Assembly (NCBI GenBank): GCA_963575745.1
Contig: CAUYUJ010000255.1
Span: forward strand, 1 to 64,000
DNA from: Prorocentrum cordatum
Taxonomy: Eukaryota
Direction: 5' to 3'
Length of the DNA stretch: 64,000 nucleotides
The notes under the pieces: generated by a model
The model's input: only the letters and a program-made list of their open reading frames with translations
What the model was told of the DNA's origin: nothing
Database searches by the model: none
Shown here: positions 1-64,000 of the stretch, one piece after another
Numbering within the stretch: the stretch's first letter is position 1
Layout of the letters: each line of letters begins with the position of its first letter
Position numbers and translations under genes: made by a program

Positions 1-1684
1 CGGTAAAGACCCTCGCACGGTTGCCCTCCAGTGGGGCAATGACCGCACTTAAATCGACTTCTAGTAGGGACCTGTGGATGAGGGAACTTGGAGGGAGGGT
101 GTCCTGTAACGTCGTTGATGCGTCTTGGGCTTGAACTGGTCCTCCCTCCTCCCCTTCCTCCTCCTCATCCTCCTCCTCCCCCTCCTCCCCCTCCTCCTCC
201 TCCTCCTCCTCGTCCTCCTCCTCCTCCTCCCTCCCTCCCTCCCTCCCTCCCGCCCGCCCTCCCTCCCTCCCCTCCCTCCCACCCTCCCTCCTCCTCCTCC
301 TCCTTCCTCACTCCTCCTCCTCCTCCTCCTCTCGTCCTCCTCCTCCTCCTCCTCCTCCTCCTCCTCCTCCTCCTCCTCCTCCCCCTCTCCTCCAACCTTC
401 CTCCTCCCTCCGCCTCCTTCTCCACCCCTCCTCCTCCTTCTCCTCCTCCTCCTATTCTCCCGCCTCCCTCCGCCACCCCGTTTTCGGGGCTGGGCCTGTA
501 CGGGTGGCTGCTGGACCGTAGTGTCGGGAATCCCGCGCCCCCACCTTTTCCTTGCTTGCCGGCCCTTGTGTTGTGCCTCCGCCTTCCCTCTCTCCCCCTC
601 CTTTTCCCTCCCTCCTCATCTCCTTCCCCTTCTTCCTTGCCAGACGTTTCTGCAATACCGCATGACGTGCCACTGTTTCACCGAGTCACTGTCCGATGCA
701 TGCTCGGCCTCTCCGTGCGCTTCGCGCACTGTGGAGCCGTCCCGCTGGACGGATGTTTGGCCGCCGCTCCGCTCCGCTCCCTCCCTCCTCATCCCCTCTC
801 CTCCCTCCCTCCCTCCTGCTCCTTCCCCCTCCTCCAGCCCATCCTCCCGGGGAGAAGGGGGATCGAGGCTTCTGAACGTCTGCGGCGCCTTTTTCGGGCC
901 AGCCGAGGCGGGGGAACCGACCACGGGGGTGCACCGCAGCCCCGCTCGCGCCCAGATTGCGGGGGGGCCTTTTTGAGCAGAACGGCCGCTTCGGCGCTCC
1001 TGCCGTGCAGACGTGTCTCCGGATCTCCCGATGCAGCTTTACGACCGCCGCGATGCAGATGGCATGGCACGAGGGTCTACCAAAGGGGAGGCCCACAAGG
1101 GCCTGCTCACGAGCCCGCTCTCGCTGGAAATACCAGCTTGGAGAGGTAGACGTGTGCGCCTTCGGAACCCCAAGATCATCGCGATGTGGCACCTGTGGCA
1201 CTTGGACCTCACCAAGGTGAGGCTCACCATAGGTGTATCAGAAGGCGAGGACCTCCCAGGCGCCCAAATTGCAGAATCTCCTCACGACTGTCCAGACGCA
1301 CTCATCTCTAATCTAGTCACATGGCACACTCTTACCTTGAGTCACGTATGCTCAGTCGCACATAGTCAGACACACTCGCACCAAGACCCATGTATATCCA
1401 GGCGCTTATACGCAGATCGATGTGTACTCCGCCGCTAATACGGTGAAGAGAAAACGCTAGAACGTGAACGTACGTATGGGGATGTCCGCATCAATCAAAT
1501 TCTAATGTGTTGTTCCTGTAACTCTCGACCACTGCCCAGGTCAAGTGTTACCATGGTCTGTGCTCTGATAGTGCTACAGGAAAACGAACAACTCCTTCTT
1601 GCCTCATCATCTCATGATGCTAGAAGTCTGGGGAGGACGAAGGAGGATGAAGGGGAACCCTTTGTGCCTCCGGAGGACGTGCCG

Positions 1685-2340
1685 GCCAGGGGTGTATGAC
1701 GGGCTGGTTCGCAACCAGATTGTGCCGACCGCTTAAGCAGAATGGCCAATTGACAATGTGGACGAATCTCTTTTCAGATCTCCTAGATTACGGCGATGTA
1801 GCAGGCATGGCGCTTGGGCCTCCCAGGCAGGGGCGACCAGGGTTGTGTCACTGGTCCGCTCGGACCCAGATTGTGCAGACCTCTCAAATAGAATGGCCGT
1901 TGTGACGCGGTATACGTGTCTTTTGTCAGAACCCAAAATTTACCGCGATGTAGCCGGCATCACACTAGGATGCGCCAGAGAAGAACCGACCAGGGGTGTA
2001 TCACGGGCTGGCTCGCCCCCAGATTGTGCGGGCGTCTCAGAAACACAATTGCCGTTTTGCCCGGGTCGATGCGAGTTTCTCATCAGAAACGCAATGGAGC
2101 AGGCATGGCACTTGGACCACCCAAAGGGGGACCGACCAGGGGGTACCACGGCACGTTCGCGCCTAAATCGGGGGAGTAACTATCGAGTAGAATAGCCGCT
2201 CTGTCGGGGTACAGATGTCTCTCATCAATCGCGATGTTCCAGGCATGGCACATGGACCTCCCAAAGGGGAACCGACCAGGGGTATACACGGACGCGTTCG
2301 CGCCCAGATTGTGTGGATCTTTCAAATGGGATTGCAGCTA
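1685..2340. repeat. Degenerate ~140-150-bp tandem repeat (4-5 units); a related unit lies at ~940-1190
   Basis: Recurring gaccaggggtgtatcacgg...cccagattgtgcgga...cgcgatgt...aggcatggcac near 1685, 1836, 1988, 2135, 2275. Confidence 0.7.
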
Positions 2341-3120
2341 TGTCGGCGTAGAAGTGTTCTTTGTTCACAGCTCCGCTACCAATGCGATGTACTGCAGAAA
2401 GCATGGGGGGGCTGTGGCCTTGCACAGAAATCGCTTTTTAAAAATATCCTTTGGGGGTAACGCGTGTCATCCGAGGGGGAATCGGGGGTAGGCAGGGGGG
2501 ATAACAGAAACGGCGGCCGGTGTGCACCCCCAAAGGCGCGTCCGAAACACCGGCGCAACATAGGTGTGCTTACGACAACACCTGCGTGCACCACATCGTC
2601 TGTGTACACCACGGTGCTTCTGTTCACCCTAGCACCTGCGCACCCCATGACGCCACATCGCCTGTGTACACCGTAGCGCCTCTGTGCAACACCCGTGTGC
2701 GCAACAGTGCCATTGCACGCCACAGTACCTGCGTGCTCTGGACCGTTTTTGTATACCACGGCGCCGGCGCACATCACACCAGCCGTGTGCACCACACCAA
2801 GAGCGCTTCCGCAGCACAGTGCCTGTCGACGCCACAGCACTTGAGTGAAACACCTTGCGTTGTACTGGTGAAGACGAGGACGACGAGAGGGGGAATGCTA
2901 CGACGACGGCGACGCCGACGCCGAAGACGACGACGACAAAGCGACAATGTCTGTGCACCTTCTGGAGCCTCCGGGCCACGTCGGTCTTCGTCGTCGTCGT
3001 CCTCATACTCCTCCTCCTCCTTTTCCTCCTCCTCCCCCCTCTCCTCCTCATTATGAGGGTGCCTAGTCCGATGGAAACTGCAAGTATTCACGCCTGTGGC
3101 CCGTTCCAAAACGTTTGAAT

Positions 3121-3556
3121 GGGCCCTGGGACACACAAATAAATACACACAAATAAAAAGATTCCCCATATTTTCAAATATTTTGTGGGTCTCTGTCTTC
3201 CCCCCCACTTCCCATATTTTCGCATATTTTCTGGGAATCGACGAATCATTCTGTCAGTGTGTTTTTTCCCCTCCTGAACGTTACAGTCTCAAAGGGCAAA
3301 GCCGACCGGGGTCCATCCACAAGCCTCTCCGCGCCAAGCTTGCGAGGACCTTCCAGGTGCCCAAATTGCAACGAATGTCCAGACTTACTCATATAAAGGG
3401 GCCCCAGGACACACAAATAAATACACACAAGTAAAAATATTCCACATATTTTCAAATATTTTCGGGGTTTCTGTCTTCCCCCCCACTTCCCATATTTTCC
3501 CATATTTCGGGGGAATCGAGGATTAATTGTGTCTGTGTGTTTCTTTTCCTCCTGAT
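3121..3556. repeat. Two copies (3121-3279, 3396-3556) of the same ~160-bp dispersed element
   Basis: Shared gggcccc(a/t)ggacacacaaataaatacacacaa...tctgtcttccccccacttcccatatttt...cctcctga. Confidence 0.8.
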
Positions 3557-3751
3557 CGTATTCTGATCCAGTCACTCAGTCTCACCCAGACCAGCAATAT
3601 CCAGCCACACATACTCAGGCACACTTGCACCGAGACCCATTCTCACCCCAGGCACACGTGCACAAACTCACCCATACTCAGCCACACATTGCCAGGCAGT
3701 CTCTTGGGACAATGCTTTGTGCCGTCTTTTCCTCCACCCACGAGGCGGACG

Positions 3752-5360
3752 TCATCGAAGTGTGGTCCTGAACCCGATCCGAGCGCCGTGGAGGCTCCGC
3801 GAACACGAGAAAACATCGGCGGCGGGCGCATAGAGAGGGCTCGTCGGCGTTGCAGAGGCATCGGACACCGATGCGGCTGGACATCGAATCTTCTCCGCCT
3901 CGCGGCAATCGGCATGATCCGGCACGGTTGGAAATGTCTCCGCCACTGATGTGGACTCCTGAGTGGACCCGTGGCTGAGCAGCTCGCCTCCTGGCAAGAC
4001 GGCCTCGACTTTGGAGAACGACGACCGCAACATACCTAAACAAGTGCAAGTCATCAACCGGGCGTGTACATCCGCCAGACGGTCAGCGGGCGTTGCACTA
4101 ATCTTGAGAAACTCCTTACCGCCCAGCGTCGTGAAGAGTACCGAGACGCCATCAAAAGACGCTTGCAGAACCAGTGCCGGCAAAGCCCACGGCGGCAAAG
4201 ACTGTACATACTGGAGGTGGGCCGGACTCGCCTGCAGCCACTCTGCCCAGGTTCTGCAGGAGGGCACCTGGCACTGGCCGTAGAAATTCGCCCCGTGGGC
4301 TACGGCCACGCCGTCGCTCCTGAGCAGGACGGTGTGGCAGCCGCCAGCAGCAACTTCTGTGTAAGTCAGGCCACTCTCGAGACTTGTTATGCAGCACTGG
4401 GCGGCCTGATTCTGGCCAAACGCCACGGCCGTGCCATCGCTCTTGAGCAGAGCGGTGTGGAAATCACCCGCGGCCACCTGCGCGTACGTCACAGCTCCGC
4501 CCGGCGCCGGAATGCTGCACTGGCCCGCGTCGTTCCGGCCACAGGCCACGGCAGCGCCGTCGCTCCTATCGGCGGCCAGCCCGGGGGGGGGGAAGTGAGA
4601 GGGGGCGGGCCTTCTCAGAAGGTTCGGAAGTTCTCGGGCCTTCGGACAAGTTTTCTGAGCCTTCCCCGAAGACACAGAGAACTTCTCAGAAGGCCAGAGG
4701 GCTCCTTAGAAGCTCTGCCGCCTTATGAGAAGGCCTTCTTTGGAGGAGGAGGAGGAGGAGGAGGAGGAGGAGGAGGAGGAGGTACCCATACCTTCTCCTT
4801 CTTACTTCCCCCCCCCGCTCGCCACCGAGCCTGAGCAGGAGGGTGTGCGTGCCGCCAGCGGCAATCTGCGTGTAGGTCAGACCTTCATCCAGCGCTGGGA
4901 TGTCACACTGGCCCCAGCTCCTCGCTCCAACGGCCACTGCCACGCCATCGCTCCTGAGCAGAACGGTGTGGTCTTCGCCCCCAGCGACCTGCGCATAGGT
5001 CAGCCCATGCTGCAGCGCTGGAATGCTGCACTGGCCCAATCCATTCGAGCCGCATGCCACGGCCGCACCATCGCTTCTGAGCAGAACAGTGTGGACGAAA
5101 CCCGCACCAACCTGTATGTACGTTTGACCTTCGTCCAGGATCGGTATGTCGCACTGGCCACAGAAGTTGCCACCGCAAGCCACGGCGGCCCCATCGCTGC
5201 GGAGGAGGACCGTGTGGACAAACCCTGCAGAAACCTGCGTGTAGGTCAAGCCGCCGCCCAACGCCGGAATGTCGCACTGACCCGCGCGGTTTTGGCCGCA
5301 CGCCACTGCCACGCCATCGCTCCTGAGCAACACGCTGTGTTTCTTACCAGCAGCGACCAT
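3752..5360 (-). CDS. RCC1-repeat (RCC1/BLIP-II beta-propeller) protein; exons 5360-4831 and 4565-3752, ~447 aa after splicing
   Basis: About 6-7 RCC1 repeats (YTQVAAGxxHTVLLRSDGxAVACGxNxxGQC). The two ORF halves join in frame (LLLR-SDG) when 4830-4566 is removed. Confidence 0.85.
4566..4830 (-). mobile_element. Introner-like TIR element forming a 265-nt GC-AG intron in the RCC1 gene
   Basis: 3-bp duplication CCT (4565-4567, 4830-4832). Imperfect ~33-bp TIRs: atcggcggccagcc-G10-aagtgaga versus tcttactt-C10-gctcgccaccgag. Minus strand reads AG|GCTCGG...GATAG|G. Confidence 0.8.
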
Positions 5361-5396
5361 CGCCAGGTGGGGCTTGCACGAGATGGCTGGCTAGGC

Positions 5397-5418
5397 CTTG
5401 GTCCAAAATGGATGCGCA
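5397..5418 (-). other. Degenerate DinoSL relic upstream of the RCC1 gene
   Basis: Reverse complement TGCGCATCCATTTTGGACCAAG matches DinoSL at 17/22, in the correct orientation, 36 nt before the ATG at 5360. Confidence 0.7.
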
Positions 5419-5744
5419 CAGTCTTTTGGCGTCTCGGGGGCCGCTTGGGTAGTCTTGGGGCTCTCTTGGGCCGTCTTGGGCCCCTCAGGGGCGTCGCCGA
5501 AGTCTCCTGCGGGGAATGTTGGACCCACGTTGGGCCGCCTCAGGCCCGTCTGGGGCCATCTTTAACCTTTCTGAGGGCCCGGTTGGGGTCTTGGGCCGTC
5601 TTTGGCTCCTCTTGGGCCTTTTGGGGGACGCCCATTGGTCTCCTTTTGGCGGCATGGGGCGAGCTTGGGGGTCGCTTGGGCGGTCTTCGACGCTCTGACA
5701 GCATGAAAGCAAACAGTCTCCAATTCTACCCACACCCCACACGC

Positions 5745-6030
5745 AACAACACACACACACACACAAAGACACACAGGCAGCCCGACACACTGGCACACAG
5801 ACACACAGACACTCAGAAACAAAGACACACACAGACACACAGACACAAAGACACACATACACACCGACACACACACAGACACTCAGACACACGGACACAC
5901 AGACACACAGACACACAGACGCGCAGACACAGACACACAGACACAGACACACAGGCAGACACACAGAGACACAGACACACAGACACAGAGACACAAAGAC
6001 ACATAGGAACACAAACACACACACACACAC
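5745..6030. repeat. (CACAGA)n/(CA)n microsatellite
   Basis: Direct inspection. Confidence 0.9.
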
Positions 6031-7199
6031 CACCACCACCACCCGCTTGCCGGCAGTGAGAAAGCGTGTGGGAAATTTGGCTATCCCTCTCCCTCTTCCC
6101 CCCTCCCCTCGGGACCCGAATCTCGCCTAAGTGGGGCGGGGGGGGCTGAAGGGGAGGAGGGGATACAAACTCGCCAGCGCACAGCTGTGGCACTCGGAGC
6201 CTCTAAATCCACCCTCCGTGGCCGTCGGGACGCCCAATCTACACCTTTCGAGACGGCTCCAGACAAGGGCTCCAACCGGCCAGAGAGGTCGCAAGAACAC
6301 CCAAGATGGCCTCAAGACGGCCCAGTACACCCCAAAAAGGGCTCCAAGCGGGACCCCAGATGTTACAATTATGGATGTTCAAGAAATGATTTGCGTGATT
6401 GCGTGCTTGCGACCCAGCGTTTGAATGATTTTCGCGCGTAAGAAATCCGCCGGCCCTGTCGGCGTGTGTGAGGGGGAGCTTTGGGTCCGTCATCCCCGGG
6501 AGTCCCTAAGACACGATCTTTCATTCGCTTTGCTCTTCCATTCCTGGAGACTCTCCCAAGACCCTCCGTCACGCGCCAAGCTCGTCAACTCGAGGCGGAT
6601 CGAGCCAGGTCGCAGTCGGAGTCGTGCGTGGGTCGACGGGAGACCCGGTCCATTTGATCCCTTCCCCATCTGGGGGCGGGGTCACGGGGGGGCTCCCCGG
6701 GGGTTTCCAGGAGTTTGGTCCCAGGGTGGGGTACACCCTGCGAAATGCTTAAGAAATCATGGGTTAAGAAATTCATAGTCTCAGAACTTGAATAAAAACC
6801 TAAAGTTTCCATTCAAATCTCAGGATTTACATTGAAACATTAAGAATAATCGAGACTCTGGCCGAAAATTTAAGTTTTCTTAAGCATCGCCTAAGGTGTA
6901 GAGGGTCAGAATACACTGTAGGCCAGTCCACAAGAAACCTGCCACAAGAAGCACAGCCCTGGGACCCCGGGACGTCCATTGGTTGTTGGTGTGGGAGCGT
7001 AACGCCTTCCATCGCAAAACCATCGAAACCCACGAAACCCAGGGCACCCTGGAGGCAACCAGGATGTTTCTTGGCATGGGTCTCCACTGTACTGTCCCGC
7101 CCTTCCCTTTTCGGACAACCTTCGAGCAAATGTGACCCGCCTTCGGCAAACCAGATCGAGGATACTTCAAGAGGGATCCAAGAGGGCCCAGAATCACGA

Positions 7200-7730
7200 A
7201 GCTATTGCTCCAAGACGAACAACATGGCTTCTAGGCGACCCAAGACGCCTCCAAGACACGCCTAGAGGGCTCCGAGAGCACTCCCAAGAAGGCCCCCCTT
7301 GGCGACAGTGATTGTATTCCCCCGGGTCTTTTAACGATGTTCACGTTTCTGCCTGTTCGGCTTCCCGACGCTCCCAAATGGCCCAAAAAGGCCGCAAAGA
7401 TCTACCTACGACGGCCTGCGAGGCCGTCAAGAGGGCGCCGAGACGGCCCAAAAGGCCGCCAAGGCATCCCAAGGGGCCTCCAAGACGGCCCCAAGAACGC
7501 CCCAAGAGGGGAACCAGAGGGCGAAAAACACGAACCGACAACGTCGAGCCCACCGCCCTGAGAGACCCCCAGGAGGCTTCCAAGAGGCTCCCAAGAGGCC
7601 CCAAGAGGCCCCCCAAGAGACCCCAGGGAGTCCCACGACGCTCCCAAGAGGCTCCGGAGAGGCTCCCTATCGGCCCCCGACTGCCTCCAGACGCCCCCGA
7701 TAGCCCTCCGAAGAGATCCCCAAAAGCATG
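7200..7730. repeat. CCCAAGA-rich dispersed repeat family; other copies ~38290-38945, ~60600-61110, ~62890-63150, inverted ~5420-5690
   Basis: Arrays of ggcc(c/t)ccaaga(g/c) with shared anchor cggc(t/c)(t/c)(c/t)ccgacgc at ~7358, ~38508, ~60737. Confidence 0.75.
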
Positions 7731-9617
7731 ACAGAGGATTCTGACCCACTACCCTGGCACGGTGGCGGAATGGGCTTTAGGCCGCCAGGTAATCCAAGAG
7801 GGGCCTGAAATCGTCCAAGCTCCCGAAGAGAGCCCCCAGAGGGCCACACACACACAGAATTCCAAGCACCCCCCCAAACAATACCAGGAAACTTTGGTTT
7901 GACACGGTTGCGGGCTGTTTCGGGAACCCTCACGGGCCCTCGGGGCCCCTCTTTGAGACTCTTGGGACTTCCATTTAGCCCAGCGAGAGCTCGAAGTAGG
8001 CTCCAAGAGAACCCGGAGAGAGCTCCAAGATGGTCGCCAGAAGGTTGCCCACAGTATCATACTAAGGCACATTAGTGGGATGGCCGTGGGCCACGAGATA
8101 ATCCAAGAGGGGTCTGGAATCGCCCGAACGCCCCAAGAGCCCCCAGAGGGCCTCCAGATGATTCTCCACGAGACGACCGGGCTCGCCTTCTAGATGGTGG
8201 AGATGGCGCTGCATTGATGCCGACATGGTCCAAGATTCCCTCAACGACGGCGGCGATGACCTGGTCTGACCTAAGATGGCCCCAAAATGACTCCAAGACT
8301 GTTCCAGATGGCAACAAAAGGCTGCCATGAAGCCTGAGGAGGCTACGAGAGCCCCGAAACAGGCTCACAGGAGGTCTCCTCCTCCTCCTCCTCCTTGTTG
8401 TCCGCCTCCTCCTTTCCTCCTTCTCCTCCTCCTGCTTTTCCCCGTCCTCCTCCTCCTCCGCCGCAGCCTCCTCCTCCCCCTTCTGATTCCACCCCGCTTC
8501 CTCCCCCAGCGGCTGCGAGAGCACATGGGCAGATAGCTTGGTCAACCTGTGCCCCTCGTCATACGCTTCTTGGGAGCCACCTGGGGCTTCAAGGGCTCTC
8601 TTCGGGGCGTATGGCCCCAACCTCCCCGAACACATCCGGCTGTCACCTTCATCATGAGGGTCGGTAGCGATAAACCTTCCGCTGTCATTCTTTTTACGAC
8701 TCAACGGGTCTGGGAAGCAGGACCAGCCTCCCTCAGGAGCCCCTCAGCACCGTCCAAACGGTCCCCACCCCCACTCGGCCACGCATCTCAGCCCCACCCC
8801 GCCCCCCAGTTGGGGATAGGCCCCTCCAGGGTCGGCGGCACCAGCCGTAAGACCTTCACAGTACACATGGGTGTATTTAGCGCCGGGGGCCCCGACGACG
8901 TTGGAGGCCGTGGGGCCACCGAGCGGAGTCCTCCGCTTCCGCTCCTCGGCGCCTGGGTCCGGGCAGGCGCCAGCGTCCCTTGCGCGCGCGGTGGGGAGGG
9001 GGCGCCGGCGGCACCAGAGGGAGGAGGGCGTGAGAGGAGGAGGAGGAGGAGGAGGAGGAGGAGGAGGAGGAGGAGGAGGAGGAGAAGGAGGAGGAGGAGG
9101 AGGAGGAGGAGGAATGTGGAGAGCAGAAGGCAGAAAGGGAGGATGCGACGGATGCGGAGAAGAAGGAAAAGGATGAGAGGAGGAGGAGGAGGAGGAGGAG
9201 GAAGAAGGAGGCAGCGGATGAGGAGGAGGAAGAGGAGGAGGAGGAATGTGGAAAGCAGAAGACAGAGAGGGAGGATGCGAAGGATGCGGCGATGAAGGAG
9301 GATGAGGAGGAGGACGACGAGAAGGAGAAGGAGAAGACCTGATCACCACGCATCATGTGAGCGGCTGATGCAGCACGGCCCAGGAAAGCCCCGCCGGCGC
9401 GAGCGTATGTCGCGCCGCAGGTTGGGAAATGCGCTGGGGATACACCATGTCACCATCCCCCCCCCCCCCTCCCCCCGTCGCCGTGCTGAAGCGCCGCGCA
9501 CGGGCGCGGCGCGTCCTACCAAGCGGGGGAGGGGGGGCAGCGGCGGCGCACTTTATGCGCTCTTGATCCGCTCCCCTACGAACTAGCCACCAGCCCAGCC
9601 AGCTCCCCCCCCGCTAC

Positions 9618-9639
9618 TCCGTAGCCATTTTGGCTCAAG
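9618..9639 (+). other. Genomic relic of dinoflagellate spliced leader (DinoSL), perfect copy
   Basis: TCCGTAGCCATTTTGGCTCAAG matches consensus DCCGTAGCCATTTTGGCTCAAG at 22/22, 78 nt upstream of an ATG. Confidence 0.97.
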
Positions 9640-9717
9640 TTCTGTCCTTCGAGCTCCCGACGGCCCTCGCACTCCACGCAGGACCTCCGCTTCGGGGGCA
9701 AAACCACAACCGCCGTC

Positions 9718-10509
9718 ATGCCTCCCAAGCGCGGCGCCAAGGAGTTCAAGTTCCAGGTCCAGCTTGCCGGAGAATGGGCAGACTTCGATGCCAAAGAGGA
9801 CAAGCTGCTGAAGCAAGCCTACCTGTCTGGGTTCCCGAACATGAAGTACCGCTCGCGCGGACAACAGTACGAGGTGGACTTCAGGAACCTCGTGCAGAAG
9901 AACAAGGGCACGGGCAAGACGCGGGACATCCGACCGCCGCACAAGTGGAAGCCGCCCCCCGCGCCGATCATGGAGCCTGGCCCCATGACTTGCATCAAGG
10001 TGCCGCCTGGGGGCCCAGGGACTACGATCCAGGTTCCGCACCCGAAGGACAAGAGCCGGTTCATCAGCGTCTCGGTGCCCGCAAGCGCCCGGCCTGGCCA
10101 GCCCATGATGGTGCCTGTGCCGCCGCTGGAGGAGGTCGAAGAGCCCGCCGTGGTCCCGTCTGCGCCAGCGCCGGCTGCGGCGGCGGCGGCGGCGGCCCCG
10201 CCCGCGGCCGCAGAGAAGCCCGAGAAAAAGGGCTGGAGCACCGGGGCCAAGGTCGCCGCTGGCACGGCTGGCGTGGCCGCGGTGGCTGGCCTGGCCGTGG
10301 GCGGCGTCATCCTCGGGGAGCACATCGTCGAGGAGGGCTGGGACGCCACGATGGAGGACCTGGGCGACTGGGCTGGCGACGCAGGCTCGACCGTCGCGGG
10401 TGTTGCGGAGGATGCCGGGGAGGCTATCGCGGGCGCTGCGGAGGACGTCGTGGACTGGGTGGGCGACGCCGCGGACACCGCCGGCGACTTCATCATGGAC
10501 GTGTTCTGA
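9718..10509 (+). CDS. WWE-domain protein, intronless retrogene (263 aa)
   Basis: WWE-like segment FQVQLAGEWADFD...YEVDFRNLVQKNKGTGKTRDIR; strong GC3 bias; gccgtcATG context; DinoSL upstream; C-terminal hydrophobic and acidic repeat region. Confidence 0.85.
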   Translation: MPPKRGAKEFKFQVQLAGEWADFDAKEDKLLKQAYLSGFPNMKYRSRGQQYEVDFRNLVQKNKGTGKTRDIRPPHKWKPPPAPIMEPGPMTCIKVPPGGPGTTIQVPHPKDKSRFISVSVPASARPGQPMMVPVPPLEEVEEPAVVPSAPAPAAAAAAAAPPAAAEKPEKKGWSTGAKVAAGTAGVAAVAGLAVGGVILGEHIVEEGWDATMEDLGDWAGDAGSTVAGVAEDAGEAIAGAAEDVVDWVGDAADTAGDFIMDVF

Positions 10510-13500
10510 GGGCGCCGCGGGCAAACTGCTCGCCTGTGGGCAGGGCTGGCGCCAGCCATGTCCAGAGAGGGAATGCGGGAGGGGACGACGAGAAGGAGAA
10601 GGAGGAGGAGGAGGAGGAGGAGGAGAGCCACGGCCGAGGAGAGCGGGGCCAACCATCGTCGTCGTCGGCCCGCCCCTTGCCCCTCGTGGCCGCGCGCCGC
10701 GGCGGTTGCGATCGGCAGCCGCTGCAGCCGCCCGCCCGCGGAGGCGGCACCCCTCCGCGCGCCACCGAGCTGCCTGAGGCGGGGCCGAGGGCCCCAAGAC
10801 GGCCCCCCTCGGCCCCGCCACCTGCGAGGAGGCGGCGAGCGCGGACGCTTGGCCCCCGCCAGGCCGCGCTGGAGGCGGCCGCCACGCCGCGCACCGTCGG
10901 AGAGCCCGCCTGGCATCGCCGCGCCAGGCAGCAGCGTGCGGAGTCCAGGGTGCTGCTGAGGCTGCGCACCGCCGCGCAGGTGCTGACCCAGCACTACTGA
11001 GCGCAGCGGCAGCGGCATCAGCAGGAGGATGCCGAGATGGCCAGCAGGACGTGGACAGCTTGGCAAAACTGCAGCTGGAAAGAGCAGCAGGATGCCCAGT
11101 GGAAACAAAAAGTGCCATGGCGACGGCACGAGGAGAAGAGGACACCCAGCAGGAAGAGAGGACCGCGCCCGCCAAGCGCCAGGAGGAGAGAGCGATCTCA
11201 CGAACACTGCGGAAGCAAGGAAGAGGGCAAAAGAGGAGGACGCGCTGGGGGCGGAACCACCAGCTCCAGCGTCGCCAACCCCACGGAGCTGAAGAAAATC
11301 CTCGAGCAGAACCCGATGGCGACGCCGACGGCAACAAGAGCCCACGAAGCCTTCCACGAGCCGGTGGAGGGAAAGCACGTGGCGCTGCAGAAACAGACAT
11401 ATCGAGAAGAGGTTCGACGACCTCGGGCTGTTCCTGATTACGGCTAAGCAAAGTGATCGCAGCCCTCAAGTCCGCCCTTGTGAACATGCTCCCCAAGCAC
11501 AAGCGCAGGAGGGAGACGACGAAGGAAATGGAGTACATAGAACAGCATATATATACATATATATACACAGCACAGAAGGAGCATGACACGTGGAGAACAG
11601 AGCTCGACAAATGGCAAGATAGGAAGGCCCACATGAGGAACGTTGTCAGCGAGCTCACGGACACGGACGAGGGCGACACAGATGGCGACGACGAGGAGTA
11701 TTACGACAAGCCGAGGAGGACAGAAGGAAAGGAGGAATACCGTCGACGCCCATCGCCTCCCGGGGAAAGCCAAGAGGAAGAAGACACGCCAAGAAGACAG
11801 GGCAACAATATAGATGACATCGTCGAGCGCCTTTCGAAAATCACGCAGGCAATGGAGCTCCAGGCCAAAGAGCAGAAGGACGTGGAGCTGAGTATCAACG
11901 CGAAGTATAAGAGAAGCAGCCAGGGAAAGAGCCAGATGGAGGAGGCTGCGGCACGCGAGGAGGCCCTGAGACGGAGTCAGGAGGAGTCAAGTGCAGAGTC
12001 GGAGACGAGCAAGAGGATATTGCAGGCAAGGGCCGACAAGACGGCAACTTTGGCGGCAGAGGGAAGAGAGGCCAAGCTAAGGCTGGAATTCCTAGGGGTA
12101 GACGAGAGACAGATAATAATGCTCCATGAGGAACAGGCGCAATGCCAAAGACAGAGAGAGGAGATGAGAGCCCAGGCCATGATCAGGCAACAGCACGTGC
12201 ACGAAAGGCAGAGCAAAGCCGCAAACTGCGTGCGGATGCAGCAGCAAGCGCGCGAGGAGGCTCAGAAGGAGGCTGAGAGGCAGCACAAGATCAAGCAGGA
12301 AGCGCTGGTGCGAGAAGTGGCGCGAGCCAGGGCCGCGGCGTTAAGATGCGAGCAGGCAAACGCAGAACAAAGGGAAATTGCGAACCAGCGCCACAGCATG
12401 ATTGCGCAACACATGCTGGCCCAGGGTGGCTCCCAGATCGCGACGCCCCAGCCGCAGTTCGAGCAGGCCCTGGCGGCACAGAGGAACGCGTGGGAGGCAA
12501 GAAGGCTGCGAGCGCAAGCACGGAGGGACATGGAAGTGAGGGAAGCCATCGCGCAGAAGGGTAGGCAGAGGGGCGGGGCACGCGCATGTTACAAGCGCAA
12601 ACTCAAGCGTGCTAGCCGACATGCCGCGGAGGGCGCGGGCCTCATTGCAGCGCCAGACCGCGACGTCAACGCCAACATGGAGGTCGCGGAGAAAAAGAAA
12701 GAGTACGGGAGGGGGGGGGGGCGGCGCGCCAGCAGCGGACCCTGCATGGAGCCACCAGGGACGAGGGCATGCCAAGCCCCTTCTCGATCGCCGAAGGCGC
12801 ACGGTGGCAGAGCTGGGCAGCAGAGGGAAGAGGGAGGAGGTGCGCGCACCGCCCAGGGCGTGACGCTCAGGGGCGTGGCTGTTGCCCCCTTCCAATCAGC
12901 ACCCCCAGCGGACTCGCGAACGGGGGGATGAGATCGACCAGGCTATCGCGGCAGCGGTGGATGAGCAAGAGCTGCACGACGCCGAGCTGCAAAAGGCAGG
13001 ATACGAGATGCCCAGGAGGCAGGAGGAGACCGGCAGGTGGGCGTCGGTGGCACCGTCCCCCATGTCCAATTCGTGGAGTACCCCTGGCTCCGACGACATC
13101 CAAGACGCCGGCATCGAGAGGGAGCTGCAACGCCAGGAGCAGATAAGGACCGAGCAACAGGAGGATGACAGGGAGAAAGCAGAGGAGCAATACGAAACCA
13201 AGCAGAAAGAAGAAGAGGAGGCAGACAAGGCCACTGCTGCAGACATCGAGATGGTGCTGGAACATGCCGAGAAGGAGCAGGCCGAAAGAGAAGCCGTGGC
13301 GGAGAGCATCAGGAAGGGCGAAGTAGGAGACGAGACTCCAGGGGCGAGGGCGGCGGTCCGGGGCCCCTCCGCTCGCACGCGACACCCAGCAGCTGACCAA
13401 CGACAACGACCGCCCGCCCACCCAGGGTAGGGCTTGCACGCATGTCTGCGACGAAGAGACAGCTCCTCCACAGGGGCGCCGAGAATACTCCGACCCCCGT

Positions 13501-14851
13501 TTGGAGGTGCGTTTCGACCGACCGCTGCAAGCCAGACGAGCAGCGGGCCAGACGAGCATCGAGGCGGGGATTGACGAGCGCAGGCCCGACGACAACGTCA
13601 GGGAGCCCCGCTCGGGACAGCTCGGCGAACGTCGCGAAGCAATCCAACATGGCGGAGAAGAGGGCGTCTCTGCCATCGAGCTGTGTAGGGGGCCAGCGGG
13701 ACGCGCTACACGCTCGACCAGCAACTGCGGGGGTCCCCGCAGCCAGTTTTACTTGCAATACGGCTGTCACAGACCTCGACAGCGACCTCGACCACCACGC
13801 CGAGGCCATCGAGGTCGCCTCGGCGCCAGGCAGCCCGCGACGAGGGCCTTGCCAGGCCCCCGCTGCCACTGCGACGGAGGAGGAACCGCTTGGTAGGAGC
13901 ATGAGGGCCGCGCCACGAAGAGGCACAGGGGGATTTGCAGCGGGTCGAGCACTACAAACATTTTTACCGAAGCCGAGGAGGTCCCCCACGGACATCTGCC
14001 ACGGCATTCACTGCGCCGACGTCCAGTACAGAGGAGGCCCCCCATAAGAAAAGGGGCCGCCGCAGGGTGATCCGCAGCGATGCTGACGGCTTCGTGAGCA
14101 CTGTCGAGCCCTCCCTGCCGGCGGGCGCAGCAAAAGGGCTCTAGAGGAAGCACCGGAGAGAAGGGGGCAACACGAGACGAGAACGCGACCAAAGTCCTGC
14201 GGAAGCCCCGAATGCGAGGGATCACCTCCGGCTCGAGCTCGACATGTCTTGCTGGAGGCGTTAGGGCGCAACGTCCTGAGAAAGCCCCGAAGGCGCAGGA
14301 ACACCTCAGACAACCGTCGCCACGTAGAGCTGGACTTTCGAGCACCCACAAGGAGATGCACGGTGACCCACCACACACGCGGCTGAGTGCGAGCAGCATG
14401 ACGTTCGACGACGACCATCGGCCTGCACCCGACCCCTGCGACTCACAACATGCAAGTACCCACAACAACCAACACCACCACAGGCACGACCTTCAGCAGC
14501 ACCCCCCACCCCAACAGCAGCACCCAGCAACAAAAAAGACCTGGCCGCAGACTCCCTGGAAAGGGCAAGGCTCCAACTTCGAGACGGACTCGAGGGCGGG
14601 GGGGCAGGACGAAGGCTGCCTGCGCCCACCAGGGGGGGATGCTGAGGGGCAGGGGGGGGGGGGCGGCCACCGCCCGCGTCCCCGCGGCCCGCCCTTGCTC
14701 GCCACCCCAGCCACTCCCACGGCGGAGGCGGGGCTCGCCCGAACGCCGACGAGGCGGAGCACGGGACAGCTGCGACCCGGCCCACCACGAACAACAGCAA
14801 GCACAAGGCCTGAAGTTCGCCCCCACCAAAGGCAATGTGACCCCTAGCCAT

Positions 14852-14914
14852 GTCAAGGGGCCCCAGGACACACAAATACATACACACAAATAAAACATAT
14901 TCCCCTTATTTTCG

Positions 14915-14964
<50 letters not shown>

Positions 14965-15058
14965 TTATGGGTTTCTGTCTTCCCCCCCACTTCCCATACT
15001 TTCCCATATTTTCTAGGGAATCGACGAATACTTGTGTCTGTGTGTTTCTTTTCCTCCT
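14852..15058. mobile_element. ~200-bp AT-rich dispersed element flanked by a 63-bp direct duplication
   Basis: Homologous to 3121-3279 and 3396-3556; flanks 14789-14851 and 15059-15121 are near-identical direct repeats. Confidence 0.75.
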
Positions 15059-17997
15059 GAACAACAGCAAGCGCAAGGCCTGAAGTTCGCCCCCACCAAG
15101 GGCACTGTGACCCCCAGCCATAGCGGGACGAGGTGGGGCCACCGCGACTCCCACCTGAAGTCGGCGCACGGAGGCCAACCGAGTGCTACCCACAGCCAAA
15201 CACCACCAACGCCAGCAGCGCACCGACACCACGGCCAACCTCCCAACGGACCCGACCCACACCTACAACCAGACCAATCGACCAAGGCCGATAGCTCCAC
15301 CTACGGACAACACGTGCAGGGCCCCCAGAACGACCTGCGCAACAAACAGACGAGCGCGGTTCGAGGGTGCGCAGAAGGCTACCGACATTCACAACCCGGA
15401 GGATAGAGGAGATGGACCCGATCAGCAGTGCATACCGAGAACGTGCAGATGCAGGGCGCACGAGACCTTCCAAGACGCATGCAAGAGGAACCCAGCCGTA
15501 TTCGACCTCAAAACCGGCTGCGACAACACCATCGCTTCGGGACTTGCCCGGCTGGCCCTCGAACCGGCGCCGAGGGAGACGGCAGACAACGGGGAGCCCG
15601 CAGACGAGACCCACATATCCACCGACGGCTCGCACTGCGAGTCCGACCACGATCGCGATGGCTGGGCTGCTGTCGTCGTGGCATGCCGCCGGCCATGGTC
15701 GGTATCGCGCGCTGGGCTACGCGCGGGGAATGGCGACATCAGCGCCGAGCACGACTCATGGCCGCCGCTTGGAGTGCACGGTGTCTGAGCTGACTGCTAC
15801 GTCTAAGCTTACGGATACACACTCGGCAGGGGGCTCCAACAGACGACCTCCTCGATTCCCGGCGACCCCGTGCACGCCACTCGGGCCGCGCGACGGGAGG
15901 CATTCTCTACTCTCCCATTGCAAGAGATGGCAAGGTGCGTCGCCATCGCCACCCACCAAGCGCACTACGAGCAACCTGTCACGGTCAAGCACGCATAAGC
16001 GCGCGACTTCGACCCATGGAGCCATTTGGCCGACCACCTGGCCAAGACAGCGGAGTCAGACGCGCGCGGCCACAGCATGACCCACATCATGGAGTACAGG
16101 GCTGAGTGAGAATGGGCCTTCTTTTTATATGCCTCCGACGCCAAGAAGCGGCACCCCACGCTCGGTGAAGAGGGGTTCTACTACGACATGAAGCTTCAGC
16201 GGACGAGGCCCAACAGCGACAGCTACGAGGAGCTGCCAGACGCCAGCGCCAAGATAAAGGAAGCCCACATCTACTGCAAGATCGCCGCATACAACGCGAT
16301 GTCCATGGTGGAGAGGAGACGCAGGGAGTCGCAGCGAAAAGAAGTCTCACGCGACATAGAGTCCGCCCGGAAGAAAGAAAGGCTGAATATCATCAGAGGG
16401 CACTTCACAGACTGGCAGGTCTACGTAGTGGGCACGCAGGAGAAACGCGGAGTTGATAGGAAGGACTTCGCCGACGGCTTCGTACAGGACAGGACCTCGG
16501 GAGGCGAGGGCGGGCATGGACGTGGATTACTGATGCCGACGGCGATTCCGTATTAGCGTAAGAGAGAGAGACAGAGGGGGAGATCAATGGTGGGTCAATG
16601 TCGGGCACATCGATGGCAAATCGACAACAGCCGTGCCGACGCGAGCGCGCAGATCGGGAAAGAACCACACAGCCCACCGCACGCCGGAGACACGGGCCCG
16701 GGCTGACAAGACAGATGCCAACGGCAAGAGGTGGGCCAGCGCGGTGAAGGGCGCAGACACGCAGATCATCGATGCCAACTGCGCGGCGGGGCCTACGCGC
16801 GCAGCCGAGGGCTGCAGTGACAGGAGGCTCGACTACATCGCCATGCGGGACTGCTTCTCCAAGAGCGTGCAGGAGTGCTACACCAACCGAAGCATTGACA
16901 GCGGCGTGGCAGTCCAGGACCACGTCCCAGTCATCGAGGCGATGAGGCACGTCGGGACAATAAGACAGAAAGAGACGGCGCAAGATCGAGCGAAGCCAAA
17001 TTGCCGACTATGCAGCATGTGAAGCATATCAAGAGAGATTGCACATCACTACAACCACAAGGGATGAGGACGTGAACGTTCACTACCAACGAGCGGTGCA
17101 AGGCATACTCGATGCCGCCGACAATGCCTACAATGCCTATTCCACCACCGAGCTCGCCCCCAAGAAAGAATGCGCATCCTTGCCGACCATGCGATTGCTG
17201 AGAGTACGGAGACGCGTCAAACGGGAGCTACGACTATGGACGCACGGAGAAGGGGACCTCGGCAATCCGCGCCGACATCTTCCACAATGCGAAGAGCTTC
17301 TATTCCCAGAGGGGGTGCCTGCAAGAGACGCGACCCTCAGGCTCAATCTCGCGATGACAATGCTGACACAGGGCGACATCAGAATATAGGAGGCGGCAGC
17401 CGAAGCCGAGAAGTACGCTGAGACAGCAGCTGGACAAGGATAGGAAGAGGCACTTCGAGCAATATGCCGACCAGCTGGACCAGTCGATCGAGAACAGCGA
17501 CACCAGAGGCGAGTGGAGAAGCTTGCGTAAGATGATGAGATACGGTGGAGGGCGAGGCAGGAGGTGCCAGGGAGATGGCATACTTCCACACAGACTGGAC
17601 GGAGACGGCTCGAAGAGGCACAGCTACACCACTACGCGCAACTGGAAGATGCCCTCAGGAGGACCCAGGACACCGTGACCGGGGCCTACAACTCTTTCAC
17701 CGACCTGGGATCCAAGGACGTAGCAGTCAACGTCGGCGACCGACCCACCCTACTGGGCGTCGAAGTGCGCATGCGTAGAGGGAGGAGAAGCAGGGCGCGT
17801 GGGAAAGACGGCATATACAACGACCTGCTCGGGGTGGACGCCAAGTCGCACGCCAAGGAGCTGCGCCCCCTCTTCGACAAAGTCGGTCTACAGCTGCAGG
17901 AACCGCTCGGGTGGAAACACGCGGCATTTGCGGAGATACCACAGGGCAAGACGGATTCGCCAACGCTGACCCAGGTCGCTGGGACACTGCACTTCTA

Positions 17998-18173
17998 CAG
18001 TCGGGGCGTTGACCTAAGGAAACCTAAATGAGGAACGAGGCCCCTTTTTTCCATGAGTTAAACTTAGATTTCCCATCGAAAACCAAAAGAAAACCCAAGG
18101 CAAACTGTGAAGCAATCAAGGAACACGGAGCCCCTCCCCAACGAAAAGGGTTCCTTAGTCAGCGCCCCGACTT
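17998..18173. mobile_element. Tc1/mariner(pogo)-type MITE, 176 bp, inserted in the LINE RT
   Basis: TA|CAGTCGGGGCG...CGCCCCGACTT|TA termini; homologous to 51017-51192. Confidence 0.85.
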
Positions 18174-21100
18174 TACGCCCAGACGGGCGGGCGACGAGGC
18201 AGGTCCGCGGCGATGGCCGCCCGTCGCCTGCGCCTGCCGCAGGCGCTGGCCGGGCGGAGCAGGGCCGCAACGACCATGCCTTTTCGTGGGCCCCCGCGCT
18301 GCCGGCGCGAGGGCGGCGCCCGCGAGCTCTTGCACGGGGGCGCAGCAATGCCAGAAGCGCTGGGGCCACTCCTGCCAGAAGCTCTCGCGCAGCAAGGGAT
18401 CCTCGCCGTGCGCTGCGACGGCGAGCAGCTGCGAGCTCGAGCTGCGGAGGCACGCCGCCCGACCTGGCTCCAGACGAACAGTGGCGACGTGGGAGGCCCC
18501 GAGGACTGCGATTTCCCGCAGAGGCACTCGCCCTCTTCAACGTCGCTTTCGCGAAGCCCCTTCGGACGGTTGCGGGGGGGATGGCCAGCGAACAACTTAC
18601 GATCGACATCAGCGACCACGTGCCAGATTCGAGCGGCAGGACCTACTCCGAGCTGGCATGCCAAGGCGACACGCAGGACATTACACAGGCGGACGGCACG
18701 GTCTTCACTACAATACCAGAGGGCATGACAAAGACGCTTGAGAGGACACGGTGCGTGGGCGACATCGTATTTGAGCCTTCGGCTATATACGGGATGCAGC
18801 TCAATTTCGAGAAGAATGCGACGTCTGCAGACATGGCAGCCTGTGGCCGAGACGCAAGAACAAAACGAGCGCATGTATGCAGCGAGCAGGCGAAGATCAA
18901 GACAACGGTCCACGGCATCGAGATCGACATCGCCAGGGAACACCAGCACGTGGGCACAGACATCCACGCCGACGCCTCCTGGGGACCCGAGGTGCAGCAC
19001 CGCGCGCACGACCTGGCGGCAGGCACTTGCCCCCATGCGGCGAGCAATGTTCGGACAAGTCAACCCCCCTCCTCCTCCTCCTTTTCCTCCTCCTCCTCCT
19101 CCTCCTCCTCCTCCTCCTCCTTTCCCTCCTCGTCCAGCCCGCGGGGGCCTGTCACCAGCGCGCGCTGCCAAGTACGTGGACGCCCTGACGAGCTCCAAGC
19201 TGCTCCGCCAGTCAGAAGCCTGGGCGGACCTCGCGCACGCGGACGCCCAAAAGATCCTCACGGCCCACGCCAAAGGATGCAGAGCGGCTGCTGGAGCAGG
19301 ATCTGATAAGGAGGATGGGCGGCAAGCGAACGACGAGGACGCGCACGTCCAACCAGAGCGGGCAGACCTACCTGCCACGGTGTTCGCGCGACGCCTCCGA
19401 TGCTTCAGCGCCGTCGTCCACGAGGCGCCCACGAGCTCGAGGAGGCCGCTGGGCTACGGCGCTCCAGTGGGCGACGGGCGGCACGTGGAGCTCCAGACGT
19501 TGCTCGCATGGCCCGCCACGCACAACGGGGCCAACAGCACGCCCGAGAGCTCGAGCGACGACAAGGCCTGGCACCAGTGGCGCAAAAGAAACCCAAACGT
19601 CATGCCTAAAGTTGGTAAGAAGGCGTGGGGGGCTACAGAAGGTGGCGGCCGGAGTCCTGCAAGTTGAAAGCTTGGAGGAGGCAGCGGGGATATGGCGACC
19701 GCACCCGCGGTCGCAGACCACAACAGGAACCAGCCTGGCACGAAGACCGATTACATATGGCACCGGCACCATGCAGGTCCCGCAGATGACATACAAGCAG
19801 GAGGAGGAGGAAGGGGAGGAGGATCAGGAGAGAGTGGGCGAGGAGAGCAGGGACGCCTAGCTACATGCATTGGCAGCCACTCCAGGTCAGGGAGGGGGCG
19901 GCCGCCAGCTACCTAGGCCACTAGAGGGTGTACCTCTGGCCGGTATTAGGCTAGGACGTAAATGAACCCCCTGGCGGGAGCTAGCACCAAGCGTGGTGCG
20001 TTCCCTGGCCGGGGCGGGGCGGCACAGCTCAGCTGTGAGCGTGGTGCCACACGCCACCGCCCGTGACGCTAGCGCACGACGGTACCAGGCCGCAGCAGAC
20101 GGCGAGGCTGCCGGGAACTGGGCGCGGTGCGAACGTAAACCCGCTCTGGACAGGGCGGCTCAAGAGTAGGCGCGGCGAGCCAACTTGGCCGTTGCCTACG
20201 GCCGGCGAAGCCCTTTTCCTGTGACCCACTACACGGGTCGGGCGGGCGGGGAATTTCGGGCCGCAGGCCCGCCGTAGCGGCCAGGGCCGCGGCTGCCGCC
20301 CCGGCTCAAGCCTGAGCCGAAATGGCCATGGACAAGCACCGCTCGAGAGAGCGCGCGCGCGCGGGACACCAGCCCGGAGGGGGAAGCGCGGTTGTCTTCT
20401 CAACTCTTTATCTTCGCACCGCTAGCCCTGAGCGGGGAGTCCGGCCACCTAGCTGCGGCGGAATTTCGGCCACGTTCGTGGGACAGCCTCCGCCGGGGCC
20501 GGACTACAGTACATTGTGCCTGTGTCCTACCTGGGCGCAGTGACAATTCAAGGGGGCCTGCCTCCCCTACCCATCGCCCTTGAGGCTCACTACGATTGCG
20601 GGTGCTGCTTCACCTCAGTGGCATCATGGAAACGCCACAAGACGAAGCAACATCTCCCCGCCGAGGACCCGCAATACTTTGCGAGAGGGTCGACCTGCGA
20701 ATGCTGCAGGACGGGCTTCAGGCCGCGGGTAAGGTCAGTCAGGCATCTGCGACACCGAAACACAGAATGCATGGGATATTACCTGCAGGAGGTCGAGCCC
20801 ATGAAAACCAAAGAAGTCGAAAGACGCACAGGCGACCAAGAAGCTGAAAGCTAAAGGTTGGCGGGAGGACAAAGCGCTGCAGCCAGCAAAGAAGGCGGAC
20901 GGCGTGGAGCAAAGAGGGATGCCACGACGTGTCGAGAAGGCTGTCCCCCCAACGGTCACCACCGTTCAGCAGCGCCCAACGCCAACAACAACACGGCAGC
21001 CCCATAGTGCCCCCGCCACCTTGAACGGTACGCCTCGCGGATGCATCCGCGACCAAACTATATGGAGCATCGTTGCCACTCACCACCGCCATCCAGAGCT

Positions 21101-21796
21101 ACGCCAACGCAGGCAACATCGGCATGTTGAATACCGACCGCGACGACCTGGACCTGAGGCTCGGACAGTCGATCCAGAGAAGGCGTGCCTGGTACGAGGT
21201 AATGGATGCAATCTCCGCGCTGGTTGTCAGGCCCCCTTTCCGCTGCCTGGACTCCAGCAGCAGACAACGAGGCGAGCGCAGACAGAAGCACCGACTACCC
21301 CTTGGGGTAGACCTGGGCCCGGCGCCGCCGCGCAAAAGAAGGTCCCCATGGAGAGCGAGGCGTGGTGGTTAACGATGGGCCTGATGAAGATGGCTAAGGA
21401 GCAGGAGGAGGAGGAGGAGGAGGAGGAGGAGGAGGAGGGGGAGGAGGAGGAGGAGGAGGAGGAGGAGGAGGAGGAGGAGGAGGAGGAGGAGGGAGGAGGA
21501 GGAGGAGGAGGAGGAGGAGGAGGATGCCGCCAGTGGAGATCCGAGAGGCCCACGTCGCGGCGACGGCCGAGGTGAGGCGAGCGACGACAGGGTGCACGAC
21601 GACCAAGCTCGAAACCAGGAGACGCGTCGTCGCCAACGGGATCGTCATGGACGACGGCTCGGACGTACCCCTGAGGGCGGCAGGACCATCAAGGACTTGC
21701 AGTTCGGCTAGAGTCAGCCCGTATAGTCAGGATGCGCGCTGAGGATGCCTGGGCCCTGGAGGCCCACTTCGAGGCTGTTCGAGCGGGGCACGTAGA

Positions 21797-21943
21797 GGGC
21801 CACATGGGAACCCTACCCCTGCACCCCACGATTTCTGAGGGGGAAGGTGGGTTCACTTCGTTCTGGAGCTCCCGAGCGAAGTGAACCCCACCCTCCCCCC
21901 CAGAAATCGTGGGGGTGTAGGGGTAGGGTTCGCATGGTGGCCC
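21797..21943. repeat. Foldback (MITE-like) inverted repeat
   Basis: gaaccctacccctgcaccccacgatttctg...gttcacttcg pairs with cgaagtgaac...cagaaatcgtgggggtgtaggggtagggttc. Confidence 0.85.
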
Positions 21944-22733
21944 CCATAGCACGGCCAATGGGAGTGGCCCAGGCTGGACCGAGGAGGCGAGGATGCAAGG
22001 GTACCCTTGGGAACGCTGCCCGTCCTCACTATGCGGGCTGACTGCACGCTGGCCGAGGCGAGCGTGGAGGCGACCGAGGCTGCCGCCGCGCGGAGCAGGG
22101 CGACAGCGGCGCCCGCCGCCGCTGGAGCGCGGCGCCCGGCTCCCGCGGGAGAGGCCGCCGCCCGCGCCACCCCCCCGGCGAGGGAGGCGCTGCCGCCGCC
22201 GCCGCGGCAGCGCGGCGCCCGACCGCCGCGGCGCCTCCGCCTCTCCGGGCAGGGGCCCTGGGACAGGCGCAAACAAACACAGGCACAAAGCACAGGAATG
22301 CCCCAATGAGTCTCCTGTGCCGTCTGGGCTCTCGCCCTCCCCGCCGCGTCCCACATCTCTTCCCATATTTTTCCCCGGGGGTCGACGAGGAATTCTACCT
22401 GCGTGCTCTTTCCCCTCCTGATCCCCCGCCGTCGCCGGGCGAGGGAGGCGCTGCGGCCGCCGCTGCTAAAGCGCGCGGCGCCTGGCCCCCCGCGCCGCCG
22501 CCGCCGCCCCCGCCGCCGCCAGGCGGAGCGGGGCGGCTGCGGACGAGGGGGGCCACGGTCCCCCCCGGGGAGGGAAGCGGGCTTCGATGAACAGGAGCAG
22601 CAGCAGCAGCAGCGAGGCACGAGGACCGCGCCCGCGGCCGCGGCGGCGCGGCGAACAGAACGTGGACTCCGCGGGGCCTGACGCCCCCCCCCCGGAGTGG
22701 GAGAGAGAGGGGAGGAGGAGGAAGCGGAGGAGG

Positions 22734-22877
22734 AGGAGGGGAATGCAGGGCCGCTCTCATTATTTGTCAACGCTCCATCTTGTGCTGCCGACGTTGCGTC
22801 ATTGAGCGCGCAGACGAGGAGGCACGAGAGCCCCGAAAGAAAAACAGTGAGCGAACAGTAGTAGAACATTCAGACAA
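22734..22877 (-). repeat. Terminal repeat B2 (144 bp) of the DIRS element
   Basis: Identical to 23002-23145. Confidence 0.95.
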
Positions 22878-22919
22878 GCCGCGGGCTTGACGAGCCTCAG
22901 GCATTGGGCTGGCACAGGG

Positions 22920-23007
22920 AGGCGAGAAAGAGGCTTGAACCGCATTGGTTGCGGATCGGACGCCGCGGACCAGCGCCCCTCCTTCACGTGCACGCACCCC
23001 CAGGAGG
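22920..23007 (-). repeat. Internal repeat A2 (88 bp) of the DIRS element
   Basis: Identical to 29557-29644; overlaps B1 by the 6-mer aggagg (23002-23007). Confidence 0.95.
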
Positions 23008-23145
23008 GGAATGCAGGGCCGCTCTCATTATTTGTCAACGCTCCATCTTGTGCTGCCGACGTTGCGTCATTGAGCGCGCAGACGAGGAGGCACGAGAGCC
23101 CCGAAAGAAAAACAGTGAGCGAACAGTAGTAGAACATTCAGACAA
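23002..23145 (-). repeat. Internal repeat B1 (144 bp) of the DIRS element
   Basis: Identical to 22734-22877 (aggaggggaatgcagggccgctctc...gaacattcagacaa). Confidence 0.95.
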
Positions 23146-23179
23146 CCCAAACCTCCCGAACCGAAGGTAAGTGTAGTTA

Positions 23180-26100
23180 TCAAATCATATATTCACTGCG
23201 AGCTTTCGAGACCAAAACGGAAGCTAAAGTGTGAGCCAGGCGCGCAGGGTAAGGCATCGCGATGACGGTCCAGCGAACCCCCCCTGGGCCAGCTCCCTCG
23301 AGGTGCTGATGGGGGCGCCCTGTGCGGCTGCAAATCCCGCGGCCAGGACAGATCCGACTTAGTTTCGTCAGGTCTTCCGCGGGGACGTTTCCCACCAAAA
23401 AACGAGTTCTCTTTCTCCAGGGCTTTCCCCAGAGACAGTAGTCAGTGACAATAGAGACGGCGCGGCTACGCGCTACGAAAACTTTCAGTTTGTGATCATG
23501 CCACATCTTTGATGTGTGAGGGTTCTCAAGAACCCAGGGGACCCCGGCAGACTGGGCGGACCTGGCCAGATCAAGAGCTGCGTCCAGCGTGGCGTTACCG
23601 AGAGCGACCTTGGCCAGGTCGCGGGCGTCGAGGCCCGGGATCCCCCTAATAAACTTACGAGAGCGAATTGGGTACGTCCGATCCCGAGCAGCAGACCACG
23701 AGCTGCAGGGCGGAGCCAGCATCATTCCGATACATCGGCCGCGAGCGAGATCCTGTTTGATCGGCCTGCGGACTCTCGAATCACACAGGTCACCTGAAGG
23801 CCCGTGGAGCAGGTCCCACTCCCGAGCACAGAAACCAGCCACACGAACTTTCTTGCTAACTATCCCGCAGCCTGAAAAACACTCGGCAATATAAGTCTTA
23901 TCTACACATGCTGGCGACCGAAGGCTAGAGGCTCTCGTCTTCCGAGGAACGCATCCGCGAGCAGTGACTCGCAGCGCGTGCAGTGGCTGCGCGTCAGAGC
24001 GTCGAGCTTCCCGAACTCGAGCCCCACTCGCGCGTGCTTCTCGTACCGAGCCACGGACTTCAGCTTGCGCCAGCGGCCCCGCTTCATCACTTCTGGCAGC
24101 CCGCGAAGGTCGCGAAGCCGGTCGTGCGAGGCCCCGCTGTGCCGGAGTTGGTAGGGCACTAGCTTCAGCCCAAGGGTCGCGCCAGCGGCCCTCGCGTCGG
24201 CCAGCAGGTCCTGGTAGGTGAACGGGAAAGCCCGCTCCGCCGCTGGCCTTGAGTTGATCTCCCTCCAGACCACGTCGAGCCACTTGAGCGACTTCATGTC
24301 GAGCTGGAGGCTGTCGTCGAGCACCCCCACCTTGGTAGGCTGGCCCAACTCCTCCGGAGCCAGCAGCAGGCACCAGTACTTGGACACCCCGTCCAGGGGG
24401 CCTATGAAATGGCCGCACCTGATGTTCAGCATCTCGGACGGCCTCAGGTAACACATGAAGCAAAGCAGGATCGCCGCCGCCTCGTAGCGCTTGCCACGCG
24501 CCAGAAGCCAGTGGCAGACTGCCGCCCAGACGCAGAAGGGCATCGGGTGGCGGCTCCGGCCAGGGCACAGGCGGCGCCAGCCCTTCACTGCTCTCCACGA
24601 TCGTGGGAGCGAAAGCTGGCCAATCTTCCCAAACTCCGGGAGGACGTGAAGGACACCAGCCAGCAATTTCTCCCCCACATTGGCCTGCTTGCCAGTAAGG
24701 AACAGCTCCGTCATGTGGATACACAACGTCCCATCCAGCTGGGACGGCGGGTGAAGGCCAAGGCGCCGCTGCTTCGCCCAGTAGTAGAGCCGGGAGACCA
24801 GGAGGTGGTAGTAGTCCCTGGTCTTGGTCTGCACGGCGTAGGACTCCAGCAGCGTCCCCATCTGGTCCATGGCCTGCCGAGCGGAGAGGAGGTACTTGGC
24901 GCGTCTGCGTTTGCACCGACCCCTCATGGCTTCGTCCAGGTCGTCGCTGTCTGAGCTGTCCTGCACGCCCGCCGCCTCGTCGTGGTCCAGGCCGGTGTCG
25001 GCCTCCTCGAGCCCGACGCTGATCAGGGGCCCGGCGAAGGCCTCCTTCTCTGACAGCCCCTCGAGCTTCGGCGCCTGCACCCGGTCCAGCAGCACTGGTA
25101 TTGCCACGCCCAGCGTCCGCCTCTTGCTCTTGACTCCCGCCGGCGGCTTCACCACGGACGAGAGCTGGGGCCGGCGAAGCCGCGTCGGGCACGAAGGCGC
25201 CGGCGCGGACAGGCGGGCTTGCCGCTTGGGGGCTGCAGGCCGCCGGGCGGTCGCTGGTCGGCGGCCGAGGCGTGCTTCCATCGGCATCTCTCGATGGGTC
25301 GTCGGCTGGATTGAATTCTGATTTGATCCAGCGGAAATACGGACGAATGTTATGGATAAGACACAGGGCGCGGAAGCGCCGAATTTGCCGTAGTACAACG
25401 TAGTTTTTACATCTTCCCCGAGCGAACGAGAGCGTGATAGCCATGTTGTCGATCAGGAATAGGTTTCGACTGTTTCGAACTCCTTCGGCGATCAGACTCT
25501 CCAGACCCAGAACTAGTGCCCGAGCTTCTAACTCCAGAATGCGTTCTCCAAAATTCCACTTACCCTTTCCAGTAACTCTCCAGGGTGATATCAAATCGGA
25601 CTCGGCGATGCAGCCCCGGGCAGAGAAGAGACCCCCTTCCCCGAACGGCACCTCCGGAAACAGGCTGTCAATCATCCAGACCTCCTCCCCCGTCGACAAC
25701 GGCAAGGCCTCCCCGATGTCGATGATGGTGGTGGTGGTGTCGGTGAACGATAGCGGATGGTGATTGTCATTGTCCTCGTCTAACGGATACAGTGCTGCGC
25801 TCGCTGCCTCGCGAGCTCCAAGGCTGTGCACACGACGAAATCGGGACACCTCTGAAGTGCGAGCGATGCTAGCCACTGCTTTGGCCGTCAACGAGCAACG
25901 GCAGTGCCCCCATCCCTCGAGGGAGGCATCTGTGGCTACTATCGTCTCACACCAAGGTAGATCCCACGGCGCCCGCACCAGAGGCAGGAGCCCAATGAAG
26001 GCCTGGAGCTCCTGCCGCACGGTCGGCCACACCACCGCCGCGGCGTCGCCGTACCGGTGGATGAAGGCGTAGCAGGCGTTGAACACGCTTAGGGCCGTTC

Positions 26101-27535
26101 GGTCCAGCAGGCTGACGAACGTGGCGTGCCCGACGAGCCGCTCCAGCTGCTTGCCGCTGAGGCGTCGCCGCCGAAGGGCCCAACGAAAAGCGCCATCGAT
26201 GCGCCACCTCCGTTTCTCGGTCACCTGCGTCTCGAGCCGGTGGCCGTCCAGCACGCACCCCAGCGTCTCGCCGCCATTGCCCTTCAGGTCGTGCTCGTGC
26301 GTCTTCAGGCCGACGGCGTCCAGGGCTGCGCAGCCCTTGTTGAGCGCCAGACCCACAGGCCGCTCGGCGCTGCCGACTACGTCCAGGTTGTCCACATACA
26401 GGGCGTACCTCACGTCTGCCCCCTTTCCCAGCACGATGGGGGCGGTGTAGTCGGAGGCCCTTCTCTCGGGCCCCAGCTGGTGCACCTTGTTGAGGACTGC
26501 CTCGCTGCACTTCTGAGCGACCCACAGCGACCACGTAAATCCCATGGGGAACGATGCCAAGCAGGGATACACCGGCGCCTCTCGCGCCAAGCTGTCCCGC
26601 AAAGGCGTATGCTTCGCCGCGATCGGATGGAGGGCGAAACACCGGTGCATGCCGTCGGGGAGCCGCAACCGGTGGAAGCAGTTCTCGACGTCGCCGATGC
26701 CCAACGTGAAGATGCAGTCGGGGTCCTCCTTGTAGTCCGCCTCGCACTCGATCCTGGACAGCCCCTCGCTTGTGATCAGCTCGGTGTGCGGAGGAGCTTT
26801 GAACCGGCGGTTCCCCCTCCTCGCGTCAATGATGAGTCTCAGGGACTTGTCCTTCTTTCCAACAAAAAACATACCTGCGTGCTCGATGGGCTCAGTGGTC
26901 CACTGGATCAGGCCCCGGCGCTCGAGGTCCAAAATGAACAGCCGGTAGGTCTTCTGGTTCCGCGACAGCTTCTTGTCCCAGAACGGTTTGATATCACCCA
27001 GCCTCTCGTTGAGCTTGTTAAACTCATCGGTAGACCGCATCATGCTCTTCTGCCAACCCTCGATGATCAGGCGGTCCTCAGCGTCCAGCACCTCCGTCAC
27101 GACTGCTGCATCGTGGACGTGCTCGGGGAGCGAGACGGAACCAAACTCGTAGGGCACGACGGTAGTGTAGGTCTCCTCGGCATCGTAGCTGAGATGACCT
27201 CGGAGAAGCACGCGAGCGGCTTCTTCCTGGGAAGGCGCTGTCACCGGCTTCGCGATCACAGGGGCGACGAGAGTCGCCACGGCCTCCTCATCAAATTCAT
27301 TGGCGCCTGGCGGCCCTGAAGTCCGCGCACCCAGGCACCAGTGGAGCGCATCCACGGTCTCGTTCTTGCGCCTGAACTCCTCCACGCCCAGTCCATGACG
27401 ACGTCTGGACCGACGCGAGGGAGCACCAACCCGCGACGGGATGTCGTAGGAGGGCAGGCGGCGATGCACTCCCATGCAGGACCTGGTAAAGGCGACGGGG
27501 GCTGGCCCACTTCCCCCGCCGCTCGCCTCCATCAT
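23180..27535 (-). CDS. DIRS pol: reverse transcriptase + RNase H, in frame with a C-terminal C5 cytosine DNA methyltransferase (1451 aa ORF)
   Basis: RT motifs: MFFVGKKDKSLRLIIDAR, IGDVENCFHRL, FPMGFTWS, YVDN (26387-26398). RNase H motifs: TDASLEGWG, ELEARAL, IDN, WIKSEFNPADDPSR. DNMT motifs: I (ECFSGCG), IV (APPC), VI (LENP), VIII (RKRTRF) in ~23180-23900. Confidence 0.9.
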   Translation of the reverse strand: MMEASGGGSGPAPVAFTRSCMGVHRRLPSYDIPSRVGAPSRRSRRRHGLGVEEFRRKNETVDALHWCLGARTSGPPGANEFDEEAVATLVAPVIAKPVTAPSQEEAARVLLRGHLSYDAEETYTTVVPYEFGSVSLPEHVHDAAVVTEVLDAEDRLIIEGWQKSMMRSTDEFNKLNERLGDIKPFWDKKLSRNQKTYRLFILDLERRGLIQWTTEPIEHAGMFFVGKKDKSLRLIIDARRGNRRFKAPPHTELITSEGLSRIECEADYKEDPDCIFTLGIGDVENCFHRLRLPDGMHRCFALHPIAAKHTPLRDSLAREAPVYPCLASFPMGFTWSLWVAQKCSEAVLNKVHQLGPERRASDYTAPIVLGKGADVRYALYVDNLDVVGSAERPVGLALNKGCAALDAVGLKTHEHDLKGNGGETLGCVLDGHRLETQVTEKRRWRIDGAFRWALRRRRLSGKQLERLVGHATFVSLLDRTALSVFNACYAFIHRYGDAAAVVWPTVRQELQAFIGLLPLVRAPWDLPWCETIVATDASLEGWGHCRCSLTAKAVASIARTSEVSRFRRVHSLGAREAASAALYPLDEDNDNHHPLSFTDTTTTIIDIGEALPLSTGEEVWMIDSLFPEVPFGEGGLFSARGCIAESDLISPWRVTGKGKWNFGERILELEARALVLGLESLIAEGVRNSRNLFLIDNMAITLSFARGRCKNYVVLRQIRRFRALCLIHNIRPYFRWIKSEFNPADDPSRDADGSTPRPPTSDRPAACSPQAASPPVRAGAFVPDAASPAPALVRGEAAGGSQEQEADAGRGNTSAAGPGAGAEARGAVREGGLRRAPDQRRARGGRHRPGPRRGGGRAGQLRQRRPGRSHEGSVQTQTRQVPPLRSAGHGPDGDAAGVLRRADQDQGLLPPPGLPALLLGEAAAPWPSPAVPAGWDVVYPHDGAVPYWQAGQCGGEIAGWCPSRPPGVWEDWPAFAPTIVESSEGLAPPVPWPEPPPDALLRLGGSLPLASGAWQALRGGGDPALLHVLPEAVRDAEHQVRPFHRPPGRGVQVLVPAAGSGGVGPAYQGGGARRQPPARHEVAQVARRGLEGDQLKASGGAGFPVHLPGPAGRREGRWRDPWAEASALPTPAQRGLARPASRPSRAARSDEAGPLAQAEVRGSVREARASGARVREARRSDAQPLHALRVTARGCVPRKTRASSLRSPACVDKTYIAECFSGCGIVSKKVRVAGFCAREWDLLHGPSGDLCDSRVRRPIKQDLARGRCIGMMLAPPCSSWSAARDRTYPIRSRKFIRGIPGLDARDLAKVALGNATLDAALDLARSAQSAGVPWVLENPHTSKMWHDHKLKVFVARSRAVSIVTDYCLWGKPWRKRTRFLVGNVPAEDLTKLSRICPGRGICSRTGRPHQHLEGAGPGGVRWTVIAMPYPARLAHTLASVLVSKARSEYMI
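23902..25287 (-). CDS. Tyrosine recombinase (integrase) of the DIRS element, ~461 aa from first ATG
   Basis: YR catalytic signature: YLRPSE (R), TKVG (K), YQLRHSGASHD (x-x-R box), KRGRW, SVARYEK (Y nucleophile). ATG at 25287 follows the RNase H end. Confidence 0.92.
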   Translation of the reverse strand: MPMEARLGRRPATARRPAAPKRQARLSAPAPSCPTRLRRPQLSSVVKPPAGVKSKRRTLGVAIPVLLDRVQAPKLEGLSEKEAFAGPLISVGLEEADTGLDHDEAAGVQDSSDSDDLDEAMRGRCKRRRAKYLLSARQAMDQMGTLLESYAVQTKTRDYYHLLVSRLYYWAKQRRLGLHPPSQLDGTLCIHMTELFLTGKQANVGEKLLAGVLHVLPEFGKIGQLSLPRSWRAVKGWRRLCPGRSRHPMPFCVWAAVCHWLLARGKRYEAAAILLCFMCYLRPSEMLNIRCGHFIGPLDGVSKYWCLLLAPEELGQPTKVGVLDDSLQLDMKSLKWLDVVWREINSRPAAERAFPFTYQDLLADARAAGATLGLKLVPYQLRHSGASHDRLRDLRGLPEVMKRGRWRKLKSVARYEKHARVGLEFGKLDALTRSHCTRCESLLADAFLGRREPLAFGRQHV

Positions 27536-29127
27536 GATGCTGGCGGGGGCGCTGGGAGCCCGGGCTTGCCTTTCTTGGTCTTGCCTCCTGCCCCTCGGCC
27601 CCCGCCGCCTTTGTTACCACCTGCGCCCGGCGCCGCGCCGGCCGCGCCTGGGTCCTCCTCGTCGTAGCCCTCCGCCTGCGGCGCGTACAAGCCGCCGCGC
27701 TGCACGCCGCCCTCCAGAGCCTTCTCCTTGAGCTTCCTCGCGCCGTAGACACGCAGGTCCGGAGCCACCGCGTCCTCCAGCATCGCGGTGCCTGAGTACA
27801 CGCCGGCCATGCTGTAGTTCGGCTTGGCGCCCGGCACCGAGTGGGCCTCCAGGAGTGTCTGGAAACGCCTCATCAGCACCTCGATCCCTGCTAGGCAGGG
27901 CATGTTCAGCTGGTCGTAGCAGCCGAACTGCTCGAAGCTCTCGGCCAACACTCGCAGCTCGTGGTAGGCGCGGTCCGAGGGCGCGACGTGCTTTCTCCTC
28001 CCCCATGCCTCCAGCCAACTGGTCGGCATCGGCCCGAAGCGGTCGATGTGCTTCATCACGCTGAGGGCGGTGCTCGGGCCGTCGAGCGGCCAGTCGCGGA
28101 AGGAGTGCGAGCTTGACTCCCTACATACCTCCTTCCAGTCCTTGTGCCGCTCCCCCTGCGAGTCCCAGTCGACCTCCAGCACGCGGACGTCCACCGCGAC
28201 CTCGCCAGCGGCCGCCGGTGCTGCTGCGCCGGGCGGCCGCTCCCCGAGCACGCGCTCGAGTAGGGGGCTGCCTTCTCCTGCGTCTTCGATCTCGCGGCCA
28301 CCTGCCTCCCGCCTGAAAGCGCCGACAGGGTCGTCGTCGAGCGCGATGGTGGGCGGCTCCGGCGCGCCGCGCGGCGTTGGCGGCGAGAACTGCACCAGCC
28401 GCTGAGTCTTGAAGTCCTCCTCCGAGACTTCCGGGCTCACGGCCATCACCGGCGCCTCGAGCCCTGTGTCCGAGATGGCCACGCCGAAAAGCCGCCCGCC
28501 GAAGACTAACAGCCTCGGCTCCACCTCGCTGCCGATGTTGCCGAAGGCCAGGCCGGGCTCGGAGACCCGCCAGGTCACTGCGGGAGGCTGGTCGTCGCCC
28601 TCGAGCCTATCGAGAGCACCTGCGAAAACATCACCTCGTCGATCGCCTCGGGGCCCGGAGCGGGCACGCGCCGCCGCGGTCAGCGGCAAGGATGGCCCAG
28701 GCACAGGCAGCGCTCCGCGCCTTGGGAGGCGCCGCCGTCTGGGCATCGGCTCCAGCGTTCCGTCGGTGGAGACCCACTGCGTCGGTGCCGGCCAGTCTGG
28801 CAGCCCGAGCGCGCCTCGAAGGGCGCCCGCATGCAACTGGGCCGCGGCCAGCAGGTCGAGGCACTCCTGTCGCTGGACTGGCCGGTCGAACTGCACGATG
28901 TCGACCGACTCCAGCCTGGGCGGGCGATCCCCGAAGCCCTTGAGGGCCACCACCTTCTCATACAGGGAGGTGTCTTCCACGTAGAAGTGCCCCTGGGCGG
29001 TGTAGATCATCCACACCGAAGTCGAGAGCGGCCACACCAGCACGCGCTCATGTCCCCAGGCGTCACCCTCGAAGAACACCACGAACGTGTGCCCGGGCAA
29101 GGGCGTAGTGGGCACGACGACCGCCAT
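27532..29127 (-). CDS. Gag-like ORF of the DIRS element (~531 aa from ATG)
   Basis: Long non-repetitive ORF directly upstream of pol; its TGA overlaps the pol ATG (ATGA at 27535-27532). Gag identity is inferred from position only. Confidence 0.75.
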   Translation of the reverse strand: MAVVVPTTPLPGHTFVVFFEGDAWGHERVLVWPLSTSVWMIYTAQGHFYVEDTSLYEKVVALKGFGDRPPRLESVDIVQFDRPVQRQECLDLLAAAQLHAGALRGALGLPDWPAPTQWVSTDGTLEPMPRRRRLPRRGALPVPGPSLPLTAAARARSGPRGDRRGDVFAGALDRLEGDDQPPAVTWRVSEPGLAFGNIGSEVEPRLLVFGGRLFGVAISDTGLEAPVMAVSPEVSEEDFKTQRLVQFSPPTPRGAPEPPTIALDDDPVGAFRREAGGREIEDAGEGSPLLERVLGERPPGAAAPAAAGEVAVDVRVLEVDWDSQGERHKDWKEVCRESSSHSFRDWPLDGPSTALSVMKHIDRFGPMPTSWLEAWGRRKHVAPSDRAYHELRVLAESFEQFGCYDQLNMPCLAGIEVLMRRFQTLLEAHSVPGAKPNYSMAGVYSGTAMLEDAVAPDLRVYGARKLKEKALEGGVQRGGLYAPQAEGYDEEDPGAAGAAPGAGGNKGGGGRGAGGKTKKGKPGLPAPPPAS

Positions 29128-29542
29128 ATTCCCACGGTTGGGGTCGACACCCGCACGCCGCGAGGAGTCCACCGATGAAGCTGGTCGTCGCCCCGACGAT
29201 GGTCTTCACGAAGTTGAAAACCGGCAACTCCTCGCACTCCGATTCCGAGACGTGCTCGATCACCGGCTCGCACGCCTGCACCCAGGCTGGCCCAGCGTCT
29301 TCTTCGCACCTCCAGGGTGCCGGGCAAGGGGTACACGAACACTCCACCACCGAGACGTTCACGCCAAGGTCCTCCACCCCCACGCGGCCGACGTCCTGCC
29401 GCGCAGCCGTCGCCGAGTGAAGCGCGAACTCGCCCAGCCGCAGCGCGCTTTCCAGCGCGATCCCAGGCCGGTCCGCCACGAGCCGCCACAATCCAGCCAG
29501 ATATGGGGCGGCGAGGAAAGCGAGGGCGCAGGGGCGGGGCAT
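29063..29542 (-). CDS. Small accessory ORF0 of the DIRS element (159 aa, hydrophobic N-terminus, Cys cluster, putative TM segment)
   Basis: First ATG 15 nt after repeat A1; non-repetitive; overlaps the gag start by 65 nt; hydrophobic FVKTIVGATTSFIGGLLAACGC. Confidence 0.45.
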   Translation of the reverse strand: MPRPCALAFLAAPYLAGLWRLVADRPGIALESALRLGEFALHSATAARQDVGRVGVEDLGVNVSVVECSCTPCPAPWRCEEDAGPAWVQACEPVIEHVSESECEELPVFNFVKTIVGATTSFIGGLLAACGCRPQPWEYGGRRAHYALARAHVRGVLRG

Positions 29543-29556
29543 GAGCGCCCGACTTC

Positions 29557-29644
29557 AGGCGAGAAAGAGGCTTGAACCGCATTGGTTGCGGATCGGACGC
29601 CGCGGACCAGCGCCCCTCCTTCACGTGCACGCACCCCCAGGAGG
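29557..29644 (-). repeat. Terminal repeat A1 (88 bp) of the DIRS element
   Basis: Identical by eye to 22920-23007 (aggcgagaaagaggcttgaacc...cacccccaggagg). Confidence 0.95.
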
Positions 29645-30833
29645 AAGGAGGAGGAGGAGGAGGAAGGAGGAAGGAGGAGGAAAGTTCGAGGAGGCCTTCC
29701 GCCATTCTCGGCATATGGGCGACCCGGGCGAAAGACTGGCCAGCATGGACACCCGGAGGGGCGAACGGATTTGGCTCTGGACGGGGAGGAAGGGGGGGAA
29801 AGAATGAGGATGGGTCGTAGCCATCGTCGTTGTGGCAATCGACATCTGCCCGTCCGCGCGTCCGTCCGTCCTCGTCGTCGCTGCTTCCGTCCGAAAGAGG
29901 GGGGGAGAGGAGGGAGAGGAGGAGGAAGAGGAGGGAGGAGAAATAGAGGAGGTAGGGAGGAGAACGAGGATGGAGAGGAGAAAGAGGAGGTAGGGATGAG
30001 GAAGAGGATGGGGGGAGAGGCGGGAGAGGAGGAGAAAGAGGAGGGAGGAGAAAGAGGAGGCAAGCAGAGAGAGAGGATGGGGGGGAGCTGAGGGGGAGGA
30101 ACGGCAGCGAGAAGAGAGAGCAGGGCGCCGGCGTGCCGGAGGAGGAGGCAGAGGGGAGGACGGAGAAGGAGGCCACAGACGGGAGGAGGGGGAAGGTTGC
30201 TCCCGGGGATCAAGGCTGCTCCCTCCAAGGGATACAACTCACATCGAATCATGCCCCAGTCAGTGCTTGCACTGAAGGGGTCATAGCGGATGTTGAAAGA
30301 TTTGGCTAACGCTTCCCGCCTATTTTGGTGGCCAGCTGGGTTCCCGGGTTCCCGGTTCTGGATTCCCAGGTTCATGGTTATTGGTTCCGGTCCGATTTCG
30401 GTGGGTTCCGGGTTCTCGGGATCCCGGGTTCCTGGTCGATCTCCTTATCGATTTCTGCACCGACCTTGCAGACGTGCTGCAGTGGATTTTCCCCATGGAT
30501 TTCAGTCAATACAAAGCCCCGAAACGGCGAGTGAAAAACGAGGTGGATTGCGCGTGGAGTCTGTTTAGTCTCCATTCCTGGCCCAAACGAATCCGCACAA
30601 CATTCACCTCGAAATCTGGAACGAAATGCTCCAGGACACTCCGGGCCCATCCTGTCGTTTTCCAGTCGACATCCGCTCTGCGATGTTGGCGCCATGACAC
30701 GGCGGAGGGCCCCAGGCCCAACGGGCAGGGCGCTCCTCGGGTCCTCCGTCCCAGGCGCCTGCAGGCAGACCGCGCGCCGGCGAGGCTGGCTGAGCGGTCA
30801 GCAGCCTCTCTCGCTCCACCTCGCTGAGCGATC

Positions 30834-31555
30834 TCCTCCTCCTCCTCCTCCTCCTCCTCCTCCTCCTCCTCCTCCTCCTCCTCCCCTTCCTCCTCCTCCT
30901 CCTCCCTCCTCCCTCCTCCTCTTCCTCCTCCTCCTCCTCCTCCTCCTCCTCCCTCCTCCTCCTCCTCCTCCTCCTCCTCCTCCTCCTCCCTCCTCCTCCT
31001 CCTCCTCCTCCTCCTCCCTCCTCCTCCTCCTCCTCCTCCTCCTCCTCCCTCCTCCTCCTCCTCCTCCTCCTCCTCCTCCTCCCTCCTCCTCCTCCCCTCC
31101 TCCTCCTCCTCCTCCTCCCTCCTCCTCCCCTCCCCTCCTCCTCCCTCCTCCTCCGCCTCCTCCTCCTCCTCCTCCTCCTCCTCCTCCTCCTCCTCCCCCT
31201 CCCCTCCTCCTCCTCCTCCGCCCTTTCCTCCTCCTCCTCCTCCTCCCTCCTCTTCCTCCTCCTCCCTCCTCCTCCCCTCCTCCGCCTCCTCCTCCTCCTC
31301 CTCCCTCCTTCCCCCTCCTCCTCCTCCTCCCTCTCCTCCTCCTCCTCCTCCTCCTCCTCCTCCTCCTCCCCTCCTCCTCCTCCTCTGACCCTCCTCCTCT
31401 CCTCCTCCTCCTCCTCCTCCTCCTCCTCCTCCTCCTCCTCCTCCTCCTCCTCATCCTCCTCCTCCTCCTCCTCCTCCTCCTCCTCCTCCTCCTCCTCCTC
31501 CCTCATCCTCCTCCTCCTCCTCCTCCTCCTCCTCCTCCTCCTCCTCCTCCTCCTC
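30834..31555. repeat. (CCT)n microsatellite, ~720 bp; many similar CCT/GGA tracts, e.g. 142-470, 9033-9112, 21400-21522, 49764-49960, 56280-56765, 57170-57470
   Basis: Direct inspection. Confidence 0.95.
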
Positions 31556-32699
31556 AGGATGCGGAGCACAGCACCGTGAGCACGGCTTGACTGCGGATAC
31601 AAACAAGCATCCACACGGCCGAGGTGACAACGAGAGGCAGAAGGCACCGCACGGCCTCGAAACGGCTTCTCGAGCAGGCAGCTGCAGTGAGCTTGTGCGG
31701 TACGCGCCACAGCGGCAGCAAAGCACGAGAGAAGGACCAGAAAACAGGCGTGTGAATAACAAGTCAGGCCCCTTCCCTTCTTCATCACTTGGAAATTTGA
31801 AACTAGCCCGACGGTCAAGACACCCTGACGTGTCGAGCCTACCGACACACATCCTGACGACACGGGTGCGACAGGCGTGGCATATGAACGTCCATGGGGC
31901 GCCTTGGGACAGCGGTCCACGCATGCCACCGCGCTTCTCCAGCGTATCTCGGCTTCGGGGCCCTAGGACTCGTAAGAAACTGGTAGAACGGGAAAGGCGA
32001 CAAGGCACTCCCCATCACCCGCGCAAGAATCCGCGCTTTCCCGAGCAAAGCGTCCAGATCGGCCAGGTCCGCAGAGTTCCAAGCGACATGGACGGACAAG
32101 ACCTCCTCAGCAGATTCGTCCGCCAAGAAACTTGCCCGAGCGATGCGGCGTTCCTCGCATGGGATCGCACGAATTACCTCACAACTTCGGTGCGTCTTAG
32201 TTTGGTGGGCCTCGCCCACATTCTGGGCACCTTCGCACAGCAAGAACCTCTCCTCCAGCTGGCATACTCTGCCTTGCTACGAATTCTGGTCAGGGGTCCT
32301 AATGTAAAGACGCACAACCCAAAGACAGCCTGAGTGAACCTGCGCAGGCTTTTGACAAGGCAGGCTAGCATGCATACTGCCATCTGCTCAACAGCTTGTA
32401 GAGTCTGAGGGGGGCTTAGCCAAACTGCCCTCGAAATCTCGCCACAACCTCGTCGGAACCTGATATCAGAAATTAGTCTGCTTCGATCTATCTCCACTGG
32501 AACCTTTGGCGTTTGATTCCAACGGTGCTCGGGCCCATTGGAACAATGTGCGCGTGGGCCGGTGGTGTCGGCCAGCGCGGCAGTCTGATTCGGTCGCAAG
32601 TTGCCGAACTCCTGAAATCGCACGGCACCAGAGCTCCAAAACGAGTGGCGCGGTACTGCAATACACGTCTTGAAAGAACCAGCGGGAGGAAGACAAGCA

Positions 32700-33090
<391 letters not shown>

Positions 33091-33339
33091 CAAACAAGAA
33101 GAGGCAGCAGCTGGCGTGACGTCGTGACGCTTGTCACGTGTGATACGCTGTCCAATCGGTTGTTGCTCCACCTGTTTGGTCCAATGGCCCAGGCTGACCT
33201 CGGCGCGCACGTCGCGTTTGATAATGTTACAGTAGGGTGTATTATGTCATAACGTTTCTCTTCAATTAAGGTTTTGCTGATCTGAAGTATGCACTTCTGC
33301 ACTGTCGCACCGTGTAATAACAAGATATGGCTTGTCAGT

Positions 33340-34800
33340 TTTCTATGGGTTGCTCAGTGATGCTGTGTACGTTATGATGAGTTAGTTTGATGCAGTATAT
33401 GATGCCCTGCTCTGTGATGGCATACCTCTTCACTGAAGCTGTAGTGTTTGGCGTTATGGCAAGCTCTCTGCCGTAGGGGCATCAGTAGTGAAAGAGATAT
33501 GCGATTGTCTTCTTGTTACGTTGTGCTCTGATCTCTGTGCACTGCGGTGTGCTATGTTCTGCTATTCTCTGCAATCTGGTAGAATCTACTAAAATGGATA
33601 TGTTCGGTGCCGTAGTGTACCAATGGTAAAACAGGTCCGGTACGCCGTGCTATGATCTGTGACGATCTACCCTACCATGCTTCCCTGTGTCATAGTATGC
33701 GCTGTTATTGTATGTTCTGCTCGATGCTGCGTTTTGTCATGCCCGTCTCTGTCAGGGCACGGTATTCGAGTACTTCATATTCCCTGCCATGTCATAATAT
33801 GGTATGCCGCGGTCCGTCAGGGCATGCGTGTCATGATTTGAAATGCTGCGTTCCTGGGTTATGTTCTGATCTGTTATGCCATTGTGTGAAATGTTCTGCC
33901 ATGTTCTCTTACGCTCTGGTCTGGTAAGCCCTGTATGTGTTGCTATGGTGTGTGGTGTCATGCTATGCGCTCCATGCTTCATGATGTCATTGCATGCGTT
34001 GTTATCGTGTGTCCCCTTAGGTATTGTCCTGGCATGCTATGACATAGTATGCGTTGCTATGTGATCGTGGTATGATGTACGATGGTATGCTATGCTATAA
34101 AGTGCAATGCCGGGGTCTGGCATGATATGATGAATCAGCGTACGAAGTGGTACGTGATGTGATGCTTTGGTACGGTGTGATATGTGCTGACACGGTGTGT
34201 TATGTGATGGTATGTTCTGACATGGCATGTTGTGATATGCTCGGTTAGGAGGTGTGCTGTTATGCTCTGCTATGTATCATCCAGTCTCCCATTCTCCCAT
34301 AGCTTACGATGCTGTGCTGAATTATGTTCTGGTATGGTGCCACATATTCTGCCGCACTCTGCCATGATAGGATTTGTCACCAGTGCTGCAATGCAATATG
34401 CCATGCTGAATGGGCTGTGATACAGTGTATGTTGTGGTGTGTTATGCCATGGTGTGTTATGGTATGCTCTGTTTCGTCATGTTATGATATGCTCTGCTCT
34501 GGTATGCAATGTATGCCCGAGTAGGCCACAGCAAGCGTTGTCATGCTGGGTTGTGTTACTATATGCCATGCCATGCTATGTGAGGCTGTGGCATATGATG
34601 TGATGGTATGTTCGCTCATGCGATGTGTTGTTATGGTATGCGTGTGTTGCTGGGCTATGGCATATGAAATGCTGCGATGCAGTGCAATGGTATGCACTGC
34701 TCTGTCATTGTGTGCTATGGTATGATATGCTATGTAAAACTATTGAGGAATGTTCGGATCTGTTCTGTTGGTGGTGTGCTGTTATGCTCTGTTCTGCCAC
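33340..34800. repeat. Degenerate 5-mer (TGCTA/TGTGA/TGGTA-like) AT-richer satellite
   Basis: Periodic atgct/atggt/atgtg motifs over ~1.4 kb. Confidence 0.7.
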
Positions 34801-36000
34801 ATGTTTTAATAGAGTGCTGCCTTGTGTATTGTTTTTGTTTGTTTTGAACATTCCGCCCTGTCAGTTGATGCTTTGCCGGCGCGAGGCGGAAAACTCGGGG
34901 ACACTCGGGGGATCTGGGGATCTGGCGGCCTCGGGTTGCAGAGTGGCGCGAGGCGACGACGACAACGGCGGCAGCGGCAGCTACGGAGGCGAATTACGTC
35001 CACCTAAGCTGGTGGTCGAATGGGTGTATGTTTTTGTTCTGCGCTGGCCTGTGCTGCGTGAGCATCGACGCCCGTGGGAAGGCAAGGCAGATCCATCATG
35101 GGCGGCCAAGCAATATCCTAGCTCCTAGCGGTCACTAGGCATCATTACTCCAAACAAGAAACCTGGTGGCTGGGCAAAACAAATTTCGCCTGCGGCGAAC
35201 CGGCATTGGCAGGTACGACCGGCTGAGGTCGGGCCTAACATATCCACCAGACGGAGATGCCCACCGACCGAACACAGGGTTTTTGCATGCGAATGCCGAT
35301 CACTGGAAGATGATTGCAAATTGTGCCGCAATCGAACCCCAAAACCGTACGAAGTCACAGAGAGCGAACCGCACGGGCGAAGGCAGTGCCACTCGCCCAA
35401 GGATCCCCCTGCGAACTCCTTCCTCCTCCCCCGCCCCCTCCCCTCCTCCTCCTCCTCGTCCTCCTCCTCGTCCTGCTCCTGCTCCTCCTCCTCCTCCTCC
35501 TCCTCCTCCAGGAAACCAAGCATATACCCAAATGTACGAGGTCATCAGAGCGCTGTTGCGAACGCGATGGCTTCCCCCCAAAAAAAAACAAAACGCTTCC
35601 GATAGAAACCTGGTGCTCCCAGGAGAAGCGACAGCGACGAAGGGCGGCCCCGACCTCTCTCCCCGGGCGCGCTCCGACGTGAACTTCTGGTCGGATCCAG
35701 CCGCGGCGGCAGGAGGCCTTCTCCTCCTCCTCCTCCTCCTTCCTCCTCCCTCCTCCTCCTCCTCCTCCTCCTCCTCCTCCTCCTCCTCCTCCTCCCCCTC
35801 CTCCTTCTCCTCTCCTCTCCTCCTCCTCCTCCTCCTCCTCCTCCTCCTCCTCCTCCTCCTCCTCCCCCTCCTCCCCTCCTAAGGCCCAAAGACGGCGAAT
35901 CGCGTCGACACCGCCCTCGCCGTCGACGAGACGACGGCGGCGAGGACGAAGCCGCAGCCGTCCTGCGGCGGCGTGGGCTGCGAATCGCGTCGACACCGCT

Positions 36001-36214
36001 CTCGCCTCGCCCTCGGCGACACGACGGCGGCGAGGACGAGGCCGCCCGGCGGCGGCGTCGACGGCGAATCGCGGTGGCAGCGTCCTCGCCCCCGACGACA
36101 CGACGCCGCCGTCGTGTCGTCGAGGGCGACGGCTCTGCCGACGCGATTCGCCGTCGACGCCGCCGCCGGGCGGCCTCGTCCTCGCCGCCGTCGTGTCGCC
36201 GAGGGCGAGGCGAG
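36001..36214. repeat. Perfect 73-bp inverted repeat with nested internal hairpin
   Basis: 36001-36073 is the exact reverse complement of 36142-36214; the loop contains cgacgacacgacg-ccgc-cgtcgtgtcgtcg. Confidence 0.9.
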
Positions 36215-36445
36215 GCCGGCGAGGACGAAGCCGTGCGACGGCGGCACGAAGGGGCGCGGACGGCCGGGCCGGGCGGGCGGCGCCCGGACGGCCTCCGCCA
36301 CGCGTCGAGGGTGCCGCGGCCTCGGCAGCGCCGTCGTCACCGTCCCGAGAGAGAGAGAGAGAGAGAAAAACATACATATATACACATATATACATCTATA
36401 CTGCATGTAAACATATAGAGAGAGAGTGAGATATAGAGAGAGGAG

Positions 36446-36481
<36 letters not shown>

Positions 36482-39400
36482 AGAAAGAGAAAAAAAAAAA
36501 AAGGAAAGAGAGAGAAAGAGAGGGATAAATATGCAAAGGGAGAGACATGGGCGCACAGGATCAGTAGGAGGAGGAGGACGCGGAGGAGAACCTCCAGACA
36601 TGTGACGCCTCTCCCACGTCGGGGCACTCGTGGAGGGCCCTCGACTCGCCGCCACGGCTGCATCTGCCTCACACCTCTCGCCAGACCGCAGAGCCGCGGG
36701 GGCGAGATCGTGACTGGAGGGGGAGGAAGACGAGGAGGAGGAGGAAGAGGAGGAGGGGGAGGAGGAGGAGGGGGAGGAGGAGGAGGAGGAGGGAGGAGGA
36801 GGGGGAGGGGAAGGAGCAGCAGGAGGAGGATCGGCGTGGAGGTCGAGAGGGGGGGGGGCCGAGGGCAGAGGGCCGGCGCGGAGAGCCCGCCGGGGGAGCC
36901 CGGGCACGGGGCCGAGGTCCAGACGGAGGCCCAGGTGGAGGTCGGAGAGAAGGTTTGAGCAGGGACCGACCGTCCCGGCATTCCTATAATGTGGGGTGAC
37001 GATTAAGAAAAAAAGGAGGGGGGAACGATGAAGAAAATAGTTTCCCACACCGGGGGGGGACGCTCAGAAGCAGGGCTCGCCTGTGCGGTGTTTCGTCACC
37101 GGGGGGGGCGCGCGCCCGAGGACGGCGGGGGGGGGACGATTAAAAAAATAGTTTCCCAGCCCGGGGCCGGTTTTTTCCAATCATCATCCTGGGCGCCGCC
37201 GCAAGAACACGACCCCCGGTAATTTTTCAATCATCATCCTCCATTAGTCATACCACCAAATGTTCTTAGAACCCAGAGATGTTCTAAGAACAAAAACAAG
37301 CTTCTTAGAACATAACCCCCGATGTGACCAAAACGAGACAGACTCCGCCGGAACTGCTCTGAGAACATTTCGTGGGGACCACAAGAGGTTCTCAGAACAC
37401 TGCTTGGTGGGGCGATAGGCGAGCCGGGACGCCTTGCCACTGCTTGAAAGGTCGACAACCACCAGGCAAACGCTTCCCCGAGCGTCTGCCCCTGGGGGAA
37501 TGGGGTCCTGGGGCCAGGCAGCTGGGATCCCGGACGCTGGCGCCAGGGTATGGCCCCCCATCTCCTTGAAGTTACCAGCCTGGAACATATCCCTATCCTC
37601 GCCCTTCTCTTCCACCTTCTTCTCGTCACCCTCGTCCTTCACATCATCATTTTTTCTGCCGGGTGCTAAAGACATCGTTCGGCGAAAATGGCCCCTCGGA
37701 ATATTGAATAAAATTGCGGTGCTAAGATATCCCCCGGGGGGGTCTTAATTGCTTCTTCGGGTTATGCTGGGCACCTCCTCATCACGATGCCAATCTTAGG
37801 GATTCCCTTATTTTTTGATGGCAATCCCTAAGATTGTCATCGCCTTCTGGCGTGTCAATCTTAGGGAATAGGGATACGTTCGAGGCTGGTAATGAAGCAC
37901 GCCCTGCCCGTGGATGGGGTAGCACCACCACCCCGCCCCACGGACACGGCGGCACACCTTGCACCGACTACCGCTCGGAGTGGTCAGACAGCTGCGAGAG
38001 ACGAGGTGTGGGTTTGTCTTCTGGCATTGTGTCCGCTCGCATCTTGAATCGAGACGCTCAAGACGGATTCTGGGTAACGCTGCAGCAGATCAAGAGGCTG
38101 AAGCTGCGTGCAGCAGCAACTCAAACCACAATTCGCCGGCCCAACGGGCCAGATGCGTGCTAAGATCTCCGGTAACTGCTTTAGAGTATTTCTGTTTCGC
38201 GCGCGAGGGGCGGCCCCTGGGGGTCCCCGGAGGAAAAGTACCCCGGCAGGATCGGATCAGAGATGGTTTTCCGTCTGGGCGCCGCCCTCGAGACCCTCCA
38301 GAGAGCCCCAAGAAGGGTCAAGAGGCCTCCAAGAGGCCTCCAAGATGTTACAAGAGGGCTCGAAGATGCCACAAGGTCGCTCCAAGACGCCCAAGATTGC
38401 CCCCAGACGCCCCAAGAGGCCTCCAAGAGCACTCTCAAGAGGGCCCAAGATGCAACAATCATTGCTTTTCCTTCGATTTTGGAATGATTCTGGTGTTTCC
38501 ACCTTTTCGGCTTCCCGACGCCCCAAGACCGCCCAAGAAGCCCCCAAGATCGCCCCAAGACGGCCCAAGAGGGCCCCAAGAGGGCCCCAAGACGGCCCAA
38601 GAGGGCCCCAAGACAGCCCAATGGGGACCCTAGAGCACCCCAAGACGGCCCAAGAGGGCCCCAAGAGGGCCCCAAGACGGCCCAAGAGGGCCCCAAGACG
38701 GCCAAAGAGGCCTCCAAGACGGCCCAATGGGGCCCCTAGAGCGCCCCAAGAGCGGCCCCAGAGGGGGAGCACGAAACAACATTTCGAGCCCTCGGTCCTG
38801 AAAGGCCTCCAGGAAGCCCCAAAACGCCCCTGAGAGGCCCCAAGAGGCCCCCAAGAGCTCTCAGGAGGCCCCCAAGACGCCCTCAAGAGGCCCCCAAGAG
38901 GCTCTAAGAGGCACCTTGGAGGCCCTAGGAGGCCCCCAAGAGTCCCCCACGGGCCGGCGGAATGAGCGAAGCGATTCGATAATCAGACCACACGCGTGCA
39001 CATTTGGCCAAAAGAAGAAGCATCCCTCATCCGTCACAGATGCTCGAGGGCAACGCTCGACGCCACTCGGAAGAAGAAAGACCCCAGCCGGACCGTGTGA
39101 AGCAGAGGAACCCCCCTAGGGGACTCTGAGGGCGACCCACTCCCTCCCAGTCGTCGTCCTGGCCACTCACACCTCCGTATGAAGGGCGGGAGAATGCGTT
39201 CGCGGAGCTGCAGCCCGGGCTCCAACTTAGGTCGATCCTTCTGGGTCGATCTGTCTAGGCTATTACTGGAAGAAGTGAACGGAGGCGGGCGGGCTGCATT
39301 CTCTCCCTGAAGAGGTTCGCCTTCACTTGGCTGGTGGGTGCGTTGGCAACTCGCACCAGGCGAAGGGGGAGTCAGGTTTCAACGTGTGGTTGCGCATGCT

Positions 39401-39883
39401 TCTTTGGAGTCGGGCAGTGCCTCAGCCATTGCTGCCGCTGGGGTCCTATGACGCAGTTCTCGCCTCACCCTCTCACCCTTGCACCCCGCCTCCTCCTCTC
39501 CCTTCTCCGCCTCTTCTCAATCCTGCTCCCACCTCTCCTCCTACCCGTCTCCCTGCGCTCTCTCGCATTTTGTGGGCCCCGGAAACGGCAGGGCCGTTTT
39601 TTTCACCGTTTCCAAAAAAAGTCCCTTGAAAATGAAAACGGCAAAGAAACGGCGACCGGAAACGGCAAAAAAACGGCTCCAGGATTGGAGCCGGAGCCGA
39701 ACCAGTCAAACAACGGCGACGGAACCGGTAACAATTATCCCGGCAAAGCAACCTAACAGCGATGTGTAGGAGCATATCTGGAAGCATCCCCCTTAAGATT
39801 CAGATGAGAATCCAGTTGTAGAGTTCTGCTGTTCTCGCAGTCGTAGTCGCATTCGCGATGACAGTCGCAGTGGCCTGCATTAT

Positions 39884-40190
39884 CCTCAGCCTCAGCCTCA
39901 GCCTGCCTCAGCATCAGCCTCAGCCTCAGCTTCAGCCTGGCCCGAGCTCAGCCTCAGCCTCAGCCTGCCTCAGCCTCAGCCTCAGCCTGCCTCAGCCTCA
40001 GCCTGCCTCAGCCTCAGCCTCAGCCTGCTTCAGCCTCAGGCTCAGTCTGCCTTCAGCCTCGGCCTCAGCCTCAGCCTGCCTCAGCCTCAGCCTGCATCAG
40101 CCTCAGCCTCAGCCTCAGCCTGCCTCAGCATCAGCCTGCCTCAGCCTCAGCCTCAGCCTCAGCCTGCTTCAGCCTCAGCCTCAGCCTGCT
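39884..40190. repeat. (CTCAGC)n hexamer satellite
   Basis: Direct inspection. Confidence 0.95.
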
Positions 40191-40199
40191 TCAAGGGCC

Positions 40200-40299
40200 N
40201 NNNNNNNNNNNNNNNNNNNNNNNNNNNNNNNNNNNNNNNNNNNNNNNNNNNNNNNNNNNNNNNNNNNNNNNNNNNNNNNNNNNNNNNNNNNNNNNNNNN
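40200..40299. other. Assembly gap (100 N)
   Basis: Run of n between two satellites. Confidence 0.99.
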
Positions 40300-40982
40300 G
40301 TGGTCGTGCTGGGGCGTGGTCGTGCTGGGGCGTGGTCGTGCTGGTGCGTGGTCGTGCTGGGGTGTGGTCGTGCTGTGGTGAGGTCGTGCTGGGGTGTGGT
40401 CGTGCTGGGGTGTGGTCTTGCTGGGGCGTGCTCGTGCTGCGGTCGGGTCGTGCTGGGGTGTGGTCGTGCTGGGGTATGGTCGTGCTGGGGTGGGGTCGTG
40501 CTGGGGTGTGGTCGTGCTGGGGTCTGGTCGTGCTGGGGTGTGGTCGTGCTGGGGTATGGTCGTGCTAGGGTGGGGTCGTGCAATTCGCTCGAGACATCCT
40601 GCCAAAATTCCAGGAAATCGTACAAAAACAAAGGAATTAGTCGAGACATCATCGAAATTCCTTCGCGCGGGGCGCTTTTCCGCGTCGCGGTCGGCTCTGC
40701 AAAACAAGCGTTTCGCTCGAGACATCCTCGGCAAAATCTGCGGAGCAAGCGTTTCGCTCGAGACATCCTCAACACACGAAAAAGTGGCCCGCACCCTGTG
40801 ATTTATCGATCGGGATTTCAAAAACAAGCGTTTCGCTCGAGACATCCTCAAATTTTAATCCGCCGGCCTCCTTCGACCTCGATATTTATCAGGGAAAAAA
40901 TCCGCCGGCCTCCTTCAAGTTGGCACCGGGGGACAGGTTTACCAACTAAAAGAGAACCCTGGGCCCCAGCCCTTTCCGGGAA
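40300..40982. repeat. 16-bp satellite (TGGTCGTGCTGGGGTG)n plus adjoining conserved ~400-bp module, copy 1
   Basis: Satellite 40300-40580; module with repeated cgtttcgctcgagacatcct, ending aaagagaaccctgggc..cctttccgggaa; homologous to 47709-49112. Confidence 0.85.
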
Positions 40983-41262
40983 CATTGGAGGTGATTACAC
41001 ATCCGGTGTCGATTCGTTGATTTTTGGGGCCGCAGAAAGCCCCCCCCTTTTGGGCGGCGTCCCGTCTTCGTCGCCGGTCGTCCTCATCGTCGTCGTCGTC
41101 GTCGTCGCCGCCGTCGTCGTCGTCGTCGTGGTTGTCGTCGTCGTCGTCTTCGTCGTCGTCTTCGTTTTCATCGCGCCGTCGTCCTCCTCCTTTCCCTCTT
41201 AGGTAACAGGGTCAGATGCGAAGCCCGATTCGGTGAGAGGACAATGAAGTAGCTCAATGGGA

Positions 41263-41320
41263 AGGTATGGGAGGGAGGGGTAGGATGTCAGATGTTGACG
41301 CGAGCGCACCTAGCTTGCCT
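41263..41320. repeat. ~60-70-bp dispersed motif, three copies (also ~42084-42155, ~44787-44860)
   Basis: atgggagggaggggtagga(t/c)gtcagat(a/g)tgacgcgagcgcacctagcttgcc. Confidence 0.85.
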
Positions 41321-42426
41321 CCCTCCCCTCCCCTCCTCTCCCTCCCCTCCCCGCCTTTCCCCCCCCCTCCCCTCCCCTCCTCCCCTGCGCAGGTGGGCGG
41401 GGCGGCGCCGCCACACTCCTGCCCCTCTACAATTACACAATATGAAAATACTCTCCCACTTCCCCTGATGGCGTCCGGAAGATATTCGGCACCCCCCCGC
41501 GTACTGTTTTTTTACACACAGGATTCCCCCGGACAAAAAAAGTTGTGTTTTTCGCCTTGTGTTTTTTTTAAAAATGCTGCGCTCGAGCTCGCTTGAGGCG
41601 CCGGCCTCATTTCTGCTCCGAATCGTTCCGAATCGTGCTCCCGCTGCAGCGTGGGCCTCATTTTCGGATCGGTGTTTGGCCTCCGTCGTTCAGGATGGCG
41701 TTCTCGCCCCAGCGCGGGCCTCTTTCTCGCGCGCCCATCCGCCCGCCAACACCGCGCCGCACCACCACCACCACCACCACCACCACCACCACCACCACCA
41801 CCACCACCACACCAGCACCATGAGGGCATCACCGAAGCGACCACACCAGTCAGCCAGCACAAGCATCATCACCATCCCGCAGCACCGGATTCGTTAAGAA
41901 ACACCACCACCACCACCAGCACACCCAGCAGCAGCAGCACCACCACCACCACCACCACCACCACCACCACACCACCACAACCACGCACACAAGCACGCAC
42001 GCACGCGCACCACCACCCACTACGCACGCGCGCGCGGAGCCACAGGTCCGCTACGACACGCGTCCGCGGATAGAGAAAATCAGCGCCATGGAAAGGGATG
42101 GGAGGGAGGGGTAGGACGTCAGATATGACGCGAGCGCACCTAGCTTGCCCCCCCCCCTCTCTCCCTTCCTTCCCCTCCTTCCCCTCCCCTCCTTCCCCCT
42201 CCGCGTCCCCCTCCAGTCCTTCCCTCTCCCCTCCTTCCCCCCTCCTTCCCCCTCCACGGGCGGGACAATTTCAAGCAGGACGCCCTGTTTATAGCGAGCC
42301 AGCGCGCGCGAGCCCTGCCAGGGGGCGGGTCGGGCTGGGCGGGCGGACCCCAGCGGGCGAGTCGGGCCGGGCGGGCGGACCTTCCTCTCCTCCTCCTCCT
42401 CCTCCTCCTCCTCCTCCTCCTCCTCC

Positions 42427-42427
<1 letters not shown>

Positions 42428-42460
<33 letters not shown>

Positions 42461-42643
42461 GATCATCATGAGTATAACATCAGCCAGCATCAGCATCAAT
42501 CATCATCTCATATCATCCTCATCATCATCATCAGCAACAGCATCATCATCCATCATCATCAGCGCACGATCACTCACCATCAGCACTCATCATCACCACC
42601 ATCATCATCATCATCACGTCGTCATCATCACCACCACCAACAG

Positions 42644-42675
<32 letters not shown>

Positions 42676-42678
42676 ATC

Positions 42679-42760
<82 letters not shown>
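42428..42760. repeat. (CAT)n microsatellite
   Basis: Direct inspection. Confidence 0.9.
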
Positions 42761-42763
<3 letters not shown>

Positions 42764-42976
42764 CGCCTCCTCCTCCTCCTCCGCCGCCTCCTCCTCCTCC
42801 TCCTCCTGGGGGGGGGGAGCGGATGCCACCACGCTCGAGGCAGAGGCGTTCCGCCGCCAGCCACTAGCAGTTTGTGTTTTGCGCGGCGGCGGAAAGGGAG
42901 GAGAGGGAGAGAAGAAGGAGCAACCAGACGGCGGCGAACGCGCAGGCGGGAGGCCAAGGAATAGGGTAACGAAGAC

Positions 42977-43081
42977 TGACATAAACATTAAAACTCGGAG
43001 GTCCGCGCGGATTCCTCGGATCCGCGCTGGACCCCCTCCCGAGAAATCCGCGCAGACCTCCGAGTTTTTATGTTTATGTCA
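42977..43081. repeat. ~37-bp-arm foldback element; related copy at ~49441-49510
   Basis: tgacataaacattaaaactcggaggtccgcgcggatt pairs with aatccgcgcagacctccgagtttttatgtttatgtca. Confidence 0.85.
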
Positions 43082-44435
43082 TTTTTCGATCCCCTCGGGA
43101 AGGCGGGACGAAGCACGCGGGCGGGCGGGCGCGTGATACCCATGAGCCAGAACTGACCGGAGACTCGGGCAGCTGACCCCGTCGCCCTGGACCACACACC
43201 TTTACCCAACCTTCGGAAGTGCGGAAGCGGAGGGGGGGCGAGGGGGGGAAGAGCAGGCGGCACCCGGGAGGCGGACGGGAAGGGAAGACGCCAGGCGGCC
43301 TCTGCTGTCCCTCTGCTAGGGCTGGACCCTTCACACTTAGGCAGGTTTGCCTCAATCTCTCTTGGGGCGTACCTTAGTGCATCTGGGTCTGCACCGGGTT
43401 CGTCGACCCACATGGACCTCCCGGGATCCATCCCCGCTGGTCCACTTGAAGGGTCGCCGAAACCCTGGGGACATGGGGCGGCCTCCTGCTAGGAGCGAGG
43501 CTCGAATTCCTCGACTTTCTCGGCCCTGTTTGAAACGCCGGAGGGCTCTGGAGGTCTCCGCGGACCCCAGGGGACCCCTGGAGACAATTTGGTACGGTAC
43601 CCAGACCTCTTCCAAAGCGATGACACCTACTTCTGCCGGAATACATTGCACATGTTCGGCGTCTGGAGACCGCTCCTGGGCCCCGAGCCAACGACACGAA
43701 CACAGTGAGGACTGGGGACCAGTGCCTCGGAACAAATCAAGTCGTCGAATGTCTCGGTCGAGGGGGATTGGTAACAAAACAGGGCTAGGATCGGGATAAG
43801 TCGCTCCAGAGCGGTCCGGAGAGCTCTCAGAGCGTTCCGGAACGCTCTGGAGCGGCCGCGGCGCCCGATACATCCTCCAAACCCGCCGATTCTCCGAGAT
43901 TTCGAGTTCTCCCGATCCGATTTTGTCCCGATCTTCGCGTCGTTTGATAAGCTGTCGGGGGTGTCCGAAGGATCGGAGCGGATCCCTCAAGCAACGCTCG
44001 GCAGCGCCCGGCTGTGGCGACGAGGCGGTTCGCCGACGCGTCTGGATCAGACCCCATCGCTGCCAGCACCGAACATCAAGGAGGAGGAGGAGGAGGAGGA
44101 GGAGGAGGAGGAGACACCAAGCAGGAGGAGGAACCACGGAGGAGGAGGAGGAGGAGGAGGAGGAGGAGGAGGAGGAGGAGGAGGAGGAGGAGGAGGAGAA
44201 GGAGGACGATGATGGCGACGACGAGGATCACCCCTGGCCCTGGACAGCGGTTCTGGCGACGACCACGACGGCGGCGCCGCCGACAGCGGGTGGCATCGGG
44301 AGGTCTGCGGAGGCCCCCCCCGCGGAGGCCCCCGCGATGGGCCCCCGCGGAGGCCCCCGCGGGCCCCCAGAGAGGTCGCCGGCGTCGAGCAGCGGGGCCT
44401 CCCCCCCGAGGTCCTCGGAGCACGGAGGCGACGGA

Positions 44436-44583
44436 GGGGAGCAGACCTGGGTGGGAGATGGCGAAACGACGGTGATCAGTAGAACGGAACTCCCCCCTCC
44501 CTCCGTCGAGCAGCAGGGGAGCAGACCTGGGTGGGAGATGGCGAAACGACGGTGATCAGTGGAACGGAGCTCCCCCCTCCCTC
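44436..44583. repeat. 80-bp-period tandem duplication
   Basis: ggggagcagacctgggtgggagatggcgaaacgacggtgatcagt occurs twice. Confidence 0.9.
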
Positions 44584-46299
44584 TCCCCGCTCCGACTCGT
44601 GCTCCCGCTGCAGCGCTGGCGTCATCTCCAGTGCCATGCCACGGCACGCAATGCAATGCCAGGTTGATACTACGCTTTGCGGTGCTCTTCTGCGCCATGC
44701 CATGCCGTGCTCTACAATGCATCGCGTACCCTTTCGGGATCATTGCCCTGCTCGACATCCGACTGTGCGAGTAGAGAGGGGATCTACGCCATGGTAAGGG
44801 ATGGGAGGGAGGGGTAGGATGTCAGATATGACGCGAGCGCACCTAGCTTGCCCCCCCCCCTCCCCGCATGTCCGTCCCCCCCCCTCCCCTCCAGATTTAC
44901 TCTCCCGGTCTTCTTGGGAGAATTTTGCCCTGCGGCGTACCCAACCCGTCAGCATCGAAGATGTTATCAGGTGTGCCGACCACAGTGCGACAGCAACACT
45001 GCAAGAGACGGTGCACGGCGGATGCCTTTGTCGTGCGAAGCGTGCGTGGCCGACTCGCAGAACAGAGGTACAAAAGGTCCGGAGACATTCTACTGGGAAG
45101 GAGAAGCAACAAAGAGACATCGGGGAGGAAGAACAATCACCTCGGCAGAAGCAGCGAGATGATGGCGAGATCTGTTTGGGATCTGCGTGGGACCCCACTG
45201 CGCTGGCCATCCCAGCGGCCCTCAAAAACTTGAGACAGTTTCGCACGTTGCTGCCCACCAGGGGTGGCGAGGTCCCGGTTGGCTCTGCGCGGGGCCCCAC
45301 TCACTGTGCTGCCCCGCCCCAGCAGCCCTCGAAAGTGGCAACAGCTCCACACTTCGCAGCCACCCAGGGGTGGCGAGGTCCCGCTTGGCTCTGCGTGGGA
45401 GCCCCACTGTGCTGCCCCCCCCTCCCCCCCCCCCAGCAAACCCTCGAACGTGGCGGCAGTTTTGCACTTCGCAGCCTCCCAGGGGTGGCGAGGTCCCGTT
45501 TGGGGTCTGCGTGGGACCCCGCTGCGCTGCCCCATCCCCCCAGCAAGCAGGTGCAGGCAGGCGCAGGCAGGCGAGAGGGGGACAGAGGGCGGGGAGGAGA
45601 AGGAGAAGGAGAAGGGAGTCGGCACCCCACTGCTCGATTCGAAACGAGAACCCAGCCATGTAGCCATGTAGCATAAGCATAGAGATGTGGCGCTCCGCGC
45701 GGACTTCTTGGATTTGCGCTGGGAGCCCCCTCCCTGCCGCGCGGAGCGACAACAGCTTATGGTTGTGGGTTTGTTTCCTCTTCGACACCCCATCCCATCA
45801 GCTGTGCTTTCCCGGTTCCGTCGCCCGCGACGACGGCGGGGGCGCGCCTGGCAGCTGCAGCGGCGCTCATGGAGTCGTCGTGCCCTACCACCCCTCGCCG
45901 CGCTGGCCGTCAAGGGCCTCGGCGCGCGTACGCTGGGGCTGGCAGGCGGCGGCGGCGGCATGCCCGTCGTGCTGCTCTGCCCTGTCAGGGGAGGGAAGGG
46001 CGAAGGAGGACAACAAGGAGGGAGGAGGAAAGGAGGAGAAGGAGGAGGAGCAGGAGGAGGAGGAGGAGGAGGGGAGGAGGAGGATCACGAGGAGGGATTG
46101 GGAACTCCACCCCCGAGGGCGCACCGGGTCGACACAGCCGGGAGACGAGTAGATATGATGCGACCGGTCACACATCCCAGTGCAAGAGCAGACCATGCAC
46201 TGCCTGTACACAATCATAGCAACCCGCCGTGCGCGGATACGTGCGAGGCACTGCAATGCCCCTTCTACCACTGCCTCGATCACCTACACACTAACTCTG

Positions 46300-47000
46300 C
46301 GCGCTACCAGTACAATCCTCACCATCTGAAAAACACCGGAGAATAGATTCCCAGGCCGCCGCCAACGAATAGCTGACTGTAGAGCATCCCCGTCGGCGGC
46401 TTCACTTCTCTCACCACCAGAAACTCATCAAGCAGCTGTCGGGCATAGTCATTGAACCCACACACACACACATAACACTCGAAGTAACCAGCATTATCTC
46501 CCATTTGTTTGTCACCGCTTGTGAAACAAAATAACTTCAGGAACGAAGGGCCCCATGTACTCTTCCCCTGTCACGCCGACGGGACAAGGGCCGTCGACGC
46601 GCGCGACGACAGCACGCAGCATGTAGAAAACCGAAGAAGTGTCCTCTTCCATTCGGGCTGTGGCAGCACTGCTGAATCCGAAAGAGCCGTGTAACAATTG
46701 CAACTGGGCGTTTGGATGCACATGATCGTTGGTGTGCACGCCAATCTTCGTGTCCACGTCTTCGTGACTGAAGTCGTTGCCACTGCAGATGTGGAATACT
46801 GTTTGGCTCCGTCTATAAGGTAGTGATTCCGAGATGCTGGAAAAGACGGGACGTCAGAGAGCGAAGACCAGCTCAGCAGGACTGCATCCAGTGGTACCCC
46901 GCGCAGTCTCGTGCACAGGAGGCCTTTTGGCCTCAGGTTCCTCGGGGCCCTCGAGGTGTGGATCCGGGGGGGATCATGTCCAGCTTCTTCCGTTGACTTG
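46300..47000 (-). pseudogene. Possible highly decayed non-LTR RT fragment
   Basis: Non-repetitive coding-like stretch with PRNLRPKGLL (resembles the xxRPISLL RT motif) and weak downstream RT-like remnants in several frames. Confidence 0.25.
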
Positions 47001-47540
47001 TCGTGCCGACCTTGCCTGGAGTCGAGCTTCGGTCGGTGCTCATCGCGGCCTCCACCTCCAGGAGGGCCTCCGGCATAATCATCACCATCCGGGCGGTGCT
47101 CATCAGGTAGCGCGAACCGCATGTTGACGCCACTCCGTCGTGGATTGCGCCGGTGTCCTCGGTCCGTGACCGCGGTGCCTACGATGCGCGCCGCCGTGGC
47201 CAGGCCGCAAATGCAGGCAACATAACCCCGCGATGTTCAATGCGAGGGGCACTGGCGAACGGCTCCACGACGACCTTGGCTCGGCATCCTGGCGTCATTG
47301 ATACCCAGCGACATCCAGGCAACGTGCCCGTCCTCGATGCACTGGCGGAGATGCCTGATGCGGCAGGATGCTACCATCGCGCGCAGCCGGGCTCCCGTCA
47401 GCGCAAAGTGCGCTGCTCCAGCCGCGCGCCCCGGCCAGAGCGCAGGCGGCGGCCTGAGCCAACATGATGGACCCACGAACCCGGAAAGGGATATAGACAT
47501 GTGGAGCATGGACACGTTTTCATGATACCCAACTGGGCAA

Positions 47541-47683
47541 CACCTCACGAAACATCCCACGAGACACCTCACGAAACAGCCCACGAGACACCTCACGAAA
47601 CATTCCACGAGACACCTCACGAAACTTTTCACGAGACACCCCGCGAAACATTCCACGAGACACCCCACGAAACATTCCACGAC
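47541..47683. repeat. 24-bp tandem repeat (12-bp subunits), ~6 units
   Basis: cacctcacgaaacattccacgaga repeated. Confidence 0.9.
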
Positions 47684-47708
47684 GACTGGCAACCACTCAC
47701 CCAAGGCG

Positions 47709-49112
47709 GTGTGGTCGTGCTGGGGAGTGGTCGTGCTGGGGTGTGGTCGTGCTGGGGGGTGGTCGTGCTGGGGGGTGGTCGTGCTGGGGGTGGTCGTGCT
47801 GGGGGGTGGTCGTGCTGGGGCGTGGTCGTGCTGGGGCGTGGTCGTGCTGGGGCGTGGTCGTGCTGGGGCGTGGTCGTGCTGGGGGGTGGTCGTGCTGGGG
47901 TGTGGTCGTGCTGTGGTTTGGTCGTGCTGGGGTGCGGTCGTGCTGGGGTGTGGTCTTGCTGGGGTGGGGTCGTGCTGGGGTGTGATCGTGCTGGGGTGGG
48001 GTCGTGCTGGGGTGTGGTCGTGCTGGGGTGTGGTCGTGCTAGGGTGGGGTCGTGCTGGGGTGGGGTCGTGCTGGGGAGTGGTCGTGCTGGGGTGTGGTCG
48101 TGCTGGGGTGTGGTCATGCTGGGGCGTGGTCGTGCTGGGGTGGGGTCGTGCTGGGGTGGGGTCGTGCTGGGGTGGGTTCGTGCTGGGGTGCTCCGCACCC
48201 TGTGATTTTTCGATCGGGTCGTGCTGGGGTGTGGTCGTGCTGGGGTGTGGTCGTGCTGGGGTGTGGTCGTGCTGGGGTGTGGTCGTGCTGGGGCGTGGTC
48301 GTGCTGGGGTGGGGTCGTGCTGGGGTGGGGTCGTGCTGGGGTGTGGTCGTGCTGGGGTGGTCCGCACCCTGTGATTTATCGATCGGGTCGTGCTGGGGTG
48401 GTCGTGCTGGTGCTGGGGTGTGGTCGTGCTGGGGTGTGGTCGTGCTGGGGTGTGGTCGTGCTGGGGTGTGGTCGTGCTGGGGTGTGGTCGTGCTGGGGCG
48501 TGGTCGTGCTGGGGTGTGGTCGTGCTGGGATGTGGTCGTGCTGAGGTGGCCCGCACCCTGTGATTTATCGATCGGGATTTCAAAAACAAGCGTTTCGCTC
48601 GAGACATCCTCAAATTTTAATTCGCCGGCCTCCTTCGACCTCGTTATTTATCAGGGAAAAAATTCGCCGGCAATTCGCCGGCCTCCTTCAAGCAGGCACC
48701 GGGGGACTATGTTTACATACTAAAAGAGAACCCTGGGCTCGAGCCCTTTCCGGGAAAACAAACAAATTAGTCGAAACATCATCGAAATTCCTCGCGCGGG
48801 GCGCTTTTCCGCGTCGCGGTCGGCTCTGCAAAACAAGCGTTTCGCTCGAGACATCCTCGGCAAACTCTGCGGAGCAAGCGTTTCGCTCGAGACATCCTCA
48901 ACACACGAAAAAGTGGCCCGCACCCTGTGATTAATCGATCGGGATTTCAAAAACAAGCGTTTCGCTCGAGACATCCTCAAATTTTAATTCGCCGGCCTCC
49001 TTCGACCTCGTTATTTATCAGGGAAAAAATTCGCCGGCCTCCCTCAAGTTGGCACCGGGGGACAGGTTTACCTACTAAAAGAGAACCCTGGGCCGGCGCC
49101 CTTTCCGGGAAA
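47709..49112. repeat. 16-bp satellite (~50 units) plus duplicated conserved module, copy 2
   Basis: Satellite 47709-48543, interrupted by ccgcaccctgtgatttatcgatcggg; module 48544-49112 is partly duplicated. Confidence 0.85.
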
Positions 49113-51016
49113 AAGGGCCACGGAACGAGGATGGAGGAGGATGTGGTGGTGGTGGTGGAGCCGTTGGAGGCCGCAGCCTGAACATCTCGAACGCGCTGGA
49201 TATAGGAGCATCTACGAGGAAACTCCTTGTCGTTTCCGCTCCGCTGCCTGCGGAGACTCGCTCTGCAATTCTGGCAAGAAGCGACCACCGCACTAGCGGG
49301 GCCCCCCCAGCACTGCGTTCCTGAGAAGACCAGCCTCGCCCAGCACCGACGACGAGAAGGGAACGACAGGCGGGGAGAACGGCGGGCGAGACAAGCGAGA
49401 GGGGCCACGGAACCAATAGGGGAACAACAAGTGGCATCAGCATAAAAACTCGGAGGCCCGCGCGGATCCGAGAAGTCCGCGCGGATCCGAGAAATCCGCG
49501 CGGACCTCCGCACGACCCCGAGCCAAGGGCGGGAGAGCACACGCAGAAAACACCAGTCGCGGAAGAGAGGCGAGAGACGGAGGAGGAGGAGGAGGAGGAG
49601 GAGGAGGAGGAGGAGGAGGAGAGAGGAGGACGAGGAGAGGAGGAGAGGAGGAGGGGGGAGGAGGCAGGCAGGCAACGGATGGGGGCGAGGCCGCCGACCT
49701 CGGAGTGGCGAAGGGCTACCCGCCCTCCTCACTGGAGCGCACCCCCCGCCCCATGCACCTCTGCTCCTCCTCCGCCTCCGCCTCCTCCTCCTCCTCCTCC
49801 GCCTCCTCCTCCTCCTCCTCCTCCTCCTCCTCCTCCTCCTCCCTCCTCCTCCTCCTCCTCCTCTCCCCCTCCTCCTCCTCCTCCTCCTCCTCCTCCTCCT
49901 CCTCCTCCTCCTCCTCCTCCTCCTCCTCCTCCTCCTCCTCCTCCTCCTCCTCCTCCCTCCTCACGCCTCGCAAAGAATTGCTCCGCGCTTTCAGAGGCGC
50001 AGGCAGAAGCATCGGCATCCCCCCCCCTCGTCGTTGCTCCAGAGGTCGCTCCTCGCGCAGCCGCTGCCCCCGAGAGCATCCTCGGCTTCGCCAGGCTCGT
50101 CCAGCTCCGCGACGGCGAAGCCCACCCACACAAGAGTCGTCTCGTCGAGCAAAGTATCGAAACTGTTGGTGGGCCACGTCCTCCTCCTCCTCCTCCTCCT
50201 CCTCCTCCATCTCCCCCTTCTCCCTCCCTCCTCCTCCCCCCTCCCCCCCCCCTCCTCCTCCTCCTCCTCCCACTCCCCCTTCCCCTCCCCCCCCCCCCCC
50301 TCCCCCTCCCCCTCCCCTCCCCCTCCCCCTCCCCCTCCCCCTCCTTCCTCCGCCTCCTCCTGCCTCCTCCTCCTCCTCCTCTTCCTCCTCCTCCTCCCTC
50401 CTCTTCCTCCTCCTCCTCCTCCTCCTCCTCCTCCTTTAGACGATGTCGGCGAACGCTCGAGGGGGGCCGTCTTGGAAATCCGAAAGACGACCATGTGGAA
50501 GGCACGCCCGTCGCTTTGGAAGAGGACCAACACCCTGCCCATGACAAAAGTCCTCCAGGCCCGTGCGTGGGATCCGCAGGACGGCCGCGCCACACCCATG
50601 GAGACGGTCGGCACCACGAACACGTGGAGGATCCGCGCGACCCTGCTGAAGGAGACCCGCTACAGAACCATGTATGGTGGCCTGGGCACTCCCAGTGCAT
50701 GGCGCGGTCTGCGTAAGAGGTAGTGCACGAACAAGTCCCGCACCGGCCCGAACCCAGAGGACGTCAGGATCCATATCCAGCTCATGGCGATGACAAAACG
50801 ATCTGCAAGTCGATCCGCACCACCACGCCCAGGAAGACGGTCAGCACAGCGATAGCGTAGAAGATCCGCACGCTCCTGATGAAGGTCCGCACCCAATTCA
50901 TGGCAAGGATCTGTAGGCCCATGAAGAAGATCAGCTGGGCGATCCGCACCACGCCAATGGAGACGGTCGGCGCCACGATCGTGCAGAAGATCCGCACCGC
51001 GCCCCGGAATCCCGTA

Positions 51017-51192
51017 CAGTCGGGGCGTCGACCTAAGGAACCCTGAATGAGGAACGAGGCCCCTTTTTCCCATAAGTTCAACCTCGATTTCCCATGGCAA
51101 ACCTCAGGAAAACCCGAGGCAAACTTTGAAACAATCAAGGAACACCGAGCCCCTCCCCAACGAAAAGGGCTCCTTCTTCAGCGCCCCGACTG
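51017..51192. mobile_element. Tc1/mariner(pogo)-type MITE, 176 bp
   Basis: TA|CAGTCGGGGCG...CGCCCCGACTG|TA: perfect terminal inverted repeats and a TA duplication; same length as the 17998-18173 copy. Confidence 0.88.
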
Positions 51193-53991
51193 TACTCCTC
51201 GGCCTGCTCGTAGCGATTCGCGGCGCCCTCGGCGTCCAGCGCTGCGCCGGCACGGCCGGCGTTCCGCACGTCGCGTCCCGCGTCGTCCCCCCCCTTGCGC
51301 CCAGGCCGCCGAGGCGGCCGCGCGGGTCCATGCCAGGCGGAGGGGGAGTGAAGAGGCCATTGACGAGGTCCAGCTAGGAGGAGGAGGAGGAGGAGGAGGA
51401 GGAGGAGGAGGAGGAGGAGGAGGAGGTTGGCCCTCTGGGCGTACGTCAGGCGGGCACGTTCCCTTTGCCGCGTGCTGGTCGTCATGGCAGCCGCCAGCCG
51501 GCGGGCGGCGCAGGTCGATGAGAGAGGGGAGGGTGGACTGCATGAGGATGCTGAGCTGCCCACTGGACATGCAGTCTACCCCACTGCGGGGCGGAAGTAC
51601 GTCAGCCCCGATCTTCCAGGGTGTGGGTGTCTACCTTCGTCGCGAGCCACATGCGTGTGCGACGCGTCAGAGTCACGGCGGGGGGGAGGAGGGGAGGAGG
51701 AGGAAGGGGGAGGAGTAGGAGGAAACGAAGATGAGCAAGAGGAGTGCCAGTACCGCATGGTCCGGGTGCCCTCAGACGGGCTCAACGCTTCGCGGTGGGC
51801 TTCAAACACCTGTAGGGTAGAGATGCGTGGGGCGGAGGGGGCAGCATGGAGCAATCATCTGGCATCCTGCCCTGGACAGCTTTCAACACCTCAAAAGTGC
51901 AGCGGGAGCGTTGAAGGCGACCTATGATGCTCTTAGACACCGCTTATTCAGCCATAATGATGTGTATCTATCTATATATATATATATAGAAGCCACCAGT
52001 GGTGGCTCAGATCCCACTCTCGGGGGTGAGGTCGAGTGCTGGGTTGTGGAACACGGAGGCCAAGAGCGAGGCGGAAGATGCACAGGGCACGGGAGGACGA
52101 CGGCACGAGGACGACAGACGAGGTGGACGGGGCGGGGGCACCAAAGATAGTGGGAAATGCGGCCTGGGTGGGAAACGCCGAAACACAGCCCCGCGGAACG
52201 TGCATTCGGTCCGTGGTGGTCCGTCCCCCCAAAATCGTCGTGGGGTACGGCCAGCGAACGCTCGGAGGGGCCCGTCGGAGGGCGCCTGCGGTCGTGGTCC
52301 GATTGTCCTTGGCTCAGTAACATGAAAGGAGAAGGTGGAGAAGAGGAGGAGGAGGAGGAGGAGGAGGAGGAGAAGGGAAAGAGGGAGGAGGAGGAGGAGG
52401 AGAGGAGAATGGAGAAGGCTGGAGGAGGAAGTGGTTGTGGGGAGGAGGAGGGAGGAGGAGAGGAGGACCCAGGAGGAGGAGGAAGAGAAAGGAAGAGGAG
52501 GTGGAAGAGGGAGGAGGAGGAGGAGGAGGAGGAGGGGGAGAGGAGGTAGGAGGCGAGAGAAAGGTGGGGGAGAGGAGAAAAAGGGGGGGAGAGGAGGGAG
52601 GAGGAGGAGGAGGAGGAGGAGGAGGAGGAGGAGGAAGGAAATGGCGGCGGGGCCAGGAACCCTCCGCCTCACACGCCTCCTCTCTCCTCCTCCTCCTCTC
52701 CTCCTCCTCTCCTCCTCCTCCTCCTCTCTCCTCTCTCCACGGATGCCCCTCCTCCTCCTCCTCCTCTCCTCCTCCCCTCCTCCTTCCCTCTCTCCTTCTA
52801 TCTCTGCTCCTCTCCTCTCTCATCCACCACATCCTACGCCTCCTCCTCCTCCTCCTCCGCCTCCTACACCCCCCGCTGCGCATCCACCACTGGATACTCT
52901 GGAGCCTCGGGCAAGTTAATTCCTCGATGGAGTCACTAAACACATATATATATATATATATATATAGTACAGCCGGCAAAGGGCTGGAAGGGGATCGCTG
53001 CCTCCTCCTGGCAGGGTCCACGCCACGGAGGATTAACGTGAGTGCCCGTTGCGTCGCGGGCCCAGGCTTGCGGAGGCATCAAAGGCCGAGGTCCTCGACC
53101 TGCCTCTCCCCGTGTTTCCCGCACTGGGTACTGGAAGAGAGCGCATCGCCCAACACCCAATGAATGTGAAAACCGTGCACCTTGGCCAACACATCGGAAC
53201 GCCTGGGCACGCATCCTGGACACATACGTTGCGATTGGTTTCGTGTTCTGTCACCTTGTCCGCACCCCCACCCCCCATCGATCGTATTGGGGGGGGGGCC
53301 CATTTCATACTGATCTAGCTCGACGGTGATTACAAGTTGACCCTCCACAAGGAAAGCGACCCAAGACGCTTCAGCCCAGATTTCCTGGTTCTACAACCAG
53401 CTAAAAAGACACACTTAGCTTCTGAAGGGTACCTGCCCGAACCGAACTTGTTGCCTGCCGACATGATCTACTGCAACCAGATGATGTCCTACGCCTAGCA
53501 TGCTTATCAGACACCGTAACGCAGGGGAAGCGTTCACTAGGAAGTCTGAGACTTCCGGGACGACATACACACTGGCACTCGACGATCTTTGCGTATGTAC
53601 TCGAGCTTCAAGAACATTGGCCTCCAGGCGTTCCAACGGGCTTGGTTAGAAATGCACACCACATCTGGGTCCGTCTACAAGGCAAAACAAAGTCTGGCGG
53701 TCGGCGGCTATGGTTGCCTTCGCCCCCATGAGAACCACCGCGGAAAAGGCGCATAGTGCTCTGCCACGCCTAGCGACTGCGCAATACCTGGAACAGGGCC
53801 CGACGTAACTGCCGATACTTGTCCCGACCCAGGCCTAAGCGAACGCACAGACAACCCCGATCTCGTCATTCACTCGATGTCTGGCTTCAGCCCGAAACCA
53901 TCTGAGACGACCAATTGGCTGAGATGACCCCGACTTAGATGCCATCTCATCTTGCACGGAACGGCATGGAGCGGCGAGTGGAGATGATGTT

Positions 53992-54066
<75 letters not shown>

Positions 54067-54891
54067 CTGCTCCTGCTCCTGCTCATCCGCCTTCTCCGCC
54101 TTGTCCTACTCCTCATCCGCCGTGTCCCCCCCTCCCCCCTCCCCCGGACATCCAGTGCCACACGAAACCGTGACGTTTTTGGCTCACCACCTGGACTCCT
54201 AGACATCCGTGCTGGCCTCTGGGCCCTCAGGGAAACCACACCCCGACGAGAAAGTGCCTGGTTCACTCACCTCCTCCTCGCTCCTCCTCCTCCTCCTCCT
54301 CCTCCTCCTCTACTTACCTCCTCCCCTCCTTCCTTCTCTCCTCCTCCTCGTCCTCCTCCTCCTCCTCCTCCTCCCCTCTCATCCTCATCCTCCTGCGTCC
54401 TCCTCGCTTCTCCTCTTCCTCCTCCGACTCACTTCCTCTCTCTCTCCTCCGCCTCCTCGCTCCTCCTCTCCTCCTCCGCTCCTCTGCCTCTCCTCCTCCT
54501 CCTCCTCTTCTCTCCTCCTCCTCGCTCCTCCTCCCGGCCCCAGGCCTGAAGCGGGGTCAAATGGCTAGGCTACCGGGTCTGGATATTGGATCGGGTCGCT
54601 GGCGGGGAAAATCCTCCTAATCGGAACGAAAGTCGGAATCGCCGTGCCTGGTCGGGCCGCCCCGGCGATGCTTGCCCGGGAGGAGGGGGAGGAGGAGGAG
54701 GAGGGAGTGGAGGAGAGGAGGAGGATGGAGGAGGAGGAGGAGGAGGAGGAGGAGGGTGGGAGGAGGAGGAGGAGGAGAGAGGAGGAGGAGGAGAGGAGGA
54801 GGAGGAGGAGGAGGAGGAGGAGGAGGAGGGGGAGGAGGAGGAGGAGGAGGAGGAGGAGGGAGGAGGGGTAGGAGAGGAGGAGGAGGGGGAG

Positions 54892-55038
54892 GAGGAGGCG
54901 GCCCCGGCCAGCGCATTGAGGGCCACATCGGATCGGATCGCAGGCGGCAATTGCCTCCTCCTCCGAGGAGGCGGCCCCGGCCAGCGCATTGAGGGCCACA
55001 TCGGATCGGATCGCAGGCGGCAATTGCCTCCTCCTCCG
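54892..55038. repeat. 73-bp tandem duplication
   Basis: gccccggccagcgcattgagggccacatcggatcggatcgcaggcggcaattgcctcctcctccg at 54901 and 54974. Confidence 0.9.
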
Positions 55039-56766
55039 CCTCTCGTCCCCCCTCGTGCCTCTCTCTCTCCTCCCTCGGGCGCCTCCTCCTCCCCCGTCGA
55101 GTCCCGAGGCGCACGGCGGAGACGTTGCAGGAGGGCGGCTGCCGATAAGGCAGGGCAGCCTTCTGCCTGACCCCCGCTCCGCCGCGCCCGCCGCCCGGAG
55201 AAGCGAGAGCGAGCGCCGCGCGCGACGCGCGCCGGGCGCGAGCAGGCTCGCCCGCGCTCCAGCGGCGCACAGGGGCGGTCTCTGCGCCTCCTCCGCGCGG
55301 CGCGGAGCAGCAGGACGAGGCCAGGGCGGGGACGCGTTCGAGCGAGGATCCATCGCGAACCTCTGAGGTCGGGCGGCTCTGGAGAATGCCTCGGGCGCCG
55401 CGGCCTTCTCAGGGCGTTTCGGAACGCTCTGGGAGCGTTCCGGACCGTTCTGGATTTATCCTCGTCCGAGCCCCGTACGAATTAGACGAGCACTCGTTCA
55501 GCCTCTGCATGGCCTAGACGGGGCTCTGAGTGGCGCGCCACACATAGACTCGAGACAGAGAGCTCCAGCACACCCCTGGCGAAGAACTGACCGGGGGGTC
55601 CCCCATGGTGCCCAGCCTGCGGGCCTCCGGTTGGGACTCCTGCCCCTGGGACTTCCCTGGGGGATTGGGATTATTCAAAATGATCTGGTTCTTGCCATTG
55701 CCCAGCAGCCCGATTTTTTCCTGAGCGACCTCCTCAGCATCACGATGTAGATTAGATTCCACTGGGGGCCTGAGGAAGCTCCGAGACATCGCACGGGTGC
55801 CTGCATGAACAATGCGGATCCCCAAGAATTCCTCAGGACCGAATCCTGGGGAATTCCTCTGCGCATTTCTCCAGCAACCCCAACCCCAAGAACGTCTTGA
55901 ATCCTGCTGATCCCCAACGGAACCCGGAAGAAGATGACCCTCACTGTCCGAGGACTTCCCCGCGGGTCCGGATGCAGGATCTCCTACGGAATGCTGTAAG
56001 CTTCCTCGGGGCTCCTAAGGATTCCCCAGTGGAGCCCCGAAGATTTCATCAAGCGCACTTCGCGGACCCCGCGGTGCCTCGCTGCAGCGCAGCTCCCCCG
56101 CGCGAGGCTCCCGCCCGCGCGCGCGCATCCACTCGCGCAGTGCGGCGCCAAGGCCCGTCGCGGAGCGAGGCTCCCGCCGGTGCGACGAAGAGGCGCCAGC
56201 CCCGCGCGACGCCCCCGCCAACGCGCGCAGTGCCCAGTCGCGCAGCGGCGCGACACTTCCAGCCGCCAAGCGAGACCCTCCTCCTCCCCTTCCTCCTCCT
56301 CCTCCTCCTCCTCCTCCTCCTCCTCCTCCTCCTCTCCTCCTCCTTCTCCTCTCTCCTCCTCCCCTGATCCTGCTCTTCCACCTCCCCCCCCATCCTCCTC
56401 CTCCTCCTCCTCCTCCTCCTCCTCCTCCTCCTCCTCCTCCTCCTCCTCCTCCTCCTCCTCCCTCTATCCTCCGCCTCCTCTCCTCCTCCTCCTCCTCCTC
56501 CTCCTCCCTCCTCCTCCTCCTCCCTCCTCCTCTCCTCCTCCTCCTCCTCCTCCTCCTGCTCTCCTCCTGCTCCTCCTCCTGCTCGCTCCTCCTCCCCCTC
56601 CTCCTCTCCTTCCTCCTCCTCCTCCTCCTCCCCTCCTCCTTCCTCCTCCTCCTCCTCTCCTCCTTCCTCCTCCTCTCCTCCTCCTCCTCCTCCCACCCCT
56701 CCTCCTCCTCCTCCTCCTCCTCCTCATCCTCCTCCTCCTCCTCCTCCTCCTCCTCCTCCTCCTCTT

Positions 56767-56867
56767 CCCCTTCTAAGCGAAACTTCCAGCCGCCAGTCGC
56801 CGCTTCGACGCAACTGCCCCTTCTAAGCGAAACTTCCAGCCGCCAGTCGCCGCTTCGACGCAACTGC
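56767..56867. repeat. 50-bp tandem duplication
   Basis: ccccttctaagcgaaacttccagccgccagtcgccgcttcgacgcaactg occurs twice. Confidence 0.9.
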
Positions 56868-59800
56868 GCCACCGCGCGTTGCGCGACGCGCTAGCAGTGG
56901 CCAGTCTCTGCGAGACGCCACCAAGTTCACGTAGGGAGGCCCCCCCCCCAGAATCGCGGAGCGACCCCCGCCGATGCGAACAAAGGAGCCTCCCTCCTTT
57001 GAAGGGGGTCTCGTGGGGTAGAGGGCGAAGAAGGAAGTTTCCCGCCAGGCGCATGCGAGGCAGGTGTTCGGGGGGCACTGGGACACGGGCGGCAAGAGTG
57101 CTGCAAGCATCCCCCTCAATCCTACTGAGGGGGGATGCGAGCGCGCGTTTCCTGGCAAGTCCCCCAACCCTCCTCCTCCTCCTCCTCCTCCTCCTCCTCC
57201 TCCCTCCTCCTCCTCCTCTCCCTCCTCCTCCGCCTCCTCCTCCGCTCTCCTCCGTCCTCCTCCTCCTCTCCTCCACTTCTCCCTCTCCCGCTCCTTCCTC
57301 TCCTCCCCTCCTCCTCCTCTCCCCCCTCCTCCTCCTCCTGTCTCTCCTCCCTGTCCTCTCCTCCTCCTCATCCTCCTCCTCCTCCTCCTCCTCCTCCTCC
57401 TCCGCCTCGTTCTCCTGTTTCTCCTCCTCCTCTTCCTCCTCCTCCGCCTCCTGTTCCTCCTCCGCCTCCTCCTCTTCTTTTTATTCGTAGTATTAGTATT
57501 CGTATACATGCTACTCTCATTACCAGTATTAGTAGTATCATCCTTCTTCTTCTTCTTCATAGTGTTAGTACTACTATCAGTTCCCTTATTGTTTGCTGTA
57601 GTAAGGAAAGTAGCAGTTTCAGGATTGTGTTCAAAATTATCGATATGATGAGCATCCTTATTATTGGTAATATTCTGTTTAGTCCCAGTATTAGTATTAG
57701 TATGAATGGCTGTTGTTGTATTTTTGTTGTCAGTGTTAATCAGATTAGTAGTCGTACCCTTAATATAATTACTACTCTTATTATTATTATTAATATGACC
57801 AGTCCACTTATTATTAGTGGTCCTCTTAATATTATGTTTTTGCTTATGCTTATGCTTCATATTATCCTTCTTAATAGCATTGAGATTATTATTCCTCCTT
57901 CTCCTCCGCCTCCTCCTCCTCCTCCTCCTCCTCCTCCTCCGCTTCCTCCTCCTCCCGCTCCGCCTCCTTCACCTTCTCCTCCTCCTCCTCCTCCTCCTCC
58001 TCCCTCCCCCTCCTTCTCCTCCTCTCCTCCTCCTCTCCTCCTCCTTCCTCCTCCTCCTTATCCTCGCCTCTCCTGCTTCGGGCGCCCCTATGGGCCTCGA
58101 GCAGGGCGTCAAGCTGCTCGCGATCCCCGGCGCAGTTGAGGAGGGCATGCATGTTCAACGACCTTAGCTCCTCCTCCAGGGAGCGTGACAGCATTGGTAC
58201 CCAACGCTCGAGGTTCGAAGGTACAGGATATAGGTTGTTGGGCGTCGACCTGGATCTCCTTCTGAGCCTCCGATGAGGCCTCCAGAGGCCTCCGGGGATG
58301 TCTAGGGCCCTCGAGGGACCTCCCGAGACGTCCTCTTACCTCCATAGATCTAGCCGTGTGGCGAGTGGAAACCACTGCTGCAGACTTTGTTCACAACGTT
58401 CGGCGTCCCGAAACCAATGTTGAGACCCCCGGACTGGAAAAATATAATCTTGGGGCAGGAGTCGACAGATGACGAGAGGTCTGGAGCCAACGGGGCCCCA
58501 TGGTCGCACCGAATCGCCGATGCACCGACGATGCATCGGCGATGTCGGGATGGGGTATGTGACGCGACGTGATGCGATCGCCCTACCCCGTGTCGCGCCT
58601 TACTGCAGACGCGATGTGATGCGACCCCCCTACCCCGTCTAACTGCCCTGGCTCCATGTGGCCATGCGGGAGGCCTGGGCAAGCCTCGACCAGGAGGAAC
58701 CTGCACTTGACCTCCAGGCGTCGTGGGCGGGCACGCGTTTGGCACGTGTCGGGCCCCGAGACCCTCGGGAGTCGATCCGGAGCTTTTTTTCGTGTGTTGC
58801 TCACGGCATCGTCTCTTCTTCCGCGACGTCGGTGGCGGGAGAGTAACATTCGAGGGCCCACGAAGACCCAACAGACCTAGACCTGAACCTTTCGAGGCGG
58901 ACCCAGCCGTGGTGACGAGTGCGCCCCCAGGCCCCGAGGAGGCAGACAAAAACAGCAACGTCCAAACGCTTCGATCCTCGGTCCTCCTTTAGTTCTTACG
59001 GGTTCCAGGGGGGTTCGCAGCAGCAGTCCAGGAAAAACCGCCAGGCACCCACATGCCCAACTTGGGCCCAGTCCCTTGCGGGAATGCACGCAATCCACCT
59101 GGCCAGGATCCGATGTCCGCCGGGACTTGGGCGCAAAGGCCGACTCTGGACCCCCCCGGGGGCCCGCCTGCGTTGCCCCCGGTCTTGGGGGAACTCCCGC
59201 TCCCGCACGCCACACGCACACAACGCCCTGCCCCCGACAAAATCCGGCGAGGAGGCCTCGCGCGGTCTGCGCGAGGCACCAGAACGCCGACAGCGGCGCC
59301 GTGGAATTTATTGCGAGACCATCGACAAGGAGAGGAGGAGGAGGAGGAGGAGGAGGTCGAGGAAGAAGAGGAGGAAGGAGGTGAGGAGGAGAGTAGGAGG
59401 AGGAGGAGGAGGGCGCCGCGCACCATCGCAGTGCGCGCACCGCAGGAGCAGCACAGCAAGCAGGCAGCTCTCGCGCAGGAAAGGAGCCGTGCCGCACCTT
59501 AAACCCCAGCCCGACGCTACCCGCTCCTTCGGGGGCGGCCAAGTCGCAGGAAGGTGGGGCGTCCACGAGGGGGGGGGCGCAAATCATGACCCGCGGCACG
59601 TGCGCGGCCCAGGGTGGGGGCCAGGGACGTCATGAAATAAGGAGCTGCGCCATGAAGTCCGGGGAGGTATCATGGCCCCCGCCATGATATCCCACCCCCC
59701 CCTAGTCATCCCCCCCCTCTTTGCCGCCCCCGACTCCTGCATGCCACACACCCCGCGCGAGATCGACCTTGCCGGAAGCGGCGGGGGGGGGGCCACCCGA

Positions 59801-59871
59801 CCCCGGGAAAGAACCAGAGCTCGAGGAGGGAGCGAGGATGACGCCCCACAGGTAGAGGGAAAAGAACCATT

Positions 59872-60000
59872 CACATACACCGATTCTGGCCAGGCCCATC
59901 CTGAGCCCAGGATCGGTGCATACGCCCTCCGACCTTGGCCAGGAAGGCATATGCACCGATCCTGGGTCAAGGATGGGCCTTGCCAGGATCGGTGCATGTG
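59872..60000. repeat. ~59-bp-arm imperfect foldback
   Basis: cacatacaccgattctggccaggcccatcc..ggatcggtgcata pairs with tatgcaccgatcc..ggatgggccttgccaggatcggtgcatgtg. Confidence 0.8.
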
Positions 60001-61125
60001 CATAGTCCTCTTCGCCCGAACAGGTTCTCTGTCCGAGAGGCAAGACCAGCACAACGGGGCGCCCCCCGAATCCACTCCCCGCAACCGGTCGCCACCCGGG
60101 TCGGGCAGCTCCAAGGGAGGGGAGAGGAGAACCTCGCAGAGTCCACAAGGATGACTTAGCCCCTCAGTCCTCAGCTCATGTCCGCCGGTCCCCTTGTGGG
60201 GCCACCAGGCTGCAGGCCGAGGTTGCTGCTCCCTGCGCCAGTTGCAGCTTCAGGTCTCCAATGATACAGTCCTGCTTTCTGCTTCCTATTGTAAACTGTG
60301 GACGTCCGCGCGAGGGGGGGGGAGCCCAAAAAGAGCAATTTACCACACCCGGATCGCGTTGCCTGAATTCTCGGGCGGGGAGGGGACACGTAAAATACAT
60401 GATAATCGCACCCACGAGGCCATACTCCTTCGTGAATGACGCAATGCTCGCGTCCCCGAGGCCGCAAACCTTCGTAAAACGCACAAGAATTGTTGCGTTC
60501 CCGAGACAAGACACCCTAGTAAATCAAACCATATTCACGTCCCCGAGGCCAGAAACCCTTGCAAGCTATTCCATATTCGCATTGCTGTGGCCAAGTGTGC
60601 TCCGAGGCGCCCGAAGATGGTTCCAAGACTGCCCAAGAGGGCTCCAAGAGGCTTCCTGAGAGAGCCCGAAGAGGTCAAGAGGTCAAAATGGTCGAGCTGA
60701 CGTACGTCTTTCAAGGATTTTAGCCTCTCGCACCGTCGGCCCTCCGACGCTCCAAGACGGCTCGAGAAGCTCCCAAGACCGCCCCAAGCCAGTCTAAGAG
60801 GCCTCCAAGAGGGCCCCAAGACAGCCCAAGAGGGCTCCAAGATGGCCCAAGAAGCGCTCAAGACGGCCCAAGAGGGCCCCAAGACGGCCCCAAGAAGGGC
60901 CCGAGCAGGGGACCACAAACCGAACATTCTATATTGGTGCCCCGAGAAGCCCACAGGAGGACCCTAATGAGCCGCCAAGACGCCCCAAGAGGCCCCAAGA
61001 GGCGCCCAGGACGCGCCCGAGAGGCATCCAAGAGGCCAAACATAGACCCCACGAGGCCCCAAGAGGCCGCCAAGAGGCGCCCAAACCGCCTCCAAGAGGC
61101 CCCCGAGAGGCTCCCCACACCCCAA

Positions 61126-61127
<2 letters not shown>

Positions 61128-61187
<60 letters not shown>

Positions 61188-61198
61188 GATATATGTAG

Positions 61199-61232
<34 letters not shown>
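61128..61232. repeat. (AT)n microsatellite
   Basis: Direct inspection. Confidence 0.95.
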
Positions 61233-63175
61233 GAGGCCTCAGACCCACAACCCAGGCACAGTGGCAAGATGGGCCAAAGGCAACAAGGAAAACGTCAACG
61301 TCTCAATATGCGCTGATGACTCCTATCCGCCCCCGCATGGTGTTCCCAGATGCGCCAAGGCAGCGCCGAGACGCACCGAGGCGACTCTGGTATATCCGAT
61401 TCTGACAGAGAGGGGGCCGGCGGCAGGGGGCGAAGCCCTGACGGGTAAATATCCGAACATCTCACACGTTCACCGTCGCAGCCTGTGCCATCCCTAAGCA
61501 CGCACTGGTGGGCTGCAGAAGATATTCAACACATGATGAAAGATGTTTGCCAGCGCGGGCCTCAAACAATGAGACGTTGCACTGTGGATGTGTGAGCTAT
61601 ACAGTGTGATCTATGACGAGTGATCTATACGGTGTGAGCTGTGATATGTCAGCTGTGTGGCGCAATATATGTCGTGCAATGTATGTGGTGTGAACTACGC
61701 AGTGTAAGCTATTTGGAGCAAATATGTGACATGATCTGTGTGGCGTAAGTTCTGTGTTGCGATCTATGCGGTGTGAGCTATGTGGTGTAGGCTACCTGTT
61801 GCAGACTAAGTGGTGCCATCGATGCAGTAACCCCACCAGCCCTCTACGACGTGAGTGGTTTAGAGCGCTTCCTCTTCCAACCCCGTTCTTCATTCTTTCA
61901 ATTCGGGTAGAAGCTTTTCACTGTTCCCTATTAATACACACATGCACTCTCCCCCAGGCGACCAGCATCCAACCAGGACCAATGAGGGCAACCCCACACC
62001 ATCCCTGTCAAAGAACAGTGAACAATCCACTCTGGGGCAAATAACTTGGGTCATGATCGGGGGGGTGCGCGAGCAGTTTGTCTTGATTTTAACAGGGACG
62101 GCGGGGGGTGCCATAATGTTCCCTGCTGCGCGCAGGGCCAGCATCCCTAAACGAAATAGAATGCACTTCGCGACAAGATCTGGATCATGCGCGGGCACCC
62201 CGCGATCACTGCGCAGTGGTTTTGACTGGGACGGCGGGGATGCTGGCATATTGCCTGCTATGTGCAGGCCCACCAGACGCTGTGCTGGCCACCCCGCCGC
62301 GATTGCGCACTGGATTTCGACAGGGGTGGTGGGGGCCGACACATTTCGCGATGTGTACTGCGACGCGCGCAGGCGCACCTGGCACACTCTGCGCGTGCCC
62401 CGGACGCGGAGCACTTTGCGCGGCTGGAACATGTGGCACACATAGCGCACGTGGATCACGTGGCGCAACTGGCGCACCAGGCGTGCCCGGCACGCTTCGG
62501 CCACAGGGTGGCCTGGCGCACCTGGTGCGCGTGGCGCGCCTGGCGCACCTCGCCCCAGCGTTGCGCACATGGGGTCTGTTTTGGTTCCCAGTAGCTGTCC
62601 ATTCAAAGCCTACCTACCGCTGAACGCGCTGCAGCTCGGGTGCTACTTCTGTGTTGGGAGGGCGGGTGACAGTGCGTGACGCGGGTTACGGGCGGGGAGG
62701 GCGTTTTGACCCCTCCCCCTGCCCCCCCCCCCTGGGTCTGGAGGGGACCGGCCGCGGGTTGTTAGAGCGTACAGGATGGCCTCGGCGAGGAAGCCCAACT
62801 CACTCATGTTACTAAGGTTGTTGGCCACCTGTTGGCCTCCAAGGGGGGGGGACTCTAGTTGAGGAGCCCCCATCCTTTGATCGATCTCCTCCAAGGCCCC
62901 CCAGGCTCCCAAGGGCGCCCCAAGACGGCACCGAGAGGTGCTCAGGAGGCCCCAAGAGGCCCCAAAGAGGCCCCCAAGATGCCCCCAATAGGCTCCCAAG
63001 AGACCCCCAAAGGCCCAAAGAGGCTTCCCAGAGGCACCCCAAACACCTCACGATACCCCTGGGACTGCCAAAAGACCCCAAAACACACCAAGAGAACTCC
63101 AAGAAGCTCTCAGAAGAAATCCGAAAAGACTCCAAGAGGCATCCAAGAGGCTTCTGCCCGTTCTCCTTGCCCTCC

Positions 63176-63208
<33 letters not shown>

Positions 63209-63559
63209 TCCTCCTGCATCTCACATGTCCTCCTCCATCCTCCTCCTCTTAGCGTACGACGTTTTACCCAGCTTCATTTTCCACTGCAGGCTCCTCCACA
63301 TCCCTGATCAGGGTAACTCGTCTGGGCATTGTTTCTGGATGGGGCTGGTGGTGTTACGCGAAGCGTTTCTACATGCAGTGTCTGTGGCGGGAGCCACGTG
63401 GTGTAAGCTCAGTGGTGCAATCTGCGTGGTGCGAGCTAACGAGGCGCGAGTCACGCGGCGCAAGCTGCGTGGTGAACCCTGTGGACCTGTGGGCTAAGAG
63501 GCGCAAGCCATGGGAGGCAATCTCCGTGGCGTGAGCCGTGCAGTGCACGCACGGTGCGC

Positions 63560-63945
63560 CCGCGAGGCGGCCACAGGGGCGACCGCGTGGCAGCGCCGCG
63601 CCAGACCCACACACGCAGCGCACGAGGTGGCCACGAGGCGGCAGCGTGGCGGACCTCGCCGGGCCCACACGGCGTGCGAGGCGGTCGCGCGGCGGCCACG
63701 GGCGGCAGCATGGCCCGCCCGGGGCACGAGGCGGCCACGAGGCGGCCAGGAGGCGTCCGCGGGGCGAAGACCTCGCCAGACCCACCCAGCGCAGGAGGCG
63801 GGCACGAGGACCGGCAGCGCGGCAAAACCTGGCCAGGCCCAAGCAGCGCACGAGGCGGCCACGAGGCGGCCACGGGCGGAAGCGTGGCGAAGTCTCGCCA
63901 GGCCCACACAGCGCACGAGGCGGCCACGAGGCGGCCACGGCGGGA
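63560..63945. repeat. GC-rich minisatellite (cacgaggcggc units within a longer degenerate period)
   Basis: Repeated gcgcacgaggcggccacgaggcggc and tcgccagacccac. Confidence 0.75.
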
Positions 63946-64000
63946 CCACGGAACACTCTCGCCTGGCCCAACCGATTCCTCAGTGAGACAATCAAGATCC

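What the first reader, a model, noticed from the sequence alone, without database searches (positions are those of the whole stretch)
4565..4832. Transposon insertion that makes itself a perfect GC-AG intron in a retrogene
Seen: a 262-bp insert with ~33-bp imperfect TIRs and a 3-bp AGG duplication (gene strand) splits an RCC1 repeat. The duplication plus the terminal base yields donor AG|GC and acceptor TAG|G, and splicing 4830-4566 restores LLLR-SDG exactly. Established: GC donors and introner elements are known in dinoflagellates. Inference: intron gain caught in an originally intronless, SL-tagged retrogene. The target triplet again matches the genome's dominant AGG motif.
Basis: partly seen in the sequence, partly recalled or inferred. 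Interest (0 to 1): 0.7.

Follow-up and report, generated by a model that had tools for sequence, protein, structure and literature searches.

The report
Transposon-made intron in dinoflagellate retrogene
A 262-base hairpin-shaped mobile element landed inside a dinoflagellate RCC1-repeat gene and is cut out of the RNA exactly as an intron built from its own insertion scar, a clean example of an already known way of making introns.

Summary
On the minus strand a 447-codon RCC1-repeat gene (ATG 5360, stop 3752) is split in its fifth repeat by a 262-bp insert (4568-4829). The insert has imperfect terminal inverted repeats and a 3-bp AGG duplication.

Removing 4830-4566 (265 nt, GC..AG, phase 2) restores the repeat motif exactly.

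RNA contigs from 3 of the 4 runs laid skip exactly these 265 nt, one of them a poly-A RNA library. One 1505-nt contig matches both exons without a mismatch. The public Prorocentrum cordatum protein model carries the same junction.

Related element ends with other flanks occur in other transcripts, so it is a repeat family.

A decayed spliced-leader relic (16/21) sits where the transcripts begin, which supports a retrogene.

The way the splice sites are built was already described for Polarella introner-like elements (Roy et al.). This scan has noted several such introns elsewhere in this genome.

Not shown: that insertion followed retroposition, any AGG target preference, and the absence of an empty-site DNA copy.

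Verdict: a real, well-supported new member of a known kind; modest interest.

The parts
4568..4829 (-). 262-bp non-autonomous TIR element (MITE-like); no coding capacity of its own
   Evidence: inverted ends, 3-bp duplication. The end-to-end score was reached by 0 of 2000 shuffles.
4797..4829 (-). Terminal inverted repeat at the intron's 5' end on the gene strand. Its first base, C4829, is the second base of the GC donor.
   Evidence: alignment; pairs I3 and I4.
4568..4603 (-). Terminal inverted repeat at the intron's 3' end on the gene strand. Related ends with other flanks occur in other RNA contigs.
   Evidence: alignment. tables 7 and 8: contigs matching 4586-4631 with 1-2 differences and different flanking sequence.
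4830..4832 (-). Upstream copy of the target-site duplication (AGG on the gene strand). AG is exonic; the G is the first base of the intron.
4565..4567 (-). Downstream copy of the target-site duplication (AGG on the gene strand). AG is the acceptor; the G is the first base of exon 2.
4566..4830 (-). Spliced intron: 265 nt, GC..AG, phase 2.
   Evidence: table 5: joint 4564->4830 skipping 265 nt in X1, X12 and X4, ambiguous by 3 bases; the public protein model has the same junction.
4742..4782 (.). (GGA)13.7 microsatellite core of the element; reads CCT/TCC repeats on the gene strand.
4633..4732 (.). Internal palindromes built on a repeated GGCCTTCTCAGAAGG-like motif; they add to the long hairpin.
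   Evidence: I1, I2, D3, D4; fold.
4831..5360 (-). Exon 1 coding part (ATG at 5360): RCC1 repeats 1-4 and the first part of repeat 5.
   Evidence: Pfam RCC1_2, E = 7.5e-28.
3752..4565 (-). Exon 2 coding part, stop codon included: the rest of repeat 5, repeats 6-7, and a roughly 170-residue tail without a Pfam match.
   Evidence: Pfam RCC1_2, E = 4.2e-15.
5397..5418 (-). Decayed relic of the 22-nt dinoflagellate spliced leader (16 of 21 fixed positions). The RNA contigs begin at its 3' end.
   Evidence: contigs start at 5395-5397 and depth is zero at 5408-5500 in all four runs. SL sequence as printed in PMC6050394.

Best explanation
A non-autonomous TIR DNA transposon (MITE, 262 bp) inserted into the codon pair CTC-AGG of the fifth RCC1 repeat of a Prorocentrum cordatum gene and duplicated the 3-bp target AGG. 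Because of that target and the element's orientation, the insertion scar supplies the splice sites:
- The last G of the upstream AGG plus the element's first base C make a GC donor, preceded by exonic AG.
- The AG of the downstream AGG is the acceptor, followed by exonic G.

The spliceosome therefore removes G + element + AG (265 nt) and the original reading frame is restored to the base. This is an introner-type intron gain.

Pairing of the inverted ends in the pre-mRNA brings donor and acceptor within a few bases of each other. This may help the two sites to be paired; that step is inferred.

The host gene carries a decayed spliced-leader relic at its transcript start and has no other intron. 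It is most likely a retrocopy that was intronless when made and gained this intron later; that order is inferred.
For: Shown:
- TIRs, TSD and exact frame restoration.
- The joined form is present in 3 of 4 laid runs (X1, X12 poly-A RNA, X4). X4 record 17 runs 5397-4830 plus 4564-3700 with 0 differences.
- Coverage stops at 5397-5407 and is zero upstream in all runs, so the contigs behave as RNA.
- X1 also holds intron sequence without differences (4538-4616, 4592-4677, 4648-4732) at lower depth than the exons.
- The public P. cordatum protein P0001 (100% identical over exon 2) reads across the same junction.
- Family: contigs of 120-600 nt in X1, X12 and X4 match 4586-4631 with 1-2 differences. 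They continue into other sequence, and in two of them the end reads like this element's end, preceded by different flanks.
- Fold: z = -4.57.

From papers:
- P. cordatum donors are 51.4% GC and 79.7% of acceptors are AG followed by G. Genes average 9.8 introns of mean length 4709 bp, so a gene with one 265-nt intron is atypical (PMC10666404, passage).

Order of events:
- The SL relic differs from the SL at 5 of 21 positions. The element differs from the majority of its relatives at 2 of 46 positions (4586-4631). Fisher p = 0.027.
Against: - No run on record as DNA was offered. The spliced product is by construction identical to the transcript of an uninterrupted (empty-site) copy, so RNA contigs alone cannot separate the two.
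- The one X1 contig that crosses the exon-intron border has only 28 exon letters. That is under the tool's 31-letter rule for bridging.
- The raw-read RNA run X23 gave only 21 reads and none at the joint.
- No second full copy of the element was recovered: none in the window, none in metagenome or viral collections, and no genome is held.
- The two visible flanks of other copies are AAG and AAA, not AGG.
- The divergence comparison rests on few sites. It assumes neutrality and that the majority of relatives stands for the source copy.
- Retrocopies that kept parental introns are reported in Symbiodiniaceae (PMC5585692, passages).
Confidence: 0.85

Rival explanations
1. The transcripts come from an uninterrupted allele or recent duplicate of the gene (empty site). 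The copy in the window would then be a MITE-disrupted, unspliced pseudogene.
For: The empty-site sequence equals the spliced sequence by construction. No DNA run was available. P. cordatum genes are often duplicated (PMC10666404, passages). X12 and X4 show no unique intron interior: depth is 0 at 4676-4797.
Against: - Exons and UTRs of the RNA contigs match this locus at 0 differences over 1433 nt.
- The boundaries are exactly the majority splice signals of this species, AG|GC and AG|G.
- X1 holds both intron sequence and the joined form, and exon contigs of X1 and X12 end at 4567, the exon-intron border, where a fork between a spliced and an unspliced form would break a contig (that reading is inferred).
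- No second copy of the gene lies in the window.
- The genome authors' transcript-based model uses the same junction.
Confidence: 0.08
2. The intron is real and transposon-made, but it was not gained in a retrogene. Either the element was already in the parent gene and the retrocopy was made from a partly unspliced RNA, or the SL-like motif is not a retroposition relic.
For: Song et al. report that Symbiodinium retrogenes have about as many introns as other genes (16.74 against 17.1 in S. minutum) and that some retain parental introns (PMC5585692, passages). A match of 16/21 or better turned up once in 4 of 20 shuffles of the whole window. No parent gene was found: the best other P. cordatum protein is 54% identical over 48% of the query.
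Against: - The relic lies on the gene strand, 36 nt before the ATG and exactly at the 5' end of the RNA contigs. My estimate of the chance for such a placed match is about 1e-4, scaled.
- The gene has one short intron in a genome averaging 9.8 long ones.
- The relic is more decayed than the element.
Confidence: 0.2
3. An ordinary old intron that happens to have self-complementary ends; not a mobile element.
For: Only one full copy was seen.
Against: The end-to-end score was reached by 0 of 2000 shuffles. A perfect 3-bp duplication flanks the insert and the repeat unit is restored exactly. None of the other six RCC1 repeats of the gene has an intron at the equivalent site. Related ends with other flanks occur in other transcripts.
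Confidence: 0.03

Closest known systems
Introner-like elements of Polarella glacialis, classes 12 and 9 (Roy et al., bioRxiv 10.1101/2020.10.14.339549; published in Curr Biol 2023 according to the reference list seen)
   Same: A TIR/TSD DNA element whose insertion scar supplies the splice sites. [quoted passage not shown] Class 9 has a 3-nt TSD. The coding sequence is restored exactly.
   Different: Different species (Prorocentrum). No sequence comparison with the Polarella classes was possible here. Class 12 has a 5-nt TSD. The class 9 element sequence is not given in the text I read. Copy number of the present family is unknown.
'Introner elements' (IE+ introns) reported as enriched in the P. 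cordatum genome (Dougan et al., PMC10666404 / bioRxiv 10.1101/2022.07.25.501386), defined as in Farhat et al. 2021 for Amoebophrya
   Same: Same genome, going by the name attached to the 100%-identical protein. The intron meets their operational pattern: inverted repeats of 8-20 nt and direct repeats of 3-5 nt within 30 bases of the intron ends.
   Different: Their definition is a pattern count without families, TSD-to-splice-site anatomy or RNA proof for single loci. I did not open their supplementary gene list, so I cannot say whether this gene is in it.
DinoSL-tagged retrogenes (Slamovits and Keeling model as summarised in PMC5585692 and PMC6050394)
   Same: A relic of the 22-nt spliced leader lies upstream of the start codon on the gene strand, and the gene is colinear with its mRNA apart from one intron.
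   Different: There is only one relic, and it is decayed (16/21). No parent gene was identified. Those papers read introns in retrogenes mainly as retained parental introns, whereas this one carries the marks of a fresh insertion.

Membership tests
Introner / introner-like element (ILE) | The intron is co-extensive with a transposon-like insert (here TIRs plus a target-site duplication). | tested here: met
   the intron is the 262-bp element plus 3 bases of TSD. The TIR score was reached by 0 of 2000 shuffles.
Introner / introner-like element (ILE) | It is removed precisely from transcripts, with splice sites recruited from the TSD and/or the element ends, restoring the coding sequence. | tested here: met
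   the 265-nt skip is present in 3 of 4 runs laid; the frame is restored. Caveat: no DNA run was available to exclude an empty-site copy.
Introner / introner-like element (ILE) | It belongs to a multi-copy family whose copies form introns in unrelated genes. | tested here: inconclusive
   several RNA contigs share 4586-4631 (1-2 differences), and in two the terminal 15 nt, with other flanks. No second full copy was obtained and no genome is held. Whether the other copies are introns is unknown.
IE+ intron in the sense of Farhat et al. / Dougan et al. | Inverted repeats of 8-20 nt and direct repeats of 3-5 nt within 30 bases of each intron end. | tested here: met
   Definition from the methods passage.
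Roy et al. class 12-type mode of intron creation | Donor = terminal G of the TSD plus initial C of the element; acceptor AG from the TSD. | tested here: met
   against the description read. This is a match of mode only; sequence relatedness to that class was not tested.
MITE (non-autonomous TIR DNA transposon) | Short, with no transposase ORF, with TIRs, a TSD of fixed length, and multiple copies mobilised in trans. | tested here: inconclusive
   Size, TIRs and TSD are met. The frame read through the element runs into a stop. Copy number is only partly shown. The partner transposase and the superfamily were not identified.
DinoSL-tagged retrogene | A relic of the 22-nt spliced leader encoded in the DNA upstream of the coding sequence, on the same strand. 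| tested here: met
   16 of 21 positions at 5397-5418 (-). RNA contigs start at 5395-5397.
DinoSL-tagged retrogene | An identifiable parent gene with introns and fewer relics. | tested here: not met
   within 148-473 residues the only near-identical protein is the locus's own model. The next P. cordatum protein is 54% identical. Most dinoflagellate retrogenes are orphans according to PMC6050394 (passage).
RCC1-repeat protein (Pfam RCC1_2, PF13540) | Significant match to the repeat model on both sides of the insert. | tested here: met
   E = 7.5e-28 for exon 1 and 4.2e-15 for exon 2; seven motifs spaced 41 residues apart.

The most novel reading that the evidence does not exclude
Spliced-leader relics give each dinoflagellate retrogene a built-in 'intronless at birth' mark. 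A TSD-flanked introner inside such a gene is then an intron gain whose polarity needs no outgroup.

If this locus is typical, introner insertion after retroposition would explain why dinoflagellate retrogenes carry about as many introns as other genes. The explanation offered in print is retroposition of unspliced RNA.

The C at the donor end, where the other three visible ends of the family have A, could be a GA-to-GC donor improvement after insertion.

I found no paper linking introners with dinoflagellate retrogenes. In one search, 8 papers hold both words and 6 were listed, none on dinoflagellates by title. In one search, 30 papers held at least 3 of the 4 terms and 15 were listed, none making this link by title or start of abstract.
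Probability: 0.3. Interest if true: 0.5.

Novelty: new member of a known kind. Interest (0 to 1): 0.3.

Why it matters
Introners are the best-supported source of new spliceosomal introns, and dinoflagellates are the richest known case. This locus adds nothing new in mechanism. It is, however, an unusually legible single example: both splice sites can be traced base by base to the insertion scar, RNA confirms exact removal, and the host gene's spliced-leader relic suggests it started without introns.

A genome-wide count would turn this into a test. It would take introns in SL-tagged genes and ask what share carry TIR/TSD marks and what share are shared with a parent gene. That would decide between two explanations for intron-rich retrogenes: gain by introners, or retroposition of unspliced RNA.

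The locus also shows that the public gene model, though right at this intron, drops three RCC1 repeats elsewhere.

Tried and rejected
- **Whole genome:** none is held for this window, so no genome-wide census of the element was possible.
- **Other copies in the window:** none. The 16-nt arm motif hits only the two arms. blastn with the microsatellite masked gave no match better than 28 nt at E = 0.013.
- **Public collections:**
  - A 24-nt subterminal pattern gave 0 hits in metagenome contigs and 0 in viral contigs.
  - A 21-nt terminal pattern gave 10 metagenome loci. In all 10 the match does not continue into the element, so they are chance hits in G+C-rich contigs.
- **Raw-read RNA run X23:** 21 reads were laid from about 12% of the run, with none at the joint. 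The reads over 4554-4675 carry the variants of other family copies. This says nothing either way.
- **Other (AGG)n arrays as cores of similar elements:** of 37 merged microsatellite blocks, only this one has non-microsatellite inverted flanks scoring 30 or more.
- **A second copy of the RCC1 gene in the window:** tblastn hits only the gene itself.
- **Rfam over the whole window:** no match at gathering thresholds.
- **Earlier notes of this scan:** nothing near this place and no look-alike by sequence.
- **Superfamily of the element:** a 3-bp TSD alone does not decide it, and the ends are not CACTA-like. Left open.
- **Runs listed but not laid:** the shares of words held by those runs were not used as evidence.

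Full report
**What is there**

The minus strand of the window carries a gene with its ATG at 5360 and its stop ending at 3752. Both halves match Pfam RCC1_2, at E = 7.5e-28 and 4.2e-15.

The coding sequence is interrupted at 4830-4566. On the gene strand the order is:
- AGG at 4832-4830;
- a 262-bp insert at 4829-4568;
- AGG again at 4567-4565.

The two ends of the insert are inverted repeats, 4797-4828 against 4569-4603. Of 32 aligned bases 28 match, with one 3-nt gap in a G run. The repeat finder reports them as two arm pairs of 20 nt (90%) and 21 nt (81%). The outermost bases differ: C at 4829, and A at 4568 read on the plus strand.

The interior holds a (GGA)13.7 microsatellite at 4742-4782 and nested palindromes built on a GGCCTTCTCAGAAGG-like motif.

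**Is it more than chance?**

- The end-to-end alignment score of 36 was reached by 0 of 2000 shuffles of the element.
- It was reached by 52 of 9055 other 262-nt segments of the window. The 25 best of these lie where AGG and CCT microsatellites face each other.
- A 16-nt motif from the arms occurs only at the two arms. The expectation is 0.27, although 5 of 100 shuffles gave two or more matches.
- As RNA, the intron with 10 nt of exon on each side folds into one long hairpin: -141.8 kcal/mol, z = -4.57, and 0 of 200 shuffles fold as well. The donor and acceptor lie a few bases apart at its foot.
- Removing 4830-4566 (265 nt) gives a single 447-codon frame. It has seven H-x-x-L-L-R/K-S-D-G motifs at a 41-residue spacing, and the fifth is the one restored.
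- Left in, the frame runs on into the element and stops.

**Is it spliced?**

No genome is held for the window. Public runs hold the stretch: 24 were listed, 20 hold it or a part of it, 17 hold half of the sampled words or more, and 4 are on record as RNA, from 10 studies. None is on record as DNA.

I laid four runs. A joint from 4564 to 4830 that skips 265 nt, ambiguous by 3 bases because of the duplication, is present in contigs of three of them:
- X1 (kind unknown);
- X12 (poly-A RNA-seq);
- X4 (guessed to be RNA).

X4 record 17 is 1505 nt long. It lies on 5397-4830 and then on 4564-3700 with no differences. Apart from this intron, the mRNA is therefore colinear with the DNA.

All four runs have zero depth at 5408-5500, and the contigs start at 5395-5397. 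The material thus behaves as transcript, not as genomic DNA.

Within the 3-base ambiguity, only one placement gives known splice dinucleotides: donor AG|GC and acceptor AG|G.

In P. cordatum 51.4% of donors are GC and 79.7% of acceptors are AG followed by G (PMC10666404, table passage). The species name comes from the 100%-identical protein. This intron therefore has the commonest signals of its genome.

X1 also holds intron sequence without differences (4538-4616, 4592-4677, 4648-4732) at lower depth than the exons. In X1 and X12 the exon-2 contigs end at 4567, the exon-intron border. I read that as a fork in the assembly between a spliced and an unspliced form; the call shows only where the contigs end. 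The border-crossing contig has only 28 exon letters, under the tool's 31-letter rule, so I count it as suggestive only.

The raw-read run X23 was too thin to tell: 21 reads, none at the joint.

The public protein model for the locus (P0001, 324 aa, Prorocentrum cordatum) reads straight across the same junction.

**Is it a mobile family?**

In X1, X12 and X4, several contigs of 120-600 nt match 4586-4631 with one or two differences and then run into unrelated sequence. Some have much higher depth than the gene: 430 in X1 and 59 in X4.

In two of them the letters before 4586 repeat this element's terminal 15 nt with one or two changes. They are preceded by different flanks ending in AAG and AAA (tables 3, 7, 8). 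Related ends therefore sit at other transcribed places.

I could not obtain a second full copy:
- none in the window;
- none in metagenome or viral contigs with a subterminal pattern;
- ten metagenome hits to a terminal pattern were chance matches that do not continue into the element.

Family membership is therefore supported but not quantified. The two foreign flanks speak against a strict AGG target.

**The retrogene**

The 22-nt DinoSL, as printed in PMC6050394, matches 5397-5418 on the gene strand at 16 of its 21 fixed positions. Its core, CCATTTTGG, is intact.

A match of 16/21 or better anywhere in the window appeared once in 4 of 20 shuffles. This one, however, lies 36 nt before the ATG, on the right strand, and exactly where the RNA contigs begin. 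Scaling, I estimate the chance of such a placed match at about 1e-4.

The gene has one 265-nt intron in a genome whose genes average 9.8 introns of mean length 4709 bp.

Present-day trans-splicing at the relic's own AG would explain the contig starts. This is inferred, because no contig carried a leader.

**Order of events**

A retrocopy of a mature mRNA is intronless, so the intron would be a later gain. This is not proven.

Song et al. report that Symbiodinium retrogenes have nearly as many introns as other genes and that some keep parental introns (PMC5585692, passages). No parent of this gene was found.

One weak numerical argument favours 'insertion later'. The relic has decayed at 5 of 21 positions, while the element differs from the majority of its relatives at 2 of 46 (Fisher p = 0.027). 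The sites are few, and the comparison assumes neutrality.

**How it works**

The mechanism, with shown and inferred steps marked:
- Inferred: a transposase supplied in trans makes a staggered 3-nt cut.
- Shown: the repair duplicates AGG.
- Shown from sequence and RNA: the upstream AGG gives exonic AG and the first intron base G. The element's first base C completes the GC donor. The downstream AGG gives the acceptor AG and the first exon base G. The spliceosome removes 265 nt.
- Inferred from the fold: the hairpin of the inverted ends brings the splice sites together.
- Inferred: in the opposite orientation the first element base would be A, giving a GA donor. GA makes up 23.8% of donors in this species, so the element should be able to make introns either way round.

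**Comparison with what is known**

Roy et al. describe this for Polarella glacialis (bioRxiv 10.1101/2020.10.14.339549, text parts 1-2 of 4):
- Class 12 elements take the acceptor from the TSD. [quoted passage not shown]
- Class 9 has 3-nt TSDs with splice sites in, across or outside the TSD.
- Class 14 takes both sites from an AGGH TSD.

[quoted passage not shown] This intron meets that pattern.

Gozashti et al. place such elements in a broad survey (PMC9860276 and PMC12130899, passages).

Earlier notes of this scan list several transposon-made introns on other pieces of the same genome. I did not re-test them, and none resembles this element by sequence.

The locus is thus a new member of a known kind, in a genome where the kind is already reported.

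**What may be new**

The new point is the pairing with an SL relic. I found no paper that links introners with dinoflagellate retrogenes:
- In one search, 8 papers hold both words. Six were listed, none on dinoflagellates by title.
- In one search, 30 papers held at least 3 of the 4 terms. Fifteen were listed, and none makes the link by title or start of abstract.

If SL-tagged genes in general gained their introns by such insertions, that would compete with the published reading that retrocopies were made from unspliced RNA. One locus cannot show this.

**Verdict**

The order of events and the target preference remain open. Interest is modest.

Noticed in passing
window 9618-10509 (+): A perfect 22/22 spliced-leader sequence lies at 9618-9639. 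It is followed by TT, not by a GT donor. An uninterrupted 263-codon ORF starts at 9718 and has a WWE domain (Pfam E = 5.6e-11). This looks like a very young retrogene.
   Followed up: partly
window 20311-20332 (-): Another spliced-leader-like relic, 17 of 21 positions. The downstream gene was not examined.
   Followed up: no
window 4954-5322 (-): The public protein model of this locus (P0001, 324 aa) lacks 123 residues, exactly three RCC1 repeats. The only placement of that 369-nt skip with splice-like ends is GA..AG between equivalent CTCAG|GAGCGA sites of repeats 1 and 4. No such joint appeared in the four runs laid, and X4's contig is colinear there. It is probably a gene-model artefact or a rare isoform. 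It also shows that every repeat carries an AG|GA proto-splice site.
   Followed up: partly
window, throughout (e.g. 190-382, 9034-9112, 30833-31553, 49781-49954, 56393-56762): AGG/CCT-type microsatellites are very frequent: 80 arrays of 6 or more units, merging into 37 blocks in 64 kb. Only the one inside this element has non-microsatellite inverted flanks.
   Followed up: partly
window about 3115-3275 and 3400-3565 (-): Just downstream of the gene's transcript end, an A/T-richer unit of about 160 nt is present twice. It carries 'GAAAATATGGGAAGTGGGGGGGAAGACAGA' and an ACACACAAATAAAT repeat (seen by eye; TRF rows). Its nature is unknown.
   Followed up: no
window 5738-6030: A 290-bp ACAGACAC-type simple repeat lies upstream of the gene, and short GGCCCAAGA-like repeats at 5420-5492 lie directly before the SL relic. 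Similar short repeats occur near 38.6 kb and 7.4 kb.
   Followed up: no
window 23183-29127 (-): Two long adjacent ORFs (1451 and 531 aa) have no Pfam match at E <= 0.001. They may be an unrecognised gene or mobile element, or G+C-driven open frames.
   Followed up: partly
window 40200-40299: A run of 100 N, which is an assembly gap.
   Followed up: no

Follow-up and report, generated by a model that had tools for sequence, protein, structure and literature searches.

An intact DIRS-order retrotransposon inside a GGA microsatellite, and the six bases that its junction has in common with the target

The window analysed here (the whole stretch of DNA, 64,000 nt) carries at positions 22734–29644 a 6.9-kb retrotransposon of the DIRS order whose genes lie on the minus strand. 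Its direct repeats have the A1-coding-B1-A2-B2 arrangement of the split-direct-repeat type: along the plus strand, repeat A1, a 39-nt spacer, the joined repeats B1/A2, the open reading frames (ORFs) and repeat B2 follow one another, which in coding orientation reads B2(88)-ORFs-A2(147)-B1(88)-39 nt-A1(147), with the repeats 99–100% identical. Repeat A is present at 22734–22880 and 23002–23148 (147 nt, 99% identity; 144 nt at 100% by BLAST) and repeat B at 22920–23007 and 29557–29644 (88 nt, 100%). The left flank, 22699–22733, is a GGA-type purine tract and part of the target microsatellite, and all ten bases that adjoin the element are covered by TRF. The sequence AGGAGG at 22734–22739 is both the left end of the element (its 3′ end in coding orientation) and the first 6 nt of A1, the 3′-terminal repeat of family D4, which continues through 22740–22880 and is followed by the unique spacer (22881–22919, no second copy within the window). 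Then come B1, the internal copy of the 5′-terminal repeat (22920–23001; family D8), a second AGGAGG (23002–23007) where the D4 and D8 repeats overlap, and A2, the internal copy of repeat A (23008–23148; D4). Beyond the ORFs lie the 5′-terminal repeat B2 (29557–29638; D8), a third AGGAGG at the right end (29639–29644) and the continuation of the GGA tract (29645–29683), where again 10 of 10 adjoining bases are TRF-covered. The inverted terminal repeats and internal complementary regions of DIRS1-like elements were not found, the terminal repeats being direct; the inverted repeats listed in the window are GGA/TCC tracts of the flanks and not element ends.

Four minus-strand ORFs fill the interior: a first ORF of 159 codons (29063–29542) without a Pfam match; an ORF of 546 codons in the gag position (27532–29172), which has neither a family nor a Pfam match and whose TGA overlaps the Pol ATG (ATGA); a 1451-codon Pol ORF (23180–27535) with predicted reverse transcriptase (RT), RNase H-like region, low-complexity linker and C5 DNA-methyltransferase domain in that order; and, overlapping the Pol linker in a different frame, a tyrosine recombinase ORF of 459 codons (23902–25281) whose ATG aligns with the starts of its relatives. 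In an alignment of 25 sequences the recombinase residues R319, Y416-x-x-R419-H420, W443 and Y452 are conserved, and R319, R419-H420, W443 and Y452 are presumably the catalytic positions. The match to Pfam Phage_integrase (E 0.028) is below that profile's cut-off. An AlphaFold model (pLDDT 74; above 90 for 242 residues) has Cre as its top structural matches (~340 columns, E 2.1e-5, probability 1.00; 27 matches with E ≤ 0.001), so that, as expected of the DIRS order, the element encodes a recombinase of predicted Cre fold and no DDE integrase or endonuclease. Among named proteins, those nearest to the recombinase are from a dinoflagellate (Prorocentrum cordatum, 64%).

The putative RT lies at about 26300–26857 and has a YVDN motif that is kept in 10 long relatives, and the RNase H-like region lies at about 25277–26176. 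Pol scored E 0.16 against Pfam RVT_1 (12.1 bits, cut-off 29.6) and E 7.5e-4 against DNA_pol_viral_C (19.4, cut-off 22.4, thus sub-threshold), and a PDB sequence search gave no match for the RT/RNase H part; dinoflagellate DIRS RTs are described as aligning poorly with Pfam (PMC5890265). The methyltransferase domain (about 23183–23905) has no Pfam match, but its motifs FSGxG, PPC, ENP and RKR (R-K-R) are invariant in 11 of 11 sequences and its model (pLDDT 66.6) has M.HaeIII as best fold (E 4.9e-4), then EhMeth, Dnmt2, DNMT1 and MET1, with TM-scores of only ~0.3. Model and motifs thus indicate a C5 DNA methyltransferase inside the Pol ORF, which agrees with SymbioDIRS-Dnmt3 at the C5 level. Sequence searches of Pfam and PDB yielded matches below threshold only, and folds and motifs are the basis of the protein family calls. 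No protein of the same family was present in the protein database (best 86%; the methyltransferase part has relatives at most 44% identical).

A first-pass annotation of this DNA had proposed that the element targets (GGA)n microsatellites through a 6-bp AGGAGG recombination core, and its description of the locus is confirmed. The B1/A2 junction shares exactly AGGAGG at 23002–23007, and the same six bases stand at both ends of the element. The common segment is limited to these 6 nt, since the neighbouring bases differ on both sides (G at 22733 versus C at 23001 before the hexamer, A at 29645 versus G at 23008 after it). Both flanks are indeed GGA repeats, and removal of the element restores a continuous tract, ...GAAGCGGAGGAGG[AGGAGG]AAGGAGGAGG... 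The junction also equals the predicted circle junction, that is, the end of B2 joined to the start of A1 with one common AGGAGG. As in the DIRS order generally, there is no target-site duplication and the termini are prefigured by the internal junction. The reverse complement of B2 starts GGGGGTGCGTGCACGTG; this terminal motif was aligned with 14 termini of relatives, and the T that precedes it in the conserved motif is the first base of the adjoining AGGAGG part. We conclude that an intact, recently inserted jumping gene sits inside a GGA repeat.

The statement that GGA tracts saturate the sequence is true of the window, where AGGAGG is counted 399 times and CCTCCT 737 times, although base composition alone would give about 21 per strand, and where 21% of the sequence outside the element is TRF-covered. 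Inside the element the two hexamers are rare (19 sites in 6905 nt, versus 1117 in the 57,095 nt outside), so AGGAGG at the junction is not an effect of composition. Beyond the hexamer, the arms of the junction have no similarity to those of the target.

Other copies were sought in the window with the A start and B end (≤3 mismatches), by tblastn with three proteins and by blastn with the whole element, and only the element itself was returned. An exact 20-mer from the A start had no match in genome_contigs, viral_contigs or metagenome_contigs, nor had an exact 21-mer from the B end in genome_contigs or viral_contigs. Eight of ten sequencing runs share words with the stretch, one of them 0.67 of the words and marine metagenomes 0.05–0.18, small shares that support nothing. 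More distant relatives are present at 63 metagenome loci, mostly at 26–42% identity and none of the same family, and at none in viral_contigs; a further one is in a metagenome-assembled genome labelled actinobacterium, on a contig without termini. Apparent same-family pairs among these loci proved to be one locus assembled twice or to have no termini, and no second copy of the 5′ repeat was found in 10 related loci. Both ends and the junction are present only in L024 and L028, which have 2 nt and no more in common with their targets (TG and CA, respectively). In all 15 aligned termini (10 target flanks and 5 junctions), the triplet before the conserved GG..GTG..CAC motif is without exception pyrimidine, A/C, T, and the CCT of our element occupies this slot beside its terminal motif. 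In the structurally closest relative, L046, the junction is a trinucleotide dimer, CATCAT, before an identical 14-nt terminal motif. Twelve relatives show their 5′ end; by eye, 4 of them are in tandem repeats (L008, in an 11-mer array; L024, flanked on both sides by a 16-mer satellite; L047, likewise by (TACTAG)n; L056, in (AT)n) and the other 8 are not, whereas TRF covers the 5′ flanks of 3 of the 12 (L008, L024 and L028).

How surprising is the hexamer? At a random position an in-register hexamer is expected with p = 0.0097, given a 2-nt core with p = 0.10–0.14, and given a 3-nt core (AGG, GGA or GAG) with p = 0.30–0.33; all of these values come from one 57-kb stretch that may not represent the genome. 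DIRS integration has been modelled as recombination of a short junction sequence with an identical genomic sequence, and DIRS1-like elements start and end with the junction trinucleotide of a 3-bp circular junction (PMC3266345, PMC7192593). Because 30–33% of the AGG, GGA and GAG sites in the window are already part of an in-register AGGAGG, this known rule predicts the observed picture about one time in three, and a three-letter junction in GGA-saturated sequence explains the hexamer as well as six-letter homing would.

Our best explanation, to which we give a probability of roughly 0.55, is therefore a joint one: the element is of a known dinoflagellate type (DIRS order, split direct repeats, SymbioDIRS-Dnmt3 style), and it inserted recently by ordinary short-core integration with a GGA unit as core. 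After reverse transcription of the RNA, as in the published DIRS model, the internal B1/A2 junction would provide the basis for restoring the ends, and the Cre-like recombinase would join the resulting junction to a genomic site with the same short core, leaving one copy of the core at each end and no target duplication. The crossover point would lie somewhere inside the common AGGAGG, and the obligatory core would most likely be short, with about 3 nt: the CCT that adjoins the conserved terminal motif T-GGGGGTGCG on the coding strand, which is AGG on the plus strand. The remaining three common bases would come from in-register landing in a GGA tract, and since about one third of the AGG trinucleotides in the window lie in such tracts, these would be a frequent landing place even if six bases were not needed. 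This reading is favoured by the anatomy with its 6-nt overlap, by the recombinase fold and its conserved positions, by the A-coding-B-A-B layout with Pol-borne DNMT and separate recombinase ORF (PMC5890265), by the 3-bp rule and the one-in-three chance of the hexamer under it, by the degenerate triplet whose slot CCT fills, and by the 2-nt matches of L024 and L028. On the other side, the second GGA unit of the junction would under this reading be there by chance (for a given triplet, about 1 in 64); the L046 junction is likewise a trinucleotide dimer; the 4 of 12 relatives in tandem repeats hint at a preference for repeats, which would not be expected from a 3-nt core by itself; the invariant T may belong to the element as its first base and not to the core; and the size of 3 nt is borrowed from other DIRS lineages and a degenerate pattern.

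Overlaps of 6 bp are typical of the crossover regions of tyrosine recombinases, and the recombinase might instead need identity over the whole of AGGAGG, in which case the two GGA units fixed at the circle junction of the family would confine its integration to GGA tracts. Such true homing would make the junction hexamer an adaptation: in this dinoflagellate lineage the circle junction would carry a trinucleotide-repeat dimer (CCTCCT here, CATCAT in L046), the Cre-like recombinase would need 6-bp identity, and each family would home to the matching microsatellite, its target choice written in the junction and reprogrammable. We consider both the homing and this adaptive account of it unlikely. 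In their favour, the common segment is exactly two units of the window's dominant microsatellite, the hexamer is otherwise rare within the element, L046 has its own dimer, and simple repeats are known targets of recombinase-linked insertion by eukaryotic elements, as with endogenous nimaviruses in (TAACC)n (PMC10871703) and the CAYCG target of a Crypton (PMC9977147); because some relatives also sit in tandem repeats, we keep the homing alive. Against it, the sample is a single copy, the same outcome is reached with a 3-nt core at p of about 0.3, the junction and target arms are dissimilar outside the hexamer, and L024 and L028 match their targets over only 2 nt, even though L024 lies in a satellite. 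The crossover between circle core and GGA tract put forward by the first-pass annotation stands in so far as a crossover inside AGGAGG reproduces both ends exactly, whereas the six-base need and a family-wide homing to GGA are not supported by one copy, and nothing in that copy shows the sequence-specific integrase that had also been suggested.

Somewhat less probable still is a preference for tandem repeats that is independent of core length and due to DNA structure, chromatin, annealing of single-stranded cDNA ends or better survival, with the 6-nt identity as a by-product. The four relatives in repeats speak for it, as do the TRF-covered flanks when compared with the 3.4% of all locus bases that TRF covers (3 of 12, p = 0.007) and the report that most DIRS-1 cDNA is linear and single-stranded (PMC7192593). 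However, p rises to 0.14 for the same 3 of 12 when the background is the 11.1% measured outside elements, the assembly may itself produce contigs that start in repeats, 8 of 12 flanks are outside repeats by eye, and the window is itself 21% tandem repeat. Random insertion without any sequence requirement, in register by luck, gains a little from the very dense GGA tracts of the window, but its p of about 0.01 per random position and the triplet pattern in all ten flanks, which speaks for a degree of constraint on targets within the clade, make it very improbable.

The target choice of DIRS recombinases has so far had no experimental test (PMC7192593), and with its distinctive G-rich junction and a matching repeat everywhere in the genome this family is a convenient natural test of how many bases the recombinase reads. 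Under a short core about one third of the other copies should lie in GGA tracts with six common bases and the remainder at isolated AGG sites; under homing nearly all should lie in GGA tracts. If three bases suffice, what we describe is a new but ordinary family within a known dinoflagellate element type; if six are needed, the microsatellite would be a safe harbour that the retrotransposon encodes in its own junction, and of this a full-text literature search found no example among DIRS elements.

The nearest known system is SymbioDIRS-Dnmt3 of Symbiodiniaceae (de Mendoza et al. 2018, PMC5890265), which is described with the same A-coding-B-A-B layout, a Pol with RT, RNase H and C5 DNA methyltransferase, a separate tyrosine-recombinase ORF and, like the putative one here, an RT too divergent for Pfam; our host sequence differs in being 61.5% G+C, and the portion of that account consulted says nothing on junction cores or microsatellite targets. 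DIRS1-like elements (Piednoel et al. 2011, PMC3266345; Malicki et al. 2020, PMC7192593) likewise have a recombinase ORF that overlaps Pol (RT and RNase H, both putative in our element, and methyltransferase), an internal sequence that prefigures the circle junction, no target duplication and the same short sequence at both ends. They differ in their inverted terminal repeats and internal complementary regions, where ours are split direct repeats, in a methyltransferase that is not of the cytosine-5 type, and in junctions that are mostly NTT trinucleotides (23 of 28, text to their Table 3), where ours is 6 nt and G-rich. PAT-like and Ngaro elements (PAT, kangaroo, TOC; the Cafeteria Ngaros, PMC8547959) share the A1-[ORFs]-B1A2B2 split direct repeats and the tyrosine recombinase, but Ngaros have no methyltransferase, and the site preference described for the Cafeteria Ngaros is at the level of virophage versus host DNA and tentatively ascribed to Gag, not to a core. 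Among more distant systems, the Crypton CryptonF-1_cRei is also a eukaryotic tyrosine-recombinase element and its terminal CACCG recombines with the near-identical 5-nt target CAYCG, but Cryptons are DNA transposons without RT and the target is not a microsatellite (PMC9977147). Endogenous nimaviruses tie a recombinase family to telomere-repeat-specific insertion at (TAACC/GGTTA)n, but they are giant DNA viruses whose recombinases are not closely related to those of DIRS elements (PMC10871703). Finally, the Chlamys Penelope-like elements (cited in PMC9977147) are, like the element under the homing reading, a retrotransposon family with a microsatellite target, (C)n, which they enter by a GIY-YIG endonuclease and target-primed reverse transcription rather than by a recombinase.

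The element spans 6.9 kb (22734-29644), with all of its genes on the minus strand, and in plus-strand order consists of repeat A1 (22734/22740-22880), a unique spacer of 39 nt, repeat B1 (22920-23007), repeat A2 (23002-23148), the coding region and repeat B2 (29557-29644). A1 matches A2 at 99% of 147 nt (100% over 144 nt), and B1 matches B2 at every one of 88 nt; these identical repeats and the open reading frames mark the element as young. The overlap of B1 with A2, the internal image of the predicted circle junction, is exactly AGGAGG (23002-23007), which is also the start of A1 and the end of B2, and since the bases that border its copies differ, the shared segment is six bases long. A GGA-type purine tract lies on both sides of the element, and excising the element plus one hexamer regains a continuous GGA tract. 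The first-pass annotation had described exactly this: an AGGAGG junction, the same 6-mer at both element ends, and GGA repeats in both flanks that are rejoined upon removal. This anatomy and the lack of any target duplication are directly observed, and a crossover at any point within AGGAGG reproduces both element ends.

The published accounts of DIRS1-like elements (PMC3266345; PMC7192593), in the parts that treat integration, describe recombination of a 3-bp circular junction with a genomic site of the same sequence, and elements that start and finish with the junction trinucleotide. We favor, with a probability of roughly 0.55, ordinary short-core DIRS integration in which the core is one GGA unit, so that GGA tracts would be common landing sites with no six-base requirement. 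By the published DIRS model, the element RNA would have been reverse transcribed, its ends rebuilt on the internal junction, and the rebuilt junction recombined with the target by a crossover that could lie anywhere in AGGAGG.

How informative is the shared hexamer in such a sequence? The window has a G+C content of 61.5% and contains 399 AGGAGG and 737 CCTCCT sites, where about 21 per strand are expected from base composition, and so within the window the earlier statement that GGA tracts saturate the sequence holds. The 57,095 nt outside the element contain 392 AGGAGG and 725 CCTCCT sites, and 21% of these bases are covered by Tandem Repeats Finder (TRF) arrays. Perfect GGA/TCC runs of at least 4 units number 38 on the plus and 85 on the minus strand, the largest block of this microsatellite lies around 30800-31550, and a run of 100 Ns (40200-40299) is a scaffold gap. 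An in-register hexamer has p = 0.0097 at a random window position; among sites with a 2-nt core, 10-14% carry the complete hexamer in register, and among AGG, GGA or GAG sites 30-33% do. Because the hexamer so often accompanies these trinucleotides, a single copy cannot separate a six-base from a three-base core. Sequence and protein searches found no second copy or fragment elsewhere in the 64-kb window, and exact searches with the element's A-start 20-mer (genome_contigs, viral_contigs and metagenome_contigs) and B-end 21-mer (genome_contigs and viral_contigs) each returned 0 matches.

A recombinase profile search identified 63 metagenome loci and one genome contig (L001), all of which belong to other families, mostly at 26-42% identity and with G+C of 0.44-0.67. 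L001 is a 3,736-nt contig from a genome bin labelled uncultured actinobacterium that encodes a DIRS-type Pol and a recombinase with 40% identity to that of the window element; mis-binning of a eukaryotic contig is its most likely origin. Only two loci contain the junction together with both ends, L028 (X1 2387, junction 8890, end 9138), where CA is common to element and target, and L024 (X1 331, junction 6711, end 7088), where TG is common; target identity in these relatives is thus 2 nt, not 6. Six longer relatives (L047, L005, L022, L059, L056 and L016) have a recognisable 5' end and no second copy of its first 120 nt downstream of the ORFs, and may be A-coding-B forms without an internal A, produced for example by B-B recombination; the contigs of L008, L009, L019 and L029 are too short to tell. 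The contigs of L043 and L053 each begin and end with an identical stretch of 77 nt, a pattern that arises when an assembler collapses split repeats so that a multi-copy element closes into a cycle, and these contigs carry no flank information.

We aligned 15 termini, of which 10 are target flanks running into element starts and 5 are internal junctions, with both window rows included. A 5'-terminal motif T-GG..GTG..CAC is conserved, its T, GTG and CAC being invariant, and the B end of the window element matches it as T-GGGGGTGCGTGCAC. The form T-GG[AG][AG]GTG..CAC is common to window positions 29600-29644 and 12 distant dinoflagellate-type relatives (L005-L059). The triplet preceding GG is a pyrimidine, then A or C, then T in 10/10 flanks and 5/5 junctions (CAT, TAT, TCT, CCT), and in this alignment it looks like a degenerate trinucleotide slot common to target and junction, although its invariant T may be simply the element's first base. 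The motif and triplet together may constitute a recombinase binding site with a trinucleotide core. In the window the slot holds CCT adjoining the motif, and the second CCT comes at no cost from a GGA tract.

If true microsatellite homing, as proposed in the first-pass annotation, had occurred, all six bases would be needed; we consider this unlikely. Some observations speak in its favor. Were the core only 3 nt, the junction's second GGA unit would be a coincidence, the element itself has few hexamer sites (19 over 6,905 nt), and the relative whose terminal motif is most similar to the window's (L046, 14/14 bases identical) has a junction (1447-1513) that reads ...GCATCAT and then GGGGGTGCGTGCAC, a CAT dimer before the motif. 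Several relatives also lie in tandem repeats: L024 in a 16-nt satellite (1-332 and 7087-7315) whose unit is regained exactly on removing the element and one TG, L008 next to an 11-mer array (1-122), L047 within (TACTAG)n, which flanks it on either side (5340-5575 and about 12190), and L056 within (AT)n (583-605 and 7014-7033). However, L024 and L028 have just 2 nt in common with their targets.

Such settings could instead reflect a preference for tandem repeats that is independent of the core, which we regard as quite improbable. The 5' flanks of 3 of 12 relatives (L008, L024 and L028) are TRF-covered, which gives p = 0.007 against the 3.4% of all locus bases so covered, but p = 0.14 against the 11.1% background outside elements, a background that includes the same arrays; the excess is suggestive only. 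Since the L024 satellite was entered with only two shared bases, such a preference, if real, does not evidently depend on a long core. Pure chance, in which neither repeats nor core matter, seems to us a very remote explanation, and short-core integration at a GGA unit remains our preferred reading.

In coding orientation the element reads B2, ORFs, A2, B1, spacer, A1, which is the A-coding-B-A-B arrangement described for split-direct-repeat DIRS-order retrotransposons in the relevant sections of PMC8969392 and PMC5890265. The minus-strand ORFs are a first one of 159 codons and a gag-position ORF of 546 codons, neither of which matched any family in a Pfam search, a Pol ORF of 1451 codons whose ATG overlaps the TGA of the gag-position ORF (ATGA, 27532-27535), and a recombinase ORF (23902-25398) in another frame over the low-complexity, Ala/Gly/Pro/Arg-rich middle of Pol; the recombinase of DIRS1 likewise lies in a second frame over Pol. 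The recombinase itself counts 459 residues. Pfam scores are sub-threshold for RVT_1 (E 0.16) and the hepadnaviral RNase H model (E 7.5e-4) against Pol and for Phage_integrase (E 0.028) against the recombinase, in agreement with the poor Pfam alignment of dinoflagellate DIRS reverse transcriptases noted in PMC5890265. Identity of the recombinase rests on predicted structure: a model built on 25 relatives (pLDDT 74, residues 152-494 confident) has a predicted fold that matches both domains of Cre (E 2.1e-5, probability 1.00). Its structural matches of E ≤ 0.001 number 27, and Xer, integron and lambda integrases rank lower. Conserved positions include R319, Y416-x-x-R419-H420, W443 and Y452. At the C terminus of Pol, a stretch of 240 residues shows the motifs FSGxG, PPC, ENP and R-K-R without variation across 11 sequences, and its model (pLDDT 66.6, with low TM-scores) is nearest in fold to cytosine-5 DNA methyltransferases (M.HaeIII, E 4.9e-4, then Dnmt2, DNMT1 and MET1).

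A protein database search found no protein of the element's own family; among named proteins the nearest come from Prorocentrum cordatum, a dinoflagellate (64% for the recombinase), and the element appears to represent a new family of the SymbioDIRS-Dnmt3 type described by de Mendoza et al. 2018 (PMC5890265). Literature searches of article full texts returned no report of a microsatellite-targeting DIRS-order element. Recombinase-linked repeat targeting is known from endogenous nimaviruses and short-core targeting from Cryptons, as described in the pertinent passages of PMC10871703 and PMC9977147, respectively.

Follow-up and report, generated by a model that had tools for sequence, protein, structure and literature searches.

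A probable intact DIRS-order retrotransposon in a dinoflagellate, with an overprinted tyrosine recombinase gene and a C5-cytosine-methyltransferase-like Pol terminus

The window, the 64,000-nt stretch of DNA analysed here, contains an element of 6,911 bp on its minus strand (22734..29644). It is probably an intact copy of a retrotransposon of the DIRS order, with a YxDN-type reverse transcriptase (RT), an RNase H, an overprinted tyrosine recombinase gene, and a Pol protein ending in a C5-cytosine-methyltransferase (C5-MTase)-like domain; on the same reading the copy is recent and plausibly competent. From its 5' end the element comprises the repeat A1, ORF1, Pol (within which the recombinase ORF is nested), B1, A2, a spacer, and B2. 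An earlier note on this DNA had recognised an intact tyrosine-recombinase retrotransposon with split direct repeats, and the repeats, the ORFs, and the recombinase residues agree with that view. A blastn search of the element against the window, whose GC content is 55-68%, found no second copy.

The split direct repeats, in the order A1...B1-A2-B2, are a trait of the PAT-like superfamily, present here together with a 42-nt spacer between A2 and B2. Read along the minus strand, the 88-bp 5' terminal repeat A1 (29644..29557) is followed by the body of the element, the 144-bp B1 (23145..23002), the 88-bp A2 (23007..22920), the spacer (22919..22878), which is unique and without similarity to the sequence after A1, and the 144-bp 3' terminal repeat B2 (22877..22734), after which comes a TCC-type microsatellite. 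By repeat search and pairwise alignment, the two copies of A (22920-23007 and 29557-29644) are identical at 88/88 positions and the two copies of B (22734-22877 and 23002-23145) at 144/144, the latter pair extending to 147 nt at 99% identity. Chance is far excluded as the source of exact repeats of such length, and the earlier description of a complete set of repeats with identical pairs holds. The spacer and the full containment of the recombinase ORF within Pol go beyond that description. B1 and A2 overlap by 6 nt, CCTCCT (23002-23007), the putative core at which the circle is joined or the crossover takes place. This hexamer is also found where A1 starts and where B2 ends. In the minus-strand reading, the CCTCCT that begins A1 lies directly 3' of a CCT/TCC-type microsatellite flank. 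Since such a microsatellite occupies both flanks, a target-site duplication would be indistinguishable from the repeat.

Three ORFs, called stop-to-stop with the standard code, lie on the minus strand; their open frames of 557, 1477, and 516 codons are uninterrupted, as the earlier note had stated. ORF1 (27532..29127; 27532-29205 from stop to stop) has 531 codons between its ATG (29127-29125) and its TGA (27534-27532). It is gag-like by position only and matched no Pfam family, and in tblastn its C-terminal part shows ~30% identity with the ORF that precedes Pol in four homologues (L001-L004). Pol (23180..27535; 23180-27613 from stop to stop) is an open frame of 1451 codons whose first ATG (27535-27533) shares bases with the ORF1 stop, the two together reading ATGA. 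It encodes the RT, the RNase H, a 460-codon linker, and the methyltransferase-like domain, and this one-frame architecture recurs in relatives of 1400-1540 aa and in homologue L001. The profile search of the ORFs that the earlier note had suggested placed no family above threshold: RVT_1 (E=0.11) and Phage_integrase (E=0.025) gave sub-threshold matches, and RNase H and DNA_methylase gave none.

The RT core (26300..26857, minus strand) was assigned by homology to L003 and by conserved motifs, motif C being YVDN. L003 is 28% identical to the window Pol over Pol residues 120-775 (E=4e-68) and itself passes RVT_1 (E=7e-8, 32.9 bits against a cut-off of 29.6 bits), the family that falls below threshold in the element copy. 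In the family alignment, the Asp of motif A and the Y-x-D columns of motif C are conserved. Nearly all reverse transcriptases carry a second catalytic Asp, which Asn replaces in YxDN; as the YxDN form is conserved family-wide, it is no lesion of the window copy. The RNase H-like region (25289..25951, minus strand) was assigned by motifs and position. Its D..E..D..D columns (TDAS, LEARA, DN, and NxADxPSR) are conserved in the family alignment, and the Pfam search of the element copy, in which no RNase H family matched, returned only a sub-threshold DNA_pol_viral_C (E=4.4e-4). The predicted RT and RNase H are of the retrotransposon type, a feature of the DIRS order.

The tyrosine recombinase ORF (23902..25287, minus strand; 23902-25452 from stop to stop) has 461 codons from its first ATG and lies in the +1 frame relative to Pol. 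The whole gene falls inside the Pol linker (23905..25288, minus strand), between the RNase H and the methyltransferase-like domain. Phage_integrase (PF00589) is sub-threshold in the element copy (E=0.025-0.079) and was matched in 11 of 32 recombinase relatives, at best with E=2.8e-5. Profile matches in the PDB were to an XerC-like protein (E=0.056, the best, over the LRHS motif), XerD (0.24), IntI4 (0.48), and XerA (0.86). The residues R282, K319, R382-H383, W406, and Y415 fall in conserved columns, and no integrase (rve) family was found by Pfam in the element ORFs. This weak but consistent evidence suggests a tyrosine recombinase in place of a DDE integrase, as in the DIRS order.

Across the linker the Pol frame contains no stops and the third frame 16. 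When the recombinase codons were resampled synonymously, a mean of 11.1 stops arose in the Pol frame, which stayed open in 0/2000 runs. Homologue L001 (25-32% identical, 45% GC) also has a nested recombinase at the identical +1 offset, and its Pol frame, without stops as observed, acquired a mean of 34.7 on resampling and was likewise open in 0/2000. The linker is poorly conserved as protein, its columns in the family alignment barely so, and it is best read as a stretch of the Pol frame that is merely kept stop-free.

The C5-MTase-like domain (23183..23899, minus strand) was assigned by motifs and predicted fold and corresponds to residues 38-276 of P0001, the C-terminal piece of Pol. It bears FSGCG at 45-49, PPC at 100-102, and ENP at 162-164, followed by WRKRT and a Cys/His cluster (C192, C221, C227, and H234). 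A phmmer search showed the 240-residue Pol C-terminus to belong to a very large family, with 3,796 representative clusters at E<=1e-3, of which 1,617 remain at E<=1e-10; in many of them the domain forms the C-terminus of a protein of 1,000-1,770 aa. In 48 sequences averaging 34% column identity, G47, C102, E162, P164, W198, K200, and T202 are invariant, and the element copy keeps every family-invariant residue of the domain.

Family profiles recognise this domain poorly. PF00145 (DNA_methylase) gave no match in the element copy even at E<=10, none in homologues L001 and L003 at E<=1, and none at E<=0.01 in further sets of relatives (0/15 and 0/85). It matched 9 of 48 relatives at E<=1, and its best value among the 148 relatives scanned (3.9e-4) is still under the gathering score; it is nevertheless the sole family matched by more than one of the 48. 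NCBIfam dcm (TIGR00675) and MethyltransfD12 each matched a single one of these relatives (E=0.053 and E=0.42, respectively), and Pfam found no Dam or other N6-methyltransferase family in the element copy at E<=10. Searched against PDB sequences, the domain itself had no phmmer match, and its profile had 23 (E 0.19-1.2), 21 of them C5-MTases; HMMER aligned motif I and the PC motif to M.HaeIII and M.HhaI. The closest cluster in the ESM Atlas carries the automatic name of a C5-MTase family (score 0.97), which serves as a lead only. The earlier note had called this a DNMT domain and had made a C5-MTase profile match for the C-terminal region the test of that claim; the match is absent in the element copy. 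The FxGxG, PPC, and ENP motifs it had listed are intact and the predicted fold is C5-MTase-like, but because the PF00145 matches fail, the term denotes a remote-homology inference and not a family assignment.

The AlphaFold2 model of the domain (pLDDT 90.1) predicts a class I methyltransferase fold that follows the C5-MTase layout throughout the catalytic domain. With the model as query in an unbiased scan of 48,161 PDB representatives, ranks 1-13 were all C5-MTases (Z 9.8-11.8). In a second look with VIA-align the top 50 were all C5-MTases (Z 10.8-12.9, 186-219 residues aligned), as were all the top Foldseek matches listed. In the model FxGxG follows strand 1, PC follows strand 4, and ENP stands at the end of strand 5. 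The sequences FSGCG, PPC, ENP, and WRKRT occupy positions matching C5-MTase motifs I, IV, VI, and VIII, the correspondences for VI and VIII being by position in the model and not by residue-level superposition. As only ~40 residues separate motif VIII from the C-terminal helix, the normal target-recognition domain is missing. It is very improbable that the domain is a generic Rossmann fold, dehydrogenase-like for example, with coincidental methyltransferase motifs. Short-chain dehydrogenases do follow closely in the scan, with Z up to 9.8 against 11.8, but they align over ~160 residues and the C5-MTases that fill the first 13 ranks over ~200, about 40 more. The 21/23 PDB profile matches aligned at motifs I and IV, the 9/48 relatives matched by PF00145 and by no other family more than once, and the placement of FxGxG, PC, and ENP after the expected strands also speak against a generic fold.

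Substitutions in related copies, from which the best-supported 40 of 455 were used, indicate how the two overlapping frames are constrained. In the region coding only for the methyltransferase-like domain, 10 of the 11 listed substitutions hit the third position of a Pol codon (binomial p=1.3e-4), and in the overlap region 14 of 19 listed fall on recombinase third positions (p=3.8e-4). This pattern shows purifying selection in both frames, on the methyltransferase-like domain for the Pol frame and on the recombinase for the frame that encodes it. Such selection bears on the suggestion that the domain has a methyltransferase fold without methylating element DNA, acting instead on RNA as Dnmt2 does or having a nucleic-acid-binding or structural role within Pol. 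We consider this unlikely, with the third-position bias and the invariance of the catalytic cysteine, the ENP glutamate, and the SAM-loop glycine in 48 sequences at ~34% identity weighing against it. These observations argue for a working active site, but not for a particular substrate. In favour of the suggestion are the Cys/His cluster found in place of a normal target-recognition domain and the structural resemblance to Dnmt2-type enzymes (EhMeth, Z 10.4; S. pombe Dnmt2, Z 10.1). RNA methylation has also been raised, in the discussion of PMC5890265, for a LINE-borne DNMT that was inactive on DNA in yeast.

The earlier note had called the element very young. The 0 differences in 232 compared repeat bases, a CpG observed/expected ratio of 0.99 (0.83 for the window), and the intact frames are all consistent with youth, but by the rule of three 0/232 would bound repeat divergence only below about 1.3%. 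The repeats are possibly part-homogenised at each retrotransposition, which makes their identity a loose bound on age. A public eukaryote protein set contains a 180-aa protein identical at 178/180 positions, and contigs of sequencing run X1 match the element with 0-4 differences. Three marine metagenome runs, belonging to three studies, contain copies that are 93-97% identical, which points to a family with recent spread. Overall, the copy is probably recent and plausibly still competent.

It is fairly unlikely that the copy is intact but immobile (silenced or never transcribed), its repeat identity reflecting gene conversion or assembly collapse. The matching contigs are short and do not independently span the full element structure, the divergence bound is as loose as stated above, and none of the listed sequencing runs containing the element is on record as RNA, a point that is neutral as evidence. 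Against immobility, the three long ORFs are free of stops, CpG depletion is absent, and the copy keeps all the invariant columns of the methyltransferase-like domain and of the RT and RNase H as well as the recombinase R, K, R-H, W, and Y. The 178/180-identical predicted protein in another public set, the near-identical contigs of run X1, and the metagenome copies weigh on the same side.

For a recent and plausibly competent copy, we propose that the element RNA would be converted into cDNA and circularised via the internal B1-A2 junction. The recombinase would then insert the circle by crossover of the junction core CCTCCT with a matching CCT microsatellite, producing no target-site duplication. 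As part of Pol, the methyltransferase-like domain would be delivered beside the newly made cDNA. As has been proposed, and in part tested, for SymbioDIRS-Dnmt3, it is predicted to methylate cytosines in nucleic acid of the element itself by means of SAM and the conserved cysteine; RNA is a possible substrate.

Among full-length relatives, the best bear the name Prorocentrum cordatum and share 51-82% identity in partial alignments; the recombinase relatives bear that name too, and farther relatives come from Polarella glacialis. The GC content of the window agrees with the genus Prorocentrum, and the host is probably a dinoflagellate close to it. Homologues L001-L004 have a GC content of 43-49%. 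DNMT-bearing DIRS elements have already been published, so the concept is not new, and the precedent in Symbiodiniaceae cited by the earlier note is sound as far as its description goes (PMC5890265). The nearest named relatives of the present element are from Prorocentrum cordatum and Polarella glacialis and not from Symbiodiniaceae, the hosts characteristic of SymbioDIRS-Dnmt3.

The C-terminal domain could be the Dnmt3-derived DNMT of SymbioDIRS-Dnmt3, and the element an ordinary member of that family in another dinoflagellate order, a reading that is possible but doubtful. The target-recognition domain of Dnmt3 is short, and the short stretch seen here resembles it. Catalytic domains of DNMT3A/B also match along their entire length at Z 11.6-12.0, level with M.HhaI, but the Z-scores give no preference for Dnmt3 over bacterial enzymes. 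As described in PMC5890265, SymbioDIRS-Dnmt3 shares with our element a dinoflagellate host, A-coding-B-A-B termini, a methyltransferase-type domain with the RT in the Pol ORF, a separate recombinase ORF, and an RT barely recognised by Pfam. The proposed role is also alike, a retrotransposon DNMT having methylated CG de novo and self-methylation of cDNA having been proposed (PMC5890265, de Mendoza et al. 2018). However, that family was found, according to its description, by PF00145 searches (PMC5890265), to which the present family is almost invisible. Compared by description, the domain here differs further in having only ~240 residues and a Cys/His cluster at the target-recognition site, its named relatives are from Prorocentrum and Polarella, and the recombinase is wholly nested in the Pol linker, an arrangement that the sections of PMC5890265 describing SymbioDIRS-Dnmt3 do not mention.

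We tentatively propose, as a possibility short of an even chance, that the domain is a third, unannotated methyltransferase type of tyrosine-recombinase retrotransposons and not the published Dnmt3 capture, with a minimal C5-MTase core of ~240 residues and a Cys/His knuckle where the target-recognition domain would be. If this is true, the domain would belong to the regular gene content of a dinoflagellate DIRS clade of very large size, which would count at least 3,796 clusters at 50% identity and take in Prorocentrum, Polarella, and the relatives with 43-49% GC. It would occupy the place of the Dam-like domains of classical DIRS elements and be reached only by translation through the overprinted recombinase gene. 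As screens with PF00145 do not detect it, the supposed "DIRS elements without DNMT" of dinoflagellates would carry a cytosine-methyltransferase-like enzyme, and the retroelement-borne methyltransferases of the heavily methylated dinoflagellate genomes would far exceed the reported number.

With PAT-like and DIRS1-like elements, as far as these are described, the element shares a gag-like ORF, a Pol with RT, RNase H, and a methyltransferase, and a tyrosine recombinase, its split direct repeats being those of the PAT-like type. Their methyltransferase is Dam-like, an N6-adenine enzyme structurally unrelated to C5-MTases according to the account in PMC5890265; the domain here is C5-MTase-like, and the Dam-like Pol domain of PAT-like elements was not found at E<=10. 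Their RT motif is YL/IDD, in contrast to YxDN. In the DIRS1-like elements surveyed in PMC3266345 (Piednoel et al. 2011), the overlap of the pol and recombinase ORFs is long in about half of 28 elements; the catalytic part of the recombinase is described as lying outside that overlap, whereas here the whole gene is inside Pol and the methyltransferase-like domain comes after it. Their integration is reported there to involve short homology between junction and target and no target duplication (PMC3266345), the shared sequence being 3 nt as against 6 nt (CCTCCT) here.

Motif X of C5-MTases is GN(A/S)V; the C-terminal motif in our domain is PYP. The predicted fold otherwise resembles these enzymes over their whole length (M.HhaI 10-327, Z 12.9; DNMT3A 629-912, Z 12.0), as do FxGxG at motif I, PC at motif IV, EN(V/P) at motif VI, and a run of basic residues where motif VIII is expected. 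Unlike them, the domain comes as a C-terminal fusion to a retrotransposon Pol and has a very short target-recognition region with conserved Cys/His; identity in structural alignments is 10-16%, with no significant sequence-profile match.

A cytosine methyltransferase appended to a retrotransposon Pol is also described for KnitGypsy-Dnmt3 and the EpiLTRs of Cymbomonas and Euglena (PMC5890265; bioRxiv 10.64898/2026.05.21.726589). As characterised in those reports, these are Ty3/Gypsy-type LTR elements with DDE integrases, and their DNMTs, unlike the domain found here, are recognisable as such, being Dnmt3-like or sister to DNMT4 (PMC5890265; bioRxiv 10.64898/2026.05.21.726589).

The element (22734-29644, minus strand, 6,911 bp) is bounded by two pairs of split direct repeats. 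Repeat pair A (22920-23007 and 29557-29644, minus strand) is identical at 88 of 88 positions by pairwise alignment, and repeat pair B (22734-22877 and 23002-23145, minus strand) at 144 of 144, or over 147 nt at 99% if extended. Read on the minus strand, A1 is followed by the body, then by B1 and A2, a unique 42-nt spacer, and B2. The earlier note's description of identical, split direct repeats in this order is therefore borne out; the spacer between A2 and B2, and the nesting of the recombinase gene inside Pol, go beyond it. B1 adjoins A2, with CCTCCT common to both, and the same hexamer starts A1 and ends B2. CCT/TCC-type microsatellite flanks the element on both sides. No second copy was found in a search within the 64-kb window.

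The window has a GC content of 55-68%, which fits Prorocentrum, and all long ORFs of the element lie on the minus strand. Long tracts of GGA/GAG-type and complementary TCC/CTC-type microsatellite occur at 21376-21547 and 30804-31500, about 1.2 kb either side of the element. These score as 'inverted repeats' (90-98% complementary, up to 124 nt) and are low-complexity sequence, not its termini. An assembly gap of 100 N lies at 40200-40299. None of the 15 other window ORFs of at least 330 codons (such as 9583-11700, 47237-48616, and 49325-50716) matches a Pfam family at E<=0.001, and many of them may be non-coding, the sequence being GC-rich.

ORF1 (29127-27532, minus strand, 531 codons) matches no Pfam family. 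It is putatively gag-like by its position and by its approximately 30% identity to the equivalent ORF in relatives. Pol (27535-23180, minus strand) comprises 1451 codons from its first ATG, which overlaps the ORF1 stop codon as ATGA (27532-27535). The same ATGA overlap of ORF1 stop and Pol start is found at positions 6317-6320 of L003, a metagenome locus carrying a relative that is approximately 30% identical. This arrangement suggests that ORF1 and Pol may be coupled by termination-reinitiation. Pol is in the -1 frame with respect to ORF1 and their stop-to-stop frames overlap by 82 nt, so -1 frameshifting from ORF1 into Pol was also considered. It was judged less likely than reinitiation because of the ATGA overlap here and in L003, and because the frames are separate in a second distant metagenome locus, L001, where the Pol ATG lies 57 nt downstream of the ORF1 stop and the two frames do not overlap at all.

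Curated profiles recognise the window copy poorly. RVT_1 (E=0.11) and Phage_integrase (E=0.025-0.079), two of the profiles by which the earlier note proposed to check its ORFs, give weak matches only; a third, DNA_methylase, gives none at E<=10. DNA_pol_viral_C, the hepadnaviral RNase H region, gives a sub-threshold match (E=4.4e-4). A profile of the whole Pol alignment searched against the PDB returned three chance-level matches with no reverse transcriptase (RT) among them, so the RT assignment is based on L003 and on motifs. L003 is homologous to residues 120-775 of the window Pol (E=4e-68), and its RT scores above the RVT_1 gathering threshold (E=7e-8). In an alignment of 16 long Pol relatives, RT motif A is conserved and motif C reads Y-x-D-N throughout, while conserved D, E, D, and D columns indicate a probable RNase H. 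Motif C of the element is YVDN (26390-26400, Pol residues ~406-409). An inactivating lesion was considered as an explanation for the asparagine and rejected: Y[VL]DN occurs in 27 of 48 collected proteins of at least 800 residues and YxDD in none of them, and the metagenome loci L001 (YCDN), L002 (YADN), and L003 (YADN) carry it too, making it a trait of the family. YxDN across an RT family that has evidently proliferated is unusual, and a small puzzle for RT enzymology.

The third ORF (25287-23902, minus strand, 461 codons) is read in the +1 frame with respect to Pol. PF00589 matches 11 of 32 relatives (best E 2.8e-5). A profile of 32 recombinase sequences searched against the PDB found XerC-like, XerD, IntI4, and XerA proteins among its best matches, all weak (E 0.056-0.86); a four-sequence profile found no recombinase there. 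Residues R282, K319, R382-H383, W406, and Y415 are conserved and match the catalytic pattern of tyrosine recombinases. These signals are weak but concordant, and point to the third ORF encoding a tyrosine recombinase.

The recombinase ORF begins just past the last RNase H motif of Pol and stops one or two codons ahead of the conserved start of the C5-cytosine-methyltransferase-like (MT-like) domain at the Pol C-terminus. Since it fills this interval, what looks like a 'linker' in Pol is the recombinase gene in a different reading frame. Over the 461 codons of the recombinase, there are no stops in the Pol frame and 16 in the third frame. When synonymous codons were resampled in 2000 trials, with the recombinase protein and the codon usage of the element fixed, the Pol frame acquired a mean of 11.1 stops and was open in 0/2000. 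L001, only 25-32% identical to the element and with 45% GC, has the same layout: Pol occupies a single frame (7905-12134) and the recombinase (9883-11376) again lies at a +1 offset. Its Pol frame has no stops against 34.7 expected, and was likewise open in 0/2000 resamplings. A further 12 relatives, 1,325-1,543 residues long, likewise have RT and MT-like domain in a single frame, joined by a linker that is of similar length and poorly conserved. In the window copy no ATG lies close to where the MT-like domain begins, and the first methionine lies downstream of motif I; a functional MT-like domain could therefore be made only as part of Pol.

Substitutions between the window copy and related contigs of three marine metagenome runs were counted in the best-supported 40 of 455 rows. 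In these 40 rows, 10 of 11 substitutions in the MT-only part fall at Pol third codon positions (p=1.3e-4), as do five of six in RT-RNase H. Within the overlap, 14 of 19 (best 40 of 455 rows; p=3.8e-4) fall where the recombinase frame has its third position and Pol its first. By this third-position pattern, purifying selection acts on the recombinase and on the MT-like domain, and the linker frame is simply kept free of stops. DIRS1-like elements are known to have long overlaps of pol and YR (PMC3266345), and that paper's account of them, in the part bearing on overlaps, does not mention a recombinase wholly nested between RNase H and MT domain. The nested gene could be translated by internal initiation, through a +1 shift within 25452-25288, or from a separate mRNA. 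The element thus offers a clean, testable case of overprinting, with a whole recombinase gene inside the Pol linker, and this combination of selection in one frame and stop-avoidance in the other is shared by genomes of 45% and 65% GC.

The earlier note had read the Pol C-terminus as a DNMT domain from its motifs, and held that lack of a C5-MTase profile hit would refute this; the DNA_methylase result is formally that outcome, and the matter was taken further with more sensitive methods. The region nevertheless belongs to a large family. With the last 276 residues of Pol as query, phmmer against 1.84 billion representative proteins reached 3,796 clusters at a cut-off of E<=1e-3 and 1,617 at the stricter E<=1e-10; in many of these the match is the C-terminus of a protein of 1,000-1,770 residues. 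Forty-seven domain-sized matches, picked for shortness from the best 150, were aligned with the query. Ten residues, numbered from the start of the query, are invariant in all 48 sequences: G47, C102, R116, E162, P164, C192, W198, K200, T202, and C227. They include the FxGxG glycine, the PPC cysteine, and the ENP glutamate. A profile of this alignment gave 23 sub-significant matches in the PDB, 21 of them C5-cytosine methyltransferases (E 0.19-1.2), in which FxGxG and PC align with the corresponding motifs of M.HaeIII and M.HhaI. PF00145 is the sole Pfam family to match more than one member (9 of 48 at E<=1, best E 3.9e-4); at E<=0.01 it matches 0 of 15 long relatives and 0 of 85 further relatives. 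A phmmer search of the MT-like domain against PDB sequences returned no matches, and an NCBIfam scan of the family no useful match. The ESM Atlas linked the domain to a phage-type small C5-MTase (score 0.90), which is no more than a lead, because tblastn against 50,697 phage records found no match at E<=1.

Modelled with the 48-sequence alignment, AlphaFold2 gave a pLDDT of 90.1 and a pTM of 0.85; the single sequence of the domain yielded an unusable model (pLDDT 32.6). Foldseek comparison of the model with the PDB retrieved C5-MTases throughout among the matches listed. On a second look with VIA-align, the best 50 entries were all C5-MTases (Z 10.8-12.9), with alignments spanning residues 10-327 of M.HhaI and 629-912 of DNMT3A. 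A Foldseek-independent scan of 48,161 PDB representatives likewise placed C5-MTases at ranks 1-13 (Z 9.8-11.8, 177-215 residues aligned). The next entries were short-chain dehydrogenases (Z<=9.8, ~150-170 residues aligned); the margin of the C5-MTases over them is modest, but the ranking uniform. The motifs follow the expected strands in the model. The domain is short, at ~240 residues, with ~40 residues from the WRKRT stretch to the C-terminal helix; these carry conserved C221, C227, and H234, which together with C192 may bind zinc. We conclude that the C5-MTase fold family includes the MT-like domain as a very divergent member whose catalytic motifs are conserved. The DNMT reading is right in outline, but it had been based on motifs that no curated profile confirms.

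The best full-length matches are unnamed products of Prorocentrum cordatum. Recombinase relatives are also found in P. cordatum; a more distant cluster is from Polarella glacialis. One 180-residue relative of the MT-like domain, identical to it at 178 of 180 positions, bears a green-alga label in EukProt. The label is treated with caution and may stem from cross-contamination in the data set; the remaining named relatives all come from dinoflagellates. One sequencing run (X1) contains 73% of the element's sampled words, in contigs differing by 0-4 letters, and may be the sample from which the window derives. Copies at 93-97% identity occur in three marine metagenome runs (X2-X4), and among the runs listed as containing the element none is recorded as RNA; the related contigs are short, none spans the element, and their depth is not a copy number. 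An X3 contig that jumps from 29587 to 22965 was considered as a circle or tandem junction and rejected as repeat ambiguity, because the jump lies inside the identical A copies and its shorter side has only 40 letters.

The element was proposed in the earlier note to be a recent copy, and the evidence fits. The absence of differences in 232 bp of repeat would place repeat divergence below ~1.3%. The CpG observed/expected ratio is 0.99 in the element, 0.83 in the window, and ~0.6 in contigs with older relatives. All three ORFs are open, and the window copy retains every family-invariant residue of the MT-like domain as well as the invariant columns of the Pol and recombinase alignments, which cover RT-RNase H and the recombinase only. 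These features are consistent with a recent, possibly competent copy.

In the mechanism we propose, an RNA spanning A1 to B2 would be reverse-transcribed, and the internal B1-A2 junction would guide how the ends are joined to form a circle. The recombinase would then catalyse crossover of the junction core with a matching target in a CCT repeat. A relative in L003 has TA-rich microsatellite on both flanks (L003 4610-4696 and 10637-10805). Because this relative lies between TA-rich microsatellites and the element between CCT/TCC repeats, there are hints that members of the clade target simple repeats matching their circle junctions. CG methylation is unusually heavy in dinoflagellate genomes. 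For retrotransposon-borne DNMTs, methylation of their own cDNA has been proposed as a way for it to pass as 'self', and the Pol-borne MT-like domain may similarly methylate cytosines of new cDNA, as proposed for SymbioDIRS-Dnmt3, the DNMT-bearing DIRS retrotransposons of Symbiodiniaceae (PMC5890265).

The element resembles SymbioDIRS-Dnmt3, as described in PMC5890265, in its A-coding-B-A-B termini, an MTase in Pol, a separate recombinase ORF, and a Pfam-poor RT. It differs in the order of its host and in its MT-like domain, which is not detected by PF00145, the profile by which SymbioDIRS-Dnmt3 was found (PMC5890265). Compared by published description, an orthologous origin of the MT-like domain with the SymbioDIRS Dnmt3 capture is judged somewhat less likely than not. 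That it represents a distinct, unannotated MTase type, standard in a large clade of dinoflagellate DIRS elements, we entertain tentatively, at slightly under an even chance. Unlike PAT-like elements, the element has no Dam-like MT, and it is therefore not PAT-like in the strict sense. A 2026 preprint on Dam-bearing retrotransposons names SymbioDIRS-DNMT3, SymbioLINE-DNMT, and Gypsy-DNMT3 as the DNMTs known to be carried by TEs, and a library search turned up no paper on DIRS retrotransposons of Prorocentrum. If the MT-like domain is active, such enzymes extend beyond Symbiodiniaceae, and retrotransposon-borne MTases exceed by far the number that Pfam-based screens reveal, since no curated profile covers this family of thousands of clusters. 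The element is real and a variant of an already published kind of retrotransposon; as the earlier note stated, the concept of a DNMT-bearing DIRS element is not new (PMC5890265). That concept is unchanged, and the value of the element lies in extending it and in providing an intact copy for cloning and assay.
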